In this document: in pieces, positions 1 through 59,045 of the stretch
Position numbering within the stretch: position 1 is the stretch's first letter
Layout: each line of letters begins with the position of its first letter
Virus record (IMG/VR): IMGVR_UViG_3300027859_000017
Location: 1 to 59,045 of that record
DNA from: a virus
Lineage: Duplodnaviria > Caudoviricetes
Strand: one strand, 5' to 3'
DNA: 59,045 nucleotides
Notes under the pieces: generated by a model
Seen by the model: only the letters and a program-made list of their open reading frames with translations
Database searches by the model: none
Told to the model about the DNA's origin: nothing
Position numbers and translations under genes: made by a program

Positions 1-219
1 TCTATATCTCTCATGGACCCCGTTGAAAACCTTGCAGTTCGCATGATGAAAGAAGCGGCAGACAAGACTGCAACTTTAGCTGGTGATGGCACAACTACAG
101 CTATTGTTTTAACTGAAGCTTTAGTAGAACATGGGACTTGCGCAATGGGTGAGGATATAAATAGAACCGAAGTTTTAAAATGTTTAGTTGACCAAACGAA
201 ATTAGTTGTAGAGGAGTTG
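1..219. repeat. Terminal direct repeat (assembly overlap), copy 1
   Basis: Identical to 58827-59045 except A93 vs G58919 (synonymous Thr codon); lies inside groEL, so it is a circular overlap. Confidence 0.97.
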
Positions 220-1416
220 AAAAGTAAAAGCCACGAAATAGATAAGAGTAAGCTTAGAGATGTAGCTGTTATATCGGCCAATAATGATAATGAGATTGGA
301 AAAATAATCGCTGATGTATACGAAAGTGTAGGTCAAGACGGAATTGTTACTGTGGAAAAATCACAAACCAGCGATACTTATTTTGAAACCACAAATGGTA
401 TTAAAGTAGACAGAGGTTATTTATCTCCTTTATTTATAAATGACCAGAAAAAAGATGAGTGTGTACTAGAAGATGTTTACATCATGGTGTCGGATGCAGA
501 GATAAACAATATACTTCAAATAGAAAATATTCTCAAACCTATAATAGCCGACAATAAAAAATTATTAATCATTGCTCCATGCTCAACCAATGTGACAAAC
601 ACTTTGGCAGCAAACGTAATGAAAAGAAATTTAAAAATATGTTCTATCACGCCTCCTTCTTTTGGATACAAGCAACATGAGTTAATGCAAGACATAGCTT
701 TATCTGTGGGGGCAACATACTTCAGCGAGAAGACAGGGGATGACTTGAGTATTATTAATTTTACTGATTTGGGTCATGCGGCTAAGGTGATAGTTAGTCG
801 AGACTCAACGGTCATCCTTAAAGATGAAACAAAAACTAACGAATCTCAGATTGAAGAAAGAGTAAAAGAATTATGGATTGCTCATGAGAATGCAAGTAAA
901 AAAGCAGATAAGGAATTTATTGAATCAAGGATTGCATCTTTGACGGGTGGAATAGGCGTTATATATGTAGGAGGCAATACAGACTTAGAACAAAAAGAGT
1001 TGTATGATAGAGTAGATGATGCAGTCTGTGCTGTGAAGTCAGCACTAGAGGAAGGTATATTGCCTGGCAGTGGACTAGCTTTGTACCGAATTTCGCAAGA
1101 TTTTGAAAAAAAGAAGACTAAAGACAAAAATTTAAAAATTGCTTACGCAATTTTAGCGAACTCTCTAAAGTCTCCTTTGACCCAGATACTAGAAAATGCA
1201 GGATTAAGTGTAGAGGAAATTTATAAAGATGTGAAAGGTTGGAAAAAAGGTTATGACTTGAAAAATGAAAAGTATGGTGACTTAATAAAAATGGGAGTCA
1301 TAGACCCAATGAAAGTTACAAAGTGTGCGCTTCAAAATGCAGTGAGTGTAGCAGTAACTATTCTTTCTACTAATGCAATAATAACAATGGCACGTTCATA
1401 TGAAAGCGATAGGTAA
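1..1416 (+). CDS. groEL: Chaperonin GroEL, 3' part (full gene starts at 58635 and wraps, about 535 aa)
   Basis: AGDGTTTA ATP-binding motif, DRGYLSPLF, RVDDAVCAVKSALEEGILPGSG, GVIDPMKVT; no C-terminal GGM tail. Confidence 0.97.
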   Translation, partial: SISLMDPVENLAVRMMKEAADKTATLAGDGTTTAIVLTEALVEHGTCAMGEDINRTEVLKCLVDQTKLVVEELKSKSHEIDKSKLRDVAVISANNDNEIGKIIADVYESVGQDGIVTVEKSQTSDTYFETTNGIKVDRGYLSPLFINDQKKDECVLEDVYIMVSDAEINNILQIENILKPIIADNKKLLIIAPCSTNVTNTLAANVMKRNLKICSITPPSFGYKQHELMQDIALSVGATYFSEKTGDDLSIINFTDLGHAAKVIVSRDSTVILKDETKTNESQIEERVKELWIAHENASKKADKEFIESRIASLTGGIGVIYVGGNTDLEQKELYDRVDDAVCAVKSALEEGILPGSGLALYRISQDFEKKKTKDKNLKIAYAILANSLKSPLTQILENAGLSVEEIYKDVKGWKKGYDLKNEKYGDLIKMGVIDPMKVTKCALQNAVSVAVTILSTNAIITMARSYESDR

Positions 1417-1657
1417 AAATATAGTTGTAAAAATAATTGAAGAAGAGATTGAAACAGATTCAGGGCTGTTGCTGTCTCAAGAAGATGCAAAAGGATTGCG
1501 TTATCAAAAAGCAGAAGTTATAGAACCAGGAAGTGATGTAACTGTTATCAAAAAAAAGGACACTATTTATTTTGACAAAAGACAATCTTACACCATGATA
1601 ATAAAAGGCGAACAGGTTACAATTACTCAAGAGCGAGATGTCGTTGTTGTTTTATAG
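1400..1657 (+). CDS. groES: Co-chaperonin GroES
   Basis: 85 aa, MKAIGKNIVVK...ETDSGLLL mobile loop, ends ERDVVVVL; directly follows groEL. Confidence 0.85.
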   Translation: MKAIGKNIVVKIIEEEIETDSGLLLSQEDAKGLRYQKAEVIEPGSDVTVIKKKDTIYFDKRQSYTMIIKGEQVTITQERDVVVVL

Positions 1658-2057
1658 TATTATTCATTTCTATAATCATATTCCTATATACCTTGTCTGA
1701 GTACGACACATTTTTAGCAAACATTTTATTTTGTGAGGGGCTGGTCGGTATTTCTTCTCCATTTAATTTTTTGTAAATAGAGGTCAGCATTCTTTTTGCT
1801 TTAAAAGACAATTGATATAAAGCTTTGTGCTTACCTACTCTTTTTCTAAATACTTCTATCCATCCAAGTTGTCTAAGCTTTTCAAACCTTTGTTTATCCC
1901 AGCTTAATATCTCATTAAACTCTTGAAATTTATCTTTAGAAAAGTAGTCTTCAGATTTTAAAAACAAAAGTATATCTAAGTCAGATTGAGATAAATTATA
2001 TTTAATTTTTATATATTGACGAATTACTCTCCAATATTTTAGATAATTATTTTGCAT
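1623..2057 (-). CDS. MarR-like winged-helix DNA-binding protein
   Basis: LSQSDLDILLFL...FEKLRQLGWIEV...LYQLSFKAK resembles the MarR wHTH pattern; only credible - strand gene in the + arm. Confidence 0.6.
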   Translation of the reverse strand: MQNNYLKYWRVIRQYIKIKYNLSQSDLDILLFLKSEDYFSKDKFQEFNEILSWDKQRFEKLRQLGWIEVFRKRVGKHKALYQLSFKAKRMLTSIYKKLNGEEIPTSPSQNKMFAKNVSYSDKVYRNMIIEMNNTIKQQRHLALE

Positions 2058-2070
2058 AAATTAATTTTTG

Positions 2071-2089
2071 TAAATTTGTAACAAAGTTA
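2071..2089. promoter_or_regulatory. Face-to-face Bacteroidota -7 promoter boxes
   Basis: TAAATTTG (+, 2071-2078) and TAACTTTG (-, 2082-2089) between divergent ATGs at 2057 and 2095. Confidence 0.6.
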
Positions 2090-2094
2090 ATAAA

Positions 2095-2250
2095 ATGGCG
2101 GGTAGAACGAAAAAGAAGAAAAACAAAATATGTCCAGCTGGAATAGCTTGGGCCAAAAGAACTTTTGATAGATACCCTAGTGCTTATGCAAATATGGCGG
2201 CAAGCAAATATTGCAAAGACCCTAATTACGCAAAAAAAAGTAAGAAATAA
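2095..2250 (+). CDS. Small basic protein (51 aa)
   Basis: Own translation MAGRTKKKKNKICPAGIAWAKRTFDRYPSAYANMAASKYCKDPNYAKKSKK; stop overlaps next ATG. Confidence 0.75.
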   Translation: MAGRTKKKKNKICPAGIAWAKRTFDRYPSAYANMAASKYCKDPNYAKKSKK

Positions 2251-2366
2251 TGGATGCAAAAAAATTAAAAAAAATTTCAAGCGAATTAAAAAAAGCTTCA
2301 GCTATGCATAAAGGGCAAGCTTTAAAAATAGATAACATGCTAAAATCATTAAAGAAAAAGAAATGA
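2250..2366 (+). CDS. Small Lys-rich protein (38 aa)
   Basis: MDAKKLKKISSELKKASAMHKGQALKIDNMLKSLKKKK; TAATG and ATGA coupling with neighbours. Confidence 0.65.
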   Translation: MDAKKLKKISSELKKASAMHKGQALKIDNMLKSLKKKK

Positions 2367-2512
2367 GTAAATTAGCAAAAGGAAACCGACCTAGAAAAAA
2401 AAATGGGAAAAGTGATTTAGGTATGCAAAGTGTAATACACGGATTAGATAATAATCCTAATGTTACAGCAGCAGACCCAAAAGCCAAATTTATAGCAAAT
2501 AGTAAAAAATAG
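2363..2512 (+). CDS. Small basic protein (49 aa)
   Basis: MSKLAKGNRPRKKNGKSDLGMQSVIHGLDNNPNVTAADPKAKFIANSKK. Confidence 0.65.
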   Translation: MSKLAKGNRPRKKNGKSDLGMQSVIHGLDNNPNVTAADPKAKFIANSKK

Positions 2513-2517
2513 AAATT

Positions 2518-2661
2518 ATGCCTACAGTAAAAACAAAAAATGGTAAAAAAGTTTTTCCTTATAATGCAGTTGGTAAGGCTCAAGCAGACTCTTATGCAAA
2601 AATGCATGGAGGAAAAATGAAAATGAACCCAGGGTATGGAAGTGAAAAGAAGAGCTATTAA
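2518..2661 (+). CDS. Small basic protein (47 aa)
   Basis: MPTVKTKNGKKVFPYNAVGKAQADSYAKMHGGKMKMNPGYGSEKKSY; A-rich leader. Confidence 0.65.
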   Translation: MPTVKTKNGKKVFPYNAVGKAQADSYAKMHGGKMKMNPGYGSEKKSY

Positions 2662-2777
2662 TAGTGGAAAAAATTCACTATAGCGATAAATATTTATCTC
2701 CTGCTCAAAGGATATTACCTAAAGCAGTAAAGAAAAAAATATTTCAAAAGCTTGTAGCAAAACATAAGAAAAAGTAA

Positions 2778-3014
2778 ATGGGTGAATTAAAAAAATGGAG
2801 AGAACAAAAATGGGTTCGTATTGGAACCGATGGCTCTATACTAGGAGCTTGCGGTACTAGTAAGGATACAAAAAACCCTGATAGATGTCTGCCATTAAGT
2901 AAAGCTAGAAGTTTAACAAAAGCTCAAAGAGCCGCAACGGCTAGAAAGAAAAAAAGAAAAGGTCGTAGAAGACAATTTGTTTCTAATACGCCAGCGGCAA
3001 GAGTAACAAGATAA
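2778..3014 (+). CDS. Small basic phage protein
   Basis: LKKWREQKWV...CG...RCLP..KA with Arg/Lys-rich tail, a pattern common in phage ORFs. Confidence 0.75.
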   Translation: MGELKKWREQKWVRIGTDGSILGACGTSKDTKNPDRCLPLSKARSLTKAQRAATARKKKRKGRRRQFVSNTPAARVTR

Positions 3015-3024
3015 AAATAAAAAA

Positions 3025-3648
3025 ATGGGAAAAATTAGTAACACTTCATCATATCCAAACGCTGTTCCAGCGAACAGTGATATGCTTATATTTACAGACG
3101 TATCAGACAACAACAATACTAAGACTTGTAAGTTTAGTCAAATAGATTCTTCTATTCTTTATGACTCATACACATGGACTATGACGGGTTCTGAAATATA
3201 TAATTTATTTAGCACAACACCTGGCACCACAATAAGAACACCTATTCTTAGTTTGTCGATACCTGATAACTCAGTGTTATTAATAAATAGAGTGTTGGTA
3301 AATACACAATTTGTAAACACTGCATATCCTAGAAATGCTAGCGATGATTTATTCATTCAGTCAGGACAAGTTTCTTATGATGGAGCAGCTTATCAAGAAT
3401 TAGCAGGGGTAGAACTAAAAAACTGGGAAGGAATTGGATTAAGCGCAGGACAAAGTTCAAATGGAGTTGTTGAAGTAACTAGTCCAGACAGTCATGCTTT
3501 TGTAAAAAATGGATATTTTAACTATACCACTAATTATCCTGCATTATATTTTAAATCAATATATACTGGACCTACAGCAGTAAACACAGGAGACGCTAAA
3601 ATTACATTCAAAGTAGAATACGCTATACAAGATTTCAATACTATATAA
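3025..3648 (+). CDS. Hypothetical protein, possibly virion-associated
   Basis: 207-aa Ser/Thr/Asn-rich ORF in the late arm. Confidence 0.6.
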   Translation: MGKISNTSSYPNAVPANSDMLIFTDVSDNNNTKTCKFSQIDSSILYDSYTWTMTGSEIYNLFSTTPGTTIRTPILSLSIPDNSVLLINRVLVNTQFVNTAYPRNASDDLFIQSGQVSYDGAAYQELAGVELKNWEGIGLSAGQSSNGVVEVTSPDSHAFVKNGYFNYTTNYPALYFKSIYTGPTAVNTGDAKITFKVEYAIQDFNTI

Positions 3649-3651
3649 ATC

Positions 3652-3942
3652 ATGGCCAACAAAAAAAACATGAAGTGTAATGTTGTCATGAGAAGCGACA
3701 GGCCTGGCAAAAAAAAAATGGTCAAAGCTTGCGAAGGAGGTAGAGAAAAATTAATACACTTTGGAGCAAAAGGTTATGGCCACAATTATTCAGCTGCTGC
3801 TCGTAAATCTTTTAGAGCAAGACATAAGTGTAATACTGCAAAATCTAAACTAACCGCACGATACTGGGCATGCAAAAAATTATGGGCTGGTCCAGGGGGT
3901 TCAAAAAAATCTTCACCAAAAAGTAGACAAGGAAAATATTAG
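3652..3942 (+). CDS. Small basic phage protein
   Basis: KLIHFGAKGY...ARKSFRARHKC...ARYWAC pattern. Confidence 0.75.
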   Translation: MANKKNMKCNVVMRSDRPGKKKMVKACEGGREKLIHFGAKGYGHNYSAAARKSFRARHKCNTAKSKLTARYWACKKLWAGPGGSKKSSPKSRQGKY

Positions 3943-3950
3943 TATCTTTG
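3943..3950 (+). promoter_or_regulatory. Bacteroidota -7 box TATCTTTG
   Basis: Matches TAnnTTTG, intergenic, upstream of 4034. Confidence 0.6.
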
Positions 3951-4033
3951 CTTTATACAAAAATTAAAAATCAGAGTGTTGTAAGGGTCTAAAATTTTAA
4001 AAAACCTTTGAATACTCACAAAGTATTAAAATT

Positions 4034-4252
4034 ATGATGAAACAAGGATACAATTCAAGACTAGACGAATCACTAGGAAACAAGCATGGAAAAAAGTCTC
4101 AATCTATGAAAGATAGAAGAGATGAAAGTAAAGCTATGAGCAAAAAAGATTATGGACACGCATATGGCGGAGACCATTCTATGAGCTATGAGCATAAATG
4201 CATTAAAGACGGAAAAGTACATGAGCATTTAATGAAGATTATAAAAAAATGA
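4034..4252 (+). CDS. Small basic hypothetical protein
   Basis: 72-aa ORF with A-rich leader. Confidence 0.7.
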   Translation: MMKQGYNSRLDESLGNKHGKKSQSMKDRRDESKAMSKKDYGHAYGGDHSMSYEHKCIKDGKVHEHLMKIIKK

Positions 4253-4353
4253 AAAAATTATTTTTCAAACTACAATGTTTGTGGAATGCTTTAATGTTAA
4301 AGCTAACAATAAACGTTAGTAGTTGCCCTTATAAACTATGTAAATGTAAATAA
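4249..4353 (+). CDS. Small Cys-rich peptide (34 aa)
   Basis: MKKLFFKLQCLWNALMLKLTINVSSCPYKLCKCK; ATGA overlap with previous gene. Confidence 0.5.
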   Translation: MKKLFFKLQCLWNALMLKLTINVSSCPYKLCKCK

Positions 4354-4354
4354 A

Positions 4355-4510
4355 ATGAAGTCAAAAGGCTTAGGCGATACTATAGAAAAAATAACAAAAG
4401 CAACGGGAATTAAAAAAGTTGTTGATACTGTTAGTAAAGCAACTGGAAAAGATTGCGGGTGCGGAAAAAGACGAGACAGCTTAAACAGAATTTTTCCCTA
4501 CGATAGATAA
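4355..4510 (+). CDS. Small CGC-motif phage protein (51 aa)
   Basis: MKSKGLGDTIEKITKATGIKKVVDTVSKATGKDCGCGKRRDSLNRIFPYDR; fills the gap before the tail fibre. Confidence 0.75.
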   Translation: MKSKGLGDTIEKITKATGIKKVVDTVSKATGKDCGCGKRRDSLNRIFPYDR

Positions 4511-4515
4511 TATAT

Positions 4516-7500
4516 ATGAAGTTTTCAGAATTTAACATAGCGGTAAATACATCGCAAATAGATTTTATAGTTGGATTTAAAGGATTACAAAACTTTAGAA
4601 TAAGTCCAAGTGATTTAGTTGGAACTTTTTCAAGTTTAAACTTTATAACAAATTCTGGAAGCGGAACAGTAGATTTAGGTACACAAGCTTTTACAATAGT
4701 AGGCTCTAGCAATCAGATTCAAACATCGGGTGTTAATCAAACTATAACAATAGGCTTAACCAATGATATAACAATTAATGGCGAACTTACTGTTTCTGGA
4801 AGTGGACAGTCTTCATTTGGAGGACAGGTAACTATACCTTCCACGCCAGTTGCTGGAACAGATGCAGCAAGTAAAAGCTATGTTGATAGTCAAGTAACTG
4901 TTCAAGATTTAGATTTTAGTGGAGATAGTGGAAATGGTTCTGTTGATTTAGATAGTCAGTCATTAGGTATTACAGGTACAACAAATCAAGTTACTACTAG
5001 TGCAACTAACCAAACACTAAATATTAGTTTACCCACAACAGTACATAGAAACCTACAAGGAGATGTAACAGGTAATGTTACTGGGGATTTAACTGGGAAT
5101 GTTACTGGGGATTTAACTGGGAATGTTACTGGAAATGTAACAGGTAATGCAGATACTTCAACAGGTATTTTAATAACTGCAGATAATACAGATACTTCGA
5201 GAAGAATGGTTTTTACAGAATCTAGTAACCTTACTGATACAGATGGTAGGATATTCAAAGATAGTGCTAGTGATTTCTTTTATAATCCAAGCACTAATAA
5301 ATTAACTGTTGGTACTGTTAATGGTAATGTAATAGGAGATTTAACTGGTGATGTTACTGGTAATGTTAGTGGAGATTTAACTGGAAATATAACTGCAACT
5401 TCGGTATTAGCAGATGGAGTTACAGGAACAACTCAATCAACAAGTGATAACTCAACTAAAATAGCCACTACTGCTTATGTAGATGCACAGGCAGGTTTAG
5501 CAGACACTTTAAGCGAAGTTTTAGTTGGCGGAAATACTACAGGAGCAACTAAAATAGAAGTAGATAACACTTCAAGTGGAATAGATTTTATAGACAATGC
5601 AAAAGCAAGGTTTGGAACAGGGAATGATTTAGAAATATATCACGACGGTACTGATTCATATATTGACGAAGTTGGAACAGGTAATTTAAAATTAAGAGGT
5701 GGTGATGCTGTTCAAATATACAAAACAGGGACCACTGAAATAATGGCTGAATTTATTGTAGATTCAAAAGTTAGTTTATACTATGATAACTCTAAAAAGT
5801 TTGAAACTACAAGTTTAGGTGTTAGTGTTACGGGTGATGTAACAGTTACAGGAGAATTAACTGTTTCAGGAACAGGTCAAAGTAGTTTTGGAGGTCAAGT
5901 AACAATACCTGCGACACCAAGTGCAAGTACAGATGCCGCTTCAAAAGGATATGTAGATGACTTAGTTACTGCACAAGACTTAGATATTACTGATGGAACT
6001 AATAATTCAAGTGTTGACTTAGATAGTCAAACTTTAACATTTACTGAAACAGCTAATGAAACTACAGTTGTAGTTAGTGCGCAAGAGGTTACAATAGGAT
6101 TACCTAATGATGTAACAATTAGTGGAACATATACTGGGACTACTTTTGCAGGACAGCTTAATGGAACAATTAGCACTAATACTACAGCAATTACTCAAGC
6201 TGCAAATAATAACAGCACAAAAGTAGCGACAACAGAATATGTCGATACTTCAGCTGGGAATTATTTACCTCTTGCGGGTGGAACCATGGGTGGCAATATT
6301 GCCATGGGTGGTAATAACATCTCAGGTGGTGGGACTGCTACATTTAATTCTTTTGTTGGAGCATTAACAGGAAATGCATCAACAGCTTCAGCTTTGTTTA
6401 ACTCAGGTGATATTACCTTAACTGGAGATACTACCTCTACTAGCGGCGTATCCTACACATCAGGTGGGAATGTCGCAATTAATACAAGTATATCAGACAC
6501 TACAGTAACAGGAAAACTAATAACAGGTGTTAATTTAGGAACATCGCAAAACATTGCAGCAACAGATACTATACTTGAGGCATTTGGATATTTACAAGCT
6601 CAAATAACTCAATTACCACAAGGTTTGGTATATAGTGGAACATGGAATGCCAACACAAACACCCCAACACTAGCAAGTGGAACGGGAACAACAGGGCATT
6701 TTTACATTGTTAGTGTTGCAGGTAGCACCAACTTAGATGGGATTACAGATTGGCAAGTAGGAGACTGGGCTATTTTCATAGAATCTGGCGCAACTGATAC
6801 ATGGCAAAAAATAGATAACACTTCGGCTATTACTGGGACAGGAACAAATAATGCAATAGCTAAATGGACAGGGCCAAGTACTTTAGGAACAGGATTAATT
6901 ACTGATGATGGTACGACTGTAACTATTGGAAACTCTGGAGATTTATTAGTCGCAGGTGATGGAACAATTACAGGAAACTTATCGTGGGGTTCTTTAACAG
7001 ACACAGGTGAAAGTATAACTATTACAAAGTTTGTAGACGAAGCAGATGGTATTCCTTCAAATGATAATGATACAAGCATACCTACGAGTGCGGCAGTAAA
7101 AAATTATGTAGACATTCAGATAGATAATTTTGACACATTAGCTGAAGTATTGGCTAATGGTAATACCACAGATGGTAATAATATTATTTTTGGAGATTCG
7201 GGTGCAATTGGCACAGATGACACATTAATGTTTGGTGCAGGCAACGATTTGAGAATTGCACATAATGGAACAGATTCCGTTATAAGAAACTTTACAGGTG
7301 GTCTGTATTTTGACCAAAAAGTAGTTGATGGAGATATTTATTTTAGAGCAGATAATGGTAGTGGTGGTACAACAGAATATTTTAGACTAGATGGTAGTTT
7401 TGAAAAAACAGTATTTTCTAAAGATATTTTCTTAAACGATAGCGTAAAAGCATTATTTGGTAATTCAAGCGACTTACAAATATATCACGATGGTAGTAAT

Positions 7501-10500
7501 AGTTATATAAATGAAACAGGAACTGGTAGTTTAATTACACAAGCATCTGATTACTTTTTAAGAGTAGGTGGCACTAATAATACAAATAATGCTATTGTAG
7601 CTGCTAATGCTGGAACAGTTACTTTATATTATGCTAACTCCGCAAAATTAGCAACTACAAGTACAGGAGTTACTGTTACAGGCAATATTGATGGAGTTGG
7701 AAATTTATTTTTACAAGATTATATTTATCACTCAGGAGATGGAGATACATATTTTGGTTTTCCTGCGGCAAATGAATTTAAAGTTACGGTTGGTAATTCA
7801 ACTAAAATGTTTGCAGACGCTAATGCTGCATATCTATATTATCAAGGTAGTTCAAAATTACAAACAACAAGTTCAGGTGTTTCTGTAACTGGCTCTATTG
7901 ATATTACAGGGGATTATAAAATAGATGGTAATATACTTATTGGAACAACAAGCACTTATACTATAATAAGAAATCCAGAGGAAACAAGTGCAATATTTCT
8001 AGGTGATAGTGCTGACCCATCAAATTATTATAATAATACTTCCCATATTTTTAGGAGTGCTGCAGGTGCTGTTTATTTAACTATAAATAGTTCATCAGCA
8101 ACTTTTGCAGGAGATGTAAGTTTACCAGATGATAAAAAATTACTATTAGGTACAGGAAATGACCTACAAATTTACCACGATGGTAGTAATAGTTATATAA
8201 ATGAAACGGGAACAGGAGTTTTAAGCATACAAAGTGATGGGTCAGAAGTGCAAATAAACAAAGGTGCTTCTGAATATATGGGTAGGTTTATAACAGATGC
8301 AGGAGTTAAATTATATTACGATAATTCTTTAAAGTTTGAAACTACAAGTACAGGTATTCAAATTTCAGATGCAGGTGCAGTTAAAAAAATAGTTTCATAT
8401 TTTGATGGAGATTATACAAGTGGATTTAAGTTTTCTGATTTAAATGGTGGTATTTGGTATGATGCAGGTGCAGATGATTTATATTTAAATGCAAATCACG
8501 CAAATAGTCAAATAATTTTACAATCTGGTGGCTCAACCACTTTGACTTTAGATGCTTCTAATAACGCAACTTTTGCAGGGTCAGTTCATATTGATACAAA
8601 AGCAAATTCTGGGCTAGCATATAATGTTTTAATTGACATAGGTTCAAATGGTGATGGAACAATAGGTTATCAAACACCAACTCAACTTGTAGATAATTTG
8701 ACAGGTGGTTATAATGGTTTAACTTTTGCTGATGGTACAGAGGCGTTGGATACTGCTGCGGCCTGTGTAATAGCAACTCCATCAAGGTCATCAAGCCCTG
8801 ACCCTGAAGATTATCAAAGGTCTTTTTCTACAGAATTTAAAGGTAAAGCAGCTTCAGGAAGTCCTGGAACTGGTAGTTCTTGGATAGGACTTGTTTCAAT
8901 GTCTCCATATAGACCACAAACTTCAGGGTTTTATACAACTCAGTTAGGTTTTGGTGCAGATGGAACAAATGGCGATATGTTTATAAGAAGGGGAACTACA
9001 ACTAGTTGGGGCGATTGGAGGAAATTTATAATATCAGACAGTTCTGGAAACACAACTTTTGCAGGGAATGTAAATTTAGGAGATGATAAAAAATTAAATT
9101 TTGGTGCTCTTCCAGATTATGAAATTTATCATAATTCAACTACTAACGTAAATCATATATCTTCATTATCAGACAGACAGTTATCAATAAATGCAAACAA
9201 TATTTTTTTAACTAACCAAGCAAATAATGCTAACTTTTTAGCTCTAAACAGCACAGCTGCAACCTTTAGCGTACCTCTTATTACAGGAGATATAACAGCT
9301 TTAGGTGCTGACTTTATTTTATCACACCCAGCAGGAGGAACAATGTTTATAAGGCGTAATGACACTACTATTGATGAAGGAAATGTTATTGGTTTAATAA
9401 ACTTCCAAGGAGATGACCCAACCGACGGCACATTTAATACAGGTGCAATGATTAGGGTTACTGCTGCTGCCGATTGGTCAAGTGCAATTTATAATAGTGA
9501 TATTGAATTTCATACACGAGACACCTGTGGTAATTTATTTAAAAATTTAACAGTTAGAGCAGATGGTGGTGTAGCTATTGGTCAAAACAACGATGGATAT
9601 GCAGGTGAAATATTATCGGTTAAATCAGGTAGTGAAAACCACGTATTATATGGAGAAAGTACTGATGCAAATTGTTTTGCTTCTTTTAGAGATAATGCAA
9701 GTACAAATAATATTGAATACGGTGCAAGAGGTAATGACCACGTTTTGAGAAAAGACACAGCTGATTATTTTATAGTAAATAATGTTGGAGATGTTTATAA
9801 CTATCAGTCAGTAAACAAAGCTAATACTTATTATGGTTATGATGCAGGAAATTATGACGGTACAGGTGGAAGCAATAATGCTTTTGGATATTCAGCGTTA
9901 AGTGATATTACAACAGGAACTGAAAATGTTGCAATTGGTAGAAACGCAGGACACGCAATAACAACAGCGTCGCAATGTGTTCTTATAGGGCACGAAGCAG
10001 GAGATGCTCTAACAACAGGCGGTAATAACACAGTCATTGGCTCATTAGCTTTTAGTGCAGCAACAGGTCAAACACATAACGTTGTAATCGGTAGAGCAGC
10101 AGGTCAGTTAGCAACCTGTAATCAATCAATTTTAATTGGTAGTGATGCAGGAGAAAACTTACAACAAGATGAAAATGTTTTTATTGGTTATAAATCAGGT
10201 AGGGTTGCACAAGCTGCAACACAAAACGTAGGTGTTGGTACGAATACTTTATATACATTATCATCTGGCGACTATAACACAGCTATTGGACACAATGCAG
10301 GTTTTGCATTAACGACAGGAGTTAGAAATACATTAGTAGGTTACTTAGCAGGTGATTCGTTAGGTGCAGCAGATAGTAACACATTTATTGGCGACCAAGC
10401 AGGTGCCACTACAACAACATCATCTCAAAATGTAGCTATAGGTTGTGAGTCTTTACAATTAAATGTAAGTGGCGGTAATTTAACAGCTATTGGTTATAGG

Positions 10501-11793
10501 TCTTTAAAAAATAATACAGGAAATTATAACACAGCAGGTGGTTTTCGTGCTATGGAAGCAAACACAACAGGTCAAGAAAACACATCTTGGGGTAGATTTT
10601 CTTTGTTTTCAAACGTAGATGGAGACAGAAATACAGCTGTTGGTAATAGTGCATTAGAAGATAACACTTCAGGTAATAATAATCAATGTTTTGGTTATGC
10701 AAGTTTTTACGATAATACTACAGGTAGCGAAAATACTGGTATGGGTTATTTAACTGGTTATGAAAATACTACAGGGGCTCAAAACACTTATTGTGGTAGC
10801 GAAGCAGGTAGAAATAATGTTACAAGTGCATATAACACAGGTATTGGTTATCAAGCTTTATATTATAACACAGGCGAAGCAAATGTTGCTCTTGGTAGGA
10901 GAGCAGGTTTTCATATGACAACAGGGAGCTCAAATGTATTTATTGGATATGGTGCTGCTGCCGAAAGTTCAGCAGGTGGTGCTCACAGTTCAAATGCTTG
11001 TGTTGGTATTGGAAGAATAGCGTTAAGTAAACTCCAAAGTGGTAGTAACAATACTGCTGTTGGTATGGAAAGTATTAGACAAGCTACAAGTGGACATTCA
11101 AGTACTGCAATTGGTAGGTCATCATTAGAAAATATGACTAGTGCAACACAAAATACTGCCGTTGGAATGAACGCAATAAGAAACGCAACAACAGGAAGTG
11201 GTAATATTGCTATGGGTTATGAAGCAGGAGATAAAATTACTACAGGTGGTAGTAATATTGCTATTGGATATGCTGCAAATGCTGGTACTACAGGTACAGC
11301 TAATTTATGTATTGGAGATGCAGCAGGTTTTGAATTAACAAGTGGTGATAACAATATATTAATCGGTAAAAATGCTGGAAGAAATCCATCTGTAACGAAT
11401 TCATTAGCACAAGAAACTACAGGTGATAACTCAATACAAATTGGTAACAAATCACACACAAGTGCTTCTGTAAATGTTGCTTGGACTATTGTATCAGATA
11501 AAAGAGACAAAACAAATATTAGTAATTTAGATAAAGGTTTAGATTTTATAAACAAATTGAAGCCTGTATCTTACGAAAGAAGAAAAAACAGAACGACACA
11601 AGAAACAGATAATAAAAAAAGATATGGATTTTTAGCACAGGATGTTTTAGAATTAGAGGAAGAAAATCCTGTTATAGTAGATAATACAGATGCAGATAAT
11701 TTAAAACTAACAAGTGATGCTATTGTTCCTGTGTTAGTTAATGCAATAAAAGAATTAAAAGCAGAAATTGAAATATTAAAATCAAAAAATTAA
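4516..11793 (+). CDS. Long tail fibre with C-terminal intramolecular chaperone (peptidase S74-like)
   Basis: Gly/Thr-rich repeats (GNVTGDLT, GNDLxIYHDGxxSYI, NTAIG solenoid), C-terminal SDKRDK...GFLAQDV...LVNAIKEL. Confidence 0.9.
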   Translation: MKFSEFNIAVNTSQIDFIVGFKGLQNFRISPSDLVGTFSSLNFITNSGSGTVDLGTQAFTIVGSSNQIQTSGVNQTITIGLTNDITINGELTVSGSGQSSFGGQVTIPSTPVAGTDAASKSYVDSQVTVQDLDFSGDSGNGSVDLDSQSLGITGTTNQVTTSATNQTLNISLPTTVHRNLQGDVTGNVTGDLTGNVTGDLTGNVTGNVTGNADTSTGILITADNTDTSRRMVFTESSNLTDTDGRIFKDSASDFFYNPSTNKLTVGTVNGNVIGDLTGDVTGNVSGDLTGNITATSVLADGVTGTTQSTSDNSTKIATTAYVDAQAGLADTLSEVLVGGNTTGATKIEVDNTSSGIDFIDNAKARFGTGNDLEIYHDGTDSYIDEVGTGNLKLRGGDAVQIYKTGTTEIMAEFIVDSKVSLYYDNSKKFETTSLGVSVTGDVTVTGELTVSGTGQSSFGGQVTIPATPSASTDAASKGYVDDLVTAQDLDITDGTNNSSVDLDSQTLTFTETANETTVVVSAQEVTIGLPNDVTISGTYTGTTFAGQLNGTISTNTTAITQAANNNSTKVATTEYVDTSAGNYLPLAGGTMGGNIAMGGNNISGGGTATFNSFVGALTGNASTASALFNSGDITLTGDTTSTSGVSYTSGGNVAINTSISDTTVTGKLITGVNLGTSQNIAATDTILEAFGYLQAQITQLPQGLVYSGTWNANTNTPTLASGTGTTGHFYIVSVAGSTNLDGITDWQVGDWAIFIESGATDTWQKIDNTSAITGTGTNNAIAKWTGPSTLGTGLITDDGTTVTIGNSGDLLVAGDGTITGNLSWGSLTDTGESITITKFVDEADGIPSNDNDTSIPTSAAVKNYVDIQIDNFDTLAEVLANGNTTDGNNIIFGDSGAIGTDDTLMFGAGNDLRIAHNGTDSVIRNFTGGLYFDQKVVDGDIYFRADNGSGGTTEYFRLDGSFEKTVFSKDIFLNDSVKALFGNSSDLQIYHDGSNSYINETGTGSLITQASDYFLRVGGTNNTNNAIVAANAGTVTLYYANSAKLATTSTGVTVTGNIDGVGNLFLQDYIYHSGDGDTYFGFPAANEFKVTVGNSTKMFADANAAYLYYQGSSKLQTTSSGVSVTGSIDITGDYKIDGNILIGTTSTYTIIRNPEETSAIFLGDSADPSNYYNNTSHIFRSAAGAVYLTINSSSATFAGDVSLPDDKKLLLGTGNDLQIYHDGSNSYINETGTGVLSIQSDGSEVQINKGASEYMGRFITDAGVKLYYDNSLKFETTSTGIQISDAGAVKKIVSYFDGDYTSGFKFSDLNGGIWYDAGADDLYLNANHANSQIILQSGGSTTLTLDASNNATFAGSVHIDTKANSGLAYNVLIDIGSNGDGTIGYQTPTQLVDNLTGGYNGLTFADGTEALDTAAACVIATPSRSSSPDPEDYQRSFSTEFKGKAASGSPGTGSSWIGLVSMSPYRPQTSGFYTTQLGFGADGTNGDMFIRRGTTTSWGDWRKFIISDSSGNTTFAGNVNLGDDKKLNFGALPDYEIYHNSTTNVNHISSLSDRQLSINANNIFLTNQANNANFLALNSTAATFSVPLITGDITALGADFILSHPAGGTMFIRRNDTTIDEGNVIGLINFQGDDPTDGTFNTGAMIRVTAAADWSSAIYNSDIEFHTRDTCGNLFKNLTVRADGGVAIGQNNDGYAGEILSVKSGSENHVLYGESTDANCFASFRDNASTNNIEYGARGNDHVLRKDTADYFIVNNVGDVYNYQSVNKANTYYGYDAGNYDGTGGSNNAFGYSALSDITTGTENVAIGRNAGHAITTASQCVLIGHEAGDALTTGGNNTVIGSLAFSAATGQTHNVVIGRAAGQLATCNQSILIGSDAGENLQQDENVFIGYKSGRVAQAATQNVGVGTNTLYTLSSGDYNTAIGHNAGFALTTGVRNTLVGYLAGDSLGAADSNTFIGDQAGATTTTSSQNVAIGCESLQLNVSGGNLTAIGYRSLKNNTGNYNTAGGFRAMEANTTGQENTSWGRFSLFSNVDGDRNTAVGNSALEDNTSGNNNQCFGYASFYDNTTGSENTGMGYLTGYENTTGAQNTYCGSEAGRNNVTSAYNTGIGYQALYYNTGEANVALGRRAGFHMTTGSSNVFIGYGAAAESSAGGAHSSNACVGIGRIALSKLQSGSNNTAVGMESIRQATSGHSSTAIGRSSLENMTSATQNTAVGMNAIRNATTGSGNIAMGYEAGDKITTGGSNIAIGYAANAGTTGTANLCIGDAAGFELTSGDNNILIGKNAGRNPSVTNSLAQETTGDNSIQIGNKSHTSASVNVAWTIVSDKRDKTNISNLDKGLDFINKLKPVSYERRKNRTTQETDNKKRYGFLAQDVLELEEENPVIVDNTDADNLKLTSDAIVPVLVNAIKELKAEIEILKSKN
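5074..5132 (+). repeat. 24-bp tandem repeat in tail fibre
   Basis: AATGTTACTGGGGATTTAACTGGG about 2.5 copies, encoding NVTGDLTG. Confidence 0.85.
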
Positions 11794-11799
11794 ATAATT

Positions 11800-12054
11800 A
11801 TGGATTTAGAATTTACACCAGAACAAGTACAAAAACATATTACTAATTGTTTTGATAGTTGGGATATATGCGAAAAATATTCAGTGATGGAGTCTTTAGA
11901 CGAAGAACAAAATCTTGAATATTGCAGAAATATAGAACATATACAAATACAACTTAATAATGATTGGTTCGTTGATGGCTGTACTTCAGAGCAAAAAGAA
12001 AAGCTTGAAAAGTACAATACTGAAGAGTATAAAGAAATGATAAAAAAAGATTAA
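11800..12054 (+). CDS. Hypothetical protein, possible tail fibre accessory
   Basis: 84-aa acidic ORF directly after the fibre gene. Confidence 0.6.
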   Translation: MDLEFTPEQVQKHITNCFDSWDICEKYSVMESLDEEQNLEYCRNIEHIQIQLNNDWFVDGCTSEQKEKLEKYNTEEYKEMIKKD

Positions 12055-12149
12055 GAAAAATACATTATTTTTGTATTATATGTTTAAAAAAGAAAATCAA
12101 ACCACTTCAGGTGGTAATATTGAAATTGTTTATGAATACATAAATACCA

Positions 12150-12284
12150 ATGGCTAAGGGTTTTACATTTGTACATAGATATAAAAGTAAAAAAAGAAGA
12201 CCAGGTGTTCATGCAAAAACTAAAACAAGCAAATGCAAAGGAAGTAAGAATTATAAGAAACTTTACATAGGTCAAGGAAGATAA
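12150..12284 (+). CDS. Small basic protein (44 aa)
   Basis: MAKGFTFVHRYKSKKRRPGVHAKTKTSKCKGSKNYKKLYIGQGR; stop overlaps next ATG. Confidence 0.7.
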   Translation: MAKGFTFVHRYKSKKRRPGVHAKTKTSKCKGSKNYKKLYIGQGR

Positions 12285-12439
12285 TGCAAGATTTAAGATT
12301 GTACATAATAAATTCAATAGTTTTAGCTTTTTCTTTTGCAGACTATGTAGTAGATATATTAAGAATAATTTTATTAGTAGCGACTATAGTCTATACAATA
12401 AAAAAAACACAAGAACTCAATGGCAACAAAAATAGGTGA
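12284..12439 (+). CDS. Small membrane protein, holin-like (51 aa)
   Basis: MQDLRLYIINSIVLAFSFADYVVDILRIILLVATIVYTIKK..., two hydrophobic segments, in lysis region. Confidence 0.55.
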   Translation: MQDLRLYIINSIVLAFSFADYVVDILRIILLVATIVYTIKKTQELNGNKNR

Positions 12440-12728
12440 AGATACTAATGTACAGGTTGACTTAAAAACCATCGGAATCATCATAGCTGGAACTATTTCT
12501 TTAGCTAGTATGTGGTTTACATTACAGGGTGATATACAGGATTTGAATAACAAGATTGATAGTTTTAGTGGCGAGGAGTTTGTTCAAAAAATGGAATTTC
12601 AGCTAAAAGACGAGCTGGTGAGGAGCACCATAATACAAATTGAAAAATCGACAGATGGTTTAAAAGAGGATATATTAGACAATAAAGAGTCAATAAAAGA
12701 ATTAGAAGATAAAGTTTATAAAAGATGA
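12420..12728 (+). CDS. Membrane-anchored coiled-coil protein (lysis region)
   Basis: One TM segment IGIIIAGTISLASMWF followed by heptad-like region. Confidence 0.6.
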   Translation: MATKIGEDTNVQVDLKTIGIIIAGTISLASMWFTLQGDIQDLNNKIDSFSGEEFVQKMEFQLKDELVRSTIIQIEKSTDGLKEDILDNKESIKELEDKVYKR

Positions 12729-13078
12729 AGCATGTAATTTTTGTAATATTTGTCCTATTCATTTCAGCAATAACAAGCGCACAAGATATGACATTACTAC
12801 ATATAAATTCAAAATGGAACTCTGATAATGATTACAAATATCTCAAACAATTAAAAGGTGTTGAAGTATTAAAAGTAAAATTAGAGGACCAACCCCCAGC
12901 AATCAAAAATCAAATAAAATCAGTTCCAACAATTATTTTATATGATAATAAAACCCAAAAACCAAAAGGGCAATGGGCTGCTGATTTATCTTTCAAGTTA
13001 GAAATTGAGCCAGAAAAAATTCAAGAATGGATAAATAGGTCTAAGATGCAATTTACAAGAAGGTCAAGCACAAATTAA
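12725..13078 (+). CDS. Exported protein, possible thioredoxin-like fold without CxxC
   Basis: N-terminal signal peptide; IKSVPTIILY resembles the thioredoxin cis-Pro loop. Confidence 0.45.
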   Translation: MKHVIFVIFVLFISAITSAQDMTLLHINSKWNSDNDYKYLKQLKGVEVLKVKLEDQPPAIKNQIKSVPTIILYDNKTQKPKGQWAADLSFKLEIEPEKIQEWINRSKMQFTRRSSTN

Positions 13079-13084
13079 TAAATT

Positions 13085-13558
13085 ATGATTAGTAAACATA
13101 TTTCTGAAAAGGAAGCAACCAAGTCGGTTACTGCTTTAAGATTAGGCATTGACAACACACCAAATGGTGATGCAATAGCTAACATGAAACAATTAGCAGA
13201 AAAAGTATTTGAACCCCTCAGAGAATGGGTTGGTGGTCCAATAAAAATCAACAGCATGTACAGGTCACCAGCTCTCAATGAAGTTATTGGGGGAAGTTCC
13301 AAATCTCAGCATTGTTGTAAAGGTGGCGCATCTGCAATTGATATTGATGACATTTATGGTCATAAAACTAACGCTGAAATGTTTTATTGGATAAAAGAAA
13401 ATGTAAATTTTGACCAAATGATTTGGGAGTTTGGTTCAGAAACAAACCCTGATTGGGTTCATGTATCGTATATCGGCGAAGATAAAAACAGAAACAGAAT
13501 TTTAAAAGCCGTAAGAGACGATGGTAAAACAAAATATATAGATATAACAAATGCCTGA
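13085..13558 (+). CDS. Endolysin, peptidase M15 family
   Basis: INSMYRSPALN...SKSQH...AIDID...WVHVS zinc-peptidase motifs. Confidence 0.9.
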   Translation: MISKHISEKEATKSVTALRLGIDNTPNGDAIANMKQLAEKVFEPLREWVGGPIKINSMYRSPALNEVIGGSSKSQHCCKGGASAIDIDDIYGHKTNAEMFYWIKENVNFDQMIWEFGSETNPDWVHVSYIGEDKNRNRILKAVRDDGKTKYIDITNA

Positions 13559-14012
13559 AAAAAAGAAATTTAAAAATACTACAGTAGGAAAACTGCTTTT
13601 AGGAGCAGCGGGAATGATAAATCCAACGCTAGGAAGCGTATTGCAAGGAGTTACAAGTCCTAAAGATGCTATAGCTGCTATTGGTAAATCTGATGTTAGC
13701 AATGAAGATAAAATTAAATTACAACAACTTATTTATGAACAGCAAAATAAAGAATTAGAGTCGGTAACTTCTCGTTGGCAAGCAGATGCAGCAAGTGATA
13801 GTTGGTTGAGCAAAAATGTAAGACCTTTAGTTTTAGTATGGTGTATTGTTATATTTTCATTTGCTGGTATATTAGACAGCATTGATAATGTTCCATTTCA
13901 TATAAATGAAGTTTGGAACGACACTTTTGAAAAGGTCATGATGGCTACGGTTTTAGCCTACTTCGGAGGAAGGACGACAGAAAAGGCAACATCAATGTTC
14001 AAAAAACAATAA
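13551..14012 (+). CDS. Holin (3TM/GTA-holin-like)
   Basis: RWQAD..SDSWLSKNVRP, TM segments, AYFGGRT.EK; adjacent to endolysin. Confidence 0.75.
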   Translation: MPEKKKFKNTTVGKLLLGAAGMINPTLGSVLQGVTSPKDAIAAIGKSDVSNEDKIKLQQLIYEQQNKELESVTSRWQADAASDSWLSKNVRPLVLVWCIVIFSFAGILDSIDNVPFHINEVWNDTFEKVMMATVLAYFGGRTTEKATSMFKKQ

Positions 14013-14083
14013 TGAAAATATTTTTATTTTTCATGTTATCATACTTATATGGATGTGCTTTATATTATATAAATAAAAATTCA

Positions 14084-14091
14084 TAACTTTG
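14084..14091 (+). promoter_or_regulatory. Bacteroidota -7 box TAACTTTG
   Basis: Matches TAnnTTTG, 21 bp upstream of ATG 14113. Confidence 0.6.
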
Positions 14092-14112
14092 TAAAAATTA
14101 AATTAAATAGAT

Positions 14113-14376
14113 ATGGCAGAAAAAAAACCTCAAAAATTAAATAAAGAAGAGTTAGAAATACTACAAAAACTCAACAAAGATTTTCAACTTATAAAAAACC
14201 AATTAGGAGATATTGAAATATCAAAAAACAATGTTCTTAAAAATTTAAATATTATTCAAGCTATGTTTAAAGAAGAAGAAAAAAAGTTGATAGAAAAATA
14301 TGGAGATAATGTGGTTATGAATTTGGAAACTGGAGAAGTCAAACCAACTGAAAAAAAAGAAGATAGTAAAGAGTAA
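14113..14376 (+). CDS. Hypothetical coiled-coil protein
   Basis: 87 aa, ends KYGDNVVMNLETGEV. Confidence 0.7.
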   Translation: MAEKKPQKLNKEELEILQKLNKDFQLIKNQLGDIEISKNNVLKNLNIIQAMFKEEEKKLIEKYGDNVVMNLETGEVKPTEKKEDSKE

Positions 14377-14600
14377 TGGATATTAGAAAAATATCTGTTG
14401 GTCCTGACTATAAATCAGGTGCTATGCACTATATAGTAGGTCAAAAGGTATTAAATAATTCTCATACTATACATTTAATTAAGTATGATTCTGAAAAACA
14501 GTCTTTTAAAATTTATATTGAAGAGAAAGATGTTGTAGTACTATGGAAAGAATTTACTTCTACTATTCCTGTTTCTATAGAGTATAATATAAATTTTTAA
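14376..14600 (+). CDS. Hypothetical protein
   Basis: 74 aa, translationally coupled at both ends. Confidence 0.7.
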   Translation: MDIRKISVGPDYKSGAMHYIVGQKVLNNSHTIHLIKYDSEKQSFKIYIEEKDVVVLWKEFTSTIPVSIEYNINF

Positions 14601-15163
14601 TGAAATCCCCATTTCAGTTTATTGTAAAACCTGTAAATGGCAAAAGATATGATAATACAAAAAAAATATCAGGAATAGATTTTATTACAAGCACTTCACA
14701 AGAAGACCATAAATTTTCAAATCGTTATGCCCAAGTAGTTTCAACTCCTGTTAATTATTCAGGCCCTATACAAATAAACGATACTTTGTTAGTACATCAT
14801 AATGTGTTTAAATTTTATTATGATATGCATGGTCAAGAAAAAAGCGGTAAAAGTTTTTTTAAAGACGATTTGTTTTTTATTGACAATGAACAATTTTTTA
14901 TGTATAAACATAAAGACCAGTGGCATGCTCATGATAGATATTGTTTTGTAAAACCTGTTTCTACTGAAGACTCTTATATATTTAAACCTTTTTCAGAAGA
15001 GCCCTTAGTGGGTGTTATGAAATATCCAAATAATTATCTTAAATTAAAGGGTGTAAAAAAAGGTGATAAAATATCTTTTCAACCAGAAAGTGAATATGAG
15101 TTTATAGTAGATGGAGAAAAGTTATACAGAATGTTTGACCATCAAATTGCTTTACTATTATGA
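14600..15163 (+). CDS. Possible tandem GroES-like protein
   Basis: Two halves: FIVKP...AQVVSTP...INDTLLV and CFVKP...GVMKY...GVKKGDKISF...IVDGEKLYRM. Confidence 0.45.
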   Translation: MKSPFQFIVKPVNGKRYDNTKKISGIDFITSTSQEDHKFSNRYAQVVSTPVNYSGPIQINDTLLVHHNVFKFYYDMHGQEKSGKSFFKDDLFFIDNEQFFMYKHKDQWHAHDRYCFVKPVSTEDSYIFKPFSEEPLVGVMKYPNNYLKLKGVKKGDKISFQPESEYEFIVDGEKLYRMFDHQIALLL

Positions 15164-15441
15164 CCAACAAAGAAATAAAACTAGAAATCATAAAAGCTGG
15201 AGAAAGAGCGGTTAAAGAATTAATTGATGTAGCTAAAGAGAAAATAATTAAACCTGACCCTGAAGATGAGTTAGCAGCAGATAGATTAAAAAATGCAGCT
15301 GCTACCAAGAAGCTTGCTATATTTGATGCGTTTGAAATATTAAATCGTATTGAACAAGAAAAAGAAGCTCTGTCAGGTAATGAAACAACAAATGTTAAAG
15401 TAGAAACAAAAAGAGGTTTTGCAGAAAGAAGGTCAAAATAG
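15160..15441 (+). CDS. Hypothetical protein, possible terminase small subunit
   Basis: Helical 93-aa ORF directly upstream of and overlapping terL. Confidence 0.45.
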   Translation: MTNKEIKLEIIKAGERAVKELIDVAKEKIIKPDPEDELAADRLKNAAATKKLAIFDAFEILNRIEQEKEALSGNETTNVKVETKRGFAERRSK

Positions 15442-17665
15442 TTTATATAGCTTAGTTAAAAACTATATTCCTAAATCAGTAGTTTCTAATAAAAATAGAA
15501 ACAAAAGCTGGATTTATGGATATAATCCTAAATATGATGTTGTTATAATTTCTAAATCTGGAGAGATTGGAGACATATACAATATTAGTGGTCTTCATAT
15601 TGCTTTACCCAAAACACCTAAAGAATGTTTTGAAAGACATAAAAAAAAAGAAAATCAATATTGGAAAAGACATGAACTTCCCAAAGTTTTATTACGAATA
15701 CAATCTATATTTCAATGGAATGAAATGCCTGGTGACTTTAAAAATCAATGGGTTGATTATATTGAAGGAGAGTTTGACAATCGAGAACAAGGATATTGGT
15801 TTAAAAATAAAGGTATTTCTACTTATGTTACTGGAGCTCATTATATGTATTTACAATGGACTAGTATTGATGTAGGTTATCCCGATTACAGAGAAGCAAA
15901 TAGAATATTTTTTATTTATTGGGAGGCTTGTAAGGCAGACAAAAGAAGTTTTGGAATGATATATTTAAAGATAAGACGTTCAGGATTTTCGTTTATGGGT
16001 TCATCTGAGTGCGTAAACACGGGTACGTTAGCCAGAGATTCAAGAGTAGGTATACTTTCTAAAACAGGTTCTGATGCAAAAAAAATGTTCACAGACAAAG
16101 TAGTTCCTATTTCAAATAGACTGCCATTTTTTTTCAAACCTATTCAAGATGGTATGGATAAACCAAAGACAGAACTAGCATATAGGGTTCCAGCGTCTAA
16201 GATTACAAAAAAAAATATGTATTTAGTAGATGAAGATGAAATGGATGGATTAGATACCACAATAGATTGGAAAAACACAGATGATAACTCTTATGACGGT
16301 GAAAAATTATTATTATTAGTACATGATGAAAGTGGAAAATGGATAAAGCCTAATAATATTTTAAATAACTGGCGTGTTACAAAAACTTGTTTGCGATTAG
16401 GTAGTAAAATTATAGGTAAATGCATGATGGGTTCAACGTCTAATGCGTTAGATAAGGGAGGAAATAATTTTAAAAAACTATATGATGACTCAAATCCATT
16501 ATTAAGAAATTCAAATGGTCAAACTAAAAGTGGTTTATACAGTTTATTTATACCTATGGAGTGGAATATGGAAGGGTTTATAGACAAACATGGTATGCCT
16601 GTTTTGAAAACTCCTGAACATTCTGTTCTGGGCGTTGATGGTGAGGATATTTATAAGGGAGCTATAAATTATTGGAAAGGCGAAGTTGATTCTTTAAAAA
16701 ATGACGCTGATGCTTTAAATGAATTTTATAGGCAATTTCCTAGAACTGAATCCCATGCATTTAGGGATGAAAGTAAATCTTCGCTGTTTAACTTAACAAA
16801 ATTATATCAACAAATAGATTATAATGATTCAATGATAAAAGAACATTTTTTAACTAAAGGTTCGTTTCATTGGAAAGACGGTATAAAAGACACACAAGTA
16901 ATATGGACTCCAGATACAAGAGGTAGGTTTTTAATTTCATGGACTCCAAATAAATCTTTGCAAAACAATGTAATTAATAGAGGAGGGATAAAATATCCTG
17001 GCAATGAACACATAGGTGCTTTTGGTTGTGATAGCTATGATATATCAGGTACTGTAGGCGGAAGAGGTTCAAATGGCTCATTACATGGTTTGACTAAATT
17101 TAACATGGATGAAGCTCCGTCTAATGAGTTTTTTTTAGAATATATATCCAGACCTCAGACGGCTGAAATATTTTTTGAAGAAGTATTGATGGCGTGTGTG
17201 TTTTATGGTATGCCTATATTAGTTGAAAATAACAAACCTAGATTACTATATCATTTTAAAAATAGGGGCTATAGAGGTTTTAGTATGAACAGACCTGATA
17301 AATTATATAATAAATTATCTAAATCAGAACGAGAGTTAGGGGGTATACCCAATAGTAGTGAAGATGTAAAACAGGCTCACGCATCGGCTGTAGAGTCTTA
17401 CATAGAAAAATATGTTGGAATAGATTTAAATGGTATATTTAGAGATACAGACGATATGGGAAGCATGCCATTTACAAGAACTTTAGAAGATTGGGCTAGG
17501 TTCGATATTAATAAAAGAACTAAATTTGACGCAACCATAAGTTCAGGACTTGCAATTATGGCTTGTCAGAAGAATTTATATCAGCCTGAAAAAAAAGAGT
17601 CAAAAATAAAAGTTAACTTTGCAAGGTATACTAATACAGGCAATTTAAGTCAGATTATCAGATGA
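15419..17665 (+). CDS. terL: Terminase large subunit
   Basis: KIRRSGFS Walker A-like, LLVHDESGK Walker B, MGST coupling motif, FGCDSYD nuclease Asp; start codon uncertain (TTG). Confidence 0.9.
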   Translation: MQKEGQNSLYSLVKNYIPKSVVSNKNRNKSWIYGYNPKYDVVIISKSGEIGDIYNISGLHIALPKTPKECFERHKKKENQYWKRHELPKVLLRIQSIFQWNEMPGDFKNQWVDYIEGEFDNREQGYWFKNKGISTYVTGAHYMYLQWTSIDVGYPDYREANRIFFIYWEACKADKRSFGMIYLKIRRSGFSFMGSSECVNTGTLARDSRVGILSKTGSDAKKMFTDKVVPISNRLPFFFKPIQDGMDKPKTELAYRVPASKITKKNMYLVDEDEMDGLDTTIDWKNTDDNSYDGEKLLLLVHDESGKWIKPNNILNNWRVTKTCLRLGSKIIGKCMMGSTSNALDKGGNNFKKLYDDSNPLLRNSNGQTKSGLYSLFIPMEWNMEGFIDKHGMPVLKTPEHSVLGVDGEDIYKGAINYWKGEVDSLKNDADALNEFYRQFPRTESHAFRDESKSSLFNLTKLYQQIDYNDSMIKEHFLTKGSFHWKDGIKDTQVIWTPDTRGRFLISWTPNKSLQNNVINRGGIKYPGNEHIGAFGCDSYDISGTVGGRGSNGSLHGLTKFNMDEAPSNEFFLEYISRPQTAEIFFEEVLMACVFYGMPILVENNKPRLLYHFKNRGYRGFSMNRPDKLYNKLSKSERELGGIPNSSEDVKQAHASAVESYIEKYVGIDLNGIFRDTDDMGSMPFTRTLEDWARFDINKRTKFDATISSGLAIMACQKNLYQPEKKESKIKVNFARYTNTGNLSQIIR
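17614..17621 (+). promoter_or_regulatory. Bacteroidota -7 box TAACTTTG (portal)
   Basis: Within the terL 3' end, 40 bp before the portal ATG. Confidence 0.45.
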
Positions 17666-20097
17666 AAGATGTAAAAATAAAAATTTCATCTGTAGGGTTT
17701 CCAAGTCAGTTTGTATCGGACGCAGAAAAAGCTACGATGGAATTTGGCTTACAGATTGGTCAAGCCATACAATATGAGTGGTTTAAAAAAGATGGAAATC
17801 AGTGCAGATATTATAATCAATGGAGAGATTTTCATAAACTTCGTTTATACGCAAGAGGAGAGCAGTCAATAAAAAAATACAAAAATGAATTAGCAATTGA
17901 CGGTGATTTGTCTTATCTAAATTTAGACTGGACACCTGTTCCTGTGATACCGAAGTTTGTTGATATAGTAGTTAATGGAATGTCTGACAGGCTTTTCAAA
18001 GTAAAAGCTTATGCGCAAGATGCAATGTCTCAATCAAAAAGAAGCAAGTATCAAGATTTAGTAAAAGGAGAAATGCTTGCAAAACCTACACTTGAAATTA
18101 TACAAAAAGAATCAGGTGTAAATCCTTTTGTTTTACCGCAAGATGATTTACCCCAAACTGATGAAGAACTTTCATTATACATGCAGTTAAACTACAAACC
18201 TGCTATTGAGATTGCTGAGGAAGAAGCAATTAATACAATATTAGAGGAAAATCATTATACAGATTTAAGAAAAAGGCTTGATTATGATTTAACAGTATTG
18301 GGTATATCGGTAGCTAAGCATGAGTTCTTACCAGGAGCTGGAGTTGAAATATCTTATGTAGACCCAGCTAATGTAGTGTATAGTTATACTGAAGACCCTC
18401 ATTTTAAAGATTGTTTTTATTGGGGTGAAATCAAAACTTTACCTATTACTGAACTGGTAAAAATAGACCCAACATTAACTAGAGAACAACTTGAAGAAAT
18501 TAGCAAATACAGTCAAAGTTGGTATGATTATTATAATACTGCGCAGTTTTATGAAAATGATATATTTTACAGAGACACTTGTACTTTAATGTATTTTAAT
18601 TATAAGACCACTAAAAAGATGGTTTATAAGAAAAAATTATTAGAAAGTGGAGGTAGTAAAGTTATAGAAAAAGACGACCAGTTTAATCCACCTGAAGAAA
18701 TGATGGAAGAAGGGAGATTTGAAAAAATTTCAAAAACTATTGATGTTTGGTATAATGGTGTTATGGTTATGGGTACAAACATTATTTTAAAATGGGAGTT
18801 AGCTCAAAATATGGTTAGACCAAAATCAGCAAGTCAACATGCCCTACCTAATTATGTTGCTGTAGCTCCGAGAATGTATAAAGGAGTTATTGAGTCTTTA
18901 GTTAGAAGAATGATACCTTTTACAGATTTGATTCAAATGACGCATTTAAAACTACAACAAGTTATTGCTAGAGTGGTACCAGATGGGGTATATATTGATG
19001 CAGATGGATTAAATGAAGTAGATTTAGGAACAGGTAACGCTTACAACCCTGAAGACGCATTAAGATTATACTTTCAAACAGGTTCTGTTATTGGTAGGTC
19101 GTACACGCAGGAAGGTGAGTTTAATAACGCAAGAGTTCCTATACAGCAATTAACTTCTAATTCAGGAGCGTCAAAAACTCAAATGTTAATTACAAATTAC
19201 AATCATTATCTCAATATGATTAGAACAGTAACAGGTTTAAATGAAGCAAGAGATGCTTCTACACCTGATGCTAATGCTTTAGTTGGGTTGCAAAAACTAG
19301 CAGCATTAAATTCAAACACGGCTACTAGACATATTTTAGACGGCAGTCTTTATATATATAGAAGTATATCTGAAGCACTTACTTATAGGGTTGCTGATAT
19401 ATTAGAATATGCAGATTTTAAAGATGATTTTGTAAATAAAATTGGAAAATTTAATGTAAGTATTCTTAATGATATATCCGATTTATATGTATATGACTTT
19501 GGTATTTTTATTGAAGTTGCTCCAGATGAAGAGGAAAAAGCTAAACTAGAGCAGAATATTCAAATGGCTCTTTCAAAACAAGATATTAACTTAGAAGATG
19601 CTATAGATATTAGAGAAATTAAAAATATAAAATTAGCCAACCAATTATTAAAATTAAAAAGAAAACAAAAAGAAGAACAACTACAGCAACGAGAAATGAA
19701 GAAACAAGCTATGGTTGCTCAACAACAAATCCAATCTCAGCAAATGGCCTCACAAGCTGCTATGCAAAAACAACAGGCTGAAATTCAAGGAAAAATTCAA
19801 TTAAAACAAGCAGAAATAGCGTTTGAAATTGAAAAACAAAAAAATGAAGCCGTATTAAAAAGCCAGTTGATGCAGCAAGAATTTGATTACAATCAACAGC
19901 TTAGAGATATTTCAGAGCAAGGTTTGTCAAAAAGAGAAAAGTCAAGAGAAAAAGCTAAGTCTGATAGAATCAGTCAACAAAATTCTGAACAATCTCAGCT
20001 GATATCACAGAGAAAAAACAATTTACCTCCTCAAAGATTTGAATCCAATGAAGACTCACTTGATGGATTCGATTTAGCAGAATTTGAACCAAAATAG
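17662..20097 (+). CDS. Portal protein
   Basis: 811 aa after terL; IPKFVDIVVNG motif, Gln-rich C-terminal coiled coil (barrel). Confidence 0.85.
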   Translation: MKDVKIKISSVGFPSQFVSDAEKATMEFGLQIGQAIQYEWFKKDGNQCRYYNQWRDFHKLRLYARGEQSIKKYKNELAIDGDLSYLNLDWTPVPVIPKFVDIVVNGMSDRLFKVKAYAQDAMSQSKRSKYQDLVKGEMLAKPTLEIIQKESGVNPFVLPQDDLPQTDEELSLYMQLNYKPAIEIAEEEAINTILEENHYTDLRKRLDYDLTVLGISVAKHEFLPGAGVEISYVDPANVVYSYTEDPHFKDCFYWGEIKTLPITELVKIDPTLTREQLEEISKYSQSWYDYYNTAQFYENDIFYRDTCTLMYFNYKTTKKMVYKKKLLESGGSKVIEKDDQFNPPEEMMEEGRFEKISKTIDVWYNGVMVMGTNIILKWELAQNMVRPKSASQHALPNYVAVAPRMYKGVIESLVRRMIPFTDLIQMTHLKLQQVIARVVPDGVYIDADGLNEVDLGTGNAYNPEDALRLYFQTGSVIGRSYTQEGEFNNARVPIQQLTSNSGASKTQMLITNYNHYLNMIRTVTGLNEARDASTPDANALVGLQKLAALNSNTATRHILDGSLYIYRSISEALTYRVADILEYADFKDDFVNKIGKFNVSILNDISDLYVYDFGIFIEVAPDEEEKAKLEQNIQMALSKQDINLEDAIDIREIKNIKLANQLLKLKRKQKEEQLQQREMKKQAMVAQQQIQSQQMASQAAMQKQQAEIQGKIQLKQAEIAFEIEKQKNEAVLKSQLMQQEFDYNQQLRDISEQGLSKREKSREKAKSDRISQQNSEQSQLISQRKNNLPPQRFESNEDSLDGFDLAEFEPK

Positions 20098-20124
20098 CTG
20101 AAAAAAATAAACGATATTTATTAT

Positions 20125-20132
20125 TACCTTTG
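20125..20132 (+). promoter_or_regulatory. Bacteroidota -7 box TACCTTTG
   Basis: Intergenic, upstream of scaffold/capsid genes. Confidence 0.65.
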
Positions 20133-20150
20133 TAACTAAAATTAAATCAA

Positions 20151-21257
20151 ATGGAATTAAAAGTAAAAGCCTTAGATGGCGTAGAAGAAAAATCTGTTCA
20201 AGAAGTTGAACAAGAACTGCTTGATAAAGCAGAAGATAAACCACAGGAGGAAACTCAGGTGGAAGAAAAAATAGAGTCAGAGGCTAAAGTAGAAAATGAA
20301 ACTTTAGAGCCAAGTACTCCAGCTCAATCCTCAGAGTTAAACGAGGAAGACGTTCTTTCATATATTAAAAAAAGATACGATAAGCAGATAGACTCTGTTG
20401 AGCAACTCTTTGAAACTAAAGAAGAAAATAAAGAATTGCCAGAAGATGTAGCTGCTTATTTAGACTATAAAGAAAAAACAGGACGTGGAATTAACGATTA
20501 TGTTAAATTAAATAGAGATTTTAATTCCATGAATGAAGAGTCTTTGCTAAAAGAATATTATTTAGCCACTGAACAAGCTTTAGATGAGGAAGATTTAGAT
20601 ATATTTCTCAGTGAGTTTGACTTTGATGCGGAAGTTGATGAGGAAAAAGAGGTTAAAAAAATTAAGTTAGCAAAGAAGAAGGCAATTGCAAAAGCTAAAA
20701 AGTTTTTCAATGAACAAAAGGAGATGTATAAACAACCACTTGAGTCAAGAACGGTTGGAGTTTCTAAAGAGGACAAAGAAGCACTAGAAGCATATCAGCA
20801 ATATGTAAAAAAGTCTAAGACTTATGAGGAAGAAACTAGCAAAAAACGTGATTGGTTTTTAACCAAAACGAAAGAAGTTTTTAATGATTTCAAAGGTTTT
20901 GATTTCAAAATAAATGAAGACAAAGTTGTTAGTTACAAGCCTACAAACGTAGACGAGTTAAAAGAATCTAATTCAGATGTAAATAAATTTTTTACAAAAT
21001 TCATGAATAAAGAAGGTTTACTCGAAGACGCTAAGGGTTTTCATAAGGCATTGACTATAGCACAAAATCCTGAAAGATTTGCAAAGTTTTTTTACGAGCA
21101 AGGTCTTTCAGATGCAACAGAGGATGTTACTCGTAAAATTAAAAATGTAAATATGAGTGATAGAAAAACCCCTGAAATTGCAAAAAAGGATGGAGTGCAA
21201 ATTAGAGCGTTAAACCAAAGCTCAGGCCGAGGTTTGCGCATTAAAAGTAAAAAGTAA
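20151..21257 (+). CDS. Probable capsid scaffolding protein
   Basis: Acidic helical protein between portal and major capsid. Confidence 0.65.
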   Translation: MELKVKALDGVEEKSVQEVEQELLDKAEDKPQEETQVEEKIESEAKVENETLEPSTPAQSSELNEEDVLSYIKKRYDKQIDSVEQLFETKEENKELPEDVAAYLDYKEKTGRGINDYVKLNRDFNSMNEESLLKEYYLATEQALDEEDLDIFLSEFDFDAEVDEEKEVKKIKLAKKKAIAKAKKFFNEQKEMYKQPLESRTVGVSKEDKEALEAYQQYVKKSKTYEEETSKKRDWFLTKTKEVFNDFKGFDFKINEDKVVSYKPTNVDELKESNSDVNKFFTKFMNKEGLLEDAKGFHKALTIAQNPERFAKFFYEQGLSDATEDVTRKIKNVNMSDRKTPEIAKKDGVQIRALNQSSGRGLRIKSKK

Positions 21258-21286
21258 TATTAATAAATTAAAAAAAATTTAAAATT

Positions 21287-22735
21287 ATGGCAGGTTCAGT
21301 TCAAGCAACTCCAGGATTTGATTTGCAGCCATCATCACAACAGGTGCCATTGGCTACAAATTATATCACAAACTTTAACTTCTTAAATCAGTATCTACCA
21401 GATACTTATGAAAAGGAGTTTGAAAGATACGGAAACAGAACAATTAGTTCGTTTCTAAGACTAGTAGGTGCGGAGCTTCCTTCAAATTCTGACTTAGTAA
21501 AATGGGCAGAACAAGGTAGACTTCACACTAAATACTCAAGTGTAGGTTCAGCGGCATCAGCAGCTGCTGACTCAGCTACATTTCAAGTAAATGACACAGG
21601 TGTTCCAGCATTCAGTGCAAGCAATGGTATCGCATTAAGACCAGGACAAACAGTTGTTATTGTTCAAAATGGCGGTACAGGTGTAAACAAAGGTATTGTT
21701 ACAGCAGTAGATGTTACTAACAATCAATTTACAGCAGCTTTTTATGAAGCAGGTGGTTTAGTAACCGCTGGTACAGGTGTAGGTAACGCTGACGTTACAG
21801 TATTTATTTATGGTTCTGAGTTTAAAAAAGGTACAGTTGGAATGTCTGGTTCATTAGAAGCAGATGATGTAATTTTTGATAACTCACCAATTATCATAAA
21901 AGATAAATACTCAGTAAGTGGTTCAGATATGGCTCAAATTGGGTGGATAGAAGTAACTACAGAAAATGGTGCTACAGGATACTTATGGTATCTAAAATCA
22001 GAGCATGAAACAAGATTAAGATTTGATGATTATCTTGAAACAGCAATGATTGAAGCAGTTCCAGCTGAGGCTAACTCAGGTGTAGTTGACGCATCAGCTA
22101 ACCCAACATACGGTAACAAAGGTTCCGATGGTATTTTCTATGTTGTACAAAACAGAGGAAATGTATGGGGTGGTGGAAACCCATCTACTCTAACTGAGTT
22201 TGATTCAGTTATTGGAAGATTAGATAAGCAAGGTGCTATTGAAGAAAATGTAATTTTCTTAAACAGAGATTTCAGCTTTGATATCGATGATATGTTAGCG
22301 TCAACAAATTCTTATGGAGCAAACGGTACTTCTTATGGTTTATTTGATAATGATTCAGAAATGGCTCTTAATCTAGGATTCACTGGATTTAGAAGAGGCT
22401 ACGACTTTTATAAGTCTGACTGGAAATATCTAAATGACCCAACAATGAGAGGTGGTTTACCATCAGGAGCAAATTCAGGTACAATCAATGGACTATTAGT
22501 TCCAGCAGGTTCTACTTCTGTTTATGACCAAATCTTAGGTAAGAATGCAAAAAGACCATTCTTACATGTAAGATATAGAGCGTCAGAAACTGAAGATAGA
22601 AAATACAAAACTTGGATTACAGGTTCTGCGGGTGGAGCTATGAATAGCGATTTAGACGCTATGGAGGTTCACTTCTTATCTGAAAGATGTGTATGTACTA
22701 TGGGTGCAAACAACTTCTTCATTTTTGAAGACTAA
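21287..22735 (+). CDS. Major capsid protein
   Basis: 482 aa, position after scaffold, WAEQGRLH motif, followed by strong terminator. Confidence 0.85.
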   Translation: MAGSVQATPGFDLQPSSQQVPLATNYITNFNFLNQYLPDTYEKEFERYGNRTISSFLRLVGAELPSNSDLVKWAEQGRLHTKYSSVGSAASAAADSATFQVNDTGVPAFSASNGIALRPGQTVVIVQNGGTGVNKGIVTAVDVTNNQFTAAFYEAGGLVTAGTGVGNADVTVFIYGSEFKKGTVGMSGSLEADDVIFDNSPIIIKDKYSVSGSDMAQIGWIEVTTENGATGYLWYLKSEHETRLRFDDYLETAMIEAVPAEANSGVVDASANPTYGNKGSDGIFYVVQNRGNVWGGGNPSTLTEFDSVIGRLDKQGAIEENVIFLNRDFSFDIDDMLASTNSYGANGTSYGLFDNDSEMALNLGFTGFRRGYDFYKSDWKYLNDPTMRGGLPSGANSGTINGLLVPAGSTSVYDQILGKNAKRPFLHVRYRASETEDRKYKTWITGSAGGAMNSDLDAMEVHFLSERCVCTMGANNFFIFED

Positions 22736-22743
22736 TATTTAAT

Positions 22744-22780
22744 AAAAGAAGGGGTGTCTTTAAAGACACCTCCTCTTTTT
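22744..22780 (+). terminator. Intrinsic terminator whose stem is the 16-bp palindrome
   Basis: AAAAGAAGGGGTGTCTTTAAAGACACCTCCTCTTTTT after the capsid stop; palindrome copy at 22754-22769. Confidence 0.75.
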
Positions 22781-22804
22781 AATTTTAAAATTTAATTAAA
22801 TCAA

Positions 22805-23551
22805 ATGAAAAAAAACGAAATATATGTAGACAAGCTCTACAGACTTACAAAAGAGGCAGCACCACTTTCTTTTATGTTGCCAACAAGAAACTCTAAAAGA
22901 TTCCCTTTATTATACTTTGATGAAGAACTAGGAGAAAACAGAGCATTAAGATATGCTAGAAATCAAAGGTCTCCATTTGAAGACGAACAAGATGGAAATG
23001 CAATAGTTGAACCTGTAATTTTTGAAGACGGGTTTTTAACTGTTCCTAGAACAAATCAAGTTTTACAAAAATTTTTACACTATCATCCTTATAACGGCAA
23101 AAGATTTATTGAAGTAAATGAATCCAAAACAGCTGAAGTAGAGATAGAAAGTTTAAATTTAGAGGTAGACGCATTGATGCAAGCTAAAGAATTAACTATG
23201 GAGCAATCCGAAACTTTATATAGAGTACTCTTTGCTCAAGACCCATCAATGATTTCGTCTGCTGAATTAAAAAGAGATTTATTAATTTATGCAAAAAAAC
23301 AGCCAAAGATATTTTTAGAAGCTATTAGCGACCCAATGTTGAAGCTTCAATCAACTGTGCAAAGTTTTTTTGATAACAAATTTTTATCTTTCAGAAATAA
23401 CAAAAGAGATGTTTACTTTAACTTAGAGTCTAATAAGAAAAAACTTATGACTATTCCTTATGGTGAAGACCCAATTGATATATTATGTAGTTATTTTAAA
23501 TCAGACGAAGGAGTAGAAATATTAAAATTTTTAGAAAAGAAAGCTAAGTAA
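22805..23551 (+). CDS. Hypothetical protein of the structural module
   Basis: 248-aa ORF after capsid gene. Confidence 0.75.
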   Translation: MKKNEIYVDKLYRLTKEAAPLSFMLPTRNSKRFPLLYFDEELGENRALRYARNQRSPFEDEQDGNAIVEPVIFEDGFLTVPRTNQVLQKFLHYHPYNGKRFIEVNESKTAEVEIESLNLEVDALMQAKELTMEQSETLYRVLFAQDPSMISSAELKRDLLIYAKKQPKIFLEAISDPMLKLQSTVQSFFDNKFLSFRNNKRDVYFNLESNKKKLMTIPYGEDPIDILCSYFKSDEGVEILKFLEKKAK

Positions 23552-23642
23552 TAATATTTTTGTATATTTAATAAGTGTTATTCATAATAAAAGAAATGTT
23601 TATTTAGAATAATTATTATTTTATTAGTTGTTTTATAAGAAG

Positions 23643-23670
23643 AAGAGGTTAAAATAACCTCTTTTTTTTT
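23643..23670 (+). terminator. Intrinsic terminator
   Basis: AAGAGGTTA-AAA-TAACCTCTT plus T-tract. Confidence 0.8.
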
Positions 23671-23673
23671 GCG

Positions 23674-23681
23674 TATATTTG
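23674..23681 (+). promoter_or_regulatory. Bacteroidota -7 box TATATTTG
   Basis: Immediately after terminator, upstream of ATG 23712. Confidence 0.6.
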
Positions 23682-23711
23682 TACTATTGTTTAATTAAAA
23701 AAAACTTTATT

Positions 23712-23999
23712 ATGGCAAAGTATATTTCAATTGTTACAGCTAGTGGTGTAGAACACATTCCGTGTGAATCAGGTTTATATGTGGAGCGTAATAGTGCAAC
23801 TAGAATGGATATCTATTTAGCAGGAGCAGTTTCTCATCATTTAAGATGCGTAACAGTTGCTTCCACGTTTGCTTTAGTTCAAGCGATTCAAGATGCATTA
23901 GTAATTTCTGCGGAAACATCCAATCTTAAATCGGTTACACCAGTCGCTATCCCTAGTGGACAATCAGTAACATCTATTACAATGACTGCATTTGCATAA
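23712..23999 (+). CDS. Hypothetical protein (95 aa)
   Basis: Start reassigned to ATG 23712 (MAKYISI...) downstream of the promoter; has its own terminator. Confidence 0.7.
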   Translation: MAKYISIVTASGVEHIPCESGLYVERNSATRMDIYLAGAVSHHLRCVTVASTFALVQAIQDALVISAETSNLKSVTPVAIPSGQSVTSITMTAFA

Positions 24000-24023
24000 T
24001 TTATTGTAGTGATTTTAAAAGAC

Positions 24024-24055
24024 AAGAGGCTAAAAAAAATAGCCTCTTTTTTTTT
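24024..24055 (+). terminator. Intrinsic terminator
   Basis: AAGAGGCTA-loop-TAGCCTCTT plus T-tract. Confidence 0.8.
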
Positions 24056-24058
24056 AGT

Positions 24059-24066
24059 TATCTTTG
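24059..24066 (+). promoter_or_regulatory. Bacteroidota -7 box TATCTTTG
   Basis: After terminator, upstream of ATG 24084. Confidence 0.65.
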
Positions 24067-24083
24067 TATAAAGAATTTGAAAT

Positions 24084-25025
24084 ATGATAAATTCAGTAAG
24101 AAATACTGTGCTGGCGATACTTAATAAAAACAACTATGGATATCTTTCGCCATCTGATTTTAATTTGTTTGCAAAACAAGCTCAATTAGATATTTTTGAA
24201 GATTATTTTTATCAGTACAATTATCAATTAAGTAAAGAAAATGCTCGTCAATCAGGAACGGGTTATGCAGATATAACAAAAGGTTATGAAGAAGTTATTG
24301 ATATATTCTCTGTTACTGATTTTTTAATACACGATAGCGCAAATAGTTTTTTTACACCTAGTCCTTTAACTACGGGTAATGACTTCTATCTTTTAAACAA
24401 GATATTATGTTATACAAGGTTATTAGCTAGTGGAAGTAATACAGCGGTAGTGGCTAATCAATTGCAAGATGCAGGAGCTACATTTAGTAGTGCAGGAGTA
24501 CAAATAGGCGATATAGTGTCAAATACAACAACAAATAAAACAGCAACAGTAACTAGTGTTACTAATACTAATTTAGGTTTATCAGCAGATATTTTTACCG
24601 CAACTCCTGAAACCTATGTGGTTTATGATGATGCTGTAGTGAATGAAGCAGAAAAAGTTACTAATAGCAAAATAACAATGCTTAACAACTCTATGCTTAC
24701 AGCTCCTAGTGATTTGTTTCCAGCATACACTCAACAAGCTAGTAAACTCACAATTTTTCCTGCCACCATAAATAATATGGGCGCAGTACAATGTCAATAT
24801 ATCAGGTATCCTAAACCCCCAAAATGGACCTATGTGTCTTTAACTGGAGGTGAGCCTGTATTTGATGACTCTCAATCTGATTATCAAGATTTTGAATTGA
24901 CTCAAGACGATGAACCATCACTTGTTATGAAAATATTACAGTTTGCTGGTATGTCTATCAGAGAAATACAAGCCGTTCAATTTGGGCAGGCACAAGAACA
25001 ATTAGAAAATCAAAATGAAAAATAA
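24084..25025 (+). CDS. Probable tail adaptor/ring protein
   Basis: GYLSPSDFNLFAKQAQLDIF, YIRYPKPPKW; position in podovirus tail module. Confidence 0.6.
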   Translation: MINSVRNTVLAILNKNNYGYLSPSDFNLFAKQAQLDIFEDYFYQYNYQLSKENARQSGTGYADITKGYEEVIDIFSVTDFLIHDSANSFFTPSPLTTGNDFYLLNKILCYTRLLASGSNTAVVANQLQDAGATFSSAGVQIGDIVSNTTTNKTATVTSVTNTNLGLSADIFTATPETYVVYDDAVVNEAEKVTNSKITMLNNSMLTAPSDLFPAYTQQASKLTIFPATINNMGAVQCQYIRYPKPPKWTYVSLTGGEPVFDDSQSDYQDFELTQDDEPSLVMKILQFAGMSIREIQAVQFGQAQEQLENQNEK

Positions 25026-25031
25026 TAAATT

Positions 25032-25955
25032 ATGGCATATATAAGTCAATATCAATATTATGAAAATTCCGGATTAAGTCCTGAAAGTGCAAATTGGGGC
25101 TCATATCAATATGTGAGCTTGTATGATATTGTAAATAATTTTATGTTAATGTATGCTGGCAATCATAGTTTAGTTAACAATGAGCAAAGATTTAAAGTTT
25201 TATTTCATGCAAAAAGAGCAATCCAAGAGTTAAATTATGATGCATTTAAGGAAATAAAAATATTAGAATTACAAGTTTCAGACACTTTAAAATATGTTTT
25301 ACCACCAGATTATGTAAACTGGGTTCGAGTCTCTTTGTATGAAAATGGATGTTTAAAACCTCTTACAGAAAATATACAAACAAATTATTCTGACGCTTAT
25401 TTACAAGACAATAAATACAGGATTTTGTTTGATGAAGATGGAAGTGTATTGAATCCTGAAACTTCTCAAATTGATTATGACAGAATAACAGGTGTTAAAA
25501 AAAGTATTTATTTAAATCAAGATAGTCCTTTTGATAATACAGAAGGTTATTATTACGATGGTCTATGGTATTTTGATTATACCATTGGTTCTCAATTTGG
25601 TTTGAATACCGAAACAGCCAACTTCAATGCTACATTCAAAATTGACAGCAAGAATGGTGTGATTAATTTTAGTTCTGATATGTCAGATAAGTTTTGTATT
25701 GTAGAATATGTTTCTGATGGGATGGAAAATGGGAAAAACAGTAAAATAACTGTGAATAAAATGTTTGAAGAATATGTATATGCATATATTGAGTTTGCTA
25801 TTTTAAATTCCAAATTAGGTGTTCAAGAGTACATAGTAACAAGAGCAAGAAAAAGAAAACAAGCTCTTTTAAGAAATGCAAAAATTAGAATTAGCAATAT
25901 ACATCCTGGAAGATTATTAATGAATTTAAGAGGCCAGGCTAAATGGATAAAGTAA
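25032..25955 (+). CDS. Probable tail ring/tubular protein
   Basis: LPPDYVNWVRV motif; precedes stabilisation protein. Confidence 0.6.
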   Translation: MAYISQYQYYENSGLSPESANWGSYQYVSLYDIVNNFMLMYAGNHSLVNNEQRFKVLFHAKRAIQELNYDAFKEIKILELQVSDTLKYVLPPDYVNWVRVSLYENGCLKPLTENIQTNYSDAYLQDNKYRILFDEDGSVLNPETSQIDYDRITGVKKSIYLNQDSPFDNTEGYYYDGLWYFDYTIGSQFGLNTETANFNATFKIDSKNGVINFSSDMSDKFCIVEYVSDGMENGKNSKITVNKMFEEYVYAYIEFAILNSKLGVQEYIVTRARKRKQALLRNAKIRISNIHPGRLLMNLRGQAKWIK

Positions 25956-25956
25956 T

Positions 25957-28900
25957 ATGGCCAACATACAAAGAAATTTTATTGCAGGACGAATGAATAA
26001 AGGCGTTGATGAACGCCTTGTCCCAAATGGAGAATACATAGATGCTTTAAATGTTAGGTTAGGTTCAACTGAAGAAACTGAAATAGGTTCAGTAGAGAAC
26101 TCAAAAGGAAACGAACAGCTTACGCAACTTCAATTTAATGGCACGGCATTAAGCAGTAATGCTAAGTGTATTGGAGCTTACGAAGATGGTGCTAATGAAA
26201 CGATATATTGGTTCATACATGATTCCTCATTTAGTGTGGGAGCTACAGGAAAATTAGATTTAATTGTTTCTTATAAAACAGATACAAGTACTCTTACCTA
26301 TCATGTAATAAGCATAGATGATGGTAATGGGGCTAATACTACTTTAAACTTTAACCCTTCATATTTAATGAATGGAATAAACTTAGTAGATGATTTATTA
26401 TTGTTTACGGATAATAATAACGCTCCTAGGTTTATTAATATTACAAGAAATTATACTAATCCATCTTCAAACATAGACCAGTTTAGCGCAGAAAGTTTAT
26501 TGGTTATAAAAAAACCACCAATTACTTCTCTAACAGTTCAAACTGTATCTACTAATTCCCAAGAGAATTTATTAGAAGATAAGTTTTTATCGTTTGCATA
26601 CAGATATAAATATGAAGACAATGAATATTCAGCTACTTCACAGTTTAGTGCTCCAGCTTTTATTCCTAAACCTTTTAATTTTACTACAGAATCTTATACA
26701 AATGATGGTTTTGAGAATTTAGTAAACCAAGCAAATATTACGTTTAATTCAGGTGGTCCTTTGGTAAAAGAGATAGAACTTTTATACAAAGACATGAATA
26801 GTAATATTATTAAGTCTATAGAAAAGTTAAATAAACTTGACCTTGGGTATGCAGATAATACAGATTATGTATATAATTTTGCATCAAATAAAATATTTAC
26901 TTTATTACCTGAAAGTGAAATACTCAGGCTTTATGACAATGTTCCTTTAAAAGCTAAAGCTCAAACCTTAATGGGTAATAGATTAATTTATGGAAACTAT
27001 ATAGAAGGATATGATTTAGTAGATGCTAATAATCAACCCGTAAAATTTGAATATGACACCAGTTTAGTTACGAATGAAATTGCAGAAGAAACTCTTACGG
27101 ATACAACCAGTAATGGAAGTTATAGTTATGATGGCTCAGTAACCGTTACTAATTCTATAGTAAGTTTTGATTTATCAGGATTAGAATTAGTGCAAGGAGC
27201 TTCATTAAATTTTACCATTAGATTTGAGCATTCTCAATTTACAGGAGGTGCAACTCCTACAGACCAAACTGGTTCCACTAGTATTGAGTTTAATTATATT
27301 TTACCACAAGCTTTTTCTTCAGTATATCAGCTGGCTAGCAGTGCAGATTTTCAAGAAAAAATTGGTACAGCATCTAACATACTTCCAGTATATCATGCTT
27401 CTAATCCAACTTCTTGTAGTGGAGAAACTTTTACAGATGAATTTAATTGTGCTATACCAGGTACATTAGATACTTATAACAAGTTTGATAGTGGTATTAC
27501 AGGAGGGGGACAACCTTTAAGTATTATTACTTCTACTTCAAGCGACAGCATTGGTATTCAACTCTTAGCCGTAAGGTTTGTAGATAATGTAACCACACCT
27601 ACAGTAAATGTTTACGAGTATTATCAAATTACATTTGCAGAAGGAGGGTATTCTAAAATAGCTAATTCAACCAGTTTACACAGTGATAGAGATTATGAAG
27701 TTGGTATTGTTTATATGGATGATTATAATAGAGCTACTACAGCTTTAGTAAGTGAAAATAATTCTATTCACGTTCCGTGTTCAAATTCAATTACACAAAA
27801 TATCGCAAGAGTAACTATTCCAAGTCAACAAATAGCACCATACTGGGCAACAAGATATAAGTTTGTTTTGAAGCCAGATAGAGAAGATTATGAAACAATT
27901 TATAGTAATATATTTTTCTACTCAACTCAAGAGAATGCTACATATTTTTTATTAGAAGGAGAAAATCAAAGTAAGGTTGAAATAGGAGATAGATATAAAG
28001 TAAAGTCAGATACTGAAGGACCTGTGCTTAGATGCACCTATACAACAGTGTTAGACAAAAAAGCATTAGACAGTACGTCTAAAGAATTTGACCCTGCGCC
28101 TACAGATAGTACGGGAAATGCTATTACAGTTCCTACAGGAACCTATATGAAAATAAGAGCTAATAATTTTACAGCTGAAAGAGATGATAATCAATCTTTG
28201 ACTTTATCAGATTCACAAACCCAAAAAAATGGTGATAGCTTTGTTATATTACAAAATCTGTTAACAAGAGAGTATAATAGTACTACTTCTCAATACGATG
28301 AAGTAACTATTCCAGCAGGTTCTATAATTGTAATTAATTTAGAGTTTGATAGACCGGGTAGAAATGGACCTTTTGCGTGTCCAGAAATAAACTATAAAAT
28401 TGATGATTTATCATTAGTAGCTTCACAAGACTATACGAGTTTTAAAGACTGGTTTGAAGGAGATAATGTAATTGCCTCTATTAATAATGCTGGAGTAGAA
28501 ACTTTAGAAACAACTTGTACGCCAGATGGTTTAGAAAGTATTTATGAACCAGCTGCTGCTACTTCTAACACAGATATTTCTACGGCTTTGTGTAACATGT
28601 ATTATAAATTTTACACACTTGGAGCAACAGATAAACAATTTTTACTAATATCAGGAACAAGGTCTTGTGAGGGCTCAAGAACATTTAGAAAAAACAGAGC
28701 TAGTATTACAGCTAGATTTGACATAACAAGAGCAACTCAGCTCTGTGTTTTTGAAACTAATCCGTCTTCAGAATCTTTAGATTTATGGTACGAGTCTTCT
28801 ACCTCTTATTCTATAAACGCTAATGGAAATCATTCTGGAAATGTACAGAATCAAAATATTAGCACAGGACAATCAGGTATTGTAGATACAGCTTTCTTTA

Positions 28901-30393
28901 ATTGTTATTCTTATGGAAACGGAGTTGAAAGTTATAAAATAAGAGATTCTTTAATTGGACAACCTTTAAAGATGGGTAACAGAGTTACAACTGTTTCTAA
29001 TGTAGATTATAAAGAAGCTCACAGATTTGCAGATTTAACATATAGTGGTGTATTTAATGATGAAACCAATTTAAACAAGCTCAATGAATTTAATTTAGGG
29101 TTATCTAATTTTAAACCACTTGAAGATACTTTTGGACAGATACAATTAATAGACGGTAGAGAAACAGATATACTAACTTTACAAGAAGATAAAATATCAT
29201 ATGTATTATCTGGTAAAAATTTACTTTCTGATGCAGCGGCTGGTGGAGCAATAACATCCATACCAGAAGTATTGGGTACTCAAATTGCAAGATTAGAAAA
29301 ATACGGCATAAGCTTTAATCCAGAAAGTTATGTAAAATGGGGTTATGATAAATACTTTACAGATTCTAAAAGAGGAGCTGTTATACAATTAAAAGGAGGC
29401 TCTTTTAAAAACGAACAACTAACAGTGATTTCAGAAAGAGGAATGAGGTCATGGTTTAGAGATTTGTTTATTGATTCTTTTGATACTCAAAAATTAGGGG
29501 GTTATGACCCTTATATGAATGAATTTGTTTTGAGTTCTAATCAAACTAAAATACCTGTTGTTAGCGAAGCTATAGGCTGTGGTATAACAAAAACATATTT
29601 AGTAAGAGCAGGAACAACTACAGAATTTAATGTAGATGTCGGGGCTTATGTAGGAGATTGTACGGTGGCTTATAATATTGTAAGTGTTGATGGAACAATT
29701 AATATTAGCAATGTTTACAATTCTACTACTACAACTTCAGGAAACGTAAATGTATCAGGGTCTTATACTTTTAATAAAAATTCAGTAAGTGAACAATTAT
29801 CTGAATTTGATGTAACGACTTCAACAGGAACAGCTACAGTAGAAATTACAGTAAGTTGTCCAGATGCAGACATTATAACAATATTCCAAGTTTGTGTTTC
29901 TAATAATAGTGATACAAACCAATTTATACACAACCAATATAGATGGGTTGACGGAACATTCGTTTCTCCATTACATAGCAATCAAATTGAGTTTGCTACA
30001 GGAACAAATAATCCTTTAGTGTCTCAATATGAATCGGTGGTGGGAGGTCAAGGAGCTGGTGTAATACCGGCAAATGGTGCAACCGTAAGTATTATATCTA
30101 ATAAAATAGCACCAACAGATGATTTTGTGTTTGATAATACAGTAGATAAGTTTAGATATTTAAGAACAAACACATTGTATAACAACACTGAAGCTGATAT
30201 AACTAGTTTAATTGCAGCTTCATCATTAGCAACTCCAATAACAGGGGGGCCTAATTCGTATCAGGCATCGTTTACTATGCCGAATACTAGTCAACAATAC
30301 TTATATTTGATATATGATTATAGAAATGGAACATCAGCAACACTATGCTACTCGACAGTAGATGAAACAGATGCGTGTTGTAATTGTCCTTAA
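25957..30393 (+). CDS. Tail stabilisation/nozzle-type protein (N-terminal and central part)
   Basis: MNKGVDERLVPNGEYIDALNV, FAYRYKYEDNEYS, GNRLIYGNY, GISFNPES, YFTDSKRGAV. Confidence 0.7.
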   Translation: MANIQRNFIAGRMNKGVDERLVPNGEYIDALNVRLGSTEETEIGSVENSKGNEQLTQLQFNGTALSSNAKCIGAYEDGANETIYWFIHDSSFSVGATGKLDLIVSYKTDTSTLTYHVISIDDGNGANTTLNFNPSYLMNGINLVDDLLLFTDNNNAPRFINITRNYTNPSSNIDQFSAESLLVIKKPPITSLTVQTVSTNSQENLLEDKFLSFAYRYKYEDNEYSATSQFSAPAFIPKPFNFTTESYTNDGFENLVNQANITFNSGGPLVKEIELLYKDMNSNIIKSIEKLNKLDLGYADNTDYVYNFASNKIFTLLPESEILRLYDNVPLKAKAQTLMGNRLIYGNYIEGYDLVDANNQPVKFEYDTSLVTNEIAEETLTDTTSNGSYSYDGSVTVTNSIVSFDLSGLELVQGASLNFTIRFEHSQFTGGATPTDQTGSTSIEFNYILPQAFSSVYQLASSADFQEKIGTASNILPVYHASNPTSCSGETFTDEFNCAIPGTLDTYNKFDSGITGGGQPLSIITSTSSDSIGIQLLAVRFVDNVTTPTVNVYEYYQITFAEGGYSKIANSTSLHSDRDYEVGIVYMDDYNRATTALVSENNSIHVPCSNSITQNIARVTIPSQQIAPYWATRYKFVLKPDREDYETIYSNIFFYSTQENATYFLLEGENQSKVEIGDRYKVKSDTEGPVLRCTYTTVLDKKALDSTSKEFDPAPTDSTGNAITVPTGTYMKIRANNFTAERDDNQSLTLSDSQTQKNGDSFVILQNLLTREYNSTTSQYDEVTIPAGSIIVINLEFDRPGRNGPFACPEINYKIDDLSLVASQDYTSFKDWFEGDNVIASINNAGVETLETTCTPDGLESIYEPAAATSNTDISTALCNMYYKFYTLGATDKQFLLISGTRSCEGSRTFRKNRASITARFDITRATQLCVFETNPSSESLDLWYESSTSYSINANGNHSGNVQNQNISTGQSGIVDTAFFNCYSYGNGVESYKIRDSLIGQPLKMGNRVTTVSNVDYKEAHRFADLTYSGVFNDETNLNKLNEFNLGLSNFKPLEDTFGQIQLIDGRETDILTLQEDKISYVLSGKNLLSDAAAGGAITSIPEVLGTQIARLEKYGISFNPESYVKWGYDKYFTDSKRGAVIQLKGGSFKNEQLTVISERGMRSWFRDLFIDSFDTQKLGGYDPYMNEFVLSSNQTKIPVVSEAIGCGITKTYLVRAGTTTEFNVDVGAYVGDCTVAYNIVSVDGTINISNVYNSTTTTSGNVNVSGSYTFNKNSVSEQLSEFDVTTSTGTATVEITVSCPDADIITIFQVCVSNNSDTNQFIHNQYRWVDGTFVSPLHSNQIEFATGTNNPLVSQYESVVGGQGAGVIPANGATVSIISNKIAPTDDFVFDNTVDKFRYLRTNTLYNNTEADITSLIAASSLATPITGGPNSYQASFTMPNTSQQYLYLIYDYRNGTSATLCYSTVDETDACCNCP

Positions 30394-30404
30394 AATAAAA
30401 TAGA

Positions 30405-31322
30405 ATGGCAACATCAGGAACATATTATTTAGACGGACCTTCTTTAGCGAGTGCAACAGCTGTGTATACAGATGCTGCATTAACGACTAAAGCAAGCGAT
30501 GGATTTTATTCTAATTCTACAATAGTTAGAGAACAATCTTCTGGGTTATTATTACCTCAGAATGCTTGTCCTAGTTGTGGTATTGCTTGTGGAAGTTTAG
30601 TAAATCCACCTACAGGAGGACAAGGATTGTATCAATTACAATTTGAAGCAGGTTCAACAGCTTCTGATGTAGGAGCGATTGTTATTTATTTTAACCCACA
30701 GAGTGTACCAGACGGAATTAGAGTTTTATATAATAGTGTTTACTATAATGGACTAGCGAGTCCAACAGACGGCTACAGAAAAACCTCGAGTGGTGTATCA
30801 GATGCGTTTACTATATTAGGTGCGCCATCTAATACTTGTGTGCCTACACTTCCTGATACTTCATCATATACATTCTATAATGGTTTTACAGGGTCAAGTT
30901 GGGACGTAGGAACTCCGAGCCCTCAAAATATTACTATAAACTCAGGAGATGATGTACGAGGTGGACAAAATGAATTTAGTACCATTGTTATACCAAAGAT
31001 AGCAGCTACACCTTCAACGGTTACAGTACAGGTTTTAGGACCATGTTCTGGAACTGCATGGAATGTGGAAGTTGCTTGTCCTACAGCCTTACCTTCTTTT
31101 CAAGGGAAAAGCATAGTTGGCACAGGATGTACTACGGCAGATACAACTTATTATTTTGCAGTAAATAGAGGAGGAACGAATACTTATCCGATTGTAAACA
31201 ACTGGGTATTCTCAGATGTAAACGGACAAAATGTATTAGCTAATGGAAATTATTTCATGGATAATAACACAGTAATAACAGTTGCAAGTGGCGTTGTTAC
31301 AACAGTAGTAGCTTGTACTTAA
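30405..31322 (+). CDS. Tail-associated Cys/Thr-rich protein
   Basis: ASDGFYS and LANGNY repeats, CPSC; between the two nozzle-like ORFs. Confidence 0.55.
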   Translation: MATSGTYYLDGPSLASATAVYTDAALTTKASDGFYSNSTIVREQSSGLLLPQNACPSCGIACGSLVNPPTGGQGLYQLQFEAGSTASDVGAIVIYFNPQSVPDGIRVLYNSVYYNGLASPTDGYRKTSSGVSDAFTILGAPSNTCVPTLPDTSSYTFYNGFTGSSWDVGTPSPQNITINSGDDVRGGQNEFSTIVIPKIAATPSTVTVQVLGPCSGTAWNVEVACPTALPSFQGKSIVGTGCTTADTTYYFAVNRGGTNTYPIVNNWVFSDVNGQNVLANGNYFMDNNTVITVASGVVTTVVACT

Positions 31323-31333
31323 AATAAAATAAT

Positions 31334-32146
31334 ATGTCAACAAATTATACATTATCATATAGCGAAGGAGTAAAAGGATTTCCTTCTTTTTATTCTTATA
31401 TACCTGATTTTATGATTGGAATGAATCAATATTTTTATTCATTTAAAGGTGGTAATTTATGGAGACATAATACTAATAATACTAGAAACAATTATTATGG
31501 AGTACAATACAATTCTAAAATTACTAGTGTATTTAATCCTAACCCTTTAGCAAATAAATTATTTAAAACTTTAAACTTAGAAAGCGATGACTCGTGGCAA
31601 GCAACTTTAACTACAGACATACAATTAACTGGTTTTATTGACAGTTCATATTTTGAAAAAAAGGAAGCATCTTGGTTTGCTTTTATAAGAAACAATGGAG
31701 CTACAGGAGCAAATACTACTGAAGCTGAATGGGAGTTAAGGTCTTTAAATGGTATTGGTAAAAGCATTAGTACTTCAGGGACTGCTGCTTCTTATGAAAT
31801 AGGTTTTGCTTTAAGTACTGATATTGGTAGTATTATCAGTGTTGGGGACTTTTTGTACTATAGTCTTCCTCCTTCTTATAGTGCACCTGTGTTTGCAGGA
31901 GTGGTTACTAGTATAAATGTAGATTTACCTAATAGTATAAACAAATTGGTTATTGATTCCACAACACAGTCAGGGACAACTAATCCTATCCCTATTCAAG
32001 ATGCATTTATATTATATATTAAAAACCCTATAGCAGAATCTCACGGAGTATTAGGTCATTATTGCATATTTGAGCTAGAAAACACATCTACAACTCCTAC
32101 AGAACTGTTTGCTGTAGAATCCGATATAATGAAAAGTTATCCTTAA
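31334..32146 (+). CDS. Probable C-terminal segment of tail stabilisation protein encoded separately
   Basis: TLSYSEGVKGFPSFYSYIPD, NNYYGVQY, KLFKTLNLES, FEKKEASWFAFI, ELFAVES. Confidence 0.55.
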   Translation: MSTNYTLSYSEGVKGFPSFYSYIPDFMIGMNQYFYSFKGGNLWRHNTNNTRNNYYGVQYNSKITSVFNPNPLANKLFKTLNLESDDSWQATLTTDIQLTGFIDSSYFEKKEASWFAFIRNNGATGANTTEAEWELRSLNGIGKSISTSGTAASYEIGFALSTDIGSIISVGDFLYYSLPPSYSAPVFAGVVTSINVDLPNSINKLVIDSTTQSGTTNPIPIQDAFILYIKNPIAESHGVLGHYCIFELENTSTTPTELFAVESDIMKSYP

Positions 32147-32154
32147 AAAATTAG

Positions 32155-32162
32155 TATCTTTG
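32155..32162 (+). promoter_or_regulatory. Bacteroidota -7 box TATCTTTG
   Basis: Upstream of the ejection-protein operon, followed by hairpin GTGTATA-CTG-TGTACAC. Confidence 0.65.
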
Positions 32163-32211
32163 CAATGAGGTGTATACTGTGTACACTTTTAATTATAAAA
32201 ATTTTTAGATT

Positions 32212-33189
32212 ATGCCAGTTGATATTATTACAGGTTTAGTAGGAATGGGGCTTTCTTTTGACCAAGCCGCAAAAGCTAGAGACGAGCAGAGAAAAGCAGA
32301 ATTTGAAGCAGAAAAACAGTTGAAAGAAGCTAAAATGCTTTTAGAAAAAAACTTTTATGAAGGCATAGCAATTCCTAAAGAAACTTATGATTTACAAGCA
32401 GATATTTTAAAAACTGCTGGAGAGCAAGCTATATCGGCAGCTCAAGAAGCTGGTGTTAGAGCTACAAGTGTAGCACCTGGTAGAGTATTAGCTGGGTTAA
32501 CAGAAAGTGGTGGAAAAATGAGAGCCGACATGGCCAGTGAATTATTTAAATTAGAAAAAGCTAAAGCTCAAGAAGCCTCACGATTAAGAGATAAAGGTGT
32601 AGATATAAGAGGAGATATTGCAACAGGTGCGGGTCTTGCTGCGGCAGCAGCAGATGTTGCTGAAGCACAAGCTATTACAGGAGGTGCACAAGCAGCGCAA
32701 GTTTTAGGTGAAGAAATATTTGAAGCAACCCCTCTATATGGAAAAGGTCAAAAAGGAAGAATGCTTACAAGAGCACAGCGTAAAGCAGGCGGTTTTGATA
32801 ATTTCCAAAAAGCTCTTGTAGACCAATTTGGAGATGTAGGGATTGGAATTGAAAAAGATGGTGTAGAGTTAAAAATTTCTCAAGCTACAGACGAGAAACA
32901 ATTAATAAATTTTTTAACAGGGCAATCTAAAGAAGATATAGAGAAATTAGGCGGAACTTCTGCTGTGAGAGAATTTATAGATAATTTAGGAGAAGAAGTT
33001 ATGGACATACCTTCAGATATTTTAGATGCTGTTGGTAACATACCTCAATTTTTCGGCAATAATCCTTTTCTTGGAACAGGAGATTATAAAGACCAAGGGC
33101 TGGGCGCATTCTTCAAAACTACTTTTGGTAAAAAAGAAGGTGGTAGTAAATTAGGTAATCTATTTAGAAATATCTTCAAGAAAAAATAA
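32212..33189 (+). CDS. Probable internal virion (ejection) protein
   Basis: Ala/Gly-rich helical protein, first of three of increasing size. Confidence 0.55.
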   Translation: MPVDIITGLVGMGLSFDQAAKARDEQRKAEFEAEKQLKEAKMLLEKNFYEGIAIPKETYDLQADILKTAGEQAISAAQEAGVRATSVAPGRVLAGLTESGGKMRADMASELFKLEKAKAQEASRLRDKGVDIRGDIATGAGLAAAAADVAEAQAITGGAQAAQVLGEEIFEATPLYGKGQKGRMLTRAQRKAGGFDNFQKALVDQFGDVGIGIEKDGVELKISQATDEKQLINFLTGQSKEDIEKLGGTSAVREFIDNLGEEVMDIPSDILDAVGNIPQFFGNNPFLGTGDYKDQGLGAFFKTTFGKKEGGSKLGNLFRNIFKKK

Positions 33190-33194
33190 AATTT

Positions 33195-35093
33195 ATGAGT
33201 TATTATAAATATGCGGAGCGTGATGCTGACTCTCAAGTAAACTGGGGTAAGATTACACGAGACATGACTAATATGCTTGATGAGCAAAAAAAGCTCAAAC
33301 AAGATAAAAGAGACGCTCTGGATAAAGCATCAAGAGAATATGCTCAAAAACTAACAGATGCCCCTATGGGTGATTCTGAATTAATAAACAGATTCACAAC
33401 CAATTATGCAAATGATGCTAGACAATATCATTTAATGGTAGATAATTTATTAAAGTCTGGTAATCTTGACCCTAGAGAATATACATTGATGATGCAAAAC
33501 CTTCAAACAGGTACACAAAATCTTTTTAATTTATCTAAAGAATATAGTGAGCAGTATACTACAGCTATGGAAAGACTAAAAAGCAATGACCCAAATGCAA
33601 GTTCACAAAAATTAGAACAAACTTTATTAGCTTCTATAGAAGGTTATGCAAAACTAGGAAATCATAAAGGATATATTAACCCCACAGATGGCAGTTTATC
33701 GCTGGGAAAAGTTGTTAAAGGAGAAGATGGTGTAGATAAAATGGTATCTCCAGTGAGTGTTTCAGAGTTAAGAAATAGAATAAAAACTCAATATGATTAT
33801 TACAACTACAAAGAAACTATAGATAAAAGAGTGAATAGTTTACCAGCTAAAATTAAATTCAAAGAATTTGAAAGCAAGTATGGTAAAGTACTGTATGGTG
33901 AAGTTGAAGATTTTACTCAATTCAAAGATTATAATGATTGGTTAAATCTACAAACAGACAGCATGATGGAAAACCAATTTAATATATCATCTATATTAAC
34001 TGATGATATTATAGAAACATCTGATGGTAACGAATATCGTTATGTTTCGGAAGAATTTGATGGGGACGGAAAGGTTATTGGTTATGTAGATGCTCGTTCT
34101 GGAGAAAAGGTTGGAGATGCACGAACTGAAGATATGATTGTTATTAGAACTAATGCTGATAGTGGTTTAAGAGAACTTGATTTTACTAAAGACCAAAAAG
34201 AAAAAGTAAGAGATGTTTTAAAACAAGAGATGCACGCTCAACTTCCATATAAGGAAACATTTAAAACTAGAGTAGACCCTGACAAACCTACTACTGAGGA
34301 AAATAAACAAAGAGGTATAGGTAAAGCTCAAGACACAGTTTACAGTAACATTTCTCAACTTTATTATGGGGATGAATCTCAAATTACTGAGGCTATAAAC
34401 AACATTAGAGGTTTATATCCAGATTTAGTTATTAATAGAGATAAAGACGCAGTAACAATTTACAATCAAGCTACAGGAACAACTGAAAAGCTTCCGTTTA
34501 AAACAGCAGGTGGAGACATTATTCCACAAGACCAGTGGGTTAAAGGAAGTGCTAACTTCTTCTTGTCAGACAATGATAAGATTAAGAATATAAATGAGGT
34601 TGCGGGTAGAAATAAAATTGATTTAACTAAACCGTTAAGTGATAAGACAGGTTTTGGCGGTCCTAAAGTCCAACAGCGAGAGGAACTTAACACAACATTT
34701 ACAAGGGTGTTAACTGAAGACTTTGGAACTACAAACGTAGCGCAACCAAAAATGTTTGCGATTGGTGAAGGTGAAGATAAAGCTAAGAAAAGATTACAAA
34801 ATATTATTGTTAGAATCCCTGGATTGCAAAACGCTAAAGTATACCCAGCTATCCCAGGAGCTAATGCAGTAGAAATTACAGTAGATGATAAAACTATTGG
34901 AGGACCATATAGGCTAAACTTAAATACACTAGAAGATATACAAAATTTAGAAAAAGCGATAATTGAATTAGCTTCTCAAAGAGCTAATGCGGCAGAAAAA
35001 GGTATTTATACTGAAGGTAAAGAAAAAATATTTGATGTTGAGGTGGGAATACCAGGAGGACAATCTGACCCAAATAACCCTAATGTTGGATAA
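33195..35093 (+). CDS. Probable internal virion (ejection) protein
   Basis: 632 aa, position in podovirus late operon. Confidence 0.55.
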   Translation: MSYYKYAERDADSQVNWGKITRDMTNMLDEQKKLKQDKRDALDKASREYAQKLTDAPMGDSELINRFTTNYANDARQYHLMVDNLLKSGNLDPREYTLMMQNLQTGTQNLFNLSKEYSEQYTTAMERLKSNDPNASSQKLEQTLLASIEGYAKLGNHKGYINPTDGSLSLGKVVKGEDGVDKMVSPVSVSELRNRIKTQYDYYNYKETIDKRVNSLPAKIKFKEFESKYGKVLYGEVEDFTQFKDYNDWLNLQTDSMMENQFNISSILTDDIIETSDGNEYRYVSEEFDGDGKVIGYVDARSGEKVGDARTEDMIVIRTNADSGLRELDFTKDQKEKVRDVLKQEMHAQLPYKETFKTRVDPDKPTTEENKQRGIGKAQDTVYSNISQLYYGDESQITEAINNIRGLYPDLVINRDKDAVTIYNQATGTTEKLPFKTAGGDIIPQDQWVKGSANFFLSDNDKIKNINEVAGRNKIDLTKPLSDKTGFGGPKVQQREELNTTFTRVLTEDFGTTNVAQPKMFAIGEGEDKAKKRLQNIIVRIPGLQNAKVYPAIPGANAVEITVDDKTIGGPYRLNLNTLEDIQNLEKAIIELASQRANAAEKGIYTEGKEKIFDVEVGIPGGQSDPNNPNVG

Positions 35094-35102
35094 TTATATT
35101 TT

Positions 35103-38100
35103 ATGAACGAAGAGATATTAAAAAATATTTGGAATCAACTTACAGCTGATGGTCTAACAACCAGTGATTTTGAAACTTGGAAGAATAATTTTGCAGGTAG
35201 CGAAGAGATTCAACAAAATGTTCATACTTATTTGTTTAAAAATGGGATGACTAAAAATGATTTAGAAACTTGGTCCTCAAATGTAGGTTTAAAAAAAAAA
35301 GACAATACTCAACAGCAGCCTAAAAAAGAACTCATACCCCAAGAAGATTCTCCAAAACCTTTTGTTATGCCTGAAGTATTTGGTGAACCAATGCCTCAAG
35401 ATTATTTTATATATGGAGAAAAAACTCCAAGACAAGAAATAGATAACTTTATTGAAACAAGAGAGCCTACAGAACAACAAGAGGCTTACGAGTTTCAGCA
35501 GAACGTAGGAGCTGGAACAGGGCTAGGTATTAATGTAATGCAACAGCCTAAAGTTTTTAGCAAACCAGAGTTTAAAGTAAATGAAGATGTTTTATCAAAA
35601 ATAACTCTAGACCCTAATATTCAAAAAGCATTAGAGAAAAATTTAATAACTGAAGAGGATATAAAAAAAGCTTTTGTTGATGGTGATGAAGTTATGCTTA
35701 AAAAAATACAAAGCGTAACCAGAAGAACACCAAAGGAAATAAGAGACTCTTATACAAATAAAAGATTAAATGAAGTTTATACTTATGAAAAAAGCTCAGG
35801 ATTAGATGATAACTTAAATCAAGTCAAAATGAATCTTGATGAAATAAGTATAGATGAAATGTATGGTATTGAAAAACTCAAAAAAATTGATGGTCCTAAA
35901 GGAAAAATAAATATCAAAGATTTTGATGGGTATCTATCAGAACAAGGGTATAAAAAACAATTTAAAAAATATTTAGAGGATGAAACTATTTCACTTGATG
36001 GAAGAGAGTATGATATTTCAGGTAATTTTAATCCTTCGCTTGCAGCAGAAAGATTGCTGTTTACTTATTTAAACAATTATTTAAATAATCAAGTAGAAAG
36101 AAATGTGGACTTTCAAAAACTCCAATACCAAAAAGAAAATGACGGCAGTATGCCAAGTTTAGATGGTGTAGAATTAAGTTATTCATCAGGTGTAGATACT
36201 GAAAAAGTAAAAGAGTTTATACAAGAAAATTTCCCAAGATATGTTCAAAAATTAAAAGCACAAGATGCTAAAAATCAAGAACTATGGCAACAAAGAAAAA
36301 AAGATACAATATGGAATTGGGATGTAGCTGGGAATATATTTGTAGATGCTGCTACCCAAGGAGCTCGTGCATTTAACGATAGAATAGACACCTTATCAGA
36401 GGGGTTTTATAATTTTATAGGCATGGATGGAGCTGCTGATGAAATTAGAATGAACTCTGCTGAAACTAAACTTAATAGGCCTGATTTGATGCGATATGTT
36501 TTAGCTAACGGAAAAGAGGTGGAAGTAGATGGTGTTAAATATTTAGTAGATGATACAGGACAAGTATATTCTACAGCTCATAAACTTAGAGTAACTCACG
36601 TTTTAAGTCCAGGAGAGTATAAAGCTATTACACAAGCAGCTAAGCGTGAAGGTAAAGACACTTATTCATTTAGCGGAATCGGTTTAACTGTTGAAACAGT
36701 AGGTGTTATATCAGATATGTTATTACAGTTGGCAGTTCAAAGAAACGCATCAACTCTTTTAAAAGGTAGTGCTCTTATGGCTTCAAACATAGGGGGTGGT
36801 GTTAAAAAAACTGGAGACTTACTTGCAAGAATACCTATAAAAAGAGATATGTCTGGAATTATAATAGGTCAAGGAACTTTATTTTCCACTAATTTATATG
36901 CTGAGACAAAAACAAGAGCTTTAGAACAAGGATTGTCTGTAGAAAAAGCAGATGAAATTTCTGCCATGGCTGCAAAACAAGGATTTACGTTGGGTGCATT
37001 AACAGCCCCACTATCTCCACAAATGTATGCTATGAATAAAATATTCGGGAAAGAAGCTACAAAAAAAATAAGTAAAGAAATGTTGGATGCTTATGTTTCA
37101 AAAGGTCCACAAGGTTTTCAAGAAGTAGCTAAAAAATATTTAGGTAAAGTGTTGTTTTATAATAAACAAGGTTTAGCAGAAATGTTTCAAGAAAACGTAC
37201 AACAAGGAGGAGAAGCTTTTGTTGTTGCTCCTAATATTAATGAAGTAGCGGGAAAAGAAATAATAAGAGATACAATTTCACTTCAAGAATTTTTAAACAC
37301 TTCTATATTATCATACGCTGCTGGATTTATTATGCCTTTTGGTGGTGATGTTTTTAGTAAAGCTACAGGTAGAGGAGGTGGTGTAGATGGTACTGATAAG
37401 CTTCAGTTATTATCTATATTGGCTGAAGATGTAGATAAAACTACTGAATTATTAAACAGTCAAGTTGCTAAAGGTTTATATACGGAACAACAAGTAAACA
37501 AAATTCTATCTGACATTGAAGTATATAGAAATAGTATAAACAGCATACCTACCAATTTATCTTCACAAACGGGTCTTGAAGTTATGCAAGATTTAAATGA
37601 AATAAACAGACTTGAGCAAAAGAAAAAGAAACTAGATAAAGCTTTTCATGCAGAAATAGATAATGAAATAGAGGGTATAAGAGAAAATATTAGAAAAAAA
37701 GTAGATGCTGATAAACAAGTTGACTCCGAAGTCGAGCCAGAGGTAGAACAAACCCCGCAAGCTATTACTGATGAACAAGTAATAAAAAGAATTACAACTG
37801 AAAAAGATAGTGATGTTTATACTCAAGAAGAGTTTGATAACATGAAAAAGAAAATGGAGCAAGAGCAAGCTGAATCAGATGTAGATACAGAAGTAACTGA
37901 GGAGGCTGAAACTAAAATATTTGAAGAAGGAGAAACAGATATTGAATTTACTAGGACATCTCAACAAGGTGATATTTTTACATACCAACAGGTTGTAACC
38001 GATGAAACAGTGGAGGGTGATGAACAAACTACAGGTGTAAAAAAAGTAGAATATGTAGGGGAAAAGAATAATTCTGGTAGGAAAATAAAAAAAGCCACGG

Positions 38101-41100
38101 TTCCTGTTGGAGAAACTGAATTTAGTGATAGAGAACAAGAGCTTAGAGAACAACTCATAGAAGATGGACTTATTGATGAAGATGTAGATGTAGACTTAGA
38201 TATACAAGAAGCTCGAATAATTCCCGAAACGACAAAAGCTGCTGGTTCTGGAACAATTTCTTTTAAGGTTAGGGTAAGACCAAAAGGCAAATCTGGTTTT
38301 GGAGCTCCAACATTTGTACTACAACTACCTATAAAATCTGGAGGTGTAGAGCCAGAAGTTCAACAACCTAAAGTAGTTAATGAAAGTAATGTGGTTATGC
38401 AGGCTTTAAATGAAGCTGAAAATAAAATAACTAAAAGAGCACAAGGAAGAAAAGCTTTACAAGATGCAAAAAAAGCTGTTATAAAATTCTTAAAAGAATC
38501 TTTACCAGCAGATGTATACAGCAAGCCAGAGGTTTTAAAGATAACCAGAAAAGTACAAAGAGCTACTGAAAATAATATTGATAAAATATTTAAAGAAATA
38601 CAACAAGTAGTAAACCAAAAGGTAAATGTAAAATTAGAAAAACAAATCAATAATATTCTTACAGACAAGTATCAAAAAACAGAGGCTGGTAGAGTCAAAG
38701 CTAAAGGTGTTGACAATGAAATGAGAAAAAGAATTGCAAGCATAAATTCTAACCGTTTGAAAGCAGGGGCTACTGCTCAAGATATTGAATCTACTAATGC
38801 TGAATTATTAAATAGATTTAATGAGCTAGATAAAATTACTGCAAAAACAGATTCTCAGTTTAATGAAATGGTTGATTTACAAATATTAATTAACCTTAAT
38901 AATTCTTTATTGATGAACAACAACGACATCAATAAAACAAAAGCATTGTCAAATGCAGCAACACCTCTTGAGCAAATGATAGAAGAAGGAAGGTCTGAAT
39001 TAAAAGAAGAGCTTATTCAGTCTTCAAAAAAATATGCTAGAAATGATGGTATTGCTTATAGAGAAATAACAGGGTTGCAAAAAGATTTTTCTGACCCAGA
39101 AACAAAAAAAGAATTAGAGCTTCAAGATGTAAAAGATTTAAATGCAAAAAGAAATCAAACACAAAATGTTATTAAAAAATTCTTTACTACAATTAATACT
39201 AAAATCAAAGCTTTTTTTAATCAAGCAGAAGCGTTAGATGGATTGATGGATTTGATTTCAAAAACTCCTGGTGATATGTTTGGAGGTATACTACAAGAAA
39301 TGGTTACAGGCAGAGTAGATGAATCTACTATTATATACAAAGAAAGAACTATTCAGAATGAGTTAACTCTTGCTAAATTTTTTGAAAAATTGTATGGTAA
39401 AAAATGGAGAAACGAAGTTAGAAAAAACAATAATTTACCTAAAGATGCCACATATATTATAGATGAAAAAGCTTACAACCAAGCATATAAAGATTACGAA
39501 TCTAACCCAACAAAGGAAAACAAAGCAAAGCTAGATAAAGCAAAGCAAGAAAATTTAGTTTACCTTTCTCAAAACCAAATGATTTATTTATATAATCTTG
39601 CTAAGGACCCAGCAAATAACGCATCGTTTGAGAACACCTTTGGTCCAGATTATAAAAATTTATTAAACGACATAGAAAGTAAATTAGACCCCAAAGCAAA
39701 ACAATTTGCTGATTGGTTAGTTAATGATTTTTATCCGTCATTGTACAATCACTATAACAAAACATACAAGGCTTTGTATAGAACGGATATGCCGTACAAT
39801 GAATTTTATTCTGGTATGATATATAGGGAGGACATAAAGCGTGAGCCAATAGATATGTTAGGAAGTCCTTTTTCAATAAATAACTCTGTAGGAGCAAGCT
39901 CTACAAAAGCTAGAACAGATACTAATGCTAAGATTAAAGTTATGAATGCTGTAGATGTTATGGCTACTTATTTGAGAGACATGGAATACTTTGCTGCGTA
40001 TGGAGAAACAATTAGAGATATTAATAAAATGTTTTCTAATCCAGCAATTAAAAACGCAATAACTAAAATCCACGGTGATTATGTTAATAAGCTTATTGAT
40101 AACATGATTACAAAAATTGCAAACAAAGGTGTAAGAGGAGATACAGAAAGTGAAATTATAAATACTTTCAATAACTTTTTCTTAGTGTCAAGAATTGGTT
40201 TGAACCCAACCATTACTTTAAAACAGCTTACCTCTATGATAGTTTATGCGAATGATATAGGTATAGCAAATTGGTTGAAGCATGGTTTAACAAACATTCC
40301 TAAGATAAGAAAAACCATGAAAGAAATTAGTGACAACTCTACTTATATGGGAGATAGAAACAGAATATCTATAAATAGAATTATTGAGGCTTATTCTGAT
40401 AAAGAAATGGTCAAGTTTGTAGGCGGTAGGCACTATGATAATTTTGTAAACTTTGTGATGTACCCTACTAAATTTGGTGATAGAGCGGCAATTTTCTTAG
40501 GAGGAATGCCTAACTATATATATTACAAAAAGCAAGCGTTAAAAGAAGGAAAAACAGAAAAAGAAGCTATTAAGATTGCAATTAAGAAATTTGAAAGAGA
40601 CACTAAAAGAACTCAGCAATCTCAAGACTTGCAAGACAAAGACTATTACCAAACAGGTTCTGCGTGGATGAGAGCTGTTAACATGTTCTTAACTACGCCA
40701 AAACAATATTTAAGAAAAGAAATTCAAGGAACCAGAAACTTATACAGAAAAGCAAAAGCTTGGGATAAGAAAGCGGGTAAAGGTAGTTTGTTTGAAAACC
40801 TAAGAACTTTAGCAACCTATCATGTATTTGCTCCTGTTTTATTTCAATATGTAGCACTAGGTCTTCCAGGAATACTCAGAGGGTTTAGAGATGATGATGA
40901 TGAAGATTTATTAAGAGCAGCTATACTTGGAAATATTAATGCGTTATTTATTGTAGGAGACCTTATAAATGCTACTGCTGATTTAGTTCAAGACAAACCA
41001 TATGCAGGAAAATCTTTTAGAAACATTGCTCCTTTAATGACAGCAGAAAGAGTCTTTGACCTAGCAACAAGATGGGAAAAAACAACAGACCCAATTAAAA

Positions 41101-41366
41101 AACAAGAAGCGTTAGAAAGATTAATCGCTGAAATAATATCTATTCCTGGTATCCCCGCTATACAATTACAAAAGTTTGTTAAGAATATAGAAAACTTAGG
41201 TAAAGACGGAGATGTTGGTAAAGATATTTTAAGATTATTAAACTACTCTGAATATCAGATTGAAGGACCAGACCAAGATGCTCCTAAGAAAAGAAAACCT
41301 ATGACTAAAAAAGAATTAAAACAGTATGCACCTGGAGTGTATGAAAGAATTTACGGAAAAAAATAG
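35103..41366 (+). CDS. Large probable internal virion (ejection) protein
   Basis: 2087 aa, helical, last large late gene; no RNA polymerase catalytic motif seen. Confidence 0.6.
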   Translation: MNEEILKNIWNQLTADGLTTSDFETWKNNFAGSEEIQQNVHTYLFKNGMTKNDLETWSSNVGLKKKDNTQQQPKKELIPQEDSPKPFVMPEVFGEPMPQDYFIYGEKTPRQEIDNFIETREPTEQQEAYEFQQNVGAGTGLGINVMQQPKVFSKPEFKVNEDVLSKITLDPNIQKALEKNLITEEDIKKAFVDGDEVMLKKIQSVTRRTPKEIRDSYTNKRLNEVYTYEKSSGLDDNLNQVKMNLDEISIDEMYGIEKLKKIDGPKGKINIKDFDGYLSEQGYKKQFKKYLEDETISLDGREYDISGNFNPSLAAERLLFTYLNNYLNNQVERNVDFQKLQYQKENDGSMPSLDGVELSYSSGVDTEKVKEFIQENFPRYVQKLKAQDAKNQELWQQRKKDTIWNWDVAGNIFVDAATQGARAFNDRIDTLSEGFYNFIGMDGAADEIRMNSAETKLNRPDLMRYVLANGKEVEVDGVKYLVDDTGQVYSTAHKLRVTHVLSPGEYKAITQAAKREGKDTYSFSGIGLTVETVGVISDMLLQLAVQRNASTLLKGSALMASNIGGGVKKTGDLLARIPIKRDMSGIIIGQGTLFSTNLYAETKTRALEQGLSVEKADEISAMAAKQGFTLGALTAPLSPQMYAMNKIFGKEATKKISKEMLDAYVSKGPQGFQEVAKKYLGKVLFYNKQGLAEMFQENVQQGGEAFVVAPNINEVAGKEIIRDTISLQEFLNTSILSYAAGFIMPFGGDVFSKATGRGGGVDGTDKLQLLSILAEDVDKTTELLNSQVAKGLYTEQQVNKILSDIEVYRNSINSIPTNLSSQTGLEVMQDLNEINRLEQKKKKLDKAFHAEIDNEIEGIRENIRKKVDADKQVDSEVEPEVEQTPQAITDEQVIKRITTEKDSDVYTQEEFDNMKKKMEQEQAESDVDTEVTEEAETKIFEEGETDIEFTRTSQQGDIFTYQQVVTDETVEGDEQTTGVKKVEYVGEKNNSGRKIKKATVPVGETEFSDREQELREQLIEDGLIDEDVDVDLDIQEARIIPETTKAAGSGTISFKVRVRPKGKSGFGAPTFVLQLPIKSGGVEPEVQQPKVVNESNVVMQALNEAENKITKRAQGRKALQDAKKAVIKFLKESLPADVYSKPEVLKITRKVQRATENNIDKIFKEIQQVVNQKVNVKLEKQINNILTDKYQKTEAGRVKAKGVDNEMRKRIASINSNRLKAGATAQDIESTNAELLNRFNELDKITAKTDSQFNEMVDLQILINLNNSLLMNNNDINKTKALSNAATPLEQMIEEGRSELKEELIQSSKKYARNDGIAYREITGLQKDFSDPETKKELELQDVKDLNAKRNQTQNVIKKFFTTINTKIKAFFNQAEALDGLMDLISKTPGDMFGGILQEMVTGRVDESTIIYKERTIQNELTLAKFFEKLYGKKWRNEVRKNNNLPKDATYIIDEKAYNQAYKDYESNPTKENKAKLDKAKQENLVYLSQNQMIYLYNLAKDPANNASFENTFGPDYKNLLNDIESKLDPKAKQFADWLVNDFYPSLYNHYNKTYKALYRTDMPYNEFYSGMIYREDIKREPIDMLGSPFSINNSVGASSTKARTDTNAKIKVMNAVDVMATYLRDMEYFAAYGETIRDINKMFSNPAIKNAITKIHGDYVNKLIDNMITKIANKGVRGDTESEIINTFNNFFLVSRIGLNPTITLKQLTSMIVYANDIGIANWLKHGLTNIPKIRKTMKEISDNSTYMGDRNRISINRIIEAYSDKEMVKFVGGRHYDNFVNFVMYPTKFGDRAAIFLGGMPNYIYYKKQALKEGKTEKEAIKIAIKKFERDTKRTQQSQDLQDKDYYQTGSAWMRAVNMFLTTPKQYLRKEIQGTRNLYRKAKAWDKKAGKGSLFENLRTLATYHVFAPVLFQYVALGLPGILRGFRDDDDEDLLRAAILGNINALFIVGDLINATADLVQDKPYAGKSFRNIAPLMTAERVFDLATRWEKTTDPIKKQEALERLIAEIISIPGIPAIQLQKFVKNIENLGKDGDVGKDILRLLNYSEYQIEGPDQDAPKKRKPMTKKELKQYAPGVYERIYGKK

Positions 41367-41368
41367 TT

Positions 41369-41533
41369 ATGCCTTTTAAAAAAATAGGAAAGAACCGAAA
41401 CCAAAGCCCAAGCGGTAGAATATTTACTGACGCACAAGTAAGGTTGTATTATGCAACTGATGGGTTTAAAAAGAAACGCAAAAAGCCAAGGAAACCTAAA
41501 GGATTGCGCCCTCGAAAAAGAAGGCTTGGTTAA
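41369..41533 (+). CDS. Small basic protein (54 aa)
   Basis: MPFKKIGKNRNQSPSGRIFTDAQVRLYYATDGFKKKRKKPRKPKGLRPRKRRLG; at the strand convergence point. Confidence 0.6.
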   Translation: MPFKKIGKNRNQSPSGRIFTDAQVRLYYATDGFKKKRKKPRKPKGLRPRKRRLG

Positions 41534-41898
41534 TAATACTTCAAATATTTTAATGTTTTTTGTTTTGGATAAGTCAATATAAGCTCATTGTCTTTCCAAG
41601 AAACTTGACCTATAATTTCATGGGGTTTACCATATATTAACCCATCAACACAGGCCCACAAAACCACTGGGTTTAATCTTTTGTTGCAGACTCTAACCAC
41701 GTTGTTGGCTTTTACTTTTAGTGGATATGCGGTATTGATTGTTTTGTTTATGACAACAACTTCAGCGTAAGATATAAGGTTTTTTGATGCATCAAAAACA
41801 CGGTAGTCTACATCATTAATGCCTATTTTTTTGTAAGAGCCCTTGAACCTATTTACAAATTTTTTTATGGCAAGTTCTTTAATTTTTTGATGTCCCAT
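41530..41898 (-). CDS. Hypothetical protein, possible PD-(D/E)XK fold
   Basis: VDY...YAEV pattern, weak. Confidence 0.5.
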   Translation of the reverse strand: MGHQKIKELAIKKFVNRFKGSYKKIGINDVDYRVFDASKNLISYAEVVVINKTINTAYPLKVKANNVVRVCNKRLNPVVLWACVDGLIYGKPHEIIGQVSWKDNELILTYPKQKTLKYLKYY

Positions 41899-42290
41899 TT
41901 ATCTGCTATATCTTTTAGTGTTTCTAGTAATGGTTTGGTTTTTTTTATCCATTTGTTTTTGTAATAAGCTTTTGTAACATAACACTCAGCCAACGGTATA
42001 TCCTTGTGGTCATTTTTAAAAGTATGCTCTACCAATAAGGATATTGATTTTCCCGTGTGCCACGAGTCGGTAAGCCTTTCTAGTAATAGTTTTTGGCCTA
42101 AAGGCAAATCATTTCCTTTGCGCTTAACCTCTATCAAAATTAATATTTTATTGTCAAATTCCAAAACCGCATCTATATCTGTAGGATGCACATTTCCTGA
42201 TTCTACACCTGCAAAATCTATAGATTGTTTTACTTGATTTGTGTTTCTAATTAGAGTCAAAGCTATGTATTTCGGCATGGCATCTTGCAC
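41865..42290 (-). CDS. PD-(D/E)XK nuclease-like protein
   Basis: PTDIDAVLEF...LIEVKR...GQ; start uncertain. Confidence 0.6.
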   Translation of the reverse strand: MQDAMPKYIALTLIRNTNQVKQSIDFAGVESGNVHPTDIDAVLEFDNKILILIEVKRKGNDLPLGQKLLLERLTDSWHTGKSISLLVEHTFKNDHKDIPLAECYVTKAYYKNKWIKKTKPLLETLKDIADKWDIKKLKNLP

Positions 42291-42648
42291 ATAACACCAC
42301 GCATTTTTCTATTTCTTTTAATATTGTTTTTTTTCCTAAGCCCTGGCTCAAAGCATCGCCTATAGTGAAAGACTTATCGTCATTTATGTGATGAAACTCT
42401 AAGGCGTTTGTCTTAAAATTTTCATGAGTTTCTTGAGAATAGCCACATATATTGCAATGCATTTCTTTTTTTATATCATATAGCCACGCTCTTATTTTTT
42501 TTAATCTTTTTATTTTTACTAAATTATAACAGACCTTACATTTCTGTCTAGGTATAACTGTGCCATCTTTTCTTCTTCCAGCTGAGAAAAAATCTTTTAC
42601 TGGTTTGGCTTTTTGGCATTGCCTACAGGTCTTCTTCAAAGGACTCAT
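42247..42648 (-). CDS. HNH endonuclease
   Basis: CxxC pairs, ALEFHH, LCARCHAEIH. Confidence 0.8.
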   Translation of the reverse strand: MSPLKKTCRQCQKAKPVKDFFSAGRRKDGTVIPRQKCKVCYNLVKIKRLKKIRAWLYDIKKEMHCNICGYSQETHENFKTNALEFHHINDDKSFTIGDALSQGLGKKTILKEIEKCVVLCARCHAEIHSFDSN

Positions 42649-42814
42649 TTACTGTTTTTAATTTGTCCATGATTTTTTTTATGGTTGTTTTGGTTTCAAC
42701 ATCTTCTCTGTCTATCAATGCTTCATACAAGTCCGAGTTCAGGGTGTAAAGTTCGTCCATCACAAAGTTGACGTGCTTTACCCTTTCATTATCAATAGCA
42801 GATATTCTAGCCAT
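42623..42814 (-). CDS. Hypothetical protein
   Basis: 63-aa ORF in - strand operon. Confidence 0.65.
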   Translation of the reverse strand: MARISAIDNERVKHVNFVMDELYTLNSDLYEALIDREDVETKTTIKKIMDKLKTVNESFEEDL

Positions 42815-42820
42815 TATTTA

Positions 42821-42967
42821 TTACACTGTTTTTTTCAGTTTTTGCTCTATCCTATATCTTTCAAATATCTCGTTAGAAATAGGCATTGTATCGTTTGTTG
42901 CTAATAGTTGTTTTTTTGTTCTTTCTTTTTTTCTATGCGCTTCAAATATTGAATTACTTATCGACAT
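42821..42967 (-). CDS. Small protein with internal duplication (48 aa)
   Basis: MSISNSIFEAHR...MPISNEIFERYR; own translation. Confidence 0.55.
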   Translation of the reverse strand: MSISNSIFEAHRKKERTKKQLLATNDTMPISNEIFERYRIEQKLKKTV

Positions 42968-43094
42968 GATTTTTAAATTTATTACGATGGCACCAATAAC
43001 TCTGCGCCTTCTGTTTTTATAAATTTAAACAAATTTTCGTAATTTTTATTACCATTTCTTGACAAAACCCTTACATTTCCTGCAAAAGTTGCGT

Positions 43095-43469
43095 TTATAC
43101 ATCAAAATTAGGTGCTATTTTTTGTGTTTTGGCTTCTTGTTTTGAGTTTTTTTTTGTTTTTAAAATTTTATTTTCAATGTAATAATCTAAATATTCATCG
43201 GAATCTATCTCTTCACAATCTAAAAACACAGGGGTTTCTTCTATTTGTTTTAAAAACTCAACAATAAAAAAATAAGGGCTGTCAAGCACGTTAGAAACCC
43301 CAGCTAATCTTTGAGACCACCCATTTGCTTCTGGCAACTCTTCAATTTCACGGTCAATTTGATGCGCTATATCTAGTCCTAGTTTTACTGGTAATTCTCT
43401 TATTTTTTCCACAAAGTAATCGTCCACTTCGTAGTCTTCATTTCTCTTTGTGTATTTCGACCTTTGCAT
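43095..43469 (-). CDS. Hypothetical protein
   Basis: 124-aa acidic ORF. Confidence 0.65.
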   Translation of the reverse strand: MQRSKYTKRNEDYEVDDYFVEKIRELPVKLGLDIAHQIDREIEELPEANGWSQRLAGVSNVLDSPYFFIVEFLKQIEETPVFLDCEEIDSDEYLDYYIENKILKTKKNSKQEAKTQKIAPNFDV

Positions 43470-43677
43470 ATTTTTTTAATTCTTCTAATCTGTATTCTTG
43501 TAGTTTTGAAACCGTGCCTTTTTTTGTTTTTATTTCACTAAACAAAACATCGGAACCAGGAGGTATAGCAATTAAATCTGGTATCCCGTTTTTATTTGTT
43601 TTTATAAGTTTTATAACATAGTAACCTTTTTCCTCAAGCTCCTTAATTCTTTTCTTCTGTATTTGTTGTTCTGTCAA
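43438..43677 (-). CDS. VRR-NUC domain nuclease
   Basis: EQQIQ...GIPDL...FSEIKT..G.VSKLQ. Confidence 0.85.
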   Translation of the reverse strand: MTEQQIQKKRIKELEEKGYYVIKLIKTNKNGIPDLIAIPPGSDVLFSEIKTKKGTVSKLQEYRLEELKKYAKVEIHKEK

Positions 43678-43686
43678 AACCTCTTT

Positions 43687-44919
43687 TTACAAAGATAGCA
43701 AATCCCTTTTGAAGTGTTTTAATGTATAATCTTTCTTCTTTACCACTGCTTTATAAATTTTTTTTTCTATACCCTTGTTTGAAAATACCCAATAAATTTT
43801 ATTATACATTCTGTTTTTGGTTGTCATTCTATCCCTGCTTTGCCAATAACTTGTTGCCGAAAAATCAATATTAAAATACACCAGAGCTTCTGCATGGCGC
43901 AAACTTATTCCTTCTCTTCCTGAAACAATTTGTAAGGCTATATTTTTATTAGTGTCTTTAAAGACACCAATGTCTGTAGTTATTGATTCTAAAAAAGTTT
44001 CTTTTAAGACATCTAGTTCTTTTTTAAACTTATAAAATATAGCAATCTTTTTATTTTTAAACTTTCTTTTTATAAACTCTGCCTTGCTATTGTCTACAAT
44101 CATAGAGTTTCCGCTTTCAAATATTATAGTTCCACTATATATCTGGTGAAGCTTCTGCATAAGCTTGACAGGTGTATCGGCTAATATAACTTCTTCTTTT
44201 CCCTGTACGACTAAATCTTTTTTTAATCTTGTGGCAAGATTATAGGTTTCAGGTTTCATTTGTACCTCTAATATTTTTTCTTGAGTTTGAACCACAAACC
44301 CCGCTTGTTTTTGAGAGTAGCTTATTGTGTAGGGTTTCATTTCGTCAAGTATTGTAAGTAGCCCATCGCTGTAGTCCCTAATTCTAAGTGAGTTTATAAT
44401 TCTTTCTTTTACATTTACATAATCATCGCAAAACCTATAAAAGTTTTTGTATTTTTTATAAGGGTTGTTGGGTATTGCATAAACTTGATGATACATTTGA
44501 CTGTAAGATTCGGGGGTAGGTGTACCCGAAAGTAAGATTACATAAGGTTTATTTTTTTCAATTAACTTTTTTACTTGTAAAGCTCGTTTACTGGGCTTTG
44601 GAAATGCTCCCATTCCGTGAGCTTCATCACAAATAATCATATCAATATTAACTAAGTCTATCTTGTGAAGCGACTCGTAATTAATTACTGTTAACTTAAA
44701 CGGTTCCCCGAGCTTTTGCATGTCCGATTCTATACTTGACATGGCTTTCTTTTTGGTAATAAATAAAGCGTTAACCACATTCAAAGAATGGCAGATGCTA
44801 AGACTGGTAAGAGTTTTACCAGTCCTAACTTCCATTGCCAAATAACAAAAACCGTAGCGTGTTACAAGTTCGGCACCCTGTGTTACAATTTGTTTTTGAT
44901 ATGGTCTAAGTTTTATCAT
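43687..44919 (-). CDS. SNF2-like/SF2 helicase
   Basis: LRPYQ, MEVRTGKT, ICDEAH, LSGTP, GREGISL, QSRDR. Confidence 0.9.
   Translation of the reverse strand: MIKLRPYQKQIVTQGAELVTRYGFCYLAMEVRTGKTLTSLSICHSLNVVNALFITKKKAMSSIESDMQKLGEPFKLTVINYESLHKIDLVNIDMIICDEAHGMGAFPKPSKRALQVKKLIEKNKPYVILLSGTPTPESYSQMYHQVYAIPNNPYKKYKNFYRFCDDYVNVKERIINSLRIRDYSDGLLTILDEMKPYTISYSQKQAGFVVQTQEKILEVQMKPETYNLATRLKKDLVVQGKEEVILADTPVKLMQKLHQIYSGTIIFESGNSMIVDNSKAEFIKRKFKNKKIAIFYKFKKELDVLKETFLESITTDIGVFKDTNKNIALQIVSGREGISLRHAEALVYFNIDFSATSYWQSRDRMTTKNRMYNKIYWVFSNKGIEKKIYKAVVKKKDYTLKHFKRDLLSL
43952..43967. repeat. 16-bp palindrome GTGTCTTTAAAGACAC inside helicase CDS
   Basis: Exact copy; reads VFKDT in the protein. Confidence 0.9.
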
Positions 44920-45188
44920 TTTACTTTTACTATTGGGTCGTAATAAAACTCTCTTAACAAATCTTTAAGTGTTGCTTCGTGTCTTATTGACCCGTTTTCA
45001 GGATAATCAAAAAAATAACCTGGTTTAAGATATAACCAGTAGGTTTTGTGATATTCTTTACCATTATTACCAATCCATCCTGTTGTTTCAAAACCTGAAG
45101 TATCCTCTATTATAACCTCATCAACGGCAGGATGATTTCTTAATTCTTTTAATGTTCTAACTTTTTTGTGTTTTATTATGTTTTTCAT
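44916..45188 (-). CDS. Hypothetical protein
   Basis: 90-aa ORF coupled to helicase start. Confidence 0.65.
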   Translation of the reverse strand: MKNIIKHKKVRTLKELRNHPAVDEVIIEDTSGFETTGWIGNNGKEYHKTYWLYLKPGYFFDYPENGSIRHEATLKDLLREFYYDPIVKVK

Positions 45189-45198
45189 TATGTTAGGT

Positions 45199-45456
45199 TT
45201 AGATTTTAAATTTTATTCTTTCTTTAAATTGAAACAGGTTTACTGCTGTGGAAAAATCTGCTCCACTTAAAAATATTAAACCTTTGTTTATGTCATAAAT
45301 TGTTACTACTTCCTCAAATTTTTGACCATAATGATTTGTATATTTATAGGCAAATTTATCTCCTGGTTTAATGTCCCAGTCTGATTTAATTTTGTAGTTA
45401 AATTCTTGACCAACTTTTATGTTTGTATTCGTGTTGTTTTGTTCTGTTATATTCAT
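45199..45456 (-). CDS. Hypothetical protein (85 aa)
   Basis: Start reassigned to ATG 45456 (MNITEQ...) downstream of promoter. Confidence 0.65.
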   Translation of the reverse strand: MNITEQNNTNTNIKVGQEFNYKIKSDWDIKPGDKFAYKYTNHYGQKFEEVVTIYDINKGLIFLSGADFSTAVNLFQFKERIKFKI

Positions 45457-45479
45457 AATATTAAATTTAAAATTAGATA

Positions 45480-45511
45480 CGAATATACGAAAATTAAACG
45501 AGAATTGCAAA
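45480..45511 (-). promoter_or_regulatory. Bacteroidota sigma promoter
   Basis: TTTG-N20-TATATTCG on - strand. Confidence 0.65.
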
Positions 45512-45534
45512 TTCCCTCGACAAGTCAAAAATTA

Positions 45535-45765
45535 TTATAACCATTTTTTATATAAATTTGATGTTAGTTTTTGCCATTTTGTTTTATGGTTAAATGTGTC
45601 TTTTACTTTTACTTTATCTAATCTACTTTTTATTTTAACAAACCCTTTTTCTTTAAAATAATTTTCATTTAGATATTCTAAGTAATTCTTTTTTTTATTG
45701 TTTGAATTTATCATCAATGTGTTTTTTAATTTTTTTACATTTTTCATATTCCTCCATGTTTTCAA
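45535..45765 (-). CDS. Basic hypothetical protein (start uncertain)
   Basis: ORF in - strand operon; probable later start MINSN. Confidence 0.45.
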   Translation of the reverse strand: MKTWRNMKNVKKLKNTLMINSNNKKKNYLEYLNENYFKEKGFVKIKSRLDKVKVKDTFNHKTKWQKLTSNLYKKWL

Positions 45766-45928
45766 AATAATTTAAAAGATTGACTACGGTTTTTTTTTTG
45801 ATTTTATCACCTGGATTATGCATTACATATGGATAGATAGACATAATTATATCTTCAACTGGGACTTTATTTATAATTATATAGTAAGAGTTCCTGTGAG
45901 CTAAATCTATTTGTTCTTCCGTTGTCAT
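45695..45928 (-). CDS. Hypothetical protein
   Basis: Ends YFENMEEYEKCKKI (UVR-like helix); coupled to primase stop. Confidence 0.65.
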   Translation of the reverse strand: MTTEEQIDLAHRNSYYIIINKVPVEDIIMSIYPYVMHNPGDKIKKKTVVNLLNYFENMEEYEKCKKIKKHIDDKFKQ

Positions 45929-48342
45929 AATAGCTTTCTTTGATAATTTATTTCATCTAATCTTTTCATTCTCATCCACTTGCCCTTTTGGTCTCTTCCC
46001 TCCTCTGGGGTTACACCTGTTTTATACCTCGCATAAGAAACCATCCACTTATTAAACCTAATTCTACTAATAGACATTTTTGCTCTTGGCCCGTAGTCTG
46101 GGTATTCGTCTATAAAATTAAAATAACAATCTTGAAAATGTATTCTGTGGTCTACCACCAATGCTGTATTTGGTTGGTTTCCATTTATCAATCCACACCA
46201 CTCTATAAAATCGTGACAGGTTTCTGCTGATAGTTGTCTTATTTTTAAGTTCACAAACTTGCTTTCAACCAGCCCGTTTGTCAAATAATCTTGCAAACAC
46301 CTTATCATGTAGTTGTCAAAATCACACCACTCATCATCATTCCAGTCTCCAAACATCAGCTTGCCAAATTCATCAAGTGGTGTAAAGTTTTTATTATAAT
46401 GCTGATGAAGTTCGAGCTCCCATTTTCTTCTAGCAAAAGAGTTTCCCGCACCTTTGATTGCATAGTTTGTGGTTATTGCTATCTTGGGGGATTTACTAAA
46501 AGGTATCTTAATCGCATCTTTGTTTTTCTTTTCTAATGTAAGTCCTTCTGTAACGACTGAGAACAATCTTTCAAAATCAAAATATTTTTTAACATCATCA
46601 AACACAAGTATCTGCGTGTCTGCCGAAACAAGCTGATACGCAAAAGACCTTTCAAACATAAAAGATTTACCATCAATTGTAACAATTTTTTTCATATGAG
46701 CTAAAGCCGTCATAAATAATCCCTTTCCTGTACCTCCCTCTGGGTTGTCCGATATTACCTCATCATTTAAAATTACGGCGGGACAATACGATAAGTTTTT
46801 GTATCCGTGCATTAAAAAACCTATGGTAGATTCCATTGACGACACTCTACTTTCTTCTTGGCCACATATGTTTTTTATAAAAGTTTGGTAATAACCGTCC
46901 TCTTGCACTCCACACAAATTAAAGTTTCTGTTTATTACATGGTCTTTCCAAACATATCCCCCTAAATCTAAATAATCTATGGGCACTATTTCGTTCTTGG
47001 TAATTTTTACTGCACAATTTTTATAATACAAGTAAGAAGTTTCTTTAGTGTCTTCAATAAAATAAATATCTATGGTTGATAACATAGACAAAAACTCTTC
47101 TTTAAAAAAACGAGTGTTGTCTGCAAAATAATTATAGATAGACATGTCATCGTCTTCAATTAAGTGGTTTAAAATAAAATCCTTTATTTGTTTTTCATCA
47201 GTATGGTCTATCAAGTTGTTAGTAACTTTCACGAACACATAGTTCTTGCCTCCTTCGGGGCAATATTTATAAAACCCATTGTCCTCTAAAAAATGTTTGA
47301 AAAGTATGTGTATAATTTTAATTACCCCTTTATCTGTTTTGCTCCAAAACTTTTCCTCTTGATTTTCTTCATCTAATCTTTTTAAAACTGAATCAATAGT
47401 TCTGTCTTCAACCTCTTCATCTTGTAGTTGTTGTTTGATTTCATTTTTAGAAGACCCTCGTTTCAATTTTACTTTTATGTTGTTCAGCCTGTCCTCATCC
47501 TCATAATATTTTGTGCCAAAATTTGCCGTGTTTGAGTAGGCCGAATCAATAGTTCGTGTTATCTCTACCTCATTAAAATCTTTTGTCTTATAGTTTGAAA
47601 GAACATAACCTGCTAATGATTTGTTTATCCCAAAGTCATTGAAAGCACTGGCTAACACGAAACAATTATTGTTTCTTTGTCCTTCTACCATTGGATATTT
47701 TTTCTTCCACCAAATTAAAAGTATATCTACAATCTTGTTTTCATCTGTAATTGGAATGGTTGGTAAATCTTTAATTATATGTTTCTCTTCATAATCTTTC
47801 TCTTCAATCTTATCCCAAACGCTTGAGTTTGCATTAATATAAAGCAATGGGTCGTAGCTTTCATAACAAACTCTTGATACATTTTTACAAGTCGGGTCAA
47901 AATGTGGGTTGTCAAAATGAGATTGCAATGAATTAAAATACTTTACATGATTATCTACATCTTGCGGTATCTTAACTAATACTTTAAGTCCTTTTCCTGA
48001 TGGAGATATAAACACCGAATACACATATGGGTTTTTTGTAAGCTGTTCTTTGTCTTGCAATAGTCCTTTGTTTTTTTCATATCCATCAAAATCTAAACAA
48101 ATAAATCCTGAATGATGCTGTATCGAACTATCGTTTCTTTTAGTGAATATTCCTGAAAAGCAAATAGCGGGTAAGTTTTTCTTCATCTCATTTCTCTCAT
48201 CTTTTCTCTTTTCGAGGCGGATACTTTTGACAAGTTCTTTGCTTGCTCCGTGTTTGATTCTCTCTAAAATACTATCCATTGTCCTGTGAAATGGAGTGTC
48301 TGTTTCTTTAATATTTTGAAATATTGTTATGTTTGGTGTCAT
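45925..48342 (-). CDS. Primase-helicase (VirE-N/BT4734-like + PriCT + P-loop)
   Basis: ICLDFD, FISPSGKGLKVLV, SRVCYESYDP, GQRNN (PriCT), GGTGKG Walker A, LVFDD Walker B. Confidence 0.85.
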   Translation of the reverse strand: MTPNITIFQNIKETDTPFHRTMDSILERIKHGASKELVKSIRLEKRKDERNEMKKNLPAICFSGIFTKRNDSSIQHHSGFICLDFDGYEKNKGLLQDKEQLTKNPYVYSVFISPSGKGLKVLVKIPQDVDNHVKYFNSLQSHFDNPHFDPTCKNVSRVCYESYDPLLYINANSSVWDKIEEKDYEEKHIIKDLPTIPITDENKIVDILLIWWKKKYPMVEGQRNNNCFVLASAFNDFGINKSLAGYVLSNYKTKDFNEVEITRTIDSAYSNTANFGTKYYEDEDRLNNIKVKLKRGSSKNEIKQQLQDEEVEDRTIDSVLKRLDEENQEEKFWSKTDKGVIKIIHILFKHFLEDNGFYKYCPEGGKNYVFVKVTNNLIDHTDEKQIKDFILNHLIEDDDMSIYNYFADNTRFFKEEFLSMLSTIDIYFIEDTKETSYLYYKNCAVKITKNEIVPIDYLDLGGYVWKDHVINRNFNLCGVQEDGYYQTFIKNICGQEESRVSSMESTIGFLMHGYKNLSYCPAVILNDEVISDNPEGGTGKGLFMTALAHMKKIVTIDGKSFMFERSFAYQLVSADTQILVFDDVKKYFDFERLFSVVTEGLTLEKKNKDAIKIPFSKSPKIAITTNYAIKGAGNSFARRKWELELHQHYNKNFTPLDEFGKLMFGDWNDDEWCDFDNYMIRCLQDYLTNGLVESKFVNLKIRQLSAETCHDFIEWCGLINGNQPNTALVVDHRIHFQDCYFNFIDEYPDYGPRAKMSISRIRFNKWMVSYARYKTGVTPEEGRDQKGKWMRMKRLDEINYQRKLL

Positions 48343-48346
48343 CTTG

Positions 48347-48500
48347 TGTTAGGTTTGTGTTAAGTTTATGTTATCAATCTCTTTGATTTTCAGTTAGTTG
48401 CACACTTTGTTAACTTTTCCTTATGTATGTAGGAAAAAAAAATAATATAATAGTAAATATATATATAGAATAGCTAAACAAAAAGTCAACATTTTTAGCA
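48347..48500. other. Candidate replication origin A
   Basis: 11-bp phased repeats TGTTAGGTTTG/TGTTAAGTTTA, IHF-like TTTCAGTTAGTTG, (TA)n tract; directly upstream of primase. Confidence 0.5.
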
Positions 48501-48502
48501 CT

Positions 48503-48533
48503 AAAAAAAGGGGAGTTTCCTCCCCTCTCTTTT
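48503..48533 (-). terminator. Intrinsic terminator after SSB-like gene
   Basis: AGGGGAG-TTTC-CTCCCCT hairpin with U-tract on - strand. Confidence 0.8.
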
Positions 48534-48545
48534 ACTTTAGTCAAC

Positions 48546-48830
48546 TTAAAATGGTAATCCATCTTTAGTTTCATGTGTTGTATTTTCAACTGAAGCTTCT
48601 ACCTTTGGTGTCGGCTCCCATGTATCTAATTCCATGTATAGATTACCAGACTTAGCAGTCTTAATATCTATGTTGACCCAACCTTTTTTTTTGTGCTCTT
48701 TAAGAAAGGCGACTGCTTCATCTACTTTAACACTCATGCTTCCTACTACAAAGTCGGGAGCATTTGGTTTTCTTTTGAAAGAGAATCCATCTGCAAAGAT
48801 TTTTTCCTCTTCTTGTACTTGATTATTCAT
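48546..48830 (-). CDS. Probable single-stranded DNA-binding protein
   Basis: Small beta-rich protein ending DGLPF; next to recombination genes. Confidence 0.65.
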   Translation of the reverse strand: MNNQVQEEEKIFADGFSFKRKPNAPDFVVGSMSVKVDEAVAFLKEHKKKGWVNIDIKTAKSGNLYMELDTWEPTPKVEASVENTTHETKDGLPF

Positions 48831-48831
48831 A

Positions 48832-48969
48832 TTATTTACTTATTATTAATTTTTGTTCCAATAATCTTAATGTTTCAGAAATGATTTGACTCTTTTCTTG
48901 TTGATTTTTACAAGTAGTTGGAACCTCCACTCGAAAAAAATCTTTCTTTTTTTTAAATAAGTTTATCAT
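48832..48969 (-). CDS. Small hypothetical protein (45 aa)
   Basis: MINLFKKKKDFFRVEVPTTCKNQQEKSQIISETLRLLEQKLIISK fills the gap exactly. Confidence 0.5.
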   Translation of the reverse strand: MINLFKKKKDFFRVEVPTTCKNQQEKSQIISETLRLLEQKLIISK

Positions 48970-49687
48970 ATATAAAATAGTTTTCTATATCTTCAGTCGG
49001 ATTATCTCCATAAAACTTTTGATATATTTCTATTGCTTTCTCTACCTTTTCCTCTCCTCTATCTATAAAGGATTGTTCTGGCTCAAACATGCCAACCATC
49101 TGAGTTAGTTTGTCCACCACATAAAAAACAAGTGGCCTGTCAAACAAACATTGATATATGTAACACTGACTATCGTAATTATATAATGTTGCTTTTCTTT
49201 TAAAGTCATTGATATTGCTTGATGATTTTAAATCAATAATTTGATTCTGGCCAAGTATATCCGCTTTGCCCTTCCACATTAGTCCTTTGATTTCTTTAAT
49301 CATCGGCACTTCATATTGGTTATCGGGCGAATATAATTCATCAAAAAAAATAATGTTACTATTAATTGCACTCACCCAAGAGTGAACATCATCAACCTCT
49401 TTTTGTAACAATGCTATTTCAATTCTGTGTTCTGCAATAAATTCCCTGTATGCTTTGTTGTTTCTTGTCGCCACATCAACCACTGGAAATTGTTTTGCTT
49501 TTTCGGGCTCTAAAATAAGCTGATGGAAAAATCTTCCAACCGCAAATTCTTTAGTGTCGGGACGAGACACTCCAAACTCTTTTGGATTTCTTAACAAAGT
49601 TCCTATGTCGGAGTTGGAAAGATAATTCTTCCCAACCCCATTATAATATTCGTTGTCGTCTAAAAGTTTCTCTAATATTTTTTTCAT
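48953..49687 (-). CDS. RecE/exonuclease VIII-like PD-(D/E)XK exonuclease
   Basis: YLSNS, GRFFH..ILEP, KGKAD...IIDLKS, YNYDSQ..IY. Confidence 0.85.
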   Translation of the reverse strand: MKKILEKLLDDNEYYNGVGKNYLSNSDIGTLLRNPKEFGVSRPDTKEFAVGRFFHQLILEPEKAKQFPVVDVATRNNKAYREFIAEHRIEIALLQKEVDDVHSWVSAINSNIIFFDELYSPDNQYEVPMIKEIKGLMWKGKADILGQNQIIDLKSSSNINDFKRKATLYNYDSQCYIYQCLFDRPLVFYVVDKLTQMVGMFEPEQSFIDRGEEKVEKAIEIYQKFYGDNPTEDIENYFIYDKLI

Positions 49688-50211
49688 GTCTTGATTACAT
49701 TAGAGATTTCTTTTTTCACATTTGCTTTTATCTTGTATTTCTTTTGAAGATTAGAAACAAGCTTTGCAATTCCCAAATTTTTATTTGCTACCACATAACT
49801 TAAAACTTTGTCCCAGTTTTCATCTCCAATATTTAAATCATAAACAGTTGTTGTTTGGGGTGCTTCTTGTTGTGCGATAGCATTGGCTACCTCGTTGGCT
49901 GAGGCTACTGAGGTGTCTAATCCAATACCAAAGTTTCCTAAAGCTCTACCCCAAGCTGAAGTCTCGCAATTTTCTACATAACTTGTTTTGTTTATAAAAG
50001 TACTTCCTTTACTTTCCTCTGCAAGTCCAGTAGCTATTGTTCTGCCTTCCTCATCTTTGATAATTGCTTTGATAAGAATCGTGGCGTCTGTCTTGTCTAA
50101 CACTTTGCTTTCAAGTGTGTATCTGTTGAAATATTTTCTGAAATGTTTTAGTCTTTCATGGACTTCAACATAGTCCTTTCCTTTTATGCTTATTGTTTTT
50201 AATTTATTCAT
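49684..50211 (-). CDS. Single-strand annealing recombinase (Rad52/Sak-like)
   Basis: GKDYVEVHERL...ENCETSAWGRAL...G.G; paired with exonuclease. Confidence 0.7.
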   Translation of the reverse strand: MNKLKTISIKGKDYVEVHERLKHFRKYFNRYTLESKVLDKTDATILIKAIIKDEEGRTIATGLAEESKGSTFINKTSYVENCETSAWGRALGNFGIGLDTSVASANEVANAIAQQEAPQTTTVYDLNIGDENWDKVLSYVVANKNLGIAKLVSNLQKKYKIKANVKKEISNVIKT

Positions 50212-50609
50212 AATTTTAGTAGTTTATCGGTTATTAATTTATATTTATTCATCAATCTTTCTCTTGAGTTTTTTAAAGATTGTATTTGTTTTGGATTTTT
50301 TTTACCGTTCATTTCTAATTTTATTGAAACTTCAATTCTTTTTAGTTTGATTTTATAGTTGTCAAGCGCAAGCATATAGCACCCATGCCTCCAACCGCCC
50401 TCAAAAAAAGCAAGTAGTTGATTCTCGGTTAGCTTTTTATAGTGATGACCACCCAAAGCGGTGTTAAAAATACTTGTTTCTCCTGTGTTATTATCTTTAA
50501 GTATTTTACAACCGAACACCATTCTTGCTTTATATTCTGGTCCGTTTAAGTTGACTGCGTAAGGGTCTTGTACCGCTTGTTCAAATATATCTTTCATTCT
50601 GTATTCCAT
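50208..50609 (-). CDS. Hypothetical protein
   Basis: 133-aa ORF coupled to neighbours. Confidence 0.65.
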   Translation of the reverse strand: MEYRMKDIFEQAVQDPYAVNLNGPEYKARMVFGCKILKDNNTGETSIFNTALGGHHYKKLTENQLLAFFEGGWRHGCYMLALDNYKIKLKRIEVSIKLEMNGKKNPKQIQSLKNSRERLMNKYKLITDKLLKL

Positions 50610-50917
50610 TAAAACATATCTTGAGTTTCTAATAGTATGTCTGATATTATATTGCTATAATCCCCATCTTCTACTATTTTTCTTTCTACCTGAGCAATTC
50701 CATGTAAGATGGAAGAGTGGCCCACATCATAACCATTCCCCGACATATAGTCTTGAATGTATCTTAATCTCATAGGCCTCGTATAACACAGGTAGTATAA
50801 CAAATGTCTTGCGTCTACGACTTTTCTTTTTTTAGTTTTGTCAAATAACTCGTCTGTATCTATACCGAAAAGATTAGTTACTTTTACTACATACTGATTG
50901 AATATTCTTATTTTCAT
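50609..50917 (-). CDS. DnaA C-terminal (domain IV)-like DNA-binding protein
   Basis: FGI..DEL...KKRKVVDARH...YL...HSSILHG. Confidence 0.75.
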   Translation of the reverse strand: MKIRIFNQYVVKVTNLFGIDTDELFDKTKKRKVVDARHLLYYLCYTRPMRLRYIQDYMSGNGYDVGHSSILHGIAQVERKIVEDGDYSNIISDILLETQDMF

Positions 50918-51049
50918 TTTGTTTATTTTGATAATGTTTAAATTGTTTTTGACCTTTTAACATACCATCGTACATGTCGGTCATAAGTTTCTGTAAAGTT
51001 TGTTTGTGCATAGTAAATGTTTGGTTTGATAAATTTATAAAATGTTTAA

Positions 51050-51388
51050 CTATTGTCCAAATTTTACTTGGTCTTTTTTCTTAATAATTTTAGCTCTTAT
51101 CTTATCGTTTTCTTTTTCCATCTCAACTTTTAGTAAGATGAAGTATCCAATTAAATCTTTTATGGTGTCCTCGCTTGAGGCAACACCACTGCACTTGTTT
51201 ATGCCTAAAGTTTTTATGCGGGACAATTTGTCATCTATTCTTGCGCACAAACCCTCTGTTGCGTTTAGTTTTGAAAAGATGTGCGGAGGGTTGTTTGCGG
51301 TGTCTCCATAATTTTTGTTCTTCTCTAACAAAAGCAACACAACATCTCGTGCCACTTGTTTTATATATTCTTCTGTTGTTTTTTTCAT
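51050..51388 (-). CDS. DUF1599/Nmad1-like protein
   Basis: LLEKNKNYGD...RIDDKLSRI...EDTIKDLIGY. Confidence 0.7.
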   Translation of the reverse strand: MKKTTEEYIKQVARDVVLLLLEKNKNYGDTANNPPHIFSKLNATEGLCARIDDKLSRIKTLGINKCSGVASSEDTIKDLIGYFILLKVEMEKENDKIRAKIIKKKDQVKFGQ

Positions 51389-51735
51389 ACCCCTAACATC
51401 TTATATGTTGTGTAATACAAGTCGCTCTCTAACATTTTAAAATCACTTGTTTCCATTTGGTCTTTTCCATAATCTAAATACCAATTTCCACTTTCCAACA
51501 TTTCAATTTTTAGTCCACCAATGTAGCACATCACTGCCACACATTTTTTGTGCAGTGGCACATCTTTAAACCAGTTCTCATATTCCTCTCGGGTTAACAA
51601 TCTCCCAGTGTCTTTAAAGACACTTATTGATAGGGGCTTTTGATTGTCTGCGTATCTCAGCAGTCTGCCGATATAATGTCTATCGGGTTTGGGGCGAAGC
51701 TTTTCTGCTTCTACTTCTGTTGTAAATATATTCAT
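51385..51735 (-). CDS. Hypothetical protein
   Basis: 116-aa ORF containing a palindrome copy. Confidence 0.65.
   Translation of the reverse strand: MNIFTTEVEAEKLRPKPDRHYIGRLLRYADNQKPLSISVFKDTGRLLTREEYENWFKDVPLHKKCVAVMCYIGGLKIEMLESGNWYLDYGKDQMETSDFKMLESDLYYTTYKMLGV
51608..51623. repeat. 16-bp palindrome inside CDS
   Basis: Exact copy, extends to 18 bp (A...T); reads VFKDT. Confidence 0.9.
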
Positions 51736-51751
51736 AGTTTTAGTTTTAAAA

Positions 51752-51794
51752 AAGCGGTTTGTTTTTTAAGAGTAACCACCTAACGAAAGCTCTT
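51752..51794 (-). ncRNA. Candidate H-type pseudoknot in intergenic leader
   Basis: S1 AAGAG/CUCUU, S2 AGGUGGUU/AACCGCUU, U-rich L1, A-rich L3; G-U pairs work only on - strand. Confidence 0.45.
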
Positions 51795-51802
51795 GCGTTT
51801 TT

Positions 51803-52096
51803 TTATATGTCTCTAAGTGTTTTTATTGAGGAAAATGTAATGTTCGACATATGATTAAATGCCTGTCCCTCAATATATTCGTTTATGTCTTGCTTTATAT
51901 TCAGTTCATAAATTCTCTTTATGTCATTTAATATCTCTATGTAATCTTTTTCATCAAACGAATATCCTTTGCTATCGCATATGTTTTTTACATCTTGAAT
52001 AGTTATTGTGAAACTTATTTCTATCATAGTTTTAAGTCGGATACTCGTACATACCAGTACCCATTGTTTAAGATTTTTTTTGCTTGGTGAAACCAA
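51803..52096 (-). CDS. Hypothetical protein (probable start MIEISF)
   Basis: ORF in early operon. Confidence 0.6.
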   Translation of the reverse strand: MVSPSKKNLKQWVLVCTSIRLKTMIEISFTITIQDVKNICDSKGYSFDEKDYIEILNDIKRIYELNIKQDINEYIEGQAFNHMSNITFSSIKTLRDI

Positions 52097-52371
52097 TTTT
52101 CTTTCTTTTGTTTGCCCACATATATGAGCACTTTTAAGTTCAAAGAAATTGCTTCAATTACTTCTTCAACAAACTCTACTTCCTGGTAGGTGTTGTCGTC
52201 ATACAGGACAAACAATCTAAAGTTGTTCATAATCTCTTGTATATAAGTTTGTCCCTGCTGACATTGTTTGGTTGTGTCTAACCAAATGCTATCGTTAAGT
52301 TTTATCATGTTGTTCATTTCTTTTTGACTTTCATGTTTTGTTCCATAAAGATTCTTATTTTTCTTTTCCAC
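52024..52371 (-). CDS. Hypothetical protein
   Basis: 115-aa ORF in early operon. Confidence 0.6.
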   Translation of the reverse strand: MEKKNKNLYGTKHESQKEMNNMIKLNDSIWLDTTKQCQQGQTYIQEIMNNFRLFVLYDDNTYQEVEFVEEVIEAISLNLKVLIYVGKQKKENWFHQAKKILNNGYWYVRVSDLKL

Positions 52372-52537
52372 TTAACCTTTTCTTTATCGTTTTCTACATA
52401 TTCGGGAAAACAAAACCAATACTTTGGCTCTTTTTTGAAAAAATTTCTGATGATATATCCTATTGCTTTCATAGTGTTATGTTTGGTTTATACCAATGTA
52501 CGACAATATTTAGACAATTCCAAATTTAGTTGTGGGT

Positions 52538-52807
52538 TTAGAAAATATTTCCATCTGCGTACCCGCTTGCTTCGGCATCTATAATCGGGTGCACTCTGTT
52601 TATGTAGTCCCTATATTTTTTATACCACTCGAGCTGTTGATTTCCATTTCTTAATCGTGGTGCAAAACCTGTTTTCTTATGCTTGTATATCAGGTTACCT
52701 TCCCAGTTTATTATATGATAGTCATTCCCCTCTACTTTATCGTGGGTTCTTTTTGCTTCTGTATCAAATAATTGTTCTACTAATTTTTTTAATTTATTTT
52801 TTTCCAT
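52538..52807 (-). CDS. Hypothetical protein
   Basis: 89-aa ORF in early operon. Confidence 0.65.
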   Translation of the reverse strand: MEKNKLKKLVEQLFDTEAKRTHDKVEGNDYHIINWEGNLIYKHKKTGFAPRLRNGNQQLEWYKKYRDYINRVHPIIDAEASGYADGNIF

Positions 52808-52808
52808 A

Positions 52809-52994
52809 TTACATTCTTAATTTTATTTGTTCATAAACTTTATTAGAAATATTTTCGTATTCCTCAGCTTCTAACTCATGACCAAAATCTTCAAATATTC
52901 TGGGCATTATCATTTGCTCTGACATATAATCTATTATGCCATCAGCAAGTTCTATTATTTTTTCTCTTTGTTTCATTTTAGATTTATTTTTCAT
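52809..52994 (-). CDS. Hypothetical protein
   Basis: 61-aa ORF in early operon. Confidence 0.6.
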   Translation of the reverse strand: MKNKSKMKQREKIIELADGIIDYMSEQMIMPRIFEDFGHELEAEEYENISNKVYEQIKLRM

Positions 52995-52999
52995 AATTT

Positions 53000-54124
53000 T
53001 TAATATTTAAATGTTTTGTGATACTTCTCTCCTTTTGATTGTTCTGTTATGTTAAAGTAAATCCAACACTTTTTTGCACCTCCATTCAAAAGTATGTTTA
53101 TTTCTTTTCGTCTGTACCATGTCGGGTGGTTTTCCAAAGCGTCTAAACTTTCTAAGGTTGGCATATCTACATTGAACACATCTACTTCTACATTGTGCCC
53201 TTTGCCTTTCTCATTCAAAAGAAATGGCAACCCCTTAACAATTAAGGGGTACCTGTCTTGAGTCGTTCCGCTACCGACAAACTCTTGGTCTTGCAAAAAA
53301 TTTCGGTGGTTTCCAAACCCTCTTTTCAAAGTTCCATACACTGCAACAAGTTCTTTGTTGCCCTCGTACTTCGGTGTATCAAATTGTGTAAAATCCATTA
53401 CTTGTTCCTTAGAAAAACTTTTATCACAACTTACACAATAGTATTTGTTCTCGGACAACTCGCTTGCATCATACATCAAATCGTTGGTGCACTGAACACA
53501 GACATTGCTTTCATTTTTCCAATCAAACTCGTCTTCAAATTCATTATGGTTTTCAAAAACAAATTCACTTGGGGCACTGGTACCAACTCCTACATTACCC
53601 GCCCACCTCGAAATATAACTCGGTGTCTTGTAGGTTGTGAACACATTGTCTTTAGAGTACCAAACTTTATCTTTGTGTGTCCAAAGGTGCTTGTTGTATA
53701 TTTGGAAAGTTCTGTTTCTTGTGTTAATGGTTGCAAACCTAACCAAAGAATACTGAGCAAGTTTTTGTTTCCAAATATGTCTTTCAATCTTACCCAACTT
53801 AATGGCTAAATCTTGAGTGTCGGTCATGTTCTTGTTTCCCAACTCGCTAATAGTTCCGTTCATCATGAGCAGTTCGTTGTGCTTCTTACCACATTTAAAT
53901 GGGTGCGTGTTTTCTTTACATATTTTTCCAATCGTTGCGTATCTAAAATGAGCAATGAAGGGTCTTGTTGTATTTAGTTTTTTGTAATCTTTAGATTCAT
54001 GATAAGATACTTTGAAAGTATCCAACCATACTATCCCCAATCCATGAGGATTTTTCCTCGCTGAATTTTTCAGGACTTGTTGCGAAATCTTGTTTCGCTT
54101 TTGTTTTATTATTATTATACACAT
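53000..54124 (-). CDS. Class II glutamine amidotransferase + Zn ribbon + gamma-glutamylcyclotransferase fusion
   Basis: N-terminal MC, NPHGLG, AHFRYAT, NTHPF, MNG, TDT; CVQC/CVSC; VAVYGTLKRG..NH, LDALE..P.WYRR. Confidence 0.85.
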   Translation of the reverse strand: MCIIIIKQKRNKISQQVLKNSARKNPHGLGIVWLDTFKVSYHESKDYKKLNTTRPFIAHFRYATIGKICKENTHPFKCGKKHNELLMMNGTISELGNKNMTDTQDLAIKLGKIERHIWKQKLAQYSLVRFATINTRNRTFQIYNKHLWTHKDKVWYSKDNVFTTYKTPSYISRWAGNVGVGTSAPSEFVFENHNEFEDEFDWKNESNVCVQCTNDLMYDASELSENKYYCVSCDKSFSKEQVMDFTQFDTPKYEGNKELVAVYGTLKRGFGNHRNFLQDQEFVGSGTTQDRYPLIVKGLPFLLNEKGKGHNVEVDVFNVDMPTLESLDALENHPTWYRRKEINILLNGGAKKCWIYFNITEQSKGEKYHKTFKY

Positions 54125-54146
54125 TTGTTTTAAGTATTTAAGTGGG

Positions 54147-54162
54147 GTGTCTTTGAAGACAC
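54147..54162. repeat. Palindrome variant GTGTCTTTGAAGACAC in 5' leader
   Basis: One central mismatch; between promoter 54189-54220 and ATG 54124. Confidence 0.85.
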
Positions 54163-54188
54163 TACCCTAAGGTTAAACATAATTTAAA

Positions 54189-54220
54189 CAAAGGTACGAC
54201 ATTCTATCGACATATACAAA
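54189..54220 (-). promoter_or_regulatory. Consensus Bacteroidota sigma promoter
   Basis: TTTG-N20-TACCTTTG on - strand. Confidence 0.85.
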
Positions 54221-54234
54221 TACCTCTGTTGCTT

Positions 54235-54292
54235 GATAATGAGGGCGGAAACTAATCCACCCTTTCGAGTACACAACTCTCATCAGATTATC
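54235..54292 (-). ncRNA. Type I hammerhead ribozyme (downstream of phosphatase)
   Basis: GAUAAU CUGAUGA GAGU-UGUGU-ACUC GAAA GGGUGGA-UUAGUU-UCCGCCC UC/AUUAUC; full core, three stems, CUC cleavage site at 54241/54240. Confidence 0.9.
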
Positions 54293-54314
54293 TATTGCGA
54301 AATATTCTTTCGCA

Positions 54315-54836
54315 TTAAAAGTTTCCTTCTGCAACTTGAAAACATTTTAATCCCCTGCTTCGCCACATCTTAACGACTTTATCCCTGTCATCAAAGACGC
54401 ACACAATTCTGTGCATAGCAAAACTTGGGTCGTCCCATTCATCAGTAATTTCTTGCTCTTGCTCTATGAGTGCGTCCAACCATTCCTCTTTTAAAACATC
54501 ATCGGGTTTCATCAACTGGCTTGTGGGTCTCATCTTTATGTCGTCATAATATATGTTGTACTTCTCCAACCACTGCTCAGTGGCTTCTTGCGTTCCCGCT
54601 GAACGACCGCTAAATATTATTATTCGGTAATCTTTCCACAAGTGCTTCGCAATTTCTACCACTGCATGATTTGGCCTGTCAAGTTTGATATTGTTCGGGT
54701 CATAGAATTTGTCCCAATCAATCTTGCCATCTGGCTTACTGGATACTTCCCTTCTTTTGCTTATATCGGCAAGTGTTCCATCTAAGTCAAATATTATTAC
54801 TTTATTGTGTTTTCTATTTAAGTGTTTTAGATTCAT
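54315..54836 (-). CDS. HAD-family polynucleotide 3'-phosphatase (T4 Pnkp C-terminal domain-like)
   Basis: IFDLDGTLA, FSGR, MRP...KPDDVLKEE, FDDRDKVVKMWRSRGLKCFQVAEGNF closely parallels the T4 Pnkp C-terminus; no kinase domain. Confidence 0.88.
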   Translation of the reverse strand: MNLKHLNRKHNKVIIFDLDGTLADISKRREVSSKPDGKIDWDKFYDPNNIKLDRPNHAVVEIAKHLWKDYRIIIFSGRSAGTQEATEQWLEKYNIYYDDIKMRPTSQLMKPDDVLKEEWLDALIEQEQEITDEWDDPSFAMHRIVCVFDDRDKVVKMWRSRGLKCFQVAEGNF

Positions 54837-54852
54837 AATTATTATTTTAATT

Positions 54853-54920
54853 GTTACTTACAAAGGGGGTTTTTAATCCCCTCTGTTTCGCCACCTTTCT
54901 GTGTTGCTCGTCAGAGTAAC
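54853..54920 (-). ncRNA. Type I hammerhead ribozyme (upstream of phosphatase)
   Basis: GUUACU CUGACGA GC-AACACAGAAAGGUG-GC GAAA CAGAGGGG-loop-CCCCUUUG UA/AGUAAC; GUA cleavage site at 54859/54858. Confidence 0.88.
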
Positions 54921-54923
54921 TAA

Positions 54924-55073
54924 TTAAACTAAATATTCGGCGACTTTCTTTTCGGCCTGTTCTCTTGTTAGACCAAATTTATCCATGAGGTTTTTAACTC
55001 TGATTAACCTCCTGTTTTCTCTCCTCGCTTTTGCGTGGTGTAAAATGTTATTTTCTATTCTGTGTCTATTCAT
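54924..55073 (-). CDS. Small basic protein (49 aa)
   Basis: MNRHRIENNILHHAKARRENRRLIRVKNLMDKFGLTREQAEKKVAEYLV; stop lies 3 nt before the hammerhead. Confidence 0.6.
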   Translation of the reverse strand: MNRHRIENNILHHAKARRENRRLIRVKNLMDKFGLTREQAEKKVAEYLV

Positions 55074-55083
55074 AATATTTATT

Positions 55084-55326
55084 TTATATTAATTCATTTA
55101 TGTATTCAAAAGTTCTTTGTAAAGATTTTAGGTCTTTTTCTACCCAGTAATTTACATCTTTTAAATGGGTAAATTTTACCCAATCAAGAGCGTGGAGTAA
55201 CTCAAGTTTCTTTTTTATCTTATTTCTTTCTATATCTATATAGGTTAGGTTTGCAAATAACTTAATTATCTCTTTATTCTTTTTTTGATAATTGGTTTTG
55301 GCTTCTTGTATATTAGTATTTTTCAT
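55084..55326 (-). CDS. Hypothetical protein
   Basis: 80-aa ORF. Confidence 0.6.
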   Translation of the reverse strand: MKNTNIQEAKTNYQKKNKEIIKLFANLTYIDIERNKIKKKLELLHALDWVKFTHLKDVNYWVEKDLKSLQRTFEYINELI

Positions 55327-55720
55327 GATATTTTTTTAAATTTTTGTAAAATATTTTATTAATTAATTCTTCTGTTATATTGGGGTAGTCTTTCAACTTC
55401 TCGATACAATCAATAGTGTCCCCAGTGTAGTAACATTCATGGTTTGAAAGTTCTCGTTTGATAATTGTTTCAATTCCATTCTCTGCGATATCTTGTTTTA
55501 TCGCATTAGTATAAATCTTGTTAAGTTCTTTTAAAACTTTTTTCGCTTGATTTCTTGGGCAATACATACCCTGTCCAAGTCCAACGATTTGGTCTTGCTT
55601 TGTTAGAAAGTGTTTTCTCATGCCTTCAGCAAATTGTTCATTGTCGAATGCAAAGAAAACTTTTCTTTGTTTGAATAGGTTTGTTTGTGCTTGTTCTGTG
55701 TAATCGTTTAAGTATTTCAT
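55313..55720 (-). CDS. Phage hypothetical protein
   Basis: VFFAFDNEQFAEG...RELSNHECYYTGD pattern. Confidence 0.7.
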   Translation of the reverse strand: MKYLNDYTEQAQTNLFKQRKVFFAFDNEQFAEGMRKHFLTKQDQIVGLGQGMYCPRNQAKKVLKELNKIYTNAIKQDIAENGIETIIKRELSNHECYYTGDTIDCIEKLKDYPNITEELINKIFYKNLKKYHEKY

Positions 55721-55732
55721 AATAATAATAGT

Positions 55733-55876
55733 TTAAAAATTAATTGTTACACCATTAAAAATGGTTTGATATAGTATAAAAAGAATGCCTGTAAAACTCA
55801 TTAACATTAGCTTATAAATAAACAATGCTAAAACTGGATTTGTGTCATTCCAAATTGATTTGATTAAGTATTTCAT
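55733..55876 (-). CDS. Small membrane peptide (47 aa)
   Basis: MKYLIKSIWNDTNPVLALFIYKLMLMSFTGILFILYQTIFNGVTINF. Confidence 0.5.
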   Translation of the reverse strand: MKYLIKSIWNDTNPVLALFIYKLMLMSFTGILFILYQTIFNGVTINF

Positions 55877-55897
55877 ATAATTGTTTTTAAAAGTTAG

Positions 55898-55942
55898 AGA
55901 GCGGGAGGGGACTCGAACCCCTCTAAATTTCCAAACCGCTCT
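55898..55942 (-). ncRNA. tRNA-like mini-element (acceptor stem + T arm only)
   Basis: AGAGCGG-UUUGGAAAUUUA-GAGGGG-UUCGAGU-CCCCUC-CCGCUCU. Confidence 0.65.
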
Positions 55943-55946
55943 GAGA

Positions 55947-55962
55947 GTGTCTTTAAAGACAC
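55947..55962. repeat. 16-bp palindrome after amidoligase stop
   Basis: Exact copy, extends to 20 bp GAGTGTCTTTAAAGACACTC. Confidence 0.9.
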
Positions 55963-55965
55963 TCC

Positions 55966-57039
55966 TTAGGGCATAAATACACTAACTTCAGACCCTCTTA
56001 CCAAATCAACCCATTCATCAACTAATACATCGTAGTTCCTTTTCAGGTCTGTGTCAAACCATACCAAATGGGCTTGATGAAAAAGGTCTCTCGCTGGTCT
56101 AAAAGCCCCCCTATTGGTTACCTCGCTTTTAATCCATTTCCAACCCTCTACATAAGGAATTACATACCTGTTGAATTTACTGGTCAAAATCATCCTTCTA
56201 AAATGCCCCGCCAGTGTTCCCAACCAGTCCACCTTTTCAGCGTTCCCCTCGTACATGCTCATCAGTACAGGTCTAATAATCTTAAGGAATTTTTTATGCG
56301 TTCCATTCGGATTATTAATTGAAAAGTCTAAAAGATGATAACAAAGTTCATATCTCCTCATCATCTGCTTGACGCTCTGTACTCTGCTCGGGAGTCGCAA
56401 CTCAATAGCGTGGTCCATGATTTTTACTGGGCAGTATTTATCATGCCTACCCCCTAAAAAATCATTTAAATTACTATTGTAGTCACTGGGTTTTATTGAT
56501 AGGTTTCTATTGCAGTAGCTATTCGTTAACCTCTTTCTGAAAATTGCGTAAAAGATACCAAAGTTTTTTCTGATTTTCTCAGCAACTTCATAACCGCTTA
56601 ACCCATGAACGCTCAAAGTAATATGCCCCCCGCAACTTCTATCGGATGGGCTAAACTCATCAGAGATAATTTTCTTTGCTTCAACAAACATATTGAAAAC
56701 TTTCGTTCTCCAAAGTGATTTCGGCAACAGAGGAAGTACATGAGTAACCGCTTCAACTCCGCAAGAGGAATCAGTTTCAAACCCTTTAAAAAGCGGGTAC
56801 TCTATAACTGCCCCCCTGTGAAATCTTATTTTTTCAATTTCGAAACCGATATTAAATTTGCTTTCGATTTCATTCGGGTCATCCGCATATCTTTCAACAA
56901 CATTCGTTGTTCTTATCCCTCGTAAATCAACCTTTTTCGCTTTGTTGATAAACTCGGGGTCGGGGCTTCCATGATACCCCCTGACTCTACCTCTGTCAGC
57001 ATCGCCAGTAATTTCAAATTTTACTCCTGTATCAATCAT
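55966..57039 (-). CDS. Putative amidoligase (COOH-NH2 ligase, Amidoligase_2-like)
   Basis: IGFEIE, TDSSCGVEAVT, SCGGHITLS, KY, IELRL. Confidence 0.75.
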   Translation of the reverse strand: MIDTGVKFEITGDADRGRVRGYHGSPDPEFINKAKKVDLRGIRTTNVVERYADDPNEIESKFNIGFEIEKIRFHRGAVIEYPLFKGFETDSSCGVEAVTHVLPLLPKSLWRTKVFNMFVEAKKIISDEFSPSDRSCGGHITLSVHGLSGYEVAEKIRKNFGIFYAIFRKRLTNSYCNRNLSIKPSDYNSNLNDFLGGRHDKYCPVKIMDHAIELRLPSRVQSVKQMMRRYELCYHLLDFSINNPNGTHKKFLKIIRPVLMSMYEGNAEKVDWLGTLAGHFRRMILTSKFNRYVIPYVEGWKWIKSEVTNRGAFRPARDLFHQAHLVWFDTDLKRNYDVLVDEWVDLVRGSEVSVFMP

Positions 57040-57635
57040 AGCTCTGAGATTTTTAAATTAATTAAATTCATTGCTTCGGTTAAGCACTCCACATCATTTA
57101 AGGTTTTAACCTCATCAGGAAAAATTTCAAATTTTATATGAGAAAATTGACCAGTTCCTTTCAGGGTTAAAATTGCCTTTGGTCTTTCGATTACTTGAGC
57201 ATTCCCTTCTGTTAATTCCGCCTTTGCGAATTTGTGCAAACTTTCAAGACTTCTTGAGGTGCTTTCGCCGTTGTTCTCTGCCTGTGTGCATTCTCTTTTG
57301 AATTTCGTTACAACTTGCGGATTTTCCTCGAGTAATTTACCCGCTTTTACCATTTTGAAAAAATATGATTTTTTCCACCCAAAAACTCTTTCAGCAAATA
57401 TTTCAACATTTACCCAGTCCACACCCTCAGTGTCCATCAGACTTTTTGCTTCATCTGATTTATACCAGTCATTGGCCTTGTTTACGATTTTAGCAAGTTT
57501 TAAAGATTTTTCAAACTTACTTTTTTTCGCATCTCCTATCTGTTGAGATAGGTTTTGAATTGTGTTAATCGGAACATGATTTCTTACCCCAGTATGAGAT
57601 AAAAACTCTTGTTCAATTTGGTTTAGATTATTCAT
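57036..57635 (-). CDS. Hypothetical protein, first gene of the early arm
   Basis: 199 aa; FGWKKSYFFKMVK may be HTH-like. Confidence 0.7.
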   Translation of the reverse strand: MNNLNQIEQEFLSHTGVRNHVPINTIQNLSQQIGDAKKSKFEKSLKLAKIVNKANDWYKSDEAKSLMDTEGVDWVNVEIFAERVFGWKKSYFFKMVKAGKLLEENPQVVTKFKRECTQAENNGESTSRSLESLHKFAKAELTEGNAQVIERPKAILTLKGTGQFSHIKFEIFPDEVKTLNDVECLTEAMNLINLKISEL

Positions 57636-57675
57636 GATTTTTAATATTTAGTTTAATTATTTTTTAATTATTGTT

Positions 57676-57707
57676 TAAATATAGTTCATTTCAGATAAGT
57701 AGACAAG
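57676..57707 (-). promoter_or_regulatory. Candidate early promoter
   Basis: CTTG-N20-TATATTTA on - strand upstream of ATG 57635. Confidence 0.5.
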
Positions 57708-57852
57708 TGTTTTTTATATTTTTATTTAGATTTTAGTTAAATAGTTGATTCTCTACCTGTTAAATAGGGTCTAATTATTGTAAAATATTAGAGTAATTTT
57801 CCTGGAGCGGGTTATTACCTTTCTTTTCCTGTTGTGAGGGAAAGGTTAAAAG

Positions 57853-57868
57853 GTGTCTTTAAAGACAC
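57853..57868. repeat. 16-bp palindrome in divergent non-coding region
   Basis: Exact copy. Confidence 0.9.
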
Positions 57869-58108
57869 TTTAAAGGGGGAAAAATGGAATATAAAAGAGA
57901 ATAGGGCCGACACAATAAGCAAAACAATTGTATTTGACAGAGGTAGGATAAAAAGCTAAAAAATTTGGCCAACCCGAGACAAAACAGACCCCCACCCCCA
58001 AAAAAAAAAGTCATTTTATTTTTTTTAGATTTGTGCGTGTGGCGATATATAACCTCCAGCCTCTATATATCTAAAATAAATTTGTATCTTTACATAAAAG
58101 AATCAGTT

Positions 58109-58321
58109 ATGCATTACAAGGATATGAAACCTTCAGAGTTAGGATACAGAGTTCAAGATGGGAGATTAATTAATGATGCTCCAGAATTAGTTTCTGGAAT
58201 TTCAAAAGCTGCAATCATGAGAAAAGAAATGAAGAGCAGAACATTAACTCAAGACATCGCACTAGGTATCGAGCTAGCTGAAGATAGAAAAAACATTAAA
58301 AATATCATCAAAGGTATTTAA
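58109..58321 (+). CDS. Hypothetical protein (70 aa)
   Basis: Start reassigned to ATG 58109 (MHYKDM...), preceded by TAAATTTG/TATCTTTA boxes, followed by terminator. Confidence 0.65.
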   Translation: MHYKDMKPSELGYRVQDGRLINDAPELVSGISKAAIMRKEMKSRTLTQDIALGIELAEDRKNIKNIIKGI

Positions 58322-58354
58322 AGATACTTCCCTTTATTGGTAGTGTTTGGTTTG

Positions 58355-58380
58355 AGAGGACTCTAGGGTCCTCTTTTTTT
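58355..58380 (+). terminator. Intrinsic terminator
   Basis: AGAGGAC(TC)-loop-(GG)GTCCTCT plus T-tract. Confidence 0.8.
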
Positions 58381-58391
58381 GTCTTGTTTCA

Positions 58392-58556
58392 TGTAAGCTT
58401 TTATTATAATATGTAGAGTTTGTGTACAGTTTATGTAGAGTTTAAAAATATAACTTATTGTAAATCAGCTTATTGAATTAAAAATGTCAGAAATGTTAAG
58501 TTTGAAGCCTCGTATATGGAAACGATATACATGTGTTAATAATATATATATATAGA
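58392..58556. other. Candidate replication origin B
   Basis: TGTAGAGTTTG TGTACAGTTTA TGTAGAGTTTA at 58412-58444, IHF consensus AATCAGCTTATTG at 58463-58475, TGTTAAGTTTG at 58494, (TA)n tract. Confidence 0.45.
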
Positions 58557-58579
58557 GTATGAGGGGTTGAACTGCTCAT

Positions 58580-58611
58580 ATTGTATTAATTGAATTATTT
58601 GTTTACCTTTG
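58580..58611 (+). promoter_or_regulatory. groEL promoter
   Basis: ATTG-N20-TACCTTTG. Confidence 0.7.
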
Positions 58612-58634
58612 CATATCAATTAAATTAAATTCAA

Positions 58635-59045
58635 ATGAATCCAGGTTACACTCCTAAAGAACTACATTTTTCACAACCAGCAAGAAATCAATTAACACAA
58701 GGCATAGCAAAAATTGCTAAGGCTGTAAAGAGTACATTAGGCCCTAGAGGTAATACTGTATTAATAGAATCTCAAGACCATACTCATGGTATAACTGTAA
58801 CAAAAGATGGAGTTACTGTTGCGAAATCTATATCTCTCATGGACCCCGTTGAAAACCTTGCAGTTCGCATGATGAAAGAAGCGGCAGACAAGACTGCAAC
58901 TTTAGCTGGTGATGGCACGACTACAGCTATTGTTTTAACTGAAGCTTTAGTAGAACATGGGACTTGCGCAATGGGTGAGGATATAAATAGAACCGAAGTT
59001 TTAAAATGTTTAGTTGACCAAACGAAATTAGTTGTAGAGGAGTTG
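58635..59045 (+). CDS. groEL: Chaperonin GroEL, 5' part
   Basis: MNPGYTPKELHF...AVKSTLGPRGNTVLI...VTKDGVTVAKSI, in frame with 1-1416 across the overlap. Confidence 0.95.
   Translation, partial: MNPGYTPKELHFSQPARNQLTQGIAKIAKAVKSTLGPRGNTVLIESQDHTHGITVTKDGVTVAKSISLMDPVENLAVRMMKEAADKTATLAGDGTTTAIVLTEALVEHGTCAMGEDINRTEVLKCLVDQTKLVVEEL
58827..59045. repeat. Terminal direct repeat (assembly overlap), copy 2
   Basis: Matches 1-219 with one SNP. Confidence 0.97.

Follow-up and report, generated by a model that had tools for sequence, protein, structure and literature searches.

The window, that is, the whole stretch of viral DNA that was analysed (59,045 bp), is a member of a lineage of uncultured phages of about 60 kb that probably infect Bacteroidota. 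On its minus strand lies a small gene for a predicted stand-alone phosphatase with a type I hammerhead on either side, HH1 before its start codon and HH2 after its stop codon, a bracketed arrangement that the coordinates confirm as it had been described in the first-pass annotation of this DNA. The features of the region, in gene direction, are the following:

55966–57039, minus strand: gene of 357 aa with no assigned function, an anchor for the lineage search
55898–55942, minus strand: tRNA-like minihelix with a 7-bp acceptor-like stem and a T-arm
54924–55073, minus strand: upstream ORF of 49 aa with no assigned function (ORF list, profile search)
54845–54928, minus strand: HH1 with the predicted extension of its stem I (fold of 88 nt)
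54853–54920, minus strand: HH1, type I hammerhead (sequence reading, structure-aware scan, relatives-only covariance model)
54315–54836, minus strand: phosphatase gene, stand-alone HAD_PNKP of 173 aa, stop codon included (PF25109 profile match)
54347–54368, minus strand: part of the phosphatase coding sequence, close to its 3' end, that directly repeats the HH1 interior at 54873–54896 (repeat comparison)
54297–54313, minus strand: 6-bp hairpin between the phosphatase stop codon and HH2 (read from the sequence)
54235–54292, minus strand: HH2, type I hammerhead (sequence reading, structure-aware scan, relatives-only covariance model)
54147–54162, strand not given: 16-bp palindrome GTGTCTTnAAAGACAC, one of six copies (sequence comparison)
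53000–54124, minus strand: downstream gene of 374 aa with a C-terminal GGACT domain (the GGACT gene), an anchor for the lineage search

No terminator-like site was found by a terminator scan of the minus strand between 52500 and 58300, and a sigma-70 promoter scan stayed at chance level, the sigma-70 consensus being unsuited to the likely Bacteroidota host.

The 173-aa protein matches PF25109 over residues 12–173 (100 bits against a cut-off of 27.6, E 1.7e-28) and PHROG 505/415, 'polynucleotide kinase'. It belongs to the same HAD/DxDxT fold family as the C-terminal phosphatase domain of T4 Pnkp/PseT (PDB 1LTQ, 5UJ0), aligns with the whole of that domain and keeps its Asp-x-Asp-x-Thr, Ser, Lys and Asp-Asp motifs (DxDxT at 17–21, SGR at 76–78, K110 and DD at 149–150), in agreement with the earlier assignment of this gene. 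The T4 catalytic residues given in the available text of PMC3592404 are Asp165, Asp167, Ser211, Lys258 and Asp278; D17, D19, S76 and D149/D150 align with them, and K110 is aligned in the 4xrp alignment and shifted in the 5uj0 alignment. According to the same text the T4 domain strips 2',3'-cyclic phosphates from RNA. Unlike T4 Pnkp, the phage protein, whose function is predicted, has no kinase domain in its ORF and is not a bifunctional enzyme, and profile searches of the genome gave no match to AAA_33, RtcB or RNA ligase (the PF09511 search was uninformative, as its control failed). RtcB was likewise found in none of the 37 relatives and a 2H ligase in none of the 38 lineage records, so that no sealing partner appears to be encoded. 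All 77 homologues from other, environmental phages are stand-alone ORFs of at most 200 aa, and these adjoin tRNA genes in 10 of 34 clusters. Because of this neighbourhood the phosphatase may well act on RNA ends, and a side role on ribozyme-made ends is therefore conceivable.

HH1 starts 3 nt past the stop codon of the upstream 49-aa ORF and ends 16 nt short of the phosphatase ATG. Its stem I is formed by 6 bp (GUUACU/AGUAAC) and its core reads CUGACGA; stem II is irregular (GC, an AA bulge and CAC/GUG) and is followed by GAAA, and stem III comprises 9–11 bp followed by GUA. Cleavage is predicted at 54859|54858 (GUA|A), which would leave a leader of 22 nt before the ATG at 54836. HH2 lies 22 nt past the phosphatase stop codon and contains a stem I of 6 bp (GAUAAU/AUUAUC), the core CUGAUGA, a stem II of 4 bp, GAAA and a stem III of 8 bp followed by CUC, with the predicted cut at 54241|54240 (CUC|A). 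The next ATG is placed 110 nt away, an atypical distance for the family. The RNA between the predicted cuts (54858–54241) is 618 nt long; this length, both cut positions and the leader are those proposed in the first-pass annotation. The structure-aware scanner gave stems of 6/4/8 bp for HH2 and of 6/5/11 bp with one interruption for HH1.

Both motifs show the three helices of type I, in which loops cap stems II and III and stem I is left open, and the alignment to the covariance model agrees. The consensus core by which hammerheads are recognised, C3 U4 G5 A6 N7 G8 A9 / G12 A13 A14 / A15.1-U16.1 / H17 (as set out in the available part of PMC3088659), is present without a single substitution (CUGANGA, GAAA, UH): the 13 core positions are intact in HH1, in HH2 and in their counterparts in L001 and L002, where the only changes with respect to this genome fall at N7, H17, loop III and one G-U pair that becomes A-U. 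Stem I has exactly 6 bp closed by A..AA in all 18 type I members, to which HH1 adds a predicted extension, with one bulged A and 7 further A-U-rich pairs beyond the 6 bp, that would overlap the leader of the phosphatase mRNA. For the tertiary contact of stem I with loop II by which hammerheads act at low Mg2+, no covarying positions emerged. The minimum-energy structure of HH1 with 10-nt flanks is the hammerhead, and its 88-nt fold (-23.0 kcal/mol, z -3.45) was equalled in stability by 0 of 200 shuffles. For HH2, folded by itself or together with flanking sequence, the structure of lowest energy differs from the hammerhead.

The structure-aware scanner found HH1 and HH2 and nothing else on both strands of the genome. 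In 300 dinucleotide shuffles weak matches appeared at 0.05 (strict) or 0.23 (relaxed) per genome and an equally strong match in none; the bare core pattern without stems was not significant (29 occurrences against 12.8 expected, with 10 of 100 shuffles reaching 29). A covariance model built from type I hammerheads of relatives only (R2), from which this genome and two near-identical contigs had been excluded, returned exactly these two sites at E<=10, HH2 with 49.6 bits (E 3.2e-13) and HH1 with 31.2 bits (E 3.4e-7), the latter being the lowest score among the 24 type I matches. The claim of two complete sense-strand hammerheads is thus borne out by the intact cores, the scanner and R2.

The Rfam hammerhead models matched neither site. 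Neither HH1 nor HH2 was reported in the genome at gathering score or in positions 54100–55050 at E<=10, and RF00163 and RF00008, each run singly on the genome, gave no hammerhead match; both motifs stay below the gathering threshold of RF00163, whose model has 45 positions. This result was not taken to refute the two motifs, since most canonical type III relatives go unreported by Rfam as well, the RF00008 gathering threshold being reached by only one of them among the 13 loci searched.

Comparison with the relatives revealed pairing that is kept while the sequence changes. Since stem III was misaligned in the MAFFT alignments of type I (A2, A4 and A5), these were unused for structure counts, which were taken from a 4-sequence seed (A6) with the remaining sequences aligned by the model. 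In this model-fitted alignment of 17 type I hammerheads from relatives, 99.2% of the cells are paired (64.3% in shuffles), both partners have changed in 13 of the 16 pairs, and slid controls pair to 38% at most. A core-anchored table that includes HH1 and HH2 gave 16–18 of 18 sequences paired at every position, with 2–6 pair types per position, or 1–2 at the two pairs adjacent to the core. For type III (20 sequences, gapless MAFFT alignment) pairing reaches 100% against 78% in shuffles, and 11 of 15 pairs are compensatory. Core conservation and stem covariation support HH1 and HH2 as real hammerheads under selection, as had been argued from their unlike stems, and both are predicted to cut themselves.

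The lineage set comprises 38 records, this genome and 37 relatives, collected with the 357-aa and GGACT genes as anchors. Sense-strand hammerheads occur in 37 of them (97 distinct matches, type I and type III together), the type III model giving 75 matches in 34 records and the type I model 24 matches in 15. Scanning of 18 whole records gave 13 motifs of type I and 19 of type III, against 1.9 and 1.8 per shuffle round. Type II matches were no more frequent than expected by chance (5, with 3.7 per shuffle round) and were left out of every tally but the strand count, which in the relatives' loci is 60 sense to 0 antisense (a count over overlapping loci that takes in two weak type II matches). 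Wherever position and strand were checked, every convincing hammerhead was located on the gene strand within the early block. In relatives' loci where the scanner found nothing, a search for other ribozyme classes gave only tRNAs and one sub-threshold type III motif; a later covariance-model search found type III hammerheads in most of these records. The GenBank relative MW202828.1 has no hammerhead in the 12.8-kb region scanned.

The position of these elements with respect to the genes is narrowly defined. Of 15 type I hammerheads, 12 start between -6 and +3 nt of the upstream stop codon and 12 leave 14–27 nt between their end and the next ATG; for type III this interval is 18–27 nt in 25 of 33. 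In relatives it is the 357-aa gene that is most often followed or bracketed by hammerheads: one comes after it in 20 of 33 contigs and before it in 6 of 32, and it is enclosed on both sides in G014, G016, G019 and G036. For the GGACT gene the figures are 5 of 31 contigs after and 3 of 31 before. Four different genes are found behind HH1 homologues that share its stem I. The genes that lie between conserved junction ribozymes differ widely among the relatives, and one and the same junction can be occupied by type I or by type III, possibly also by a tRNA-like element.

HH1 and HH2 are, on this comparative evidence, probably nothing out of the ordinary within a set of intergenic, sense-strand hammerheads that extends through the lineage and is predicted to cut a polycistronic early transcript. 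The leftward early gene block, from about 57.7 to 41.5 kb, is probably transcribed as one long polycistronic RNA, which the hammerheads would cut at gene junctions into gene-length mRNAs. After each cut the upstream mRNA (for HH1, that of the 49-aa ORF) would keep the type I body at its 3' end, a stable hairpin terminating in a 2',3'-cyclic phosphate, and the downstream mRNA would carry a 5'-OH and open with a short leader, rich in A, of some 20–33 nt, so that neighbouring genes could become uncoupled in stability and translation start. Co-transcription, cutting inside infected cells and any influence on stability or translation are inferred here. The phosphatase gene would then be a piece of cargo, exchangeable with many others, in the hypervariable stretch bounded by the 357-aa and GGACT genes, and its two flanking hammerheads would be there because of where junction ribozymes sit in the lineage, no dedicated circuit being shown.

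Some properties of the two motifs fit generic processing less well, namely the missing Rfam score, the fold of HH2 and its 110-nt spacing, the irregular stem II and low score of HH1, and the direct repeat. This repeat, of 22–24 nt, joins the HH1 interior to the phosphatase 3' end; a comparable match appeared in 2 of 200 shuffled ORFs, and HH1 and the phosphatase gene may therefore share some history.

The hammerheads could instead be borders of exchangeable cassettes, whose conserved cores and short leaders act as recombination points, or work in pairs that yield excised or circular RNAs, with gene shuffling rather than mRNA processing as their main role. The variable gene content between junction ribozymes and the four different genes behind HH1-type ribozymes would suit such borders, but the sense-only orientation (60 against 0) and the fixed distance to the start codon point to a role in RNA, and the stems covary to keep a pairing that recombination sites do not need. 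In L001 a 160-nt insertion carrying a 48-aa ORF sits exactly in the leader right behind HH1, and the direct repeat described above also speaks for past exchange, yet the repeat comparison found nothing repeated between HH1 and HH2. Circular or spliced products are raised as a possibility in PMC3088659, where, as far as the available part of that paper goes, they were looked for and none was detected. Taken together, these points make borders of this kind unlikely.

The first-pass annotation had gone further and proposed a feedback circuit, in which the two hammerheads release a monocistronic phosphatase mRNA and the encoded enzyme heals its cyclic-phosphate 3' end, tuning stability or circularisation. 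The only two hammerheads of the genome do flank this gene, the catalytic motifs of the T4 domain are kept, with its activity on RNA 2',3'-cyclic phosphates (PMC3592404, in the part available), and the tRNA genes beside many homologues hint at an RNA substrate; the direct repeat would also fit. The two partners, however, do not travel together. PF25109 occurs in 2 of the 37 related records, both near-identical to this genome, and in none of the 35 others, the more distant members of this hammerhead-bearing lineage; conversely, the 77 homologue loci contain no significant type I or type III match, and a Rfam search of 40 of them at gathering score gave tRNAs only. The claimed tie fails because the relatives' hammerheads often flank unrelated genes, the very finding that had been named as reducing the arrangement to generic transcript processing. 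In this genome a single gene lies between the predicted cuts, but the extra ORF in L001 means that the bracketed unit is not always monocistronic. The missing RtcB, ligase and kinase matches noted above also count against the circuit, and no ligase is known to join the 3'-OH and 5'-OH ends that a 3'-phosphatase alone would leave. The circuit is therefore very improbable, and the link with the phosphatase is most plausibly coincidental, a matter of which cargo happens to occupy this position. It is also quite improbable that the phosphatase newly gained by this sub-lineage acts more generally on the 2',3'-cyclic phosphates left by phage hammerheads, its own mRNA included; if it did, early-mRNA decay would be altered or re-joining by a host ligase blocked.

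That either motif, or both, should be an inactive relic or a look-alike arisen by chance, for instance with HH1 stem III (a G/C hairpin followed by UUUGU) as the terminator of the upstream ORF, is highly improbable, since the irregular stem II of HH1, the deviating fold of HH2 and the missing Rfam match stand against intact cores in which only free positions have changed, an equally strong match in none of the 300 shuffles, the relatives-only E-values and a minus-strand terminator scan that did not call the HH1 hairpin.

The preferred reading, processing of the early transcript at gene junctions, resembles known systems to different degrees. In RiboJ-type ribozyme insulators a hammerhead placed before the ribosome-binding site gives the mRNA a defined 5'-OH end that is independent of the upstream sequence. 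The phage elements are likewise placed just upstream of start codons, but they are natural, belong to both type I and type III, and would operate in hosts that probably do not use Shine-Dalgarno pairing. The closest parallel is found in prophages, in which multiple hammerheads flank single genes or short gene blocks of varying identity (Perreault et al. 2011, PMC3088659, in the part available). There as here, several hammerheads, not all of one type, are clustered on a single strand, at least two of them on the gene strand with the flanked gene varying, and their proposed role is to cut long phage transcripts to gene length. With respect to what the available part of that report describes, the present lineage differs in its uncultured phages of about 60 kb with probable Bacteroidota hosts, in its number of distinct matches (97 in 38 records), in the fixed start-codon distance of 14–27 nt, in the 6-bp stem I of every type I member and in the phosphatase carried as cargo by one sub-lineage. 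The first-pass annotation knew of no description of this arrangement; for hammerheads flanking single genes that publication precedes it, and it is the link to Pnkp for which no description was found in literature searches, including those on phage hammerheads at large (the gene lists and Figure 3 of PMC3088659 may show similar cargo). Further precedents for phage and bacterial hammerheads are given in the reviews PMC6155905 and PMC6765202, which treat their role as unsettled. Retrozymes and viroid-like RNAs (PMC4918200, PMC7229834, as far as available) share the release of a unit-length RNA that two same-strand hammerheads would allow, whose 5'-OH and 2',3'-cyclic phosphate ends could be joined into a circle by a host ligase; in contrast to these, HH1 and HH2 do not lie in direct repeats bounding the unit, and the unit is protein-coding and part of a DNA phage operon with no encoded ligase.

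The role of the hammerheads here looks like ordinary phage transcript processing and not like a special feedback loop, and the value of following up the phosphatase claim is mainly corrective. The lineage itself offers a clean natural data set for hammerhead function, with 97 distinct matches in 38 genomes, the convincing ones placed, wherever checked, within one early block and at a fixed spacing before start codons, and makes the idea of natural insulators testable, in which ribozymes define mRNA ends in hosts that probably work without Shine-Dalgarno pairing.

Two smaller elements of the locus are related to the same junctions. The palindrome GTGTCTTnAAAGACAC corresponds in relatives to stem III of a type I hammerhead upstream of the GGACT gene. 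No tRNA was found in the genome by ARAGORN; the tRNA-like minihelix, whose T stem has 6 bp, occupies the junction after the 357-aa gene, the site of a hammerhead in 20 of 33 relatives. As a broader form of the improbable action of the phosphatase on hammerhead-made ends, stand-alone PNKP-type phosphatases of phages may settle beside RNA-processing elements, which elsewhere are tRNA genes and here are the hammerheads and this minihelix.

The phosphatase gene (54315-54836, minus strand) is bracketed by two hammerhead ribozymes, both showing a complete core (CUGANGA, GAAA, UH) and three helices:

54853-54920, minus strand: HH1, hammerhead upstream of the phosphatase gene
54235-54292, minus strand: HH2, hammerhead downstream of the phosphatase gene

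In both the helix order is that of type I, with stem I open and stems II and III closed. The cuts predicted in the first-pass annotation (54859/54858 and 54241/54240) fall at the same positions on re-reading the sequence, and its distance of 22 nt from the first cut to the ATG (54836) and its 618-nt predicted product are both exact. A structure-aware scan of both strands located no further hammerhead site in the window, and hits as strong as these two appeared in none of 300 dinucleotide shuffles. HH1 is the weakest among 24 type I matches and its stem II is irregular; together with its flanks it is predicted to adopt the hammerhead fold, in which stem I is extended and bulged. The minimum-energy fold of HH2 differs from the hammerhead fold. 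The placing of HH1 is typical of the lineage, 3 nt past the upstream stop and 16 nt ahead of the next ATG; that of HH2 is atypical, 22 nt past the stop and 110 nt ahead of the next ATG, with a palindrome between. A nine-codon mini-ORF (ATG...TAA, 54190-54219, minus strand) begins about 21 nt past HH2, the usual start-codon distance of the next gene in the family, and may be what is left of a gene since lost.

Neither ribozyme was reported by Rfam at any of the thresholds used, in window searches or in single-family searches, and independent evidence was therefore sought. Two near-identical contigs (protein identity 93-94%) retain both hammerheads, with changes only at N7, H17 and loop III and one G-U to A-U change. 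Distant relatives, located via two genes neighbouring the hammerhead region, are rich in canonical hammerheads. A first type I model, made of four sequences from two relatives, yielded 17 type I sequences, all of them from relatives, and the model was rebuilt on these (R2); the window sequence was absent from its training. Pairing in this set reaches 99.2% of cells, compared with 64.3% in the shuffled control, and both sides vary in 13 of 16 pairs, in an alignment that was fitted to the model and so favours pairing; sliding the partner by 1-3 columns reduced pairing to 38% or less. On the window, R2 scored HH2 at 49.6 bits (E 3.2e-13) and HH1 at 31.2 bits (E 3.4e-7); these were its only hits up to E 10.

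The type I model gave 24 matches in 15 of 38 related records. A type III model, built on 20 gapless sequences in which pairing was complete (100%) and 11 of 15 pairs were compensatory, gave 75 matches in 34 of the 38, two of them weak and overlapping type I sites. At least one hammerhead of either type was present in 37 of 38 records, the sole exception being 48% complete; type I occurs without type III only in the window and the two near-identical contigs. In 18 whole records type I hits numbered 13 and type III hits 19, versus about 2 each per shuffle round; all convincing sites are intergenic, in the early block and on the gene strand. All 60 scanner hits in the relatives' loci, which overlap and include two weak type II hits, lie on the sense strand. 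In the mapped loci (20 of 41, those with hits) hammerheads separate many different small ORFs. A hammerhead follows the neighbouring 357-aa gene in 20 of 33 contigs and stands ahead of it in 6 of 32, with both sides occupied in four contigs; the corresponding values for the GGACT gene are 5 and 3 of 31, and a 199-aa gene is followed by one in 5 of 32. Of 15 type I ribozymes, 12 start -6 to +3 nt from the upstream stop and 12 end 14-27 nt ahead of the next ATG; 25 of 33 type III ribozymes end 18-27 nt ahead of it. In one relative (L108, 6403-6511) the Rfam tRNA model matches at 44 bits, with 51 nt inserted in the anticodon region; this phage tRNA may carry an intron or be interrupted in some other way.

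The product of the gene between HH1 and HH2, 173 aa long, scores 100 bits against Pfam HAD_PNKP and aligns over its full length with the T4 Pnkp phosphatase domain and with Capnocytophaga Pnkp1. It has no kinase domain and retains the DxDxT, Ser, Lys and Asp-Asp motifs, whose roles are described in PMC3592404. Searches of the whole window genome for RtcB, RNA ligase and AAA_33 kinase gave no match (the PF09511 search lacked a working control), and in the lineage RtcB was found in 0 of 37 records and 2H ligase-type enzymes in 0 of 38. The first-pass annotation had proposed that double cleavage frees a phosphatase mRNA whose own 3' end is a substrate for the enzyme it encodes. Judged by the refutation test which that annotation itself had set, this tie did not hold, since unrelated genes are flanked as well, HAD_PNKP occurs among 37 related records only in the two that are near-identical to the window, and 77 homologue loci from other phages (identity 42-56%, stand-alone ORFs all of 200 aa or less) contain no significant type I or type III match. 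A generic scanner gave weak hits inside coding regions only, and Rfam at gathering score, applied to 40 of the 77, reported tRNAs only. Ribozymes sharing the stem I of HH1 stand upstream of the phosphatase gene in the window and in its close relative L002, but of a 48-aa ORF in the other close relative (L001), a 67-aa ORF (L101) and a DUF7659 gene (L130). The 48-aa ORF (L001, 2842-2988) is an insertion that splits the leader joining HH1 to the phosphatase gene; it and the upstream 49-aa ORF resemble each other in their C-terminal halves (FGL..REA motif).

HH1 and HH2 are thus best read as junction ribozymes of an early polycistronic transcript, and the phosphatase as cargo in a hypervariable stretch. 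A transcript-processing role for clustered prophage hammerheads was proposed in 2011 (PMC3088659) and is described as still unproven in later reviews (PMC6765202, PMC6155905). After cleavage the upstream fragment would keep the type I ribozyme as a 3' hairpin ending in a cyclic phosphate, and the downstream mRNA would have a 5'-OH end followed by a short, A-rich leader. The fixed distance between ribozyme and start codon suggests that leader definition matters. What makes the finding valuable is not the phosphatase link but how large and regular the hammerhead set is across the lineage, and that at a single junction a type I or type III ribozyme is apparently exchanged for the other or for a tRNA-like element.

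This element is a minihelix (55898-55942, minus strand) with a 7-bp acceptor-like stem and T-arm GGGGUUCGAGUCCCC. It lies directly past the 357-aa gene, at the junction that holds a hammerhead in 20 of 33 relatives, and its acceptor stem shows a compensatory G-C to U-A change in close relatives. ARAGORN called no tRNA in the window; the Rfam model of the RNase P-processed mascRNA matched weakly (17.9 bits, E 0.23), and the minihelix may be an RNase P cut site that replaces a ribozyme. It is also present in L088 (about 3270-3327), and L098 has a similar element after the GGACT gene (about 6130-6190). A 16-bp palindrome, GTGTCTTnAAAGACAC, occurs six times in the window (22754, 43952, 51608, 54147, 55947 and 57853), versus 0.13 expected. 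Three copies adjoin the predicted RNA-processing sites, and the same sequence forms stem III of a type I hammerhead in several relatives; the palindrome may be bound by a regulator or may form an RNA hairpin.

A direct repeat of 22-24 nt (2 substitutions and a 2-nt indel) links HH1 (54873-54896) with the 3' coding end of the phosphatase gene (54347-54368, both minus strand), and recurs in G001 (17259-17282 and 17947-17968). The phosphatase copy is the genome's only other match to the HH1 stretch at 4 or fewer edits, and a comparable match was seen in 2 of 200 shuffled ORFs. The repeat may have been left behind by the recombination event through which the gene was acquired. Stand-alone homologues from other phages (L003-L079) have a same-strand tRNA gene within 2 kb in 10 of 34 clusters formed at 80% identity, in many cases tRNA-Gln about 270-290 nt upstream, a neighbourhood consistent with an RNA-end substrate. 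The repeat and the tRNA adjacency leave a low probability for an enzyme acting on ribozyme-made ends, and neither demonstrates such activity.

The record (59,045 bp, whole virus, 97% complete, G+C 32.6%) is closest among public sequences to MW202828.1, an uncultured podovirus from a freshwater spring (primase identity 73%). The closest cultured relatives are Flavobacterium phages (39% identity), which makes a Bacteroidota host likely. From about 57.6 to 41.5 kb every gene is closely packed on the minus strand, a block encoding a primase-helicase, an SNF2-type helicase, a PD-(D/E)XK nuclease-like protein and many small ORFs; a terminator scan called no terminator-like site on this strand between 52.5 and 58.3 kb. 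The 357-aa protein (55966-57039, minus strand) has no family match. The 374-aa protein of the GGACT gene (53000-54124, minus strand) starts Met-Cys, with a weak N-terminal class II amidotransferase-like region and a C-terminal gamma-glutamyl cyclotransferase domain; the two genes are syntenic throughout the lineage. The phage also encodes a GroEL-type chaperonin (13-1416, plus strand; Cpn60_TCP1, E 7e-48), and the plus-strand block holds three very long ORFs of 2425, 1478 and 2087 aa (4516-11793, 25957-30393 and 35103-41366).

Follow-up and report, generated by a model that had tools for sequence, protein, structure and literature searches.

Genes and features of the locus

The window, that is, the whole stretch of DNA analyzed in this study, consists of 59,045 nucleotides of an uncultured phage genome. 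The phages of this group are uncultured and marine, have genomes of about 55-65 kb, and are related to Flavobacteriia phages; the source phage of the window (about 59 kb, marine) is probably a phage of Flavobacteriia. Loci collected from genomes on the basis of GroEL were short phage-like contigs in various MAGs, and no host could be assigned from them. With the 901-nt region as query, blastn returned no match among GenBank phages.

All of the features described below lie on the minus strand. The central one is an ORF of 173 aa (54836-54315), which was identified as a stand-alone HAD phosphatase of the T4 Pnkp type. The ORF matched PF25109 (HAD_PNKP) with 100 bits against a cut-off of 27.6 (1.7e-28). 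Its PHROG matches were phrog_505 and phrog_415 'polynucleotide kinase', and its structural matches were PDB 4xrp (Pnkp1, 7.6e-12), 5uj0 and 1ltq (T4 PNK). The DLDGT sequence, which represents the DxDxT nucleophile motif, and the SGR and DDR motifs were aligned with those of 4xrp and 5uj0. The first-pass annotation had named the encoded protein a phosphatase, and this assignment agrees with our results. Comparing the phage protein with T4 Pnkp and bacterial Pnkp1, the alignment with the HAD DxDxT phosphatase domain ran from end to end, but the kinase domain of these enzymes is missing; the 173 aa contain no fused 5'-kinase domain, and the matches were limited to the phosphatase halves (160-301 of 1ltq and 178-312 of 4xrp). 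No RNA ligase was found among the 36 larger phage ORFs scanned against PHROGs. T4 Pnkp is known to open 2',3'-cyclic ends as well.

The phosphatase ORF is preceded by a 49-aa ORF (55073-54924), of which the stop codon is located 3 nt before the first of the two predicted ribozymes, HH1. On the downstream side lies gene 'G' (54124-53000), whose product starts with MC and has a class II amidotransferase-like N-terminus fused to a gamma-glutamyl cyclotransferase (PF06094 at 2.4e-21; PF13230 weakly). Gene 'G' was used as the anchor in the search for relatives, and 28 related loci were obtained. Two hairpins are found around the second predicted ribozyme, HH2. One of them, UGCGAAA-GAAUA-UUUCGCA (54314-54296), was read from the sequence between the stop codon of the phosphatase and HH2, and is identical in two relatives (L001 and L002). 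The other is the palindromic hairpin GGGUAGUGUCUUCAAAGACACCCC (54166-54143), which is located 38 nt upstream of the next gene and is one of the 6 copies of GTGTCTTYRAAGACAC in the window, where 0.02 copies were expected.

Two predicted type I hammerheads bracket the phosphatase ORF

HH1 (54920-54853) and HH2 (54292-54235) were each assigned to the type I hammerheads on the basis of the core motif, the three helices and a covariance-model match. On the minus strand HH1 reads GUUACU, CUGACGA, stem II GCAACACAGAAAGGUGGC, GAAA, stem III CAGAGGGGAUUAAAAACCCCCUUUG and UA, followed across the predicted cut (between 54859 and 54858) by AGUAAC. In the same manner, HH2 reads GAUAAU, CUGAUGA, GAGUUGUGUACUC, GAAA, GGGUGGAUUAGUUUCCGCCC and UC, followed across the predicted cut (between 54241 and 54240) by AUUAUC. 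The conserved core C3-U4-G5-A6-N7-G8-A9 and G12-A13-A14 is intact in both (CUGACGA...GAAA and CUGAUGA...GAAA). Both also have the A15.1-U16.1 pair, a non-G residue at H17, and the core-adjacent pairs 1.1-2.1 (A-U) and 10.1-11.1 (G-C), and in both of them stems II and III are closed by loops while stem I is open. Stem I has 6 bp in each case and stem III has 7-8 bp, whereas stem II has 4 bp in HH2 and is a longer, bulged helix in HH1. Reading of the sequence indicates that stem I of HH1 can be extended to 54928-54846 by seven A-U pairs beyond one bulged A. The native stems I are weak, with duplex energies of -2.2 and -4.1 kcal/mol, and the minimum-energy structure calculated by ViennaRNA was the hammerhead fold for neither ribozyme.

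A motif scanner applied to both strands of the 59-kb window detected HH1 and HH2 and no further sites. The covariance model R3, which was trained on 8 hammerheads taken entirely from distant relatives, gave 60.2 bits (E 9.5e-16) for HH2 and 41.8 bits (E 4.1e-10) for HH1, and the third-ranked match in the window had an E-value of 0.12. No Rfam family matched at the gathering threshold in the whole window. The Rfam type I hammerhead family, RF00163, did not match HH1 or HH2 when the E-value limit was raised to 10 and the search was confined to windows of 91 and 96 nt. At the same E-value limit, a search over 53900-55200 and two narrow windows gave no usable hammerhead and one partial match to Hammerhead_3 (12.5 bits, E 3.2). 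The type I copy of the relative L103 scored 32.7 bits against RF00163, for which the threshold is 34 bits.

Natural variants were also compared. HH1 in relatives and metagenomes differs at N7 and H17 only, cleavage being predicted after UA in the window and after UC in relatives. HH2 in relatives has a variable loop III and, at one stem III pair, a change from U-G to U-A. For the two ribozymes, variation of the conserved core across relatives and metagenomes was found at N7 only. Since MAFFT misaligned the hammerhead stems, alignments were made via covariance models. The alignment of 8 relatives (A7), which is fitted to a model and so biased toward the structure, showed double changes at 16 of the 18 pairs, with 97.9% of cells paired, a result equalled by none of 500 shuffles; slid controls gave 33-41% paired, and a second alignment (A6) agreed with it. 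It was confirmed from these sequences that two putative type I hammerheads of canonical form bracket the phosphatase ORF on the minus strand.

Hammerheads and other elements in the related phages

The strict scanner detected 34 hammerheads on the gene strand of the 28 related loci and none on the opposite strand, and it detected no site in 20 dinucleotide shuffles of the window and these loci. At least one hammerhead was present in 22 of the 28 loci, or in 23 when a model match in L102 is counted. The relatives have one to four hammerheads, of type I or type III, each of them placed between ORFs and in the orientation of the genes. As for the type III copies, Rfam Hammerhead_3 matched 12 of them at E-values of 2e-7 to 2e-3 and placed a 13th (L100) above gathering. 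The gap from a hammerhead to the upstream stop codon was between -6 and +22 nt.

The leaders that would be left by cleavage at type I hammerheads showed a recurrent length; they were 22, 22, 22, 22 and 23 nt in five of ten cases, and 1 nt in two of the ten. The cut in HH2 would give a leader of 116 nt, which is a poor fit to the defined 22-nt pattern. Behind stem I, the motif A(A)UUAAAAU was found repeatedly. Searches of whole records of relatives with type I models gave 1 or 2 type I sites each (1 in three of five). The bracketed genes vary: they are the phosphatase in the window, about 9 ORFs in L097, and ORF 'A' with two small ORFs in L099. Exact cores specific to the stems II of HH1 and HH2 were found, in a scan of viral contigs, in two near-identical relatives and nothing more, and in MW202828.1, the single GenBank relative, the motif scanner found neither a hammerhead nor the palindrome within 5 kb of gene G.

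In the window, the slot that holds a type III hammerhead in relatives is occupied by a tRNA-like minihelix (55942-55898), which consists of a 7-bp acceptor-like stem and a T arm, GAGGGG-UUCGAGU-CCCCUC. Its folding z-score was -4.1, and a double change from G-C to U-A was observed in L084 and L085. Among the 19 loci with the slot after the conserved ORF 'A', a type III hammerhead was present in 11, a type I hammerhead in 1 and the minihelix in 3, and the slot was empty in 4; the three loci with the minihelix belong to a single lineage, that of the window. The same mixture of elements was seen in the slot that follows gene 'G'. The palindrome, in turn, serves in relatives as stem III of a type I hammerhead or stands directly before type III hammerheads.

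The minihelix resembles mascRNA and the elements of tRNA punctuation in being an intercistronic combination of acceptor stem and T arm. It differs from them in that its weak mascRNA-like Rfam match (E 0.46) is far below the family threshold and that ARAGORN found no tRNA in the window or in the 28 related loci. Substrates of this type are cut by RNase P or RNase Z, and we infer that the phage minihelix may be cut in the same way.

Proposed processing of the phage mRNA

We think that HH1 and HH2 probably serve intercistronic mRNA processing, that is, that they are active type I hammerheads cutting a leftward multi-gene transcript. HH1 would cut 3 nt plus the ribozyme past the 49-aa ORF, leaving 22 nt ahead of the start codon of the phosphatase, and HH2 would cut 74 nt past its stop codon. 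The product would be a linear single-gene phosphatase mRNA of 618 nt (54858..54241), composed of the leader, the phosphatase ORF and, at the 3' end, the HH2 core; it would start with AGUAACAAUU and end with UCCGCCCUC. On its 5' side this mRNA would carry a 5'-OH and an unstructured, A/U-rich leader of 22 nt (54858-54837); in the extended stem I of HH1, the first 13 nt of this leader make up the 3' strand. Its 3' side would end in the stem III hairpin, which is GC-rich, and a 2',3'-cyclic phosphate. Cleavage would thereby uncouple the phosphatase mRNA from the amidotransferase/cyclotransferase gene that follows. According to this proposal, the ribozymes may be one of several interchangeable intercistronic modules, the others being the type III hammerhead and the tRNA-like substrate of RNase P or RNase Z.

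The motifs, the covariation, the rules of strand and position, and the exchange among relatives were observed directly, and from them we infer that the transcript is cleaved in vivo, with consequences for stability and translation. The arrangement is best read as following the processing proposed for prophage hammerheads by Perreault et al. (2011, PLoS Comput Biol, PMC3088659). In its sections on prophages, that paper describes multiple hammerheads flanking varying genes, reports that transcripts of about 2 kb were cleaved in vitro, and proposes processing into single-gene mRNAs. The present locus likewise has close-set hammerheads on the gene strand around single genes or short blocks of inconstant identity, and the proposed role, in which long transcripts of the phage are cut down to mRNAs of one gene or one operon, is the same. 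It differs in that the phages are uncultured and marine, that a Pnkp-type phosphatase is flanked, that slots are common to tRNA-like elements and the palindrome, and that a 22-nt leader recurs, features which those sections do not describe. Thus, the pair bracketing the phosphatase most likely belongs to a known kind of arrangement, in which a long transcript is trimmed to a single-gene message. The role of bacterial and phage hammerheads is still treated as largely an open question by Weinberg et al. (2019, PMC6765202). This phage group offers an unusually clean comparative case, in which the idea of mRNA punctuation becomes directly testable because of the placement on the gene strand between ORFs, the recurrent 22-nt leader and the replacement in slots by tRNA-like elements.

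Other explanations of the bracketing ribozymes

A different explanation is that the cleavage is conditional and acts as a riboregulatory switch, in which stem I of HH1 hides the leader until cleavage, or the rate depends on Mg2+, temperature or a factor; such a switch would set the timing or the ratio of expression of the phosphatase and the downstream gene. We regard this explanation, including that consequence, as unlikely. Of the 22 nucleotides of the leader, 13 lie within the extended stem I of HH1, the stems I are weak, and regulated cleavage of phage hammerheads is discussed in the prophage sections of Perreault et al. (2011, PMC3088659). However, no additional aptamer-like domain is present, the cores are canonical as for fast constitutive cleavage, and the hammerheads of L099 and L102 share the leader motif without a matching 5' flank.

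The hammerheads might also mark, or travel with, exchangeable accessory cassettes. That is, the phosphatase gene might have arrived together with its ribozyme borders, and the cleavage might be secondary or self-serving. The distribution of hammerheads among relatives is sporadic, and the phosphatase gene is limited to the sub-lineage of the window. The content of the bracket also varies, since the equivalent bracket of L001 has an additional 48-aa ORF and a variant of this kind, with a loose end at 54845, occurs in another metagenome. Moreover, versions of HH1 with an altered stem III are present in other samples. These findings fit a cassette, but to our knowledge there is no mechanism by which hammerheads could mobilize the DNA of a dsDNA phage, the neighborhood contains neither repeats nor an integrase, and many hammerheads occupy fixed slots by the core genes 'A' and 'G', which a role in expression fits better. 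We give this explanation little credence.

The first-pass annotation had proposed that a host RtcB-type ligase seals the 618-nt fragment into a translatable circular mRNA, that the hybrid junction does not recleave, and that the phosphatase limits the circles in a feedback switch. If true, this would be remarkable as a natural protein-coding circular mRNA in a phage; we consider it very improbable. Several of its premises stand. The predicted cut sites delimit exactly the 618 nt from 54241 to 54858, and two well-formed hammerheads are expected, from the established chemistry of the class, to leave 5'-OH and 2',3'-cyclic phosphate ends, which are RtcB substrates. The enclosed ORF is indeed a Pnkp-type phosphatase with its catalytic motifs. 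At the expected circle junction, where UCCGCCCUC would be joined directly to AGUAACAAUU, GAUAAU would face AGUAAC in a hybrid stem I with the two mismatches in six positions that had been pointed out. They lie at the second and fifth positions from the core, the remaining 4/6 pairs have a duplex energy of +1.6 kcal/mol compared with -2.2 and -4.1 for the native stems, and the predicted fold of the junction is without stem I, so that a poor hammerhead would result. In all three genomes with type I pairs, the downstream core forms 4, 5 and 4 of 6 pairs with the 3' product of the upstream ribozyme, and only 26% of 50 cross-genome combinations reach at least 4/6.

The ligation and the switch themselves are unsupported. 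A search for sequencing runs that contain the locus returned no RNA run, and the contigs compared with it, from 4 runs, were all DNA. RtcB (PF01139) was absent from the phage record, which is 97% complete. Among 81 genomes of one candidate host order, RtcB was detected in only 11; this order, a weak proxy for the host, is that of a Bacteroidetes MAG in which a related contig occurs. The link between phosphatase and ribozyme is not conserved: none of 77 loci with homologous phosphatase genes has a hammerhead, and none of 10 related phages carrying hammerheads encodes the phosphatase in a search that included a positive control. These comparative data argue that the presence of the phosphatase beside the predicted ribozymes is a coincidence. 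In several relatives the whole record contains just one type I hammerhead, and the same slots are occupied by the tRNA-like elements, whose processing by RNase P would give ends that RtcB cannot join. The design of the junction is inconsistent as well, because the hybrid of L097 re-forms a hammerhead (5/6 pairs) and that of L099 is mismatched beside the core.

Retrozymes and viroid-like circular RNAs with hammerheads (Cervera and de la Pena 2020, PMC7229834; de la Pena et al. 2020, PMC7761336) are another known system for comparison. In these systems, two hammerheads release an RNA with 5'-OH and 2',3'-cyclic phosphate ends, as is predicted here, and the RNA can be circularized by an enzyme of the tRNA-ligase or RtcB type. 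The two ribozymes of such an RNA are copies of one repeat, so that the circle rebuilds a full hammerhead, whereas each of the three stems differs between HH1 and HH2, which are not copies of one repeat. In addition, the RNAs of these systems are non-coding and their circles have been observed, whereas the phage fragment would be an ordinary mRNA. In the prophage sections of Perreault et al. (2011, PMC3088659), circular products are raised as a possibility, and circular or spliced products are stated to have been sought and not detected (data not shown there). A literature search on phage hammerhead circles with RtcB and on Flavobacterium phage hammerheads found no description of this system.

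A helix that would juxtapose the fragment ends, formed by the 10 nt at the 5' end and the stem II region of HH2 near the 3' end, was considered and rejected as ordinary. Pairing of at least 10 nt was given by 847 of 9032 genomic 13-mers, and a fold as low by 3172 of the 9032 13-mers and by 260 of 2000 shuffles. In a broader version of the circle reading, hammerheads, minihelices and the palindrome would act as exchangeable 'punctuation', determining where the mRNAs of this phage group end, which leaders they have and how long they last; this version shares the very low probability given to the circle.

Promoter-like signals between HH2 and the next gene

A scan for sigma-70 promoters and terminators remained at the chance level. 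We also noticed, as a lead, a match to a Bacteroidetes-type promoter motif at 54220-54189 on the minus strand, between HH2 and the next gene. The window contains 10 matches to this motif, mostly within ORFs, where 4.2 were expected.

Two hammerheads around a phosphatase gene

The first-pass annotation had placed two ribozymes around a phosphatase ORF, and this bracketing was confirmed in the minus-strand gene block, where both elements carry all features of type I hammerheads. The upstream one, HH1 (54920-54853, minus strand), reads GUUACU, CUGACGA, stem II, GAAA, stem III, UA and, after the cut, AGUAAC. The downstream one, HH2 (54292-54235, minus strand), reads GAUAAU, CUGAUGA, stem II GAGU-UGUGU-ACUC, GAAA, stem III GGGUGGA-UUAGUU-UCCGCCC, UC and, after the cut, AUUAUC. 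They were the sole matches of a strict motif scanner on both strands of the window, and it found no hammerhead when the window and 28 related loci were shuffled 20 times with dinucleotides preserved.

Both ribozymes are kept in two phages with 93-94% ORF identity, in which they changed only at the unconstrained core position N7, at nucleotide H17 of the cleavage site, in loop III and in one stem III pair (U-G to U-A). The same variants were found in contigs from four other metagenome runs. More distant relatives, reached via the gene downstream of HH2, comprised 28 loci (protein identity 57-98%), and their type I hammerheads have the architecture seen in the window with unrelated stem sequences. 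In an alignment of eight relatives, which excludes the window's lineage and which leans towards structure because it was fitted to a covariance model, standard pairs filled 97.9% of the pair cells and 16 of 18 pairs had changed on both sides. None of 500 shuffles reached these values, and slid partners paired in only 33-41%.

The covariance model from these eight relatives, run unfiltered over the whole window, gave E 9.5e-16 for HH2 (60.2 bits) and E 4.1e-10 for HH1 (41.8 bits); the third-best match had an E of 0.12. As evidence to the contrary, the Rfam models reported neither HH1 nor HH2 at E<=10. They gave a relative's type I copy 32.7 bits, just below the threshold of 34, scored twelve type III copies of relatives at E 2e-7 to 2e-3, and placed a thirteenth (L100) above gathering. 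From these sequence comparisons we take HH1 and HH2 to be genuine hammerheads, for which self-cleavage is predicted.

HH1-like ribozymes also occur in other metagenomes (run X3 record 18, run X12 record 6). At the position of window 54880-54918 they have the core and stem II in common with HH1 and then depart from it in stem III, where the loose end can be read as a hairpin with a GCAA loop, followed by GUC and, after the cut, AGUA. Their sequences suggest further family members in other contexts.

The predicted cuts would release 54858..54241, that is, 618 nt with the 5' end AGUAACAAUU and the 3' end UCCGCCCUC, exactly as first annotated, and with one ORF inside (54836-54315). The phosphatase call for its 173-aa product was also borne out. 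The product scored 100 bits against PF25109 (HAD_PNKP; cut-off 27.6) and also matched PHROG families named polynucleotide kinase. It can be aligned end to end with the phosphatase half of Pnkp1 (4xrp), with that of T4 Pnk (1ltq) and with the isolated phosphatase domain 5uj0, and the DLDGT, SGR and DDR motifs are kept. The kinase domain is absent. A putative assignment as a Pnkp-type 3'-phosphatase is justified. No RNA ligase was found among the 36 larger phage ORFs scanned.

The link between phosphatase and ribozymes is not conserved elsewhere. None of 77 loci with phosphatase homologues (42-56% identity) had a hammerhead at E<=1, and none of ten related phage records (nine at least 90% complete) had the phosphatase, while the same search detected the gene in the window as a positive control. 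In the close relative L001 (1325-1500; L084:2113-2288), a 160-nt insertion with a 48-aa ORF lies between the HH1 cut and the phosphatase gene, so the content of the bracket is variable. Run X3 shows this variant too, by a loose end.

Hammerheads and tRNA-like elements in related phages

In the 28 loci the strict scanner found 9 type I and 25 type III hammerheads on the gene strand and none on the opposite strand. At least one was present in 22 loci, or in 23 when a model hit in L102 is included, and all are intercistronic. The type I copies begin at -6 to +22 nt relative to the upstream stop codon. Of the ten leaders that their cuts would leave, four measure 22 nt and one 23 nt, two are of just 1 nt, and the remaining three are 33, 57 and 116 nt long; the motif A(A)UUAAAAU often stands 3' of stem I. 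The bracketed genes differ: the phosphatase in the window, a 3-kb stretch of about nine ORFs in L097, and in L099 a conserved 300-360-aa ORF (ORF 'A') with two small ORFs. A search with the type I model found a single type I hammerhead in three of five whole records.

The slot directly 3' of ORF 'A', compared in 19 loci, held a type III hammerhead in 11 and a type I in one, and no element was detected there in four. In the window and two near-identical relatives this slot holds a 45-nt tRNA-like minihelix (55942-55898, minus strand), built of an acceptor-like stem of 7 bp and a T arm whose loop reads UUCGAGU. A palindromic hairpin (55947-55962, minus strand) precedes it and follows the stop codon of a 357-aa ORF. 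The minihelix folds as predicted (z -4.1), its T arm is canonical, and one G-C pair has become U-A by a compensatory double change in L084 and L085. Its mascRNA-like match in Rfam is weak (E 0.46), and ARAGORN called no tRNA there. The slot after gene 'G', the gene downstream of HH2, shows the same mixture of type I, type III and tRNA-like elements, with one true tRNA. RNase P and RNase Z can accept minihelices of this kind. What the cis-cutting ribozymes and these elements, which the two enzymes would cut in trans, have in common is that the transcript would be severed there.

The 16-nt palindrome GTGTCTTYRAAGACAC has six copies in the window (22754, 43952, 51608, 54147, 55947 and 57853) against 0.02 expected, usually just 3' of a stop codon or with a start codon 32-38 nt further on. 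Among relatives, the palindrome supplies stem III of type I hammerheads in L086 and L089, and in other cases it lies directly 5' of type III copies. Possible roles are those of an operator or of a hairpin that is terminator-like or protective.

The relatives L086-L111 frequently carry compact type III hammerheads of ~50 nt (for example L096:4143-4193 and L109:666-714, 1046-1094 and 2525-2573), with up to four per locus (L109). Stem I of these has 7 bp and a GUGAGUGC-like loop, stem II has 4 bp and an AAAA loop, and stem III has 4-7 bp. The window and its two closest relatives yielded none. Two type I copies (L086:2236-2297, L089:2299-2362) contain the next ORF's start codon within the 3' strand of stem I, so that cleavage would leave a 1-nt leader, essentially a leaderless ribozyme-made mRNA.

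Probable transcript processing and the proposed RNA circle

Most likely, HH1 and HH2 sever the leftward transcript while it is being made. The RNA 5' of HH1 would then end in the HH1 fold, and the phosphatase message would become a monocistronic 618-nt RNA with a 5'-OH, an A/U-rich leader of 22 nt (of which an extended stem I holds 13 until cleavage) and a 3' end formed by the compact HH2 fold with a 2',3'-cyclic phosphate. Stability and translation may be affected; Bacteroidota rely on leaders that are A-rich and lack a Shine-Dalgarno sequence. The downstream gene would be uncoupled and may use its own start signals. The Bacteroidetes-type promoter consensus is TTTG, 20 nt, TAnnTTTG, and a match lies between HH2 and the next gene (54220-54189, minus strand). 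It is a weak lead, because 10 such matches occur in the window where 4.2 are expected, most of them inside ORFs.

The same explanation was proposed for clustered prophage hammerheads by Perreault et al. 2011 (PMC3088659); in their study the flanked genes are not constant, ~2-kb transcripts are cleaved, and circular or spliced products are considered possible, with none detected. A 2019 review (PMC6765202) still lists the purpose as undefined. The present system belongs to the already known gene-flanking phage hammerheads. The comparison adds that hammerhead types and tRNA-like elements interchange at fixed intercistronic slots, with a fixed leader length. Our literature searches turned up no description of this; the supplements of the 2011 paper may hold similar marine examples.

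The first-pass annotation had instead proposed that RtcB seals the fragment into a coding circle that does not re-cut itself, and that the phosphatase exerts negative feedback. This reading is supported in part, in that its premises hold. The fragment ends would suit RtcB, and the hybrid stem I (GAUAAU with AGUAAC) forms four of six pairs; counted from the core, pairs two and five are mismatched. The computed duplex energy is +1.6 kcal/mol, compared with -2.2 (HH2) and -4.1 (HH1) for the native stems, and stem I is absent from the predicted fold of the joined sequence, so poor re-cutting is a reasonable expectation. In the three genomes with paired type I copies the hybrid stem has 4, 5 and 4 of 6 pairs, and 26% of 50 cross-genome combinations reach four; with n=3, common descent would explain this equally well. 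Neither the circle nor the switch itself is supported. The phage (97%-complete record) lacks RtcB, which is present in 11 of 81 genomes of one candidate host order with a weak link. The junctions are inconsistent, since the L097 pair would re-form a hammerhead and the L099 pair has its mismatch at the core. In some relatives the ribozyme stands alone, tRNA-like elements take the ribozymes' place at the same slots, and the phosphatase association is not conserved. For the window's lineage we consider a sealed circle with feedback very improbable. It was the relatives, with their unlinked phosphatase, differing bracketed genes and slot exchange, that shifted our interpretation to transcript processing.

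A design that juxtaposes the fragment ends, with the 5' ten nt pairing beside the 3' end, was rejected as chance-level, since 847 of 9032 genomic 13-mers did equally well.

Phage, host and neighboring genes

The virus record has 59,045 bp and 32.6% G+C. The plus strand carries structural genes, and the minus strand, from ~58 kb down to 41.5 kb, carries genes of replication/early type. The terminase is nearest to those of Flavobacterium, Cellulophaga, Tenacibaculum and Maribacter phages (46% identity), which points to a host in the Flavobacteriia; it has 78% identity with one uncultured GenBank phage.

A GroEL-like chaperonin gene (13-1416, plus strand; phrog_5725 at 1.5e-116) and a GroES-like one (14600-15163, plus strand; phrog_13932) are present. 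Related contigs with GroEL have been assigned to a variety of MAGs, probably through phage contamination. Gene 'G' (53000-54124, minus strand) has a Met-Cys start, a class II amidotransferase-like part and a C-terminal gamma-glutamyl cyclotransferase. The nearby 357-aa ORF (55966-57039, minus strand) is conserved and without a Pfam match. This gene 'G' fusion and the 357-aa ORF are syntenic throughout the phage group, and are possibly a peptide or metabolite modification module.

What the first reader, a model, noticed from the sequence alone, without database searches (positions are those of the whole stretch)
55898..55942. 45-nt tRNA mimic with only acceptor stem and T arm
Seen: 7-bp stem AGAGCGG/CCGCUCU stacked on GAGGGG-UUCGAGU-CCCCUC with a canonical T loop. 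A 12-nt linker containing UGG replaces the D and anticodon arms, and no CCA is encoded. It sits between the amidoligase stop and the next gene. Established: RNase P and RNase Z recognise the acceptor/T-arm stack. Inference: it is a host-RNase processing signal that punctuates the early transcript alongside the hammerheads, or a decoy for tRNA-targeting defences.
Basis: partly seen in the sequence, partly recalled or inferred. Interest (0 to 1): 0.7.

Follow-up and report, generated by a model that had tools for sequence, protein, structure and literature searches.

The report
Phage tRNA-like mRNA cutting signal
A 45-base RNA that copies only the top half of a tRNA sits between two genes of a marine phage, exactly where related phages carry a self-cutting hammerhead ribozyme, so it most likely makes the host's tRNA-trimming enzymes cut the phage message there.

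Summary
No CCA is encoded, and ARAGORN and Rfam do not call it.

It is not a one-off.
- Four distinct versions in close relatives keep all 13 pairs through compensatory changes.
- The intergenic slot after the homologous gene was visible in 53 distinct relatives. It holds a type III hammerhead in 41, a type I hammerhead in 2, the minihelix in 4 and nothing in 5; one is cut off.
- The same 45-nt architecture, with unrelated stem sequences, occurs in many other viral contigs.
- In two of those contigs it follows nearly every gene of an array of small genes (6 and about 10 copies).
- A covariance model built without the window's lineage finds the window's element at 54 bits (E about 6e-10).
- No host-type tRNA 3' end matches it, and the phage has no integrase hit.

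Best reading (0.62): a tRNA-like punctuation signal cut by host RNase P, possibly also RNase Z. It is functionally interchangeable with the hammerheads. Cleavage itself is inferred, because no RNA data were available. The closest known kind is the t-elements of plant mitochondria. I found no description of this in phages.

The parts
55898..55942 (-). tRNA-like minihelix (acceptor stem + 12-nt linker + T arm), 45 nt
   Evidence: Sequence. MFE fold. Compensatory changes in relatives. Family models R1 65.9 bits and R2 54.0 bits.
55936..55942 (-). 5' strand of the acceptor-like stem (pairs with 55898-55904)
   Evidence: Pairs 6 and 7 change on both sides in relatives: G-C to A-U, and G-C to U-A or U.G. 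Changes at 55936 and 55904 occur together in contigs of three other metagenome runs.
55924..55935 (-). 12-nt linker that replaces the D and anticodon arms
   Evidence: The first 7 nt (UUUGGAA) are invariant in the window's lineage and the last 5 vary. In model-found array copies only UGG stays. The reading as a mimic of D-loop G18-G19 is my inference.
55905..55923 (-). T arm: 6-bp stem and 7-nt loop UUCGAGU
   Evidence: Matches the T-arm motif GGTTCRANTCC. One G-C to G.U change in L049. The stem covaries across the family.
55945..55964 (.). Perfect 20-nt palindromic hairpin directly 5' of the minihelix on the transcript
   Evidence: 6 copies in the window at up to 3 mismatches, 0.01 expected. 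A GTGTC...GACAC hairpin also precedes the hammerhead or minihelix in many relatives.
55877..55897 (-). 21-nt A/U-rich spacer between the minihelix and the next ATG
   Evidence: Begins CUAAC, conserved in all 4 lineage versions. It would be the leader of the downstream mRNA if the 3' side is cut (inference).
55966..57039 (-). Upstream gene, 357 aa, possibly amidoligase-like
   Evidence: ORF. No Pfam or PHROG hit. Atlas lead to PF12224. Its homologues define the slot.
55733..55876 (-). Downstream gene, 47 aa, unknown
   Evidence: ORF, conserved in L005, L006 and L045.
54853..54920 (-). Type I hammerhead between a 49-aa ORF and the PNKP-type phosphatase gene
   Evidence: Full core with three stems. 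Stems I and III covary in L049. Not reported by Rfam.
54235..54292 (-). Type I hammerhead after the phosphatase gene
   Evidence: Full core with three stems. Conserved in L005, L006 and L046.

Best explanation
The element is a tRNA-like punctuation signal in a polycistronic phage mRNA. Once transcribed, it folds into the acceptor/T-arm half of a tRNA.

**Proposed mechanism (inferred).**
- The linker's UGG probably docks on the T loop to imitate the tRNA elbow.
- Host RNase P cuts at the 5' edge of the helix, 1-2 nt after the upstream palindromic hairpin.
- The upstream mRNA then ends in that hairpin, and the downstream mRNA starts with a base-paired, protected 5' end.
- Host RNase Z may also cut after the last paired U, because no CCA is encoded. 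That would release a roughly 45-nt RNA and a downstream mRNA with a 21-nt A/U-rich leader.
- It does by host enzymes what a self-cleaving hammerhead does at the same place in related phages.

**Shown here.** The structure, its covariation, the equivalence of the slot with hammerheads, and membership of a widespread phage RNA family that also forms arrays after each gene.

**Inferred.** Which enzyme cuts, where exactly, and what happens to the pieces.
For: **1. Structure kept by compensatory change.**
- In 4 distinct lineage versions (protein identity 63-89%), all 13 pairs are standard pairs in all sequences. Two pairs change on both sides and one changes G-C to G.U.
- G.U pairs fit RNA on this strand, not DNA.

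**2. Slot equivalence.**
- 76 loci encode homologues of the 357-aa gene, and 63 of them show the slot.
- After removing duplicates there are 53 distinct slots: 41 type III hammerhead, 2 type I hammerhead, 4 minihelix, 5 nothing, 1 cut off mid-hammerhead.
- The hammerheads are real. Rfam Hammerhead_3 gives 40.5 bits, E 6e-8, on L007.
- RNAalifold on 26 distinct sequences (one per locus from 26 of the 41 type III slots) recovers the three stems. 10 of 15 pairs carry compensatory changes, and the CUGAnGA and GAAAC cores are invariant.
- A type III hammerhead cuts at its own 5' edge, a few nt after the same kind of hairpin. That is the geometry expected for RNase P on the minihelix.

**3. One lineage.** On a tree of the flanking protein, the minihelix rows and 2 rows whose slot is cut off form one clade (SH-aLRT 99).

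**4. A family, not a one-off.**
- The same 7 / 12 / 6 / 7 / 6 / 7 layout occurs with unrelated stem sequences in other viral contigs.
- On 20 sequences, 93.8% of cells are paired against 59.1% in shuffles (0 of 500 reach it). 11 of 13 pairs change on both sides.
- Model R1 finds 32 full-length matches in 23 of 75 loci.
- It finds 0 matches in 5 complete hammerhead-bearing relatives.
- On loci with real tRNAs it gives only local T-arm matches of at most 24.1 bits.

**5. Arrays.**
- In L196 (G005), 10 full-length copies follow consecutive small ORFs. Each starts between 3 nt inside the stop codon and 10 nt after it.
- L166 has 6 copies, of which 4 start at or within the ORF's own stop codon and 2 start 1 and 7 nt after it.
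- ARAGORN calls no tRNA in L196.

**6. Pre-tRNA-like 3' context.**
- 8 of the 10 copies in the GC-rich array are followed by CCA right after the 13th pair, and a 9th differs there by a one-base offset.
- In low-GC members the tail is CAA (7 of 20) or CUA (8 of 20).
- The true tRNA-Arg genes of two relatives also lack CCA and are followed by CAA and CUA.

**7. Established knowledge.**
- RNase P measures the T-stem-loop/acceptor stack. The D loop is dispensable but a T loop is needed. CCA is the main anti-determinant for RNase Z (PMC4919913, passages read).
- tRNA-like t-elements direct RNase P/Z cuts at mRNA ends in plant mitochondria (PMC1920247, abstract and passages).

**8. No promoter or terminator.** No sigma-70-type promoter or intrinsic terminator is predicted on the minus strand between the two genes.
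Against: - No RNA evidence of any kind: cleavage, the enzyme and the site are all inferred.
- The coaxial stack is 13 bp, not the canonical 12, so the cut site is ambiguous by one nucleotide.
- The window's copy has no CCA, which bacterial RNase P uses (recalled knowledge).
- The 5' leader is almost wholly paired in the adjacent hairpin, which could slow RNase P (recalled knowledge).
- In several array members the upstream ORF's UAA forms the first pairs of the acceptor stem. A cut at the 5' edge there would remove the stop codon. This is awkward for a simple RNase P model and unexplained.
- 5 of 53 relatives have nothing in the slot, so scission there is not essential.
- The tree is unrooted, so the direction of the hammerhead/minihelix switch is unknown.
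- Family members for A3 were picked with a pattern taken from the window and a script that required pairing. The counts are therefore biased upward. The model-found extra array copies and the negative controls are the less biased evidence.
Confidence: 0.62

Rival explanations
1. It is a 3' tRNA-like cap, not an RNase P site. The helix stays on the upstream mRNA as a protective 3' end. That end would be made by 3' processing (RNase Z, or an endonuclease plus exonucleases) and kept intact by the CCA-adding enzyme. RNase P does not separate it from the ORF.
For: In arrays the stop codon abuts or overlaps the helix. This is easier to live with if the helix stays attached. CCA or C-N-A follows the helix. 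The helix is stable.
Against: In the window a separate hairpin already sits between the stop codon and the helix, where it would protect the 3' end after a 5'-side cut. The slot's usual occupant, a type III hammerhead, cuts on its 5' side. An acceptor/T-arm helix is a classical RNase P substrate (PMC4919913 passages).
Confidence: 0.12
2. It is a released small RNA with a function of its own. After excision and CCA addition, the roughly 48-nt minihelix would act as a decoy or competitor. Its targets would be host factors that recognise the acceptor stem, T arm and CCA tail, for example tail-cleaving or tail-modifying defence enzymes.
For: [quoted passage not shown] Arrays of 6-10 copies would give high dosage. 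The T loop and UGG are conserved beyond what pairing needs.
Against: The same slot is filled by hammerheads, which yield no tRNA-like RNA. Most genomes have a single copy. There is no anticodon arm, so the common anticodon nucleases are not addressed. No defence or anti-defence gene is consistently linked.
Confidence: 0.08
3. It is a decaying tRNA gene remnant or a selfish repeat with no function for the phage.
For: The T arm and 3' strand look like a tRNA 3' half. Exact 23-nt matches occur in real tRNAs of unrelated organisms. Copies within arrays share acceptor sequences, as duplication would give.
Against: There are compensatory changes over 63-89% protein identity. Length and layout are constant across unrelated phages. 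Placement relative to stop and start codons is strict, and always on the coding strand.
Confidence: 0.05
4. It is a transcription terminator or attenuator hairpin for the host or phage RNA polymerase.
For: It is a stable GC-rich helix between genes.
Against: No U-run follows it, and the terminator scan lists nothing there on the minus strand. A canonical T loop and conserved UGG are not needed for termination. A separate hairpin is already present.
Confidence: 0.04
5. It is an attP or integration-site remnant that copies the 3' end of a host tRNA.
For: It resembles a tRNA 3' half.
Against: The 13 exact pattern matches in 185,579 species genomes lie in Chlamydiae, Eubacteriales, Firmicutes, a deltaproteobacterium, Thermoplasmata-type archaea, Komeilibacteria and one unclassified bacterium. 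None is titled Bacteroidota. The phage's relatives infect Flavobacteriaceae. There is no PF00589 integrase hit. An att remnant would not carry a complementary, covarying 5' strand. Arrays of 6-10 copies do not fit.
Confidence: 0.01

Closest known systems
t-elements of plant mitochondria (Forner et al. 2007, PMC1920247; abstract and passages read)
   Same: These are tRNA-like structures with the GGTTCRANYCC T-arm motif and an acceptor-like stem. They lie in mRNA flanks, and their ends coincide with mRNA termini. They are proposed, and partly shown, to direct RNase P and RNase Z cuts.
   Different: They are organellar, not phage. They have larger non-canonical cloverleaves rather than a fixed 45-nt two-arm helix. 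No interchange with ribozymes and no arrays after every gene are described in the passages I read.
tRNA punctuation of animal mitochondrial transcripts (recalled from general knowledge; not read here)
   Same: ORFs directly abut tRNA structures whose excision separates the cistrons. Stop codons can be part of the junction.
   Different: Real decoding tRNAs do the punctuating there. Here the elements have no anticodon arm and cannot decode.
mascRNA / MEN-beta tRNA-like RNAs (Rfam RF01684)
   Same: A tRNA-like fold at the end of a longer transcript, cut by RNase P and RNase Z. It is the best, though weak, Rfam match of the element.
   Different: The score is 17.9 bits against a gathering score of 42.5, so the element is not a member. 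Those are eukaryotic nuclear lncRNAs with extra arms.
Hammerhead ribozymes in phage intergenic regions (Perreault et al. 2011, PMC3088659; passages read)
   Same: The same genomic role is proposed: scission of polycistronic phage or prophage transcripts between genes. They occupy the identical slot in 43 of 53 relatives.
   Different: They are self-cleaving and leave 2',3'-cyclic phosphate and 5'-OH ends. The minihelix has no ribozyme core and would depend on host enzymes, giving 3'-OH and 5'-phosphate ends.
Minimal RNase P model substrates (acceptor stem + T stem-loop; recalled, with support from review PMC4919913)
   Same: The same two-arm architecture. The review states that the D loop is dispensable and a T loop is needed.
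   Different: Those are laboratory constructs with a 12-bp stack and a 3' RCCA. The window's element has 13 bp, a 12-nt internal linker and no CCA.
Theta (HDV-like) ribozymes next to phage tRNA genes (PMC10879173; seen only in a search listing)
   Same: A link between small ribozymes and tRNA-type processing in phages.
   Different: There a ribozyme flanks a real tRNA. Here a tRNA mimic stands in for a ribozyme between protein genes.

Membership tests
Canonical tRNA (RF00005 / ARAGORN) | Cloverleaf with D arm and anticodon arm | tested here: not met
   ARAGORN finds 0 genes in the window. There is no RF00005 match at E<=10 on the region; only tRNA-Sec at 14.9 bits, E 5.2. A 12-nt unpaired linker stands in for both arms.
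Canonical tRNA (RF00005 / ARAGORN) | 7-bp acceptor stem stacked on a T arm with a UUCRANY loop | tested here: met
   The T stem has 6 bp, so the stack is 13 bp instead of 12.
tRNA-like mRNA processing signals (t-element kind) | T-arm motif GGTTCRANYCC within an acceptor-like helix | tested here: met
   The pattern matches at the element.
tRNA-like mRNA processing signals (t-element kind) | Lies between or next to coding regions, on the transcribed strand | tested here: met
   It lies between the 357-aa and 47-aa ORFs, both on the minus strand. The same holds in 4 distinct relatives and in the arrays.
tRNA-like mRNA processing signals (t-element kind) | Transcript ends coincide with the edges of the structure; cut by RNase P and/or RNase Z | not testable with these tools
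   No RNA run holds the region.
mascRNA-menRNA (RF01684) | Score at or above the Rfam gathering threshold | tested here: not met
   17.9 bits against 42.5.
Hammerhead ribozyme | CUGAnGA and GAAA cores with three stems | tested here: not met
   The element has no such core. The cores are present in the relatives' slot and at two other places in the window.
attP / tRNA 3'-end remnant | Identity to the 3' end of a host tRNA gene, plus an integrase | tested here: not met
   There are 13 matches, none in a record titled Bacteroidota. There is no PF00589 hit.
Intrinsic terminator | GC-rich hairpin followed by a U-run | tested here: not met
   The 3' flank is CUAACUUUUAAAAAC. No terminator-like site is listed there on the minus strand.
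Phage 45-nt minihelix family defined here (models R1, R2) | 7-bp stem / 12-nt linker with UGG / 6-bp stem / 7-nt T loop, on the coding strand and intergenic | tested here: met
   Model R2, built without the window's lineage, scores the element at 54.0 bits, E 5.6e-10, over the full model length.

The most novel reading that the evidence does not exclude
Phages carry a widespread, undescribed class of 45-nt 'half-tRNAs' with two jobs. As cis signals they let host RNase P/Z cut phage mRNAs gene by gene, a phage counterpart of mitochondrial tRNA punctuation, and they are interchangeable with hammerhead ribozymes. Once released and CCA-tailed, they accumulate as acceptor-arm mimics that compete for host factors reading the tRNA top half. 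Such factors would include tail-targeting defences such as Cas12a3-type nucleases, tail-modifying toxins, or even a synthetase. 8 of the 10 copies in the GC-rich array show a G:C thirteenth pair followed directly by CCA, and a ninth has the same ending one base out of register; a paired -1:73 followed by CCA is the layout I recall for histidine acceptor helices.
Probability: 0.1. Interest if true: 0.92.

Novelty: new variant of a known kind. Interest (0 to 1): 0.8.

Why it matters
**It bears on what phage hammerheads are for.** Small self-cleaving ribozymes are common in phage genomes, and their purpose is still debated. Here a hammerhead slot is filled, in one clade, by a substrate mimic for a host endonuclease. 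The simplest common denominator is scission of the message at that point, which makes the question directly testable by swapping the two elements.

**It extends tRNA-like punctuation to phages.** This mechanism is known from mitochondria and from a few eukaryotic lncRNAs. Here it appears in phage mRNAs in a minimal 45-nt form that tRNA finders and Rfam 15 do not report. Arrays have one element per gene.

**It gives a compact natural part** for separating cistrons in bacteria, with an architecture that tolerates any acceptor-stem sequence.

**It gives annotators a new feature** to look for in early regions of phage genomes.

Tried and rejected
- **RNA evidence.** The look-up of sequencing runs listed 21 holders and no RNA holder, so expression and RNA ends could not be examined.
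- **Read laying on 4 DNA runs.** It gave only DNA contigs. Within the element it listed 55904 G>T with 55936 C>A, and 55912 C>G. The list was truncated (78 more not shown). It says nothing about RNA.
- **Nucleotide search against cultured phages.** blastn of 4 kb found nothing.
- **Rfam and the hammerheads.** Rfam gave nothing at gathering score for the 16 relatives' loci beyond one tRNA. It did not report the window's type I hammerheads even at E<=10. I therefore identified them by motif scripts and covariation. Only the type III form was confirmed with an Rfam model, on small searches.
- **DUF7659 neighbours.** L024-L026 show no tRNA-like element upstream. The ARAGORN 'tRNA-Lys' in L025 lies inside an ORF and is probably false.
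- **An outer helix.** The MFE fold joins the end of the 357-aa ORF to the CUAAC flank. I did not pursue it, because one of the two changes in L005 breaks a pair.
- **My own error.** In one search I drew the palindromic hairpin one column out of register. Its 71.9% pairing figure is an artefact, and only helices 2 and 3 of that call are used.
- **Flanking genes of other family members.** They are diverse: lipoprotein, HNH endonuclease, a weak tail-protein hit, unknowns. No protein partner emerges.
- **Cultured relatives.** MT497017.1 and MW202828.1 have no significant minihelix; the best is 18.4 bits at a record end.
- **RNase Z.** The phage encodes none. The family is found in Bacteroides thetaiotaomicron among the control genomes. 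This is only a weak proxy for the host.
- **Literature.** Searches found no description of tRNA-like minihelices punctuating phage mRNAs.
- **A catalogue I could not check.** The 10,006 candidate viral RNAs of PMC10690425 (passages read) are listed in supplementary tables that I could not see. They might contain this motif.
- **The tree.** One search is the quick IQ-TREE search; the careful search did not finish. It used one row for each of 52 of the 53 distinct slots (L088, cut off in mid-hammerhead, was left out) plus L047, L048 and the window. The other 11 truncated loci and the duplicate loci were also left out.
Full report
**What the window is.** The window is a whole IMG/VR virus record of 59,045 bp, estimated 97% complete, with 27-36% G+C. 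Its large terminase finds 87 phage records by tblastn. Apart from one unclassified Caudoviricetes record, all are phages of Flavobacteriaceae hosts: Flavobacterium 68, Cellulophaga 15, Tenacibaculum 2, Maribacter 1. The nearest GenBank record is MW202828.1. Structural genes run on the plus strand up to about 41 kb. A block of replication genes and small genes runs on the minus strand from about 58 kb down to 41.5 kb. The finding lies in that minus-strand block.

**The observation.**
- A 7-bp stem AGAGCGG/CCGCUCU.
- A 12-nt unpaired linker beginning UUUGGAA.
- A 6-bp stem closing a 7-nt loop UUCGAGU.
- No encoded CCA; the flank is CUAAC.

The MFE fold is exactly this structure, at -20.1 kcal/mol and z = -2.7; 4 of 200 shuffles fold as well. 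ARAGORN finds no tRNA in the window. Rfam 15 finds nothing at gathering score or at E<=1. The best weak match on the local region is mascRNA-menRNA at 17.9 bits.

**Its neighbours.**
- Upstream on the transcript is a 357-aa ORF with stop at 55966-55968. It has no Pfam or PHROG hit, and 'amidoligase' is an Atlas lead only.
- A perfect 20-nt palindrome follows at 55945-55964. It recurs 6 times in the window at up to 3 mismatches, against 0.01 expected.
- Then come two or three bases, then the element.
- Then a 21-nt A/U-rich spacer leads to the ATG of a 47-aa ORF.

**Close relatives keep the structure.** Homologues of the 357-aa protein at 63-89% identity carry the element at the same place.
- There are four distinct versions.
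- Stem pair 7 is G-C, U-A or U.G. Pair 6 is G-C or A-U. One T-stem pair is G-C or G.U.
- All 13 pairs are standard pairs in all four versions (helices 2 and 3).
- The linker is always 12 nt. Its first seven bases are invariant and its last five are variable.
- DNA contigs of three other metagenome runs show the two changes of pair 7 together.

**The key result: the slot.** I collected 76 loci that encode a relative of the 357-aa protein: 17 from viral contigs, MW202828.1 and 58 from metagenome contigs. Thirteen end before the slot. The remaining 63 collapse to 53 distinct sequences. Within about 20-110 nt after the stop codon, these 53 hold the following:

| Slot content | Distinct relatives |
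|---|---|
| Type III hammerhead | 41 |
| Type I hammerhead | 2 |
| Minihelix | 4 |
| Nothing recognisable | 5 |
| Cut off in mid-hammerhead | 1 |

**The hammerheads are genuine.**
- Rfam Hammerhead_3 scores L007 at 40.5 bits, E 6e-8, on a small search. This is below the gathering score of 48.5.
- RNAalifold on 26 distinct sequences, one per locus from 26 of the 41 type III slots, predicts stems III, I and II by itself. 10 of 15 pairs carry compensatory changes, and the cores are invariant.
- In most relatives the same kind of GTGTC...GACAC hairpin precedes the ribozyme.

**Geometry of the cut.** A type III hammerhead cuts at its own 5' edge. The upstream RNA then ends a few bases after the hairpin, and the ribozyme remains on the 5' end of the downstream RNA. 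RNase P acting on the minihelix would produce the same arrangement.

**One lineage carries the minihelix.** On a quick maximum-likelihood tree of the flanking protein, the minihelix rows and two rows whose slot is cut off form one clade (SH-aLRT 99). The root is unknown.

**The window's own hammerheads.** There are two type I hammerheads further down the same transcript, at 54920->54853 and 54292->54235. They flank a PNKP-type HAD phosphatase gene. They are conserved, with covariation, in the relatives.

**The element belongs to a wider family.**
- An exact-pattern scan of IMG/VR with the linker core and the T-arm core gave 77 stretches.
- A script found that many have a complementary 7-mer immediately before the linker. 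They share the identical 7/12/6/7/6/7 layout but have unrelated stem sequences.
- On a gapless alignment of 20 such sequences, 93.8% of cells are paired against 59.1% in shuffles (0 of 500). With the partner slid by 1-3 columns, 45-53% are paired. 11 of 13 pairs change on both sides; the other two were fixed by the pattern.
- These members were selected for pairing, so that figure is biased upward.

**Less biased evidence for the family.**
- Model R1 finds 32 full-length matches in 23 of the 75 loci. These include copies that the pattern had not found.
- It finds none at E<=0.1 in five complete hammerhead-bearing relatives, about 300 kb in all.
- In loci with true tRNAs that share the 23-nt 3' half, it finds only local T-arm matches of at most 24.1 bits.
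- Model R2 was built without any sequence of the window's lineage. It finds the window's element at 54.0 bits, E 5.6e-10, and nothing else below E 0.5.
- Rfam reports nothing at gathering score in five loci that hold members.

**Arrays.**
- In one 69-kb, roughly 60% G+C record (G005; locus L196), ten full-length copies lie on one strand within 4 kb. Each follows a small ORF of 75-133 aa and starts between 3 nt inside its stop codon and 10 nt after it. ARAGORN calls no tRNA there.
- In L166, six copies follow six small ORFs. Four begin at or within the ORF's own TAA, and two begin 1 and 7 nt after the stop.
- In several single-copy members the upstream ORF's TAA also supplies the first two A's of the stem.
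- Five other records checked have one copy each.
- The flanking genes are diverse.

**Flanks imitate a pre-tRNA.**
- Real tRNAs share the 23-nt 3' half (10 of the 13 cellular matches lie in ARAGORN tRNAs). Judged by them, that stretch corresponds to tRNA positions 50-72.
- So the 13th pair of the minihelix corresponds to N-1:N73.
- 8 of the 10 copies in the GC-rich array have CCA right after that pair, and a ninth differs there by a one-base offset.
- Low-GC members have CAA (7 of 20) or CUA (8 of 20).
- The true tRNA-Arg genes in two relatives of this phage also lack CCA and are followed by CAA and CUA.

**Alternatives.**
- *attP remnant.* This fits poorly. The 13 exact matches to the 3' half among one genome per species lie in unrelated taxa, none titled Bacteroidota. 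There is no tyrosine-integrase hit. An att remnant explains neither the covarying 5' strand nor the arrays.
- *Terminator.* This is unlikely. There is no U-run, and nothing is listed there on the minus strand.
- *Dead tRNA gene.* This does not explain the covariation, the fixed layout or the strict placement.
- *Decoy.* A function for the released RNA cannot be excluded. [quoted passage not shown] But a slot shared with ribozymes argues that the cut is the selected function there.
- *Attached 3' cap.* A variant in which the helix stays on the upstream mRNA fits the stop-codon overlap in arrays better. It fits the window worse, because a separate hairpin precedes the helix there.

**How it most likely works.** The two genes are co-transcribed, and no promoter-like or terminator-like site lies between them on this strand. 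The minihelix folds. The linker's UGG may pair with the T loop as G18-G19 do in tRNA (inference).

According to the review passages read, RNase P measures the T-stem-loop/acceptor stack, needs a T loop and does not need a D loop. It would therefore cut at the 5' edge. RNase Z, for which CCA is the anti-determinant (same review), may cut after the last paired U.

The products would be:
- an upstream mRNA ending in the palindromic hairpin;
- a downstream mRNA that begins either with the helix or with a 21-nt A/U-rich leader. That leader is similar in length to the 22-nt leader left by the window's first type I hammerhead.

None of these cuts has been observed.

**Comparison with what is known.** The closest known kind is the t-elements of plant mitochondria (PMC1920247), and more loosely mitochondrial tRNA punctuation and mascRNA. 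Hammerheads between phage genes are known and are active in vitro and in vivo (PMC3088659).

I found no paper describing tRNA-like minihelices as punctuation in phage mRNAs, or their interchange with hammerheads. A large catalogue of candidate viral RNAs (PMC10690425) may contain the motif in supplementary tables that I could not see.

**Verdict.** I file the element as a new variant of a known kind. Interest is high, because it ties a phage ribozyme slot to a host-enzyme signal and reveals an unannotated RNA family.

Noticed in passing
window 22752-22771, 43950-43969, 51606-51625, 54145-54164, 55945-55964, 57851-57870: A 16-20-nt palindrome (core GTGTCTTTAAAGACAC) occurs 6 times, against 0.01 expected. 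Several copies appear to lie between ORFs, and one lies inside the helicase ORF. Relatives have the same kind of hairpin before their hammerhead. It could be an mRNA 3' stabiliser, a terminator of a non-sigma-70 kind, or a dimeric protein's binding site.
   Followed up: partly
window 54853-54920 (-) and 54235-54292 (-): Two type I hammerheads have complete cores, and at least the first covaries in relatives. Rfam 15 did not report them, even at E<=10 on a 901-nt search.
   Followed up: yes
window 54315-54836 (-): A PNKP-type HAD 3'-phosphatase domain gene (PF25109, E 1.7e-28) is flanked on both sides by hammerheads. Hammerhead cuts leave 2',3'-cyclic phosphate and 5'-OH ends, the substrates of PNKP-type end-healing enzymes. 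No kinase or ligase partner was looked for.
   Followed up: no
window 54130-55965 compared with L027 (MW202828.1): In MW202828.1 the homologue is fused to the upstream gene (574 aa) and is followed directly by the GATase/gamma-glutamyl cyclotransferase gene. In the window, about 1.8 kb lies between them: the minihelix, small ORFs, DUF7659, the phosphatase and 2 hammerheads. A palindrome bounds this stretch at each end. All relatives have a variable set of small genes there.
   Followed up: partly
L196 (G005:57500-65000), after each minihelix: Each of about 8 intergenic regions of the array has the same order: a small hairpin right after the CCA, then a conserved motif close to GTTGTAAACCAAT, then the ATG 7-9 nt later. 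This may be a phage promoter or a translation signal. If it is a promoter, each gene would be its own transcript and the minihelix would be a 3'-end element.
   Followed up: no
L166 4846-7563; L196 3686 and 5623; L103, L107, L108, L121, L123, L146, L159: The upstream ORF's UAA stop codon supplies the first paired A's of the acceptor-like stem. A cut at the 5' edge would remove the stop codon, as at some mitochondrial mRNA/tRNA junctions. This is unexplained.
   Followed up: partly
L114, L119, L140, L143, L154, L155, L174, L175 (e.g. L114 655-715): A second tRNA-like form occurs in 8 viral loci. It has an acceptor-like stem, a 6-nt linker, an anticodon-arm-like hairpin with an 8-nt loop containing UUGGAA, and then a T arm. 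There is no D arm, and ARAGORN does not call it.
   Followed up: partly
window 55813-55862 (-): A weak second match to the minihelix models (16.3 and 14.7 bits, E 0.12 and 0.58) lies inside the 47-aa ORF and contains UUUGGAA. It is probably chance.
   Followed up: no
MT497017.1 19083-19139 (-) (Flavobacterium phage vB_FspP_elemoA_7-9A): A cultured relative has a Hammerhead_3 match (36.3 bits, E 8.8e-8, below the gathering score). It offers a culturable system for testing what these slots do.
   Followed up: no
L030 4151-4170 (-); pattern matches in L028 and L031: Three of the 13 cellular matches to the 3'-half pattern are not in ARAGORN tRNAs. They may be tRNA fragments or att sites in those genomes.
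   Followed up: no
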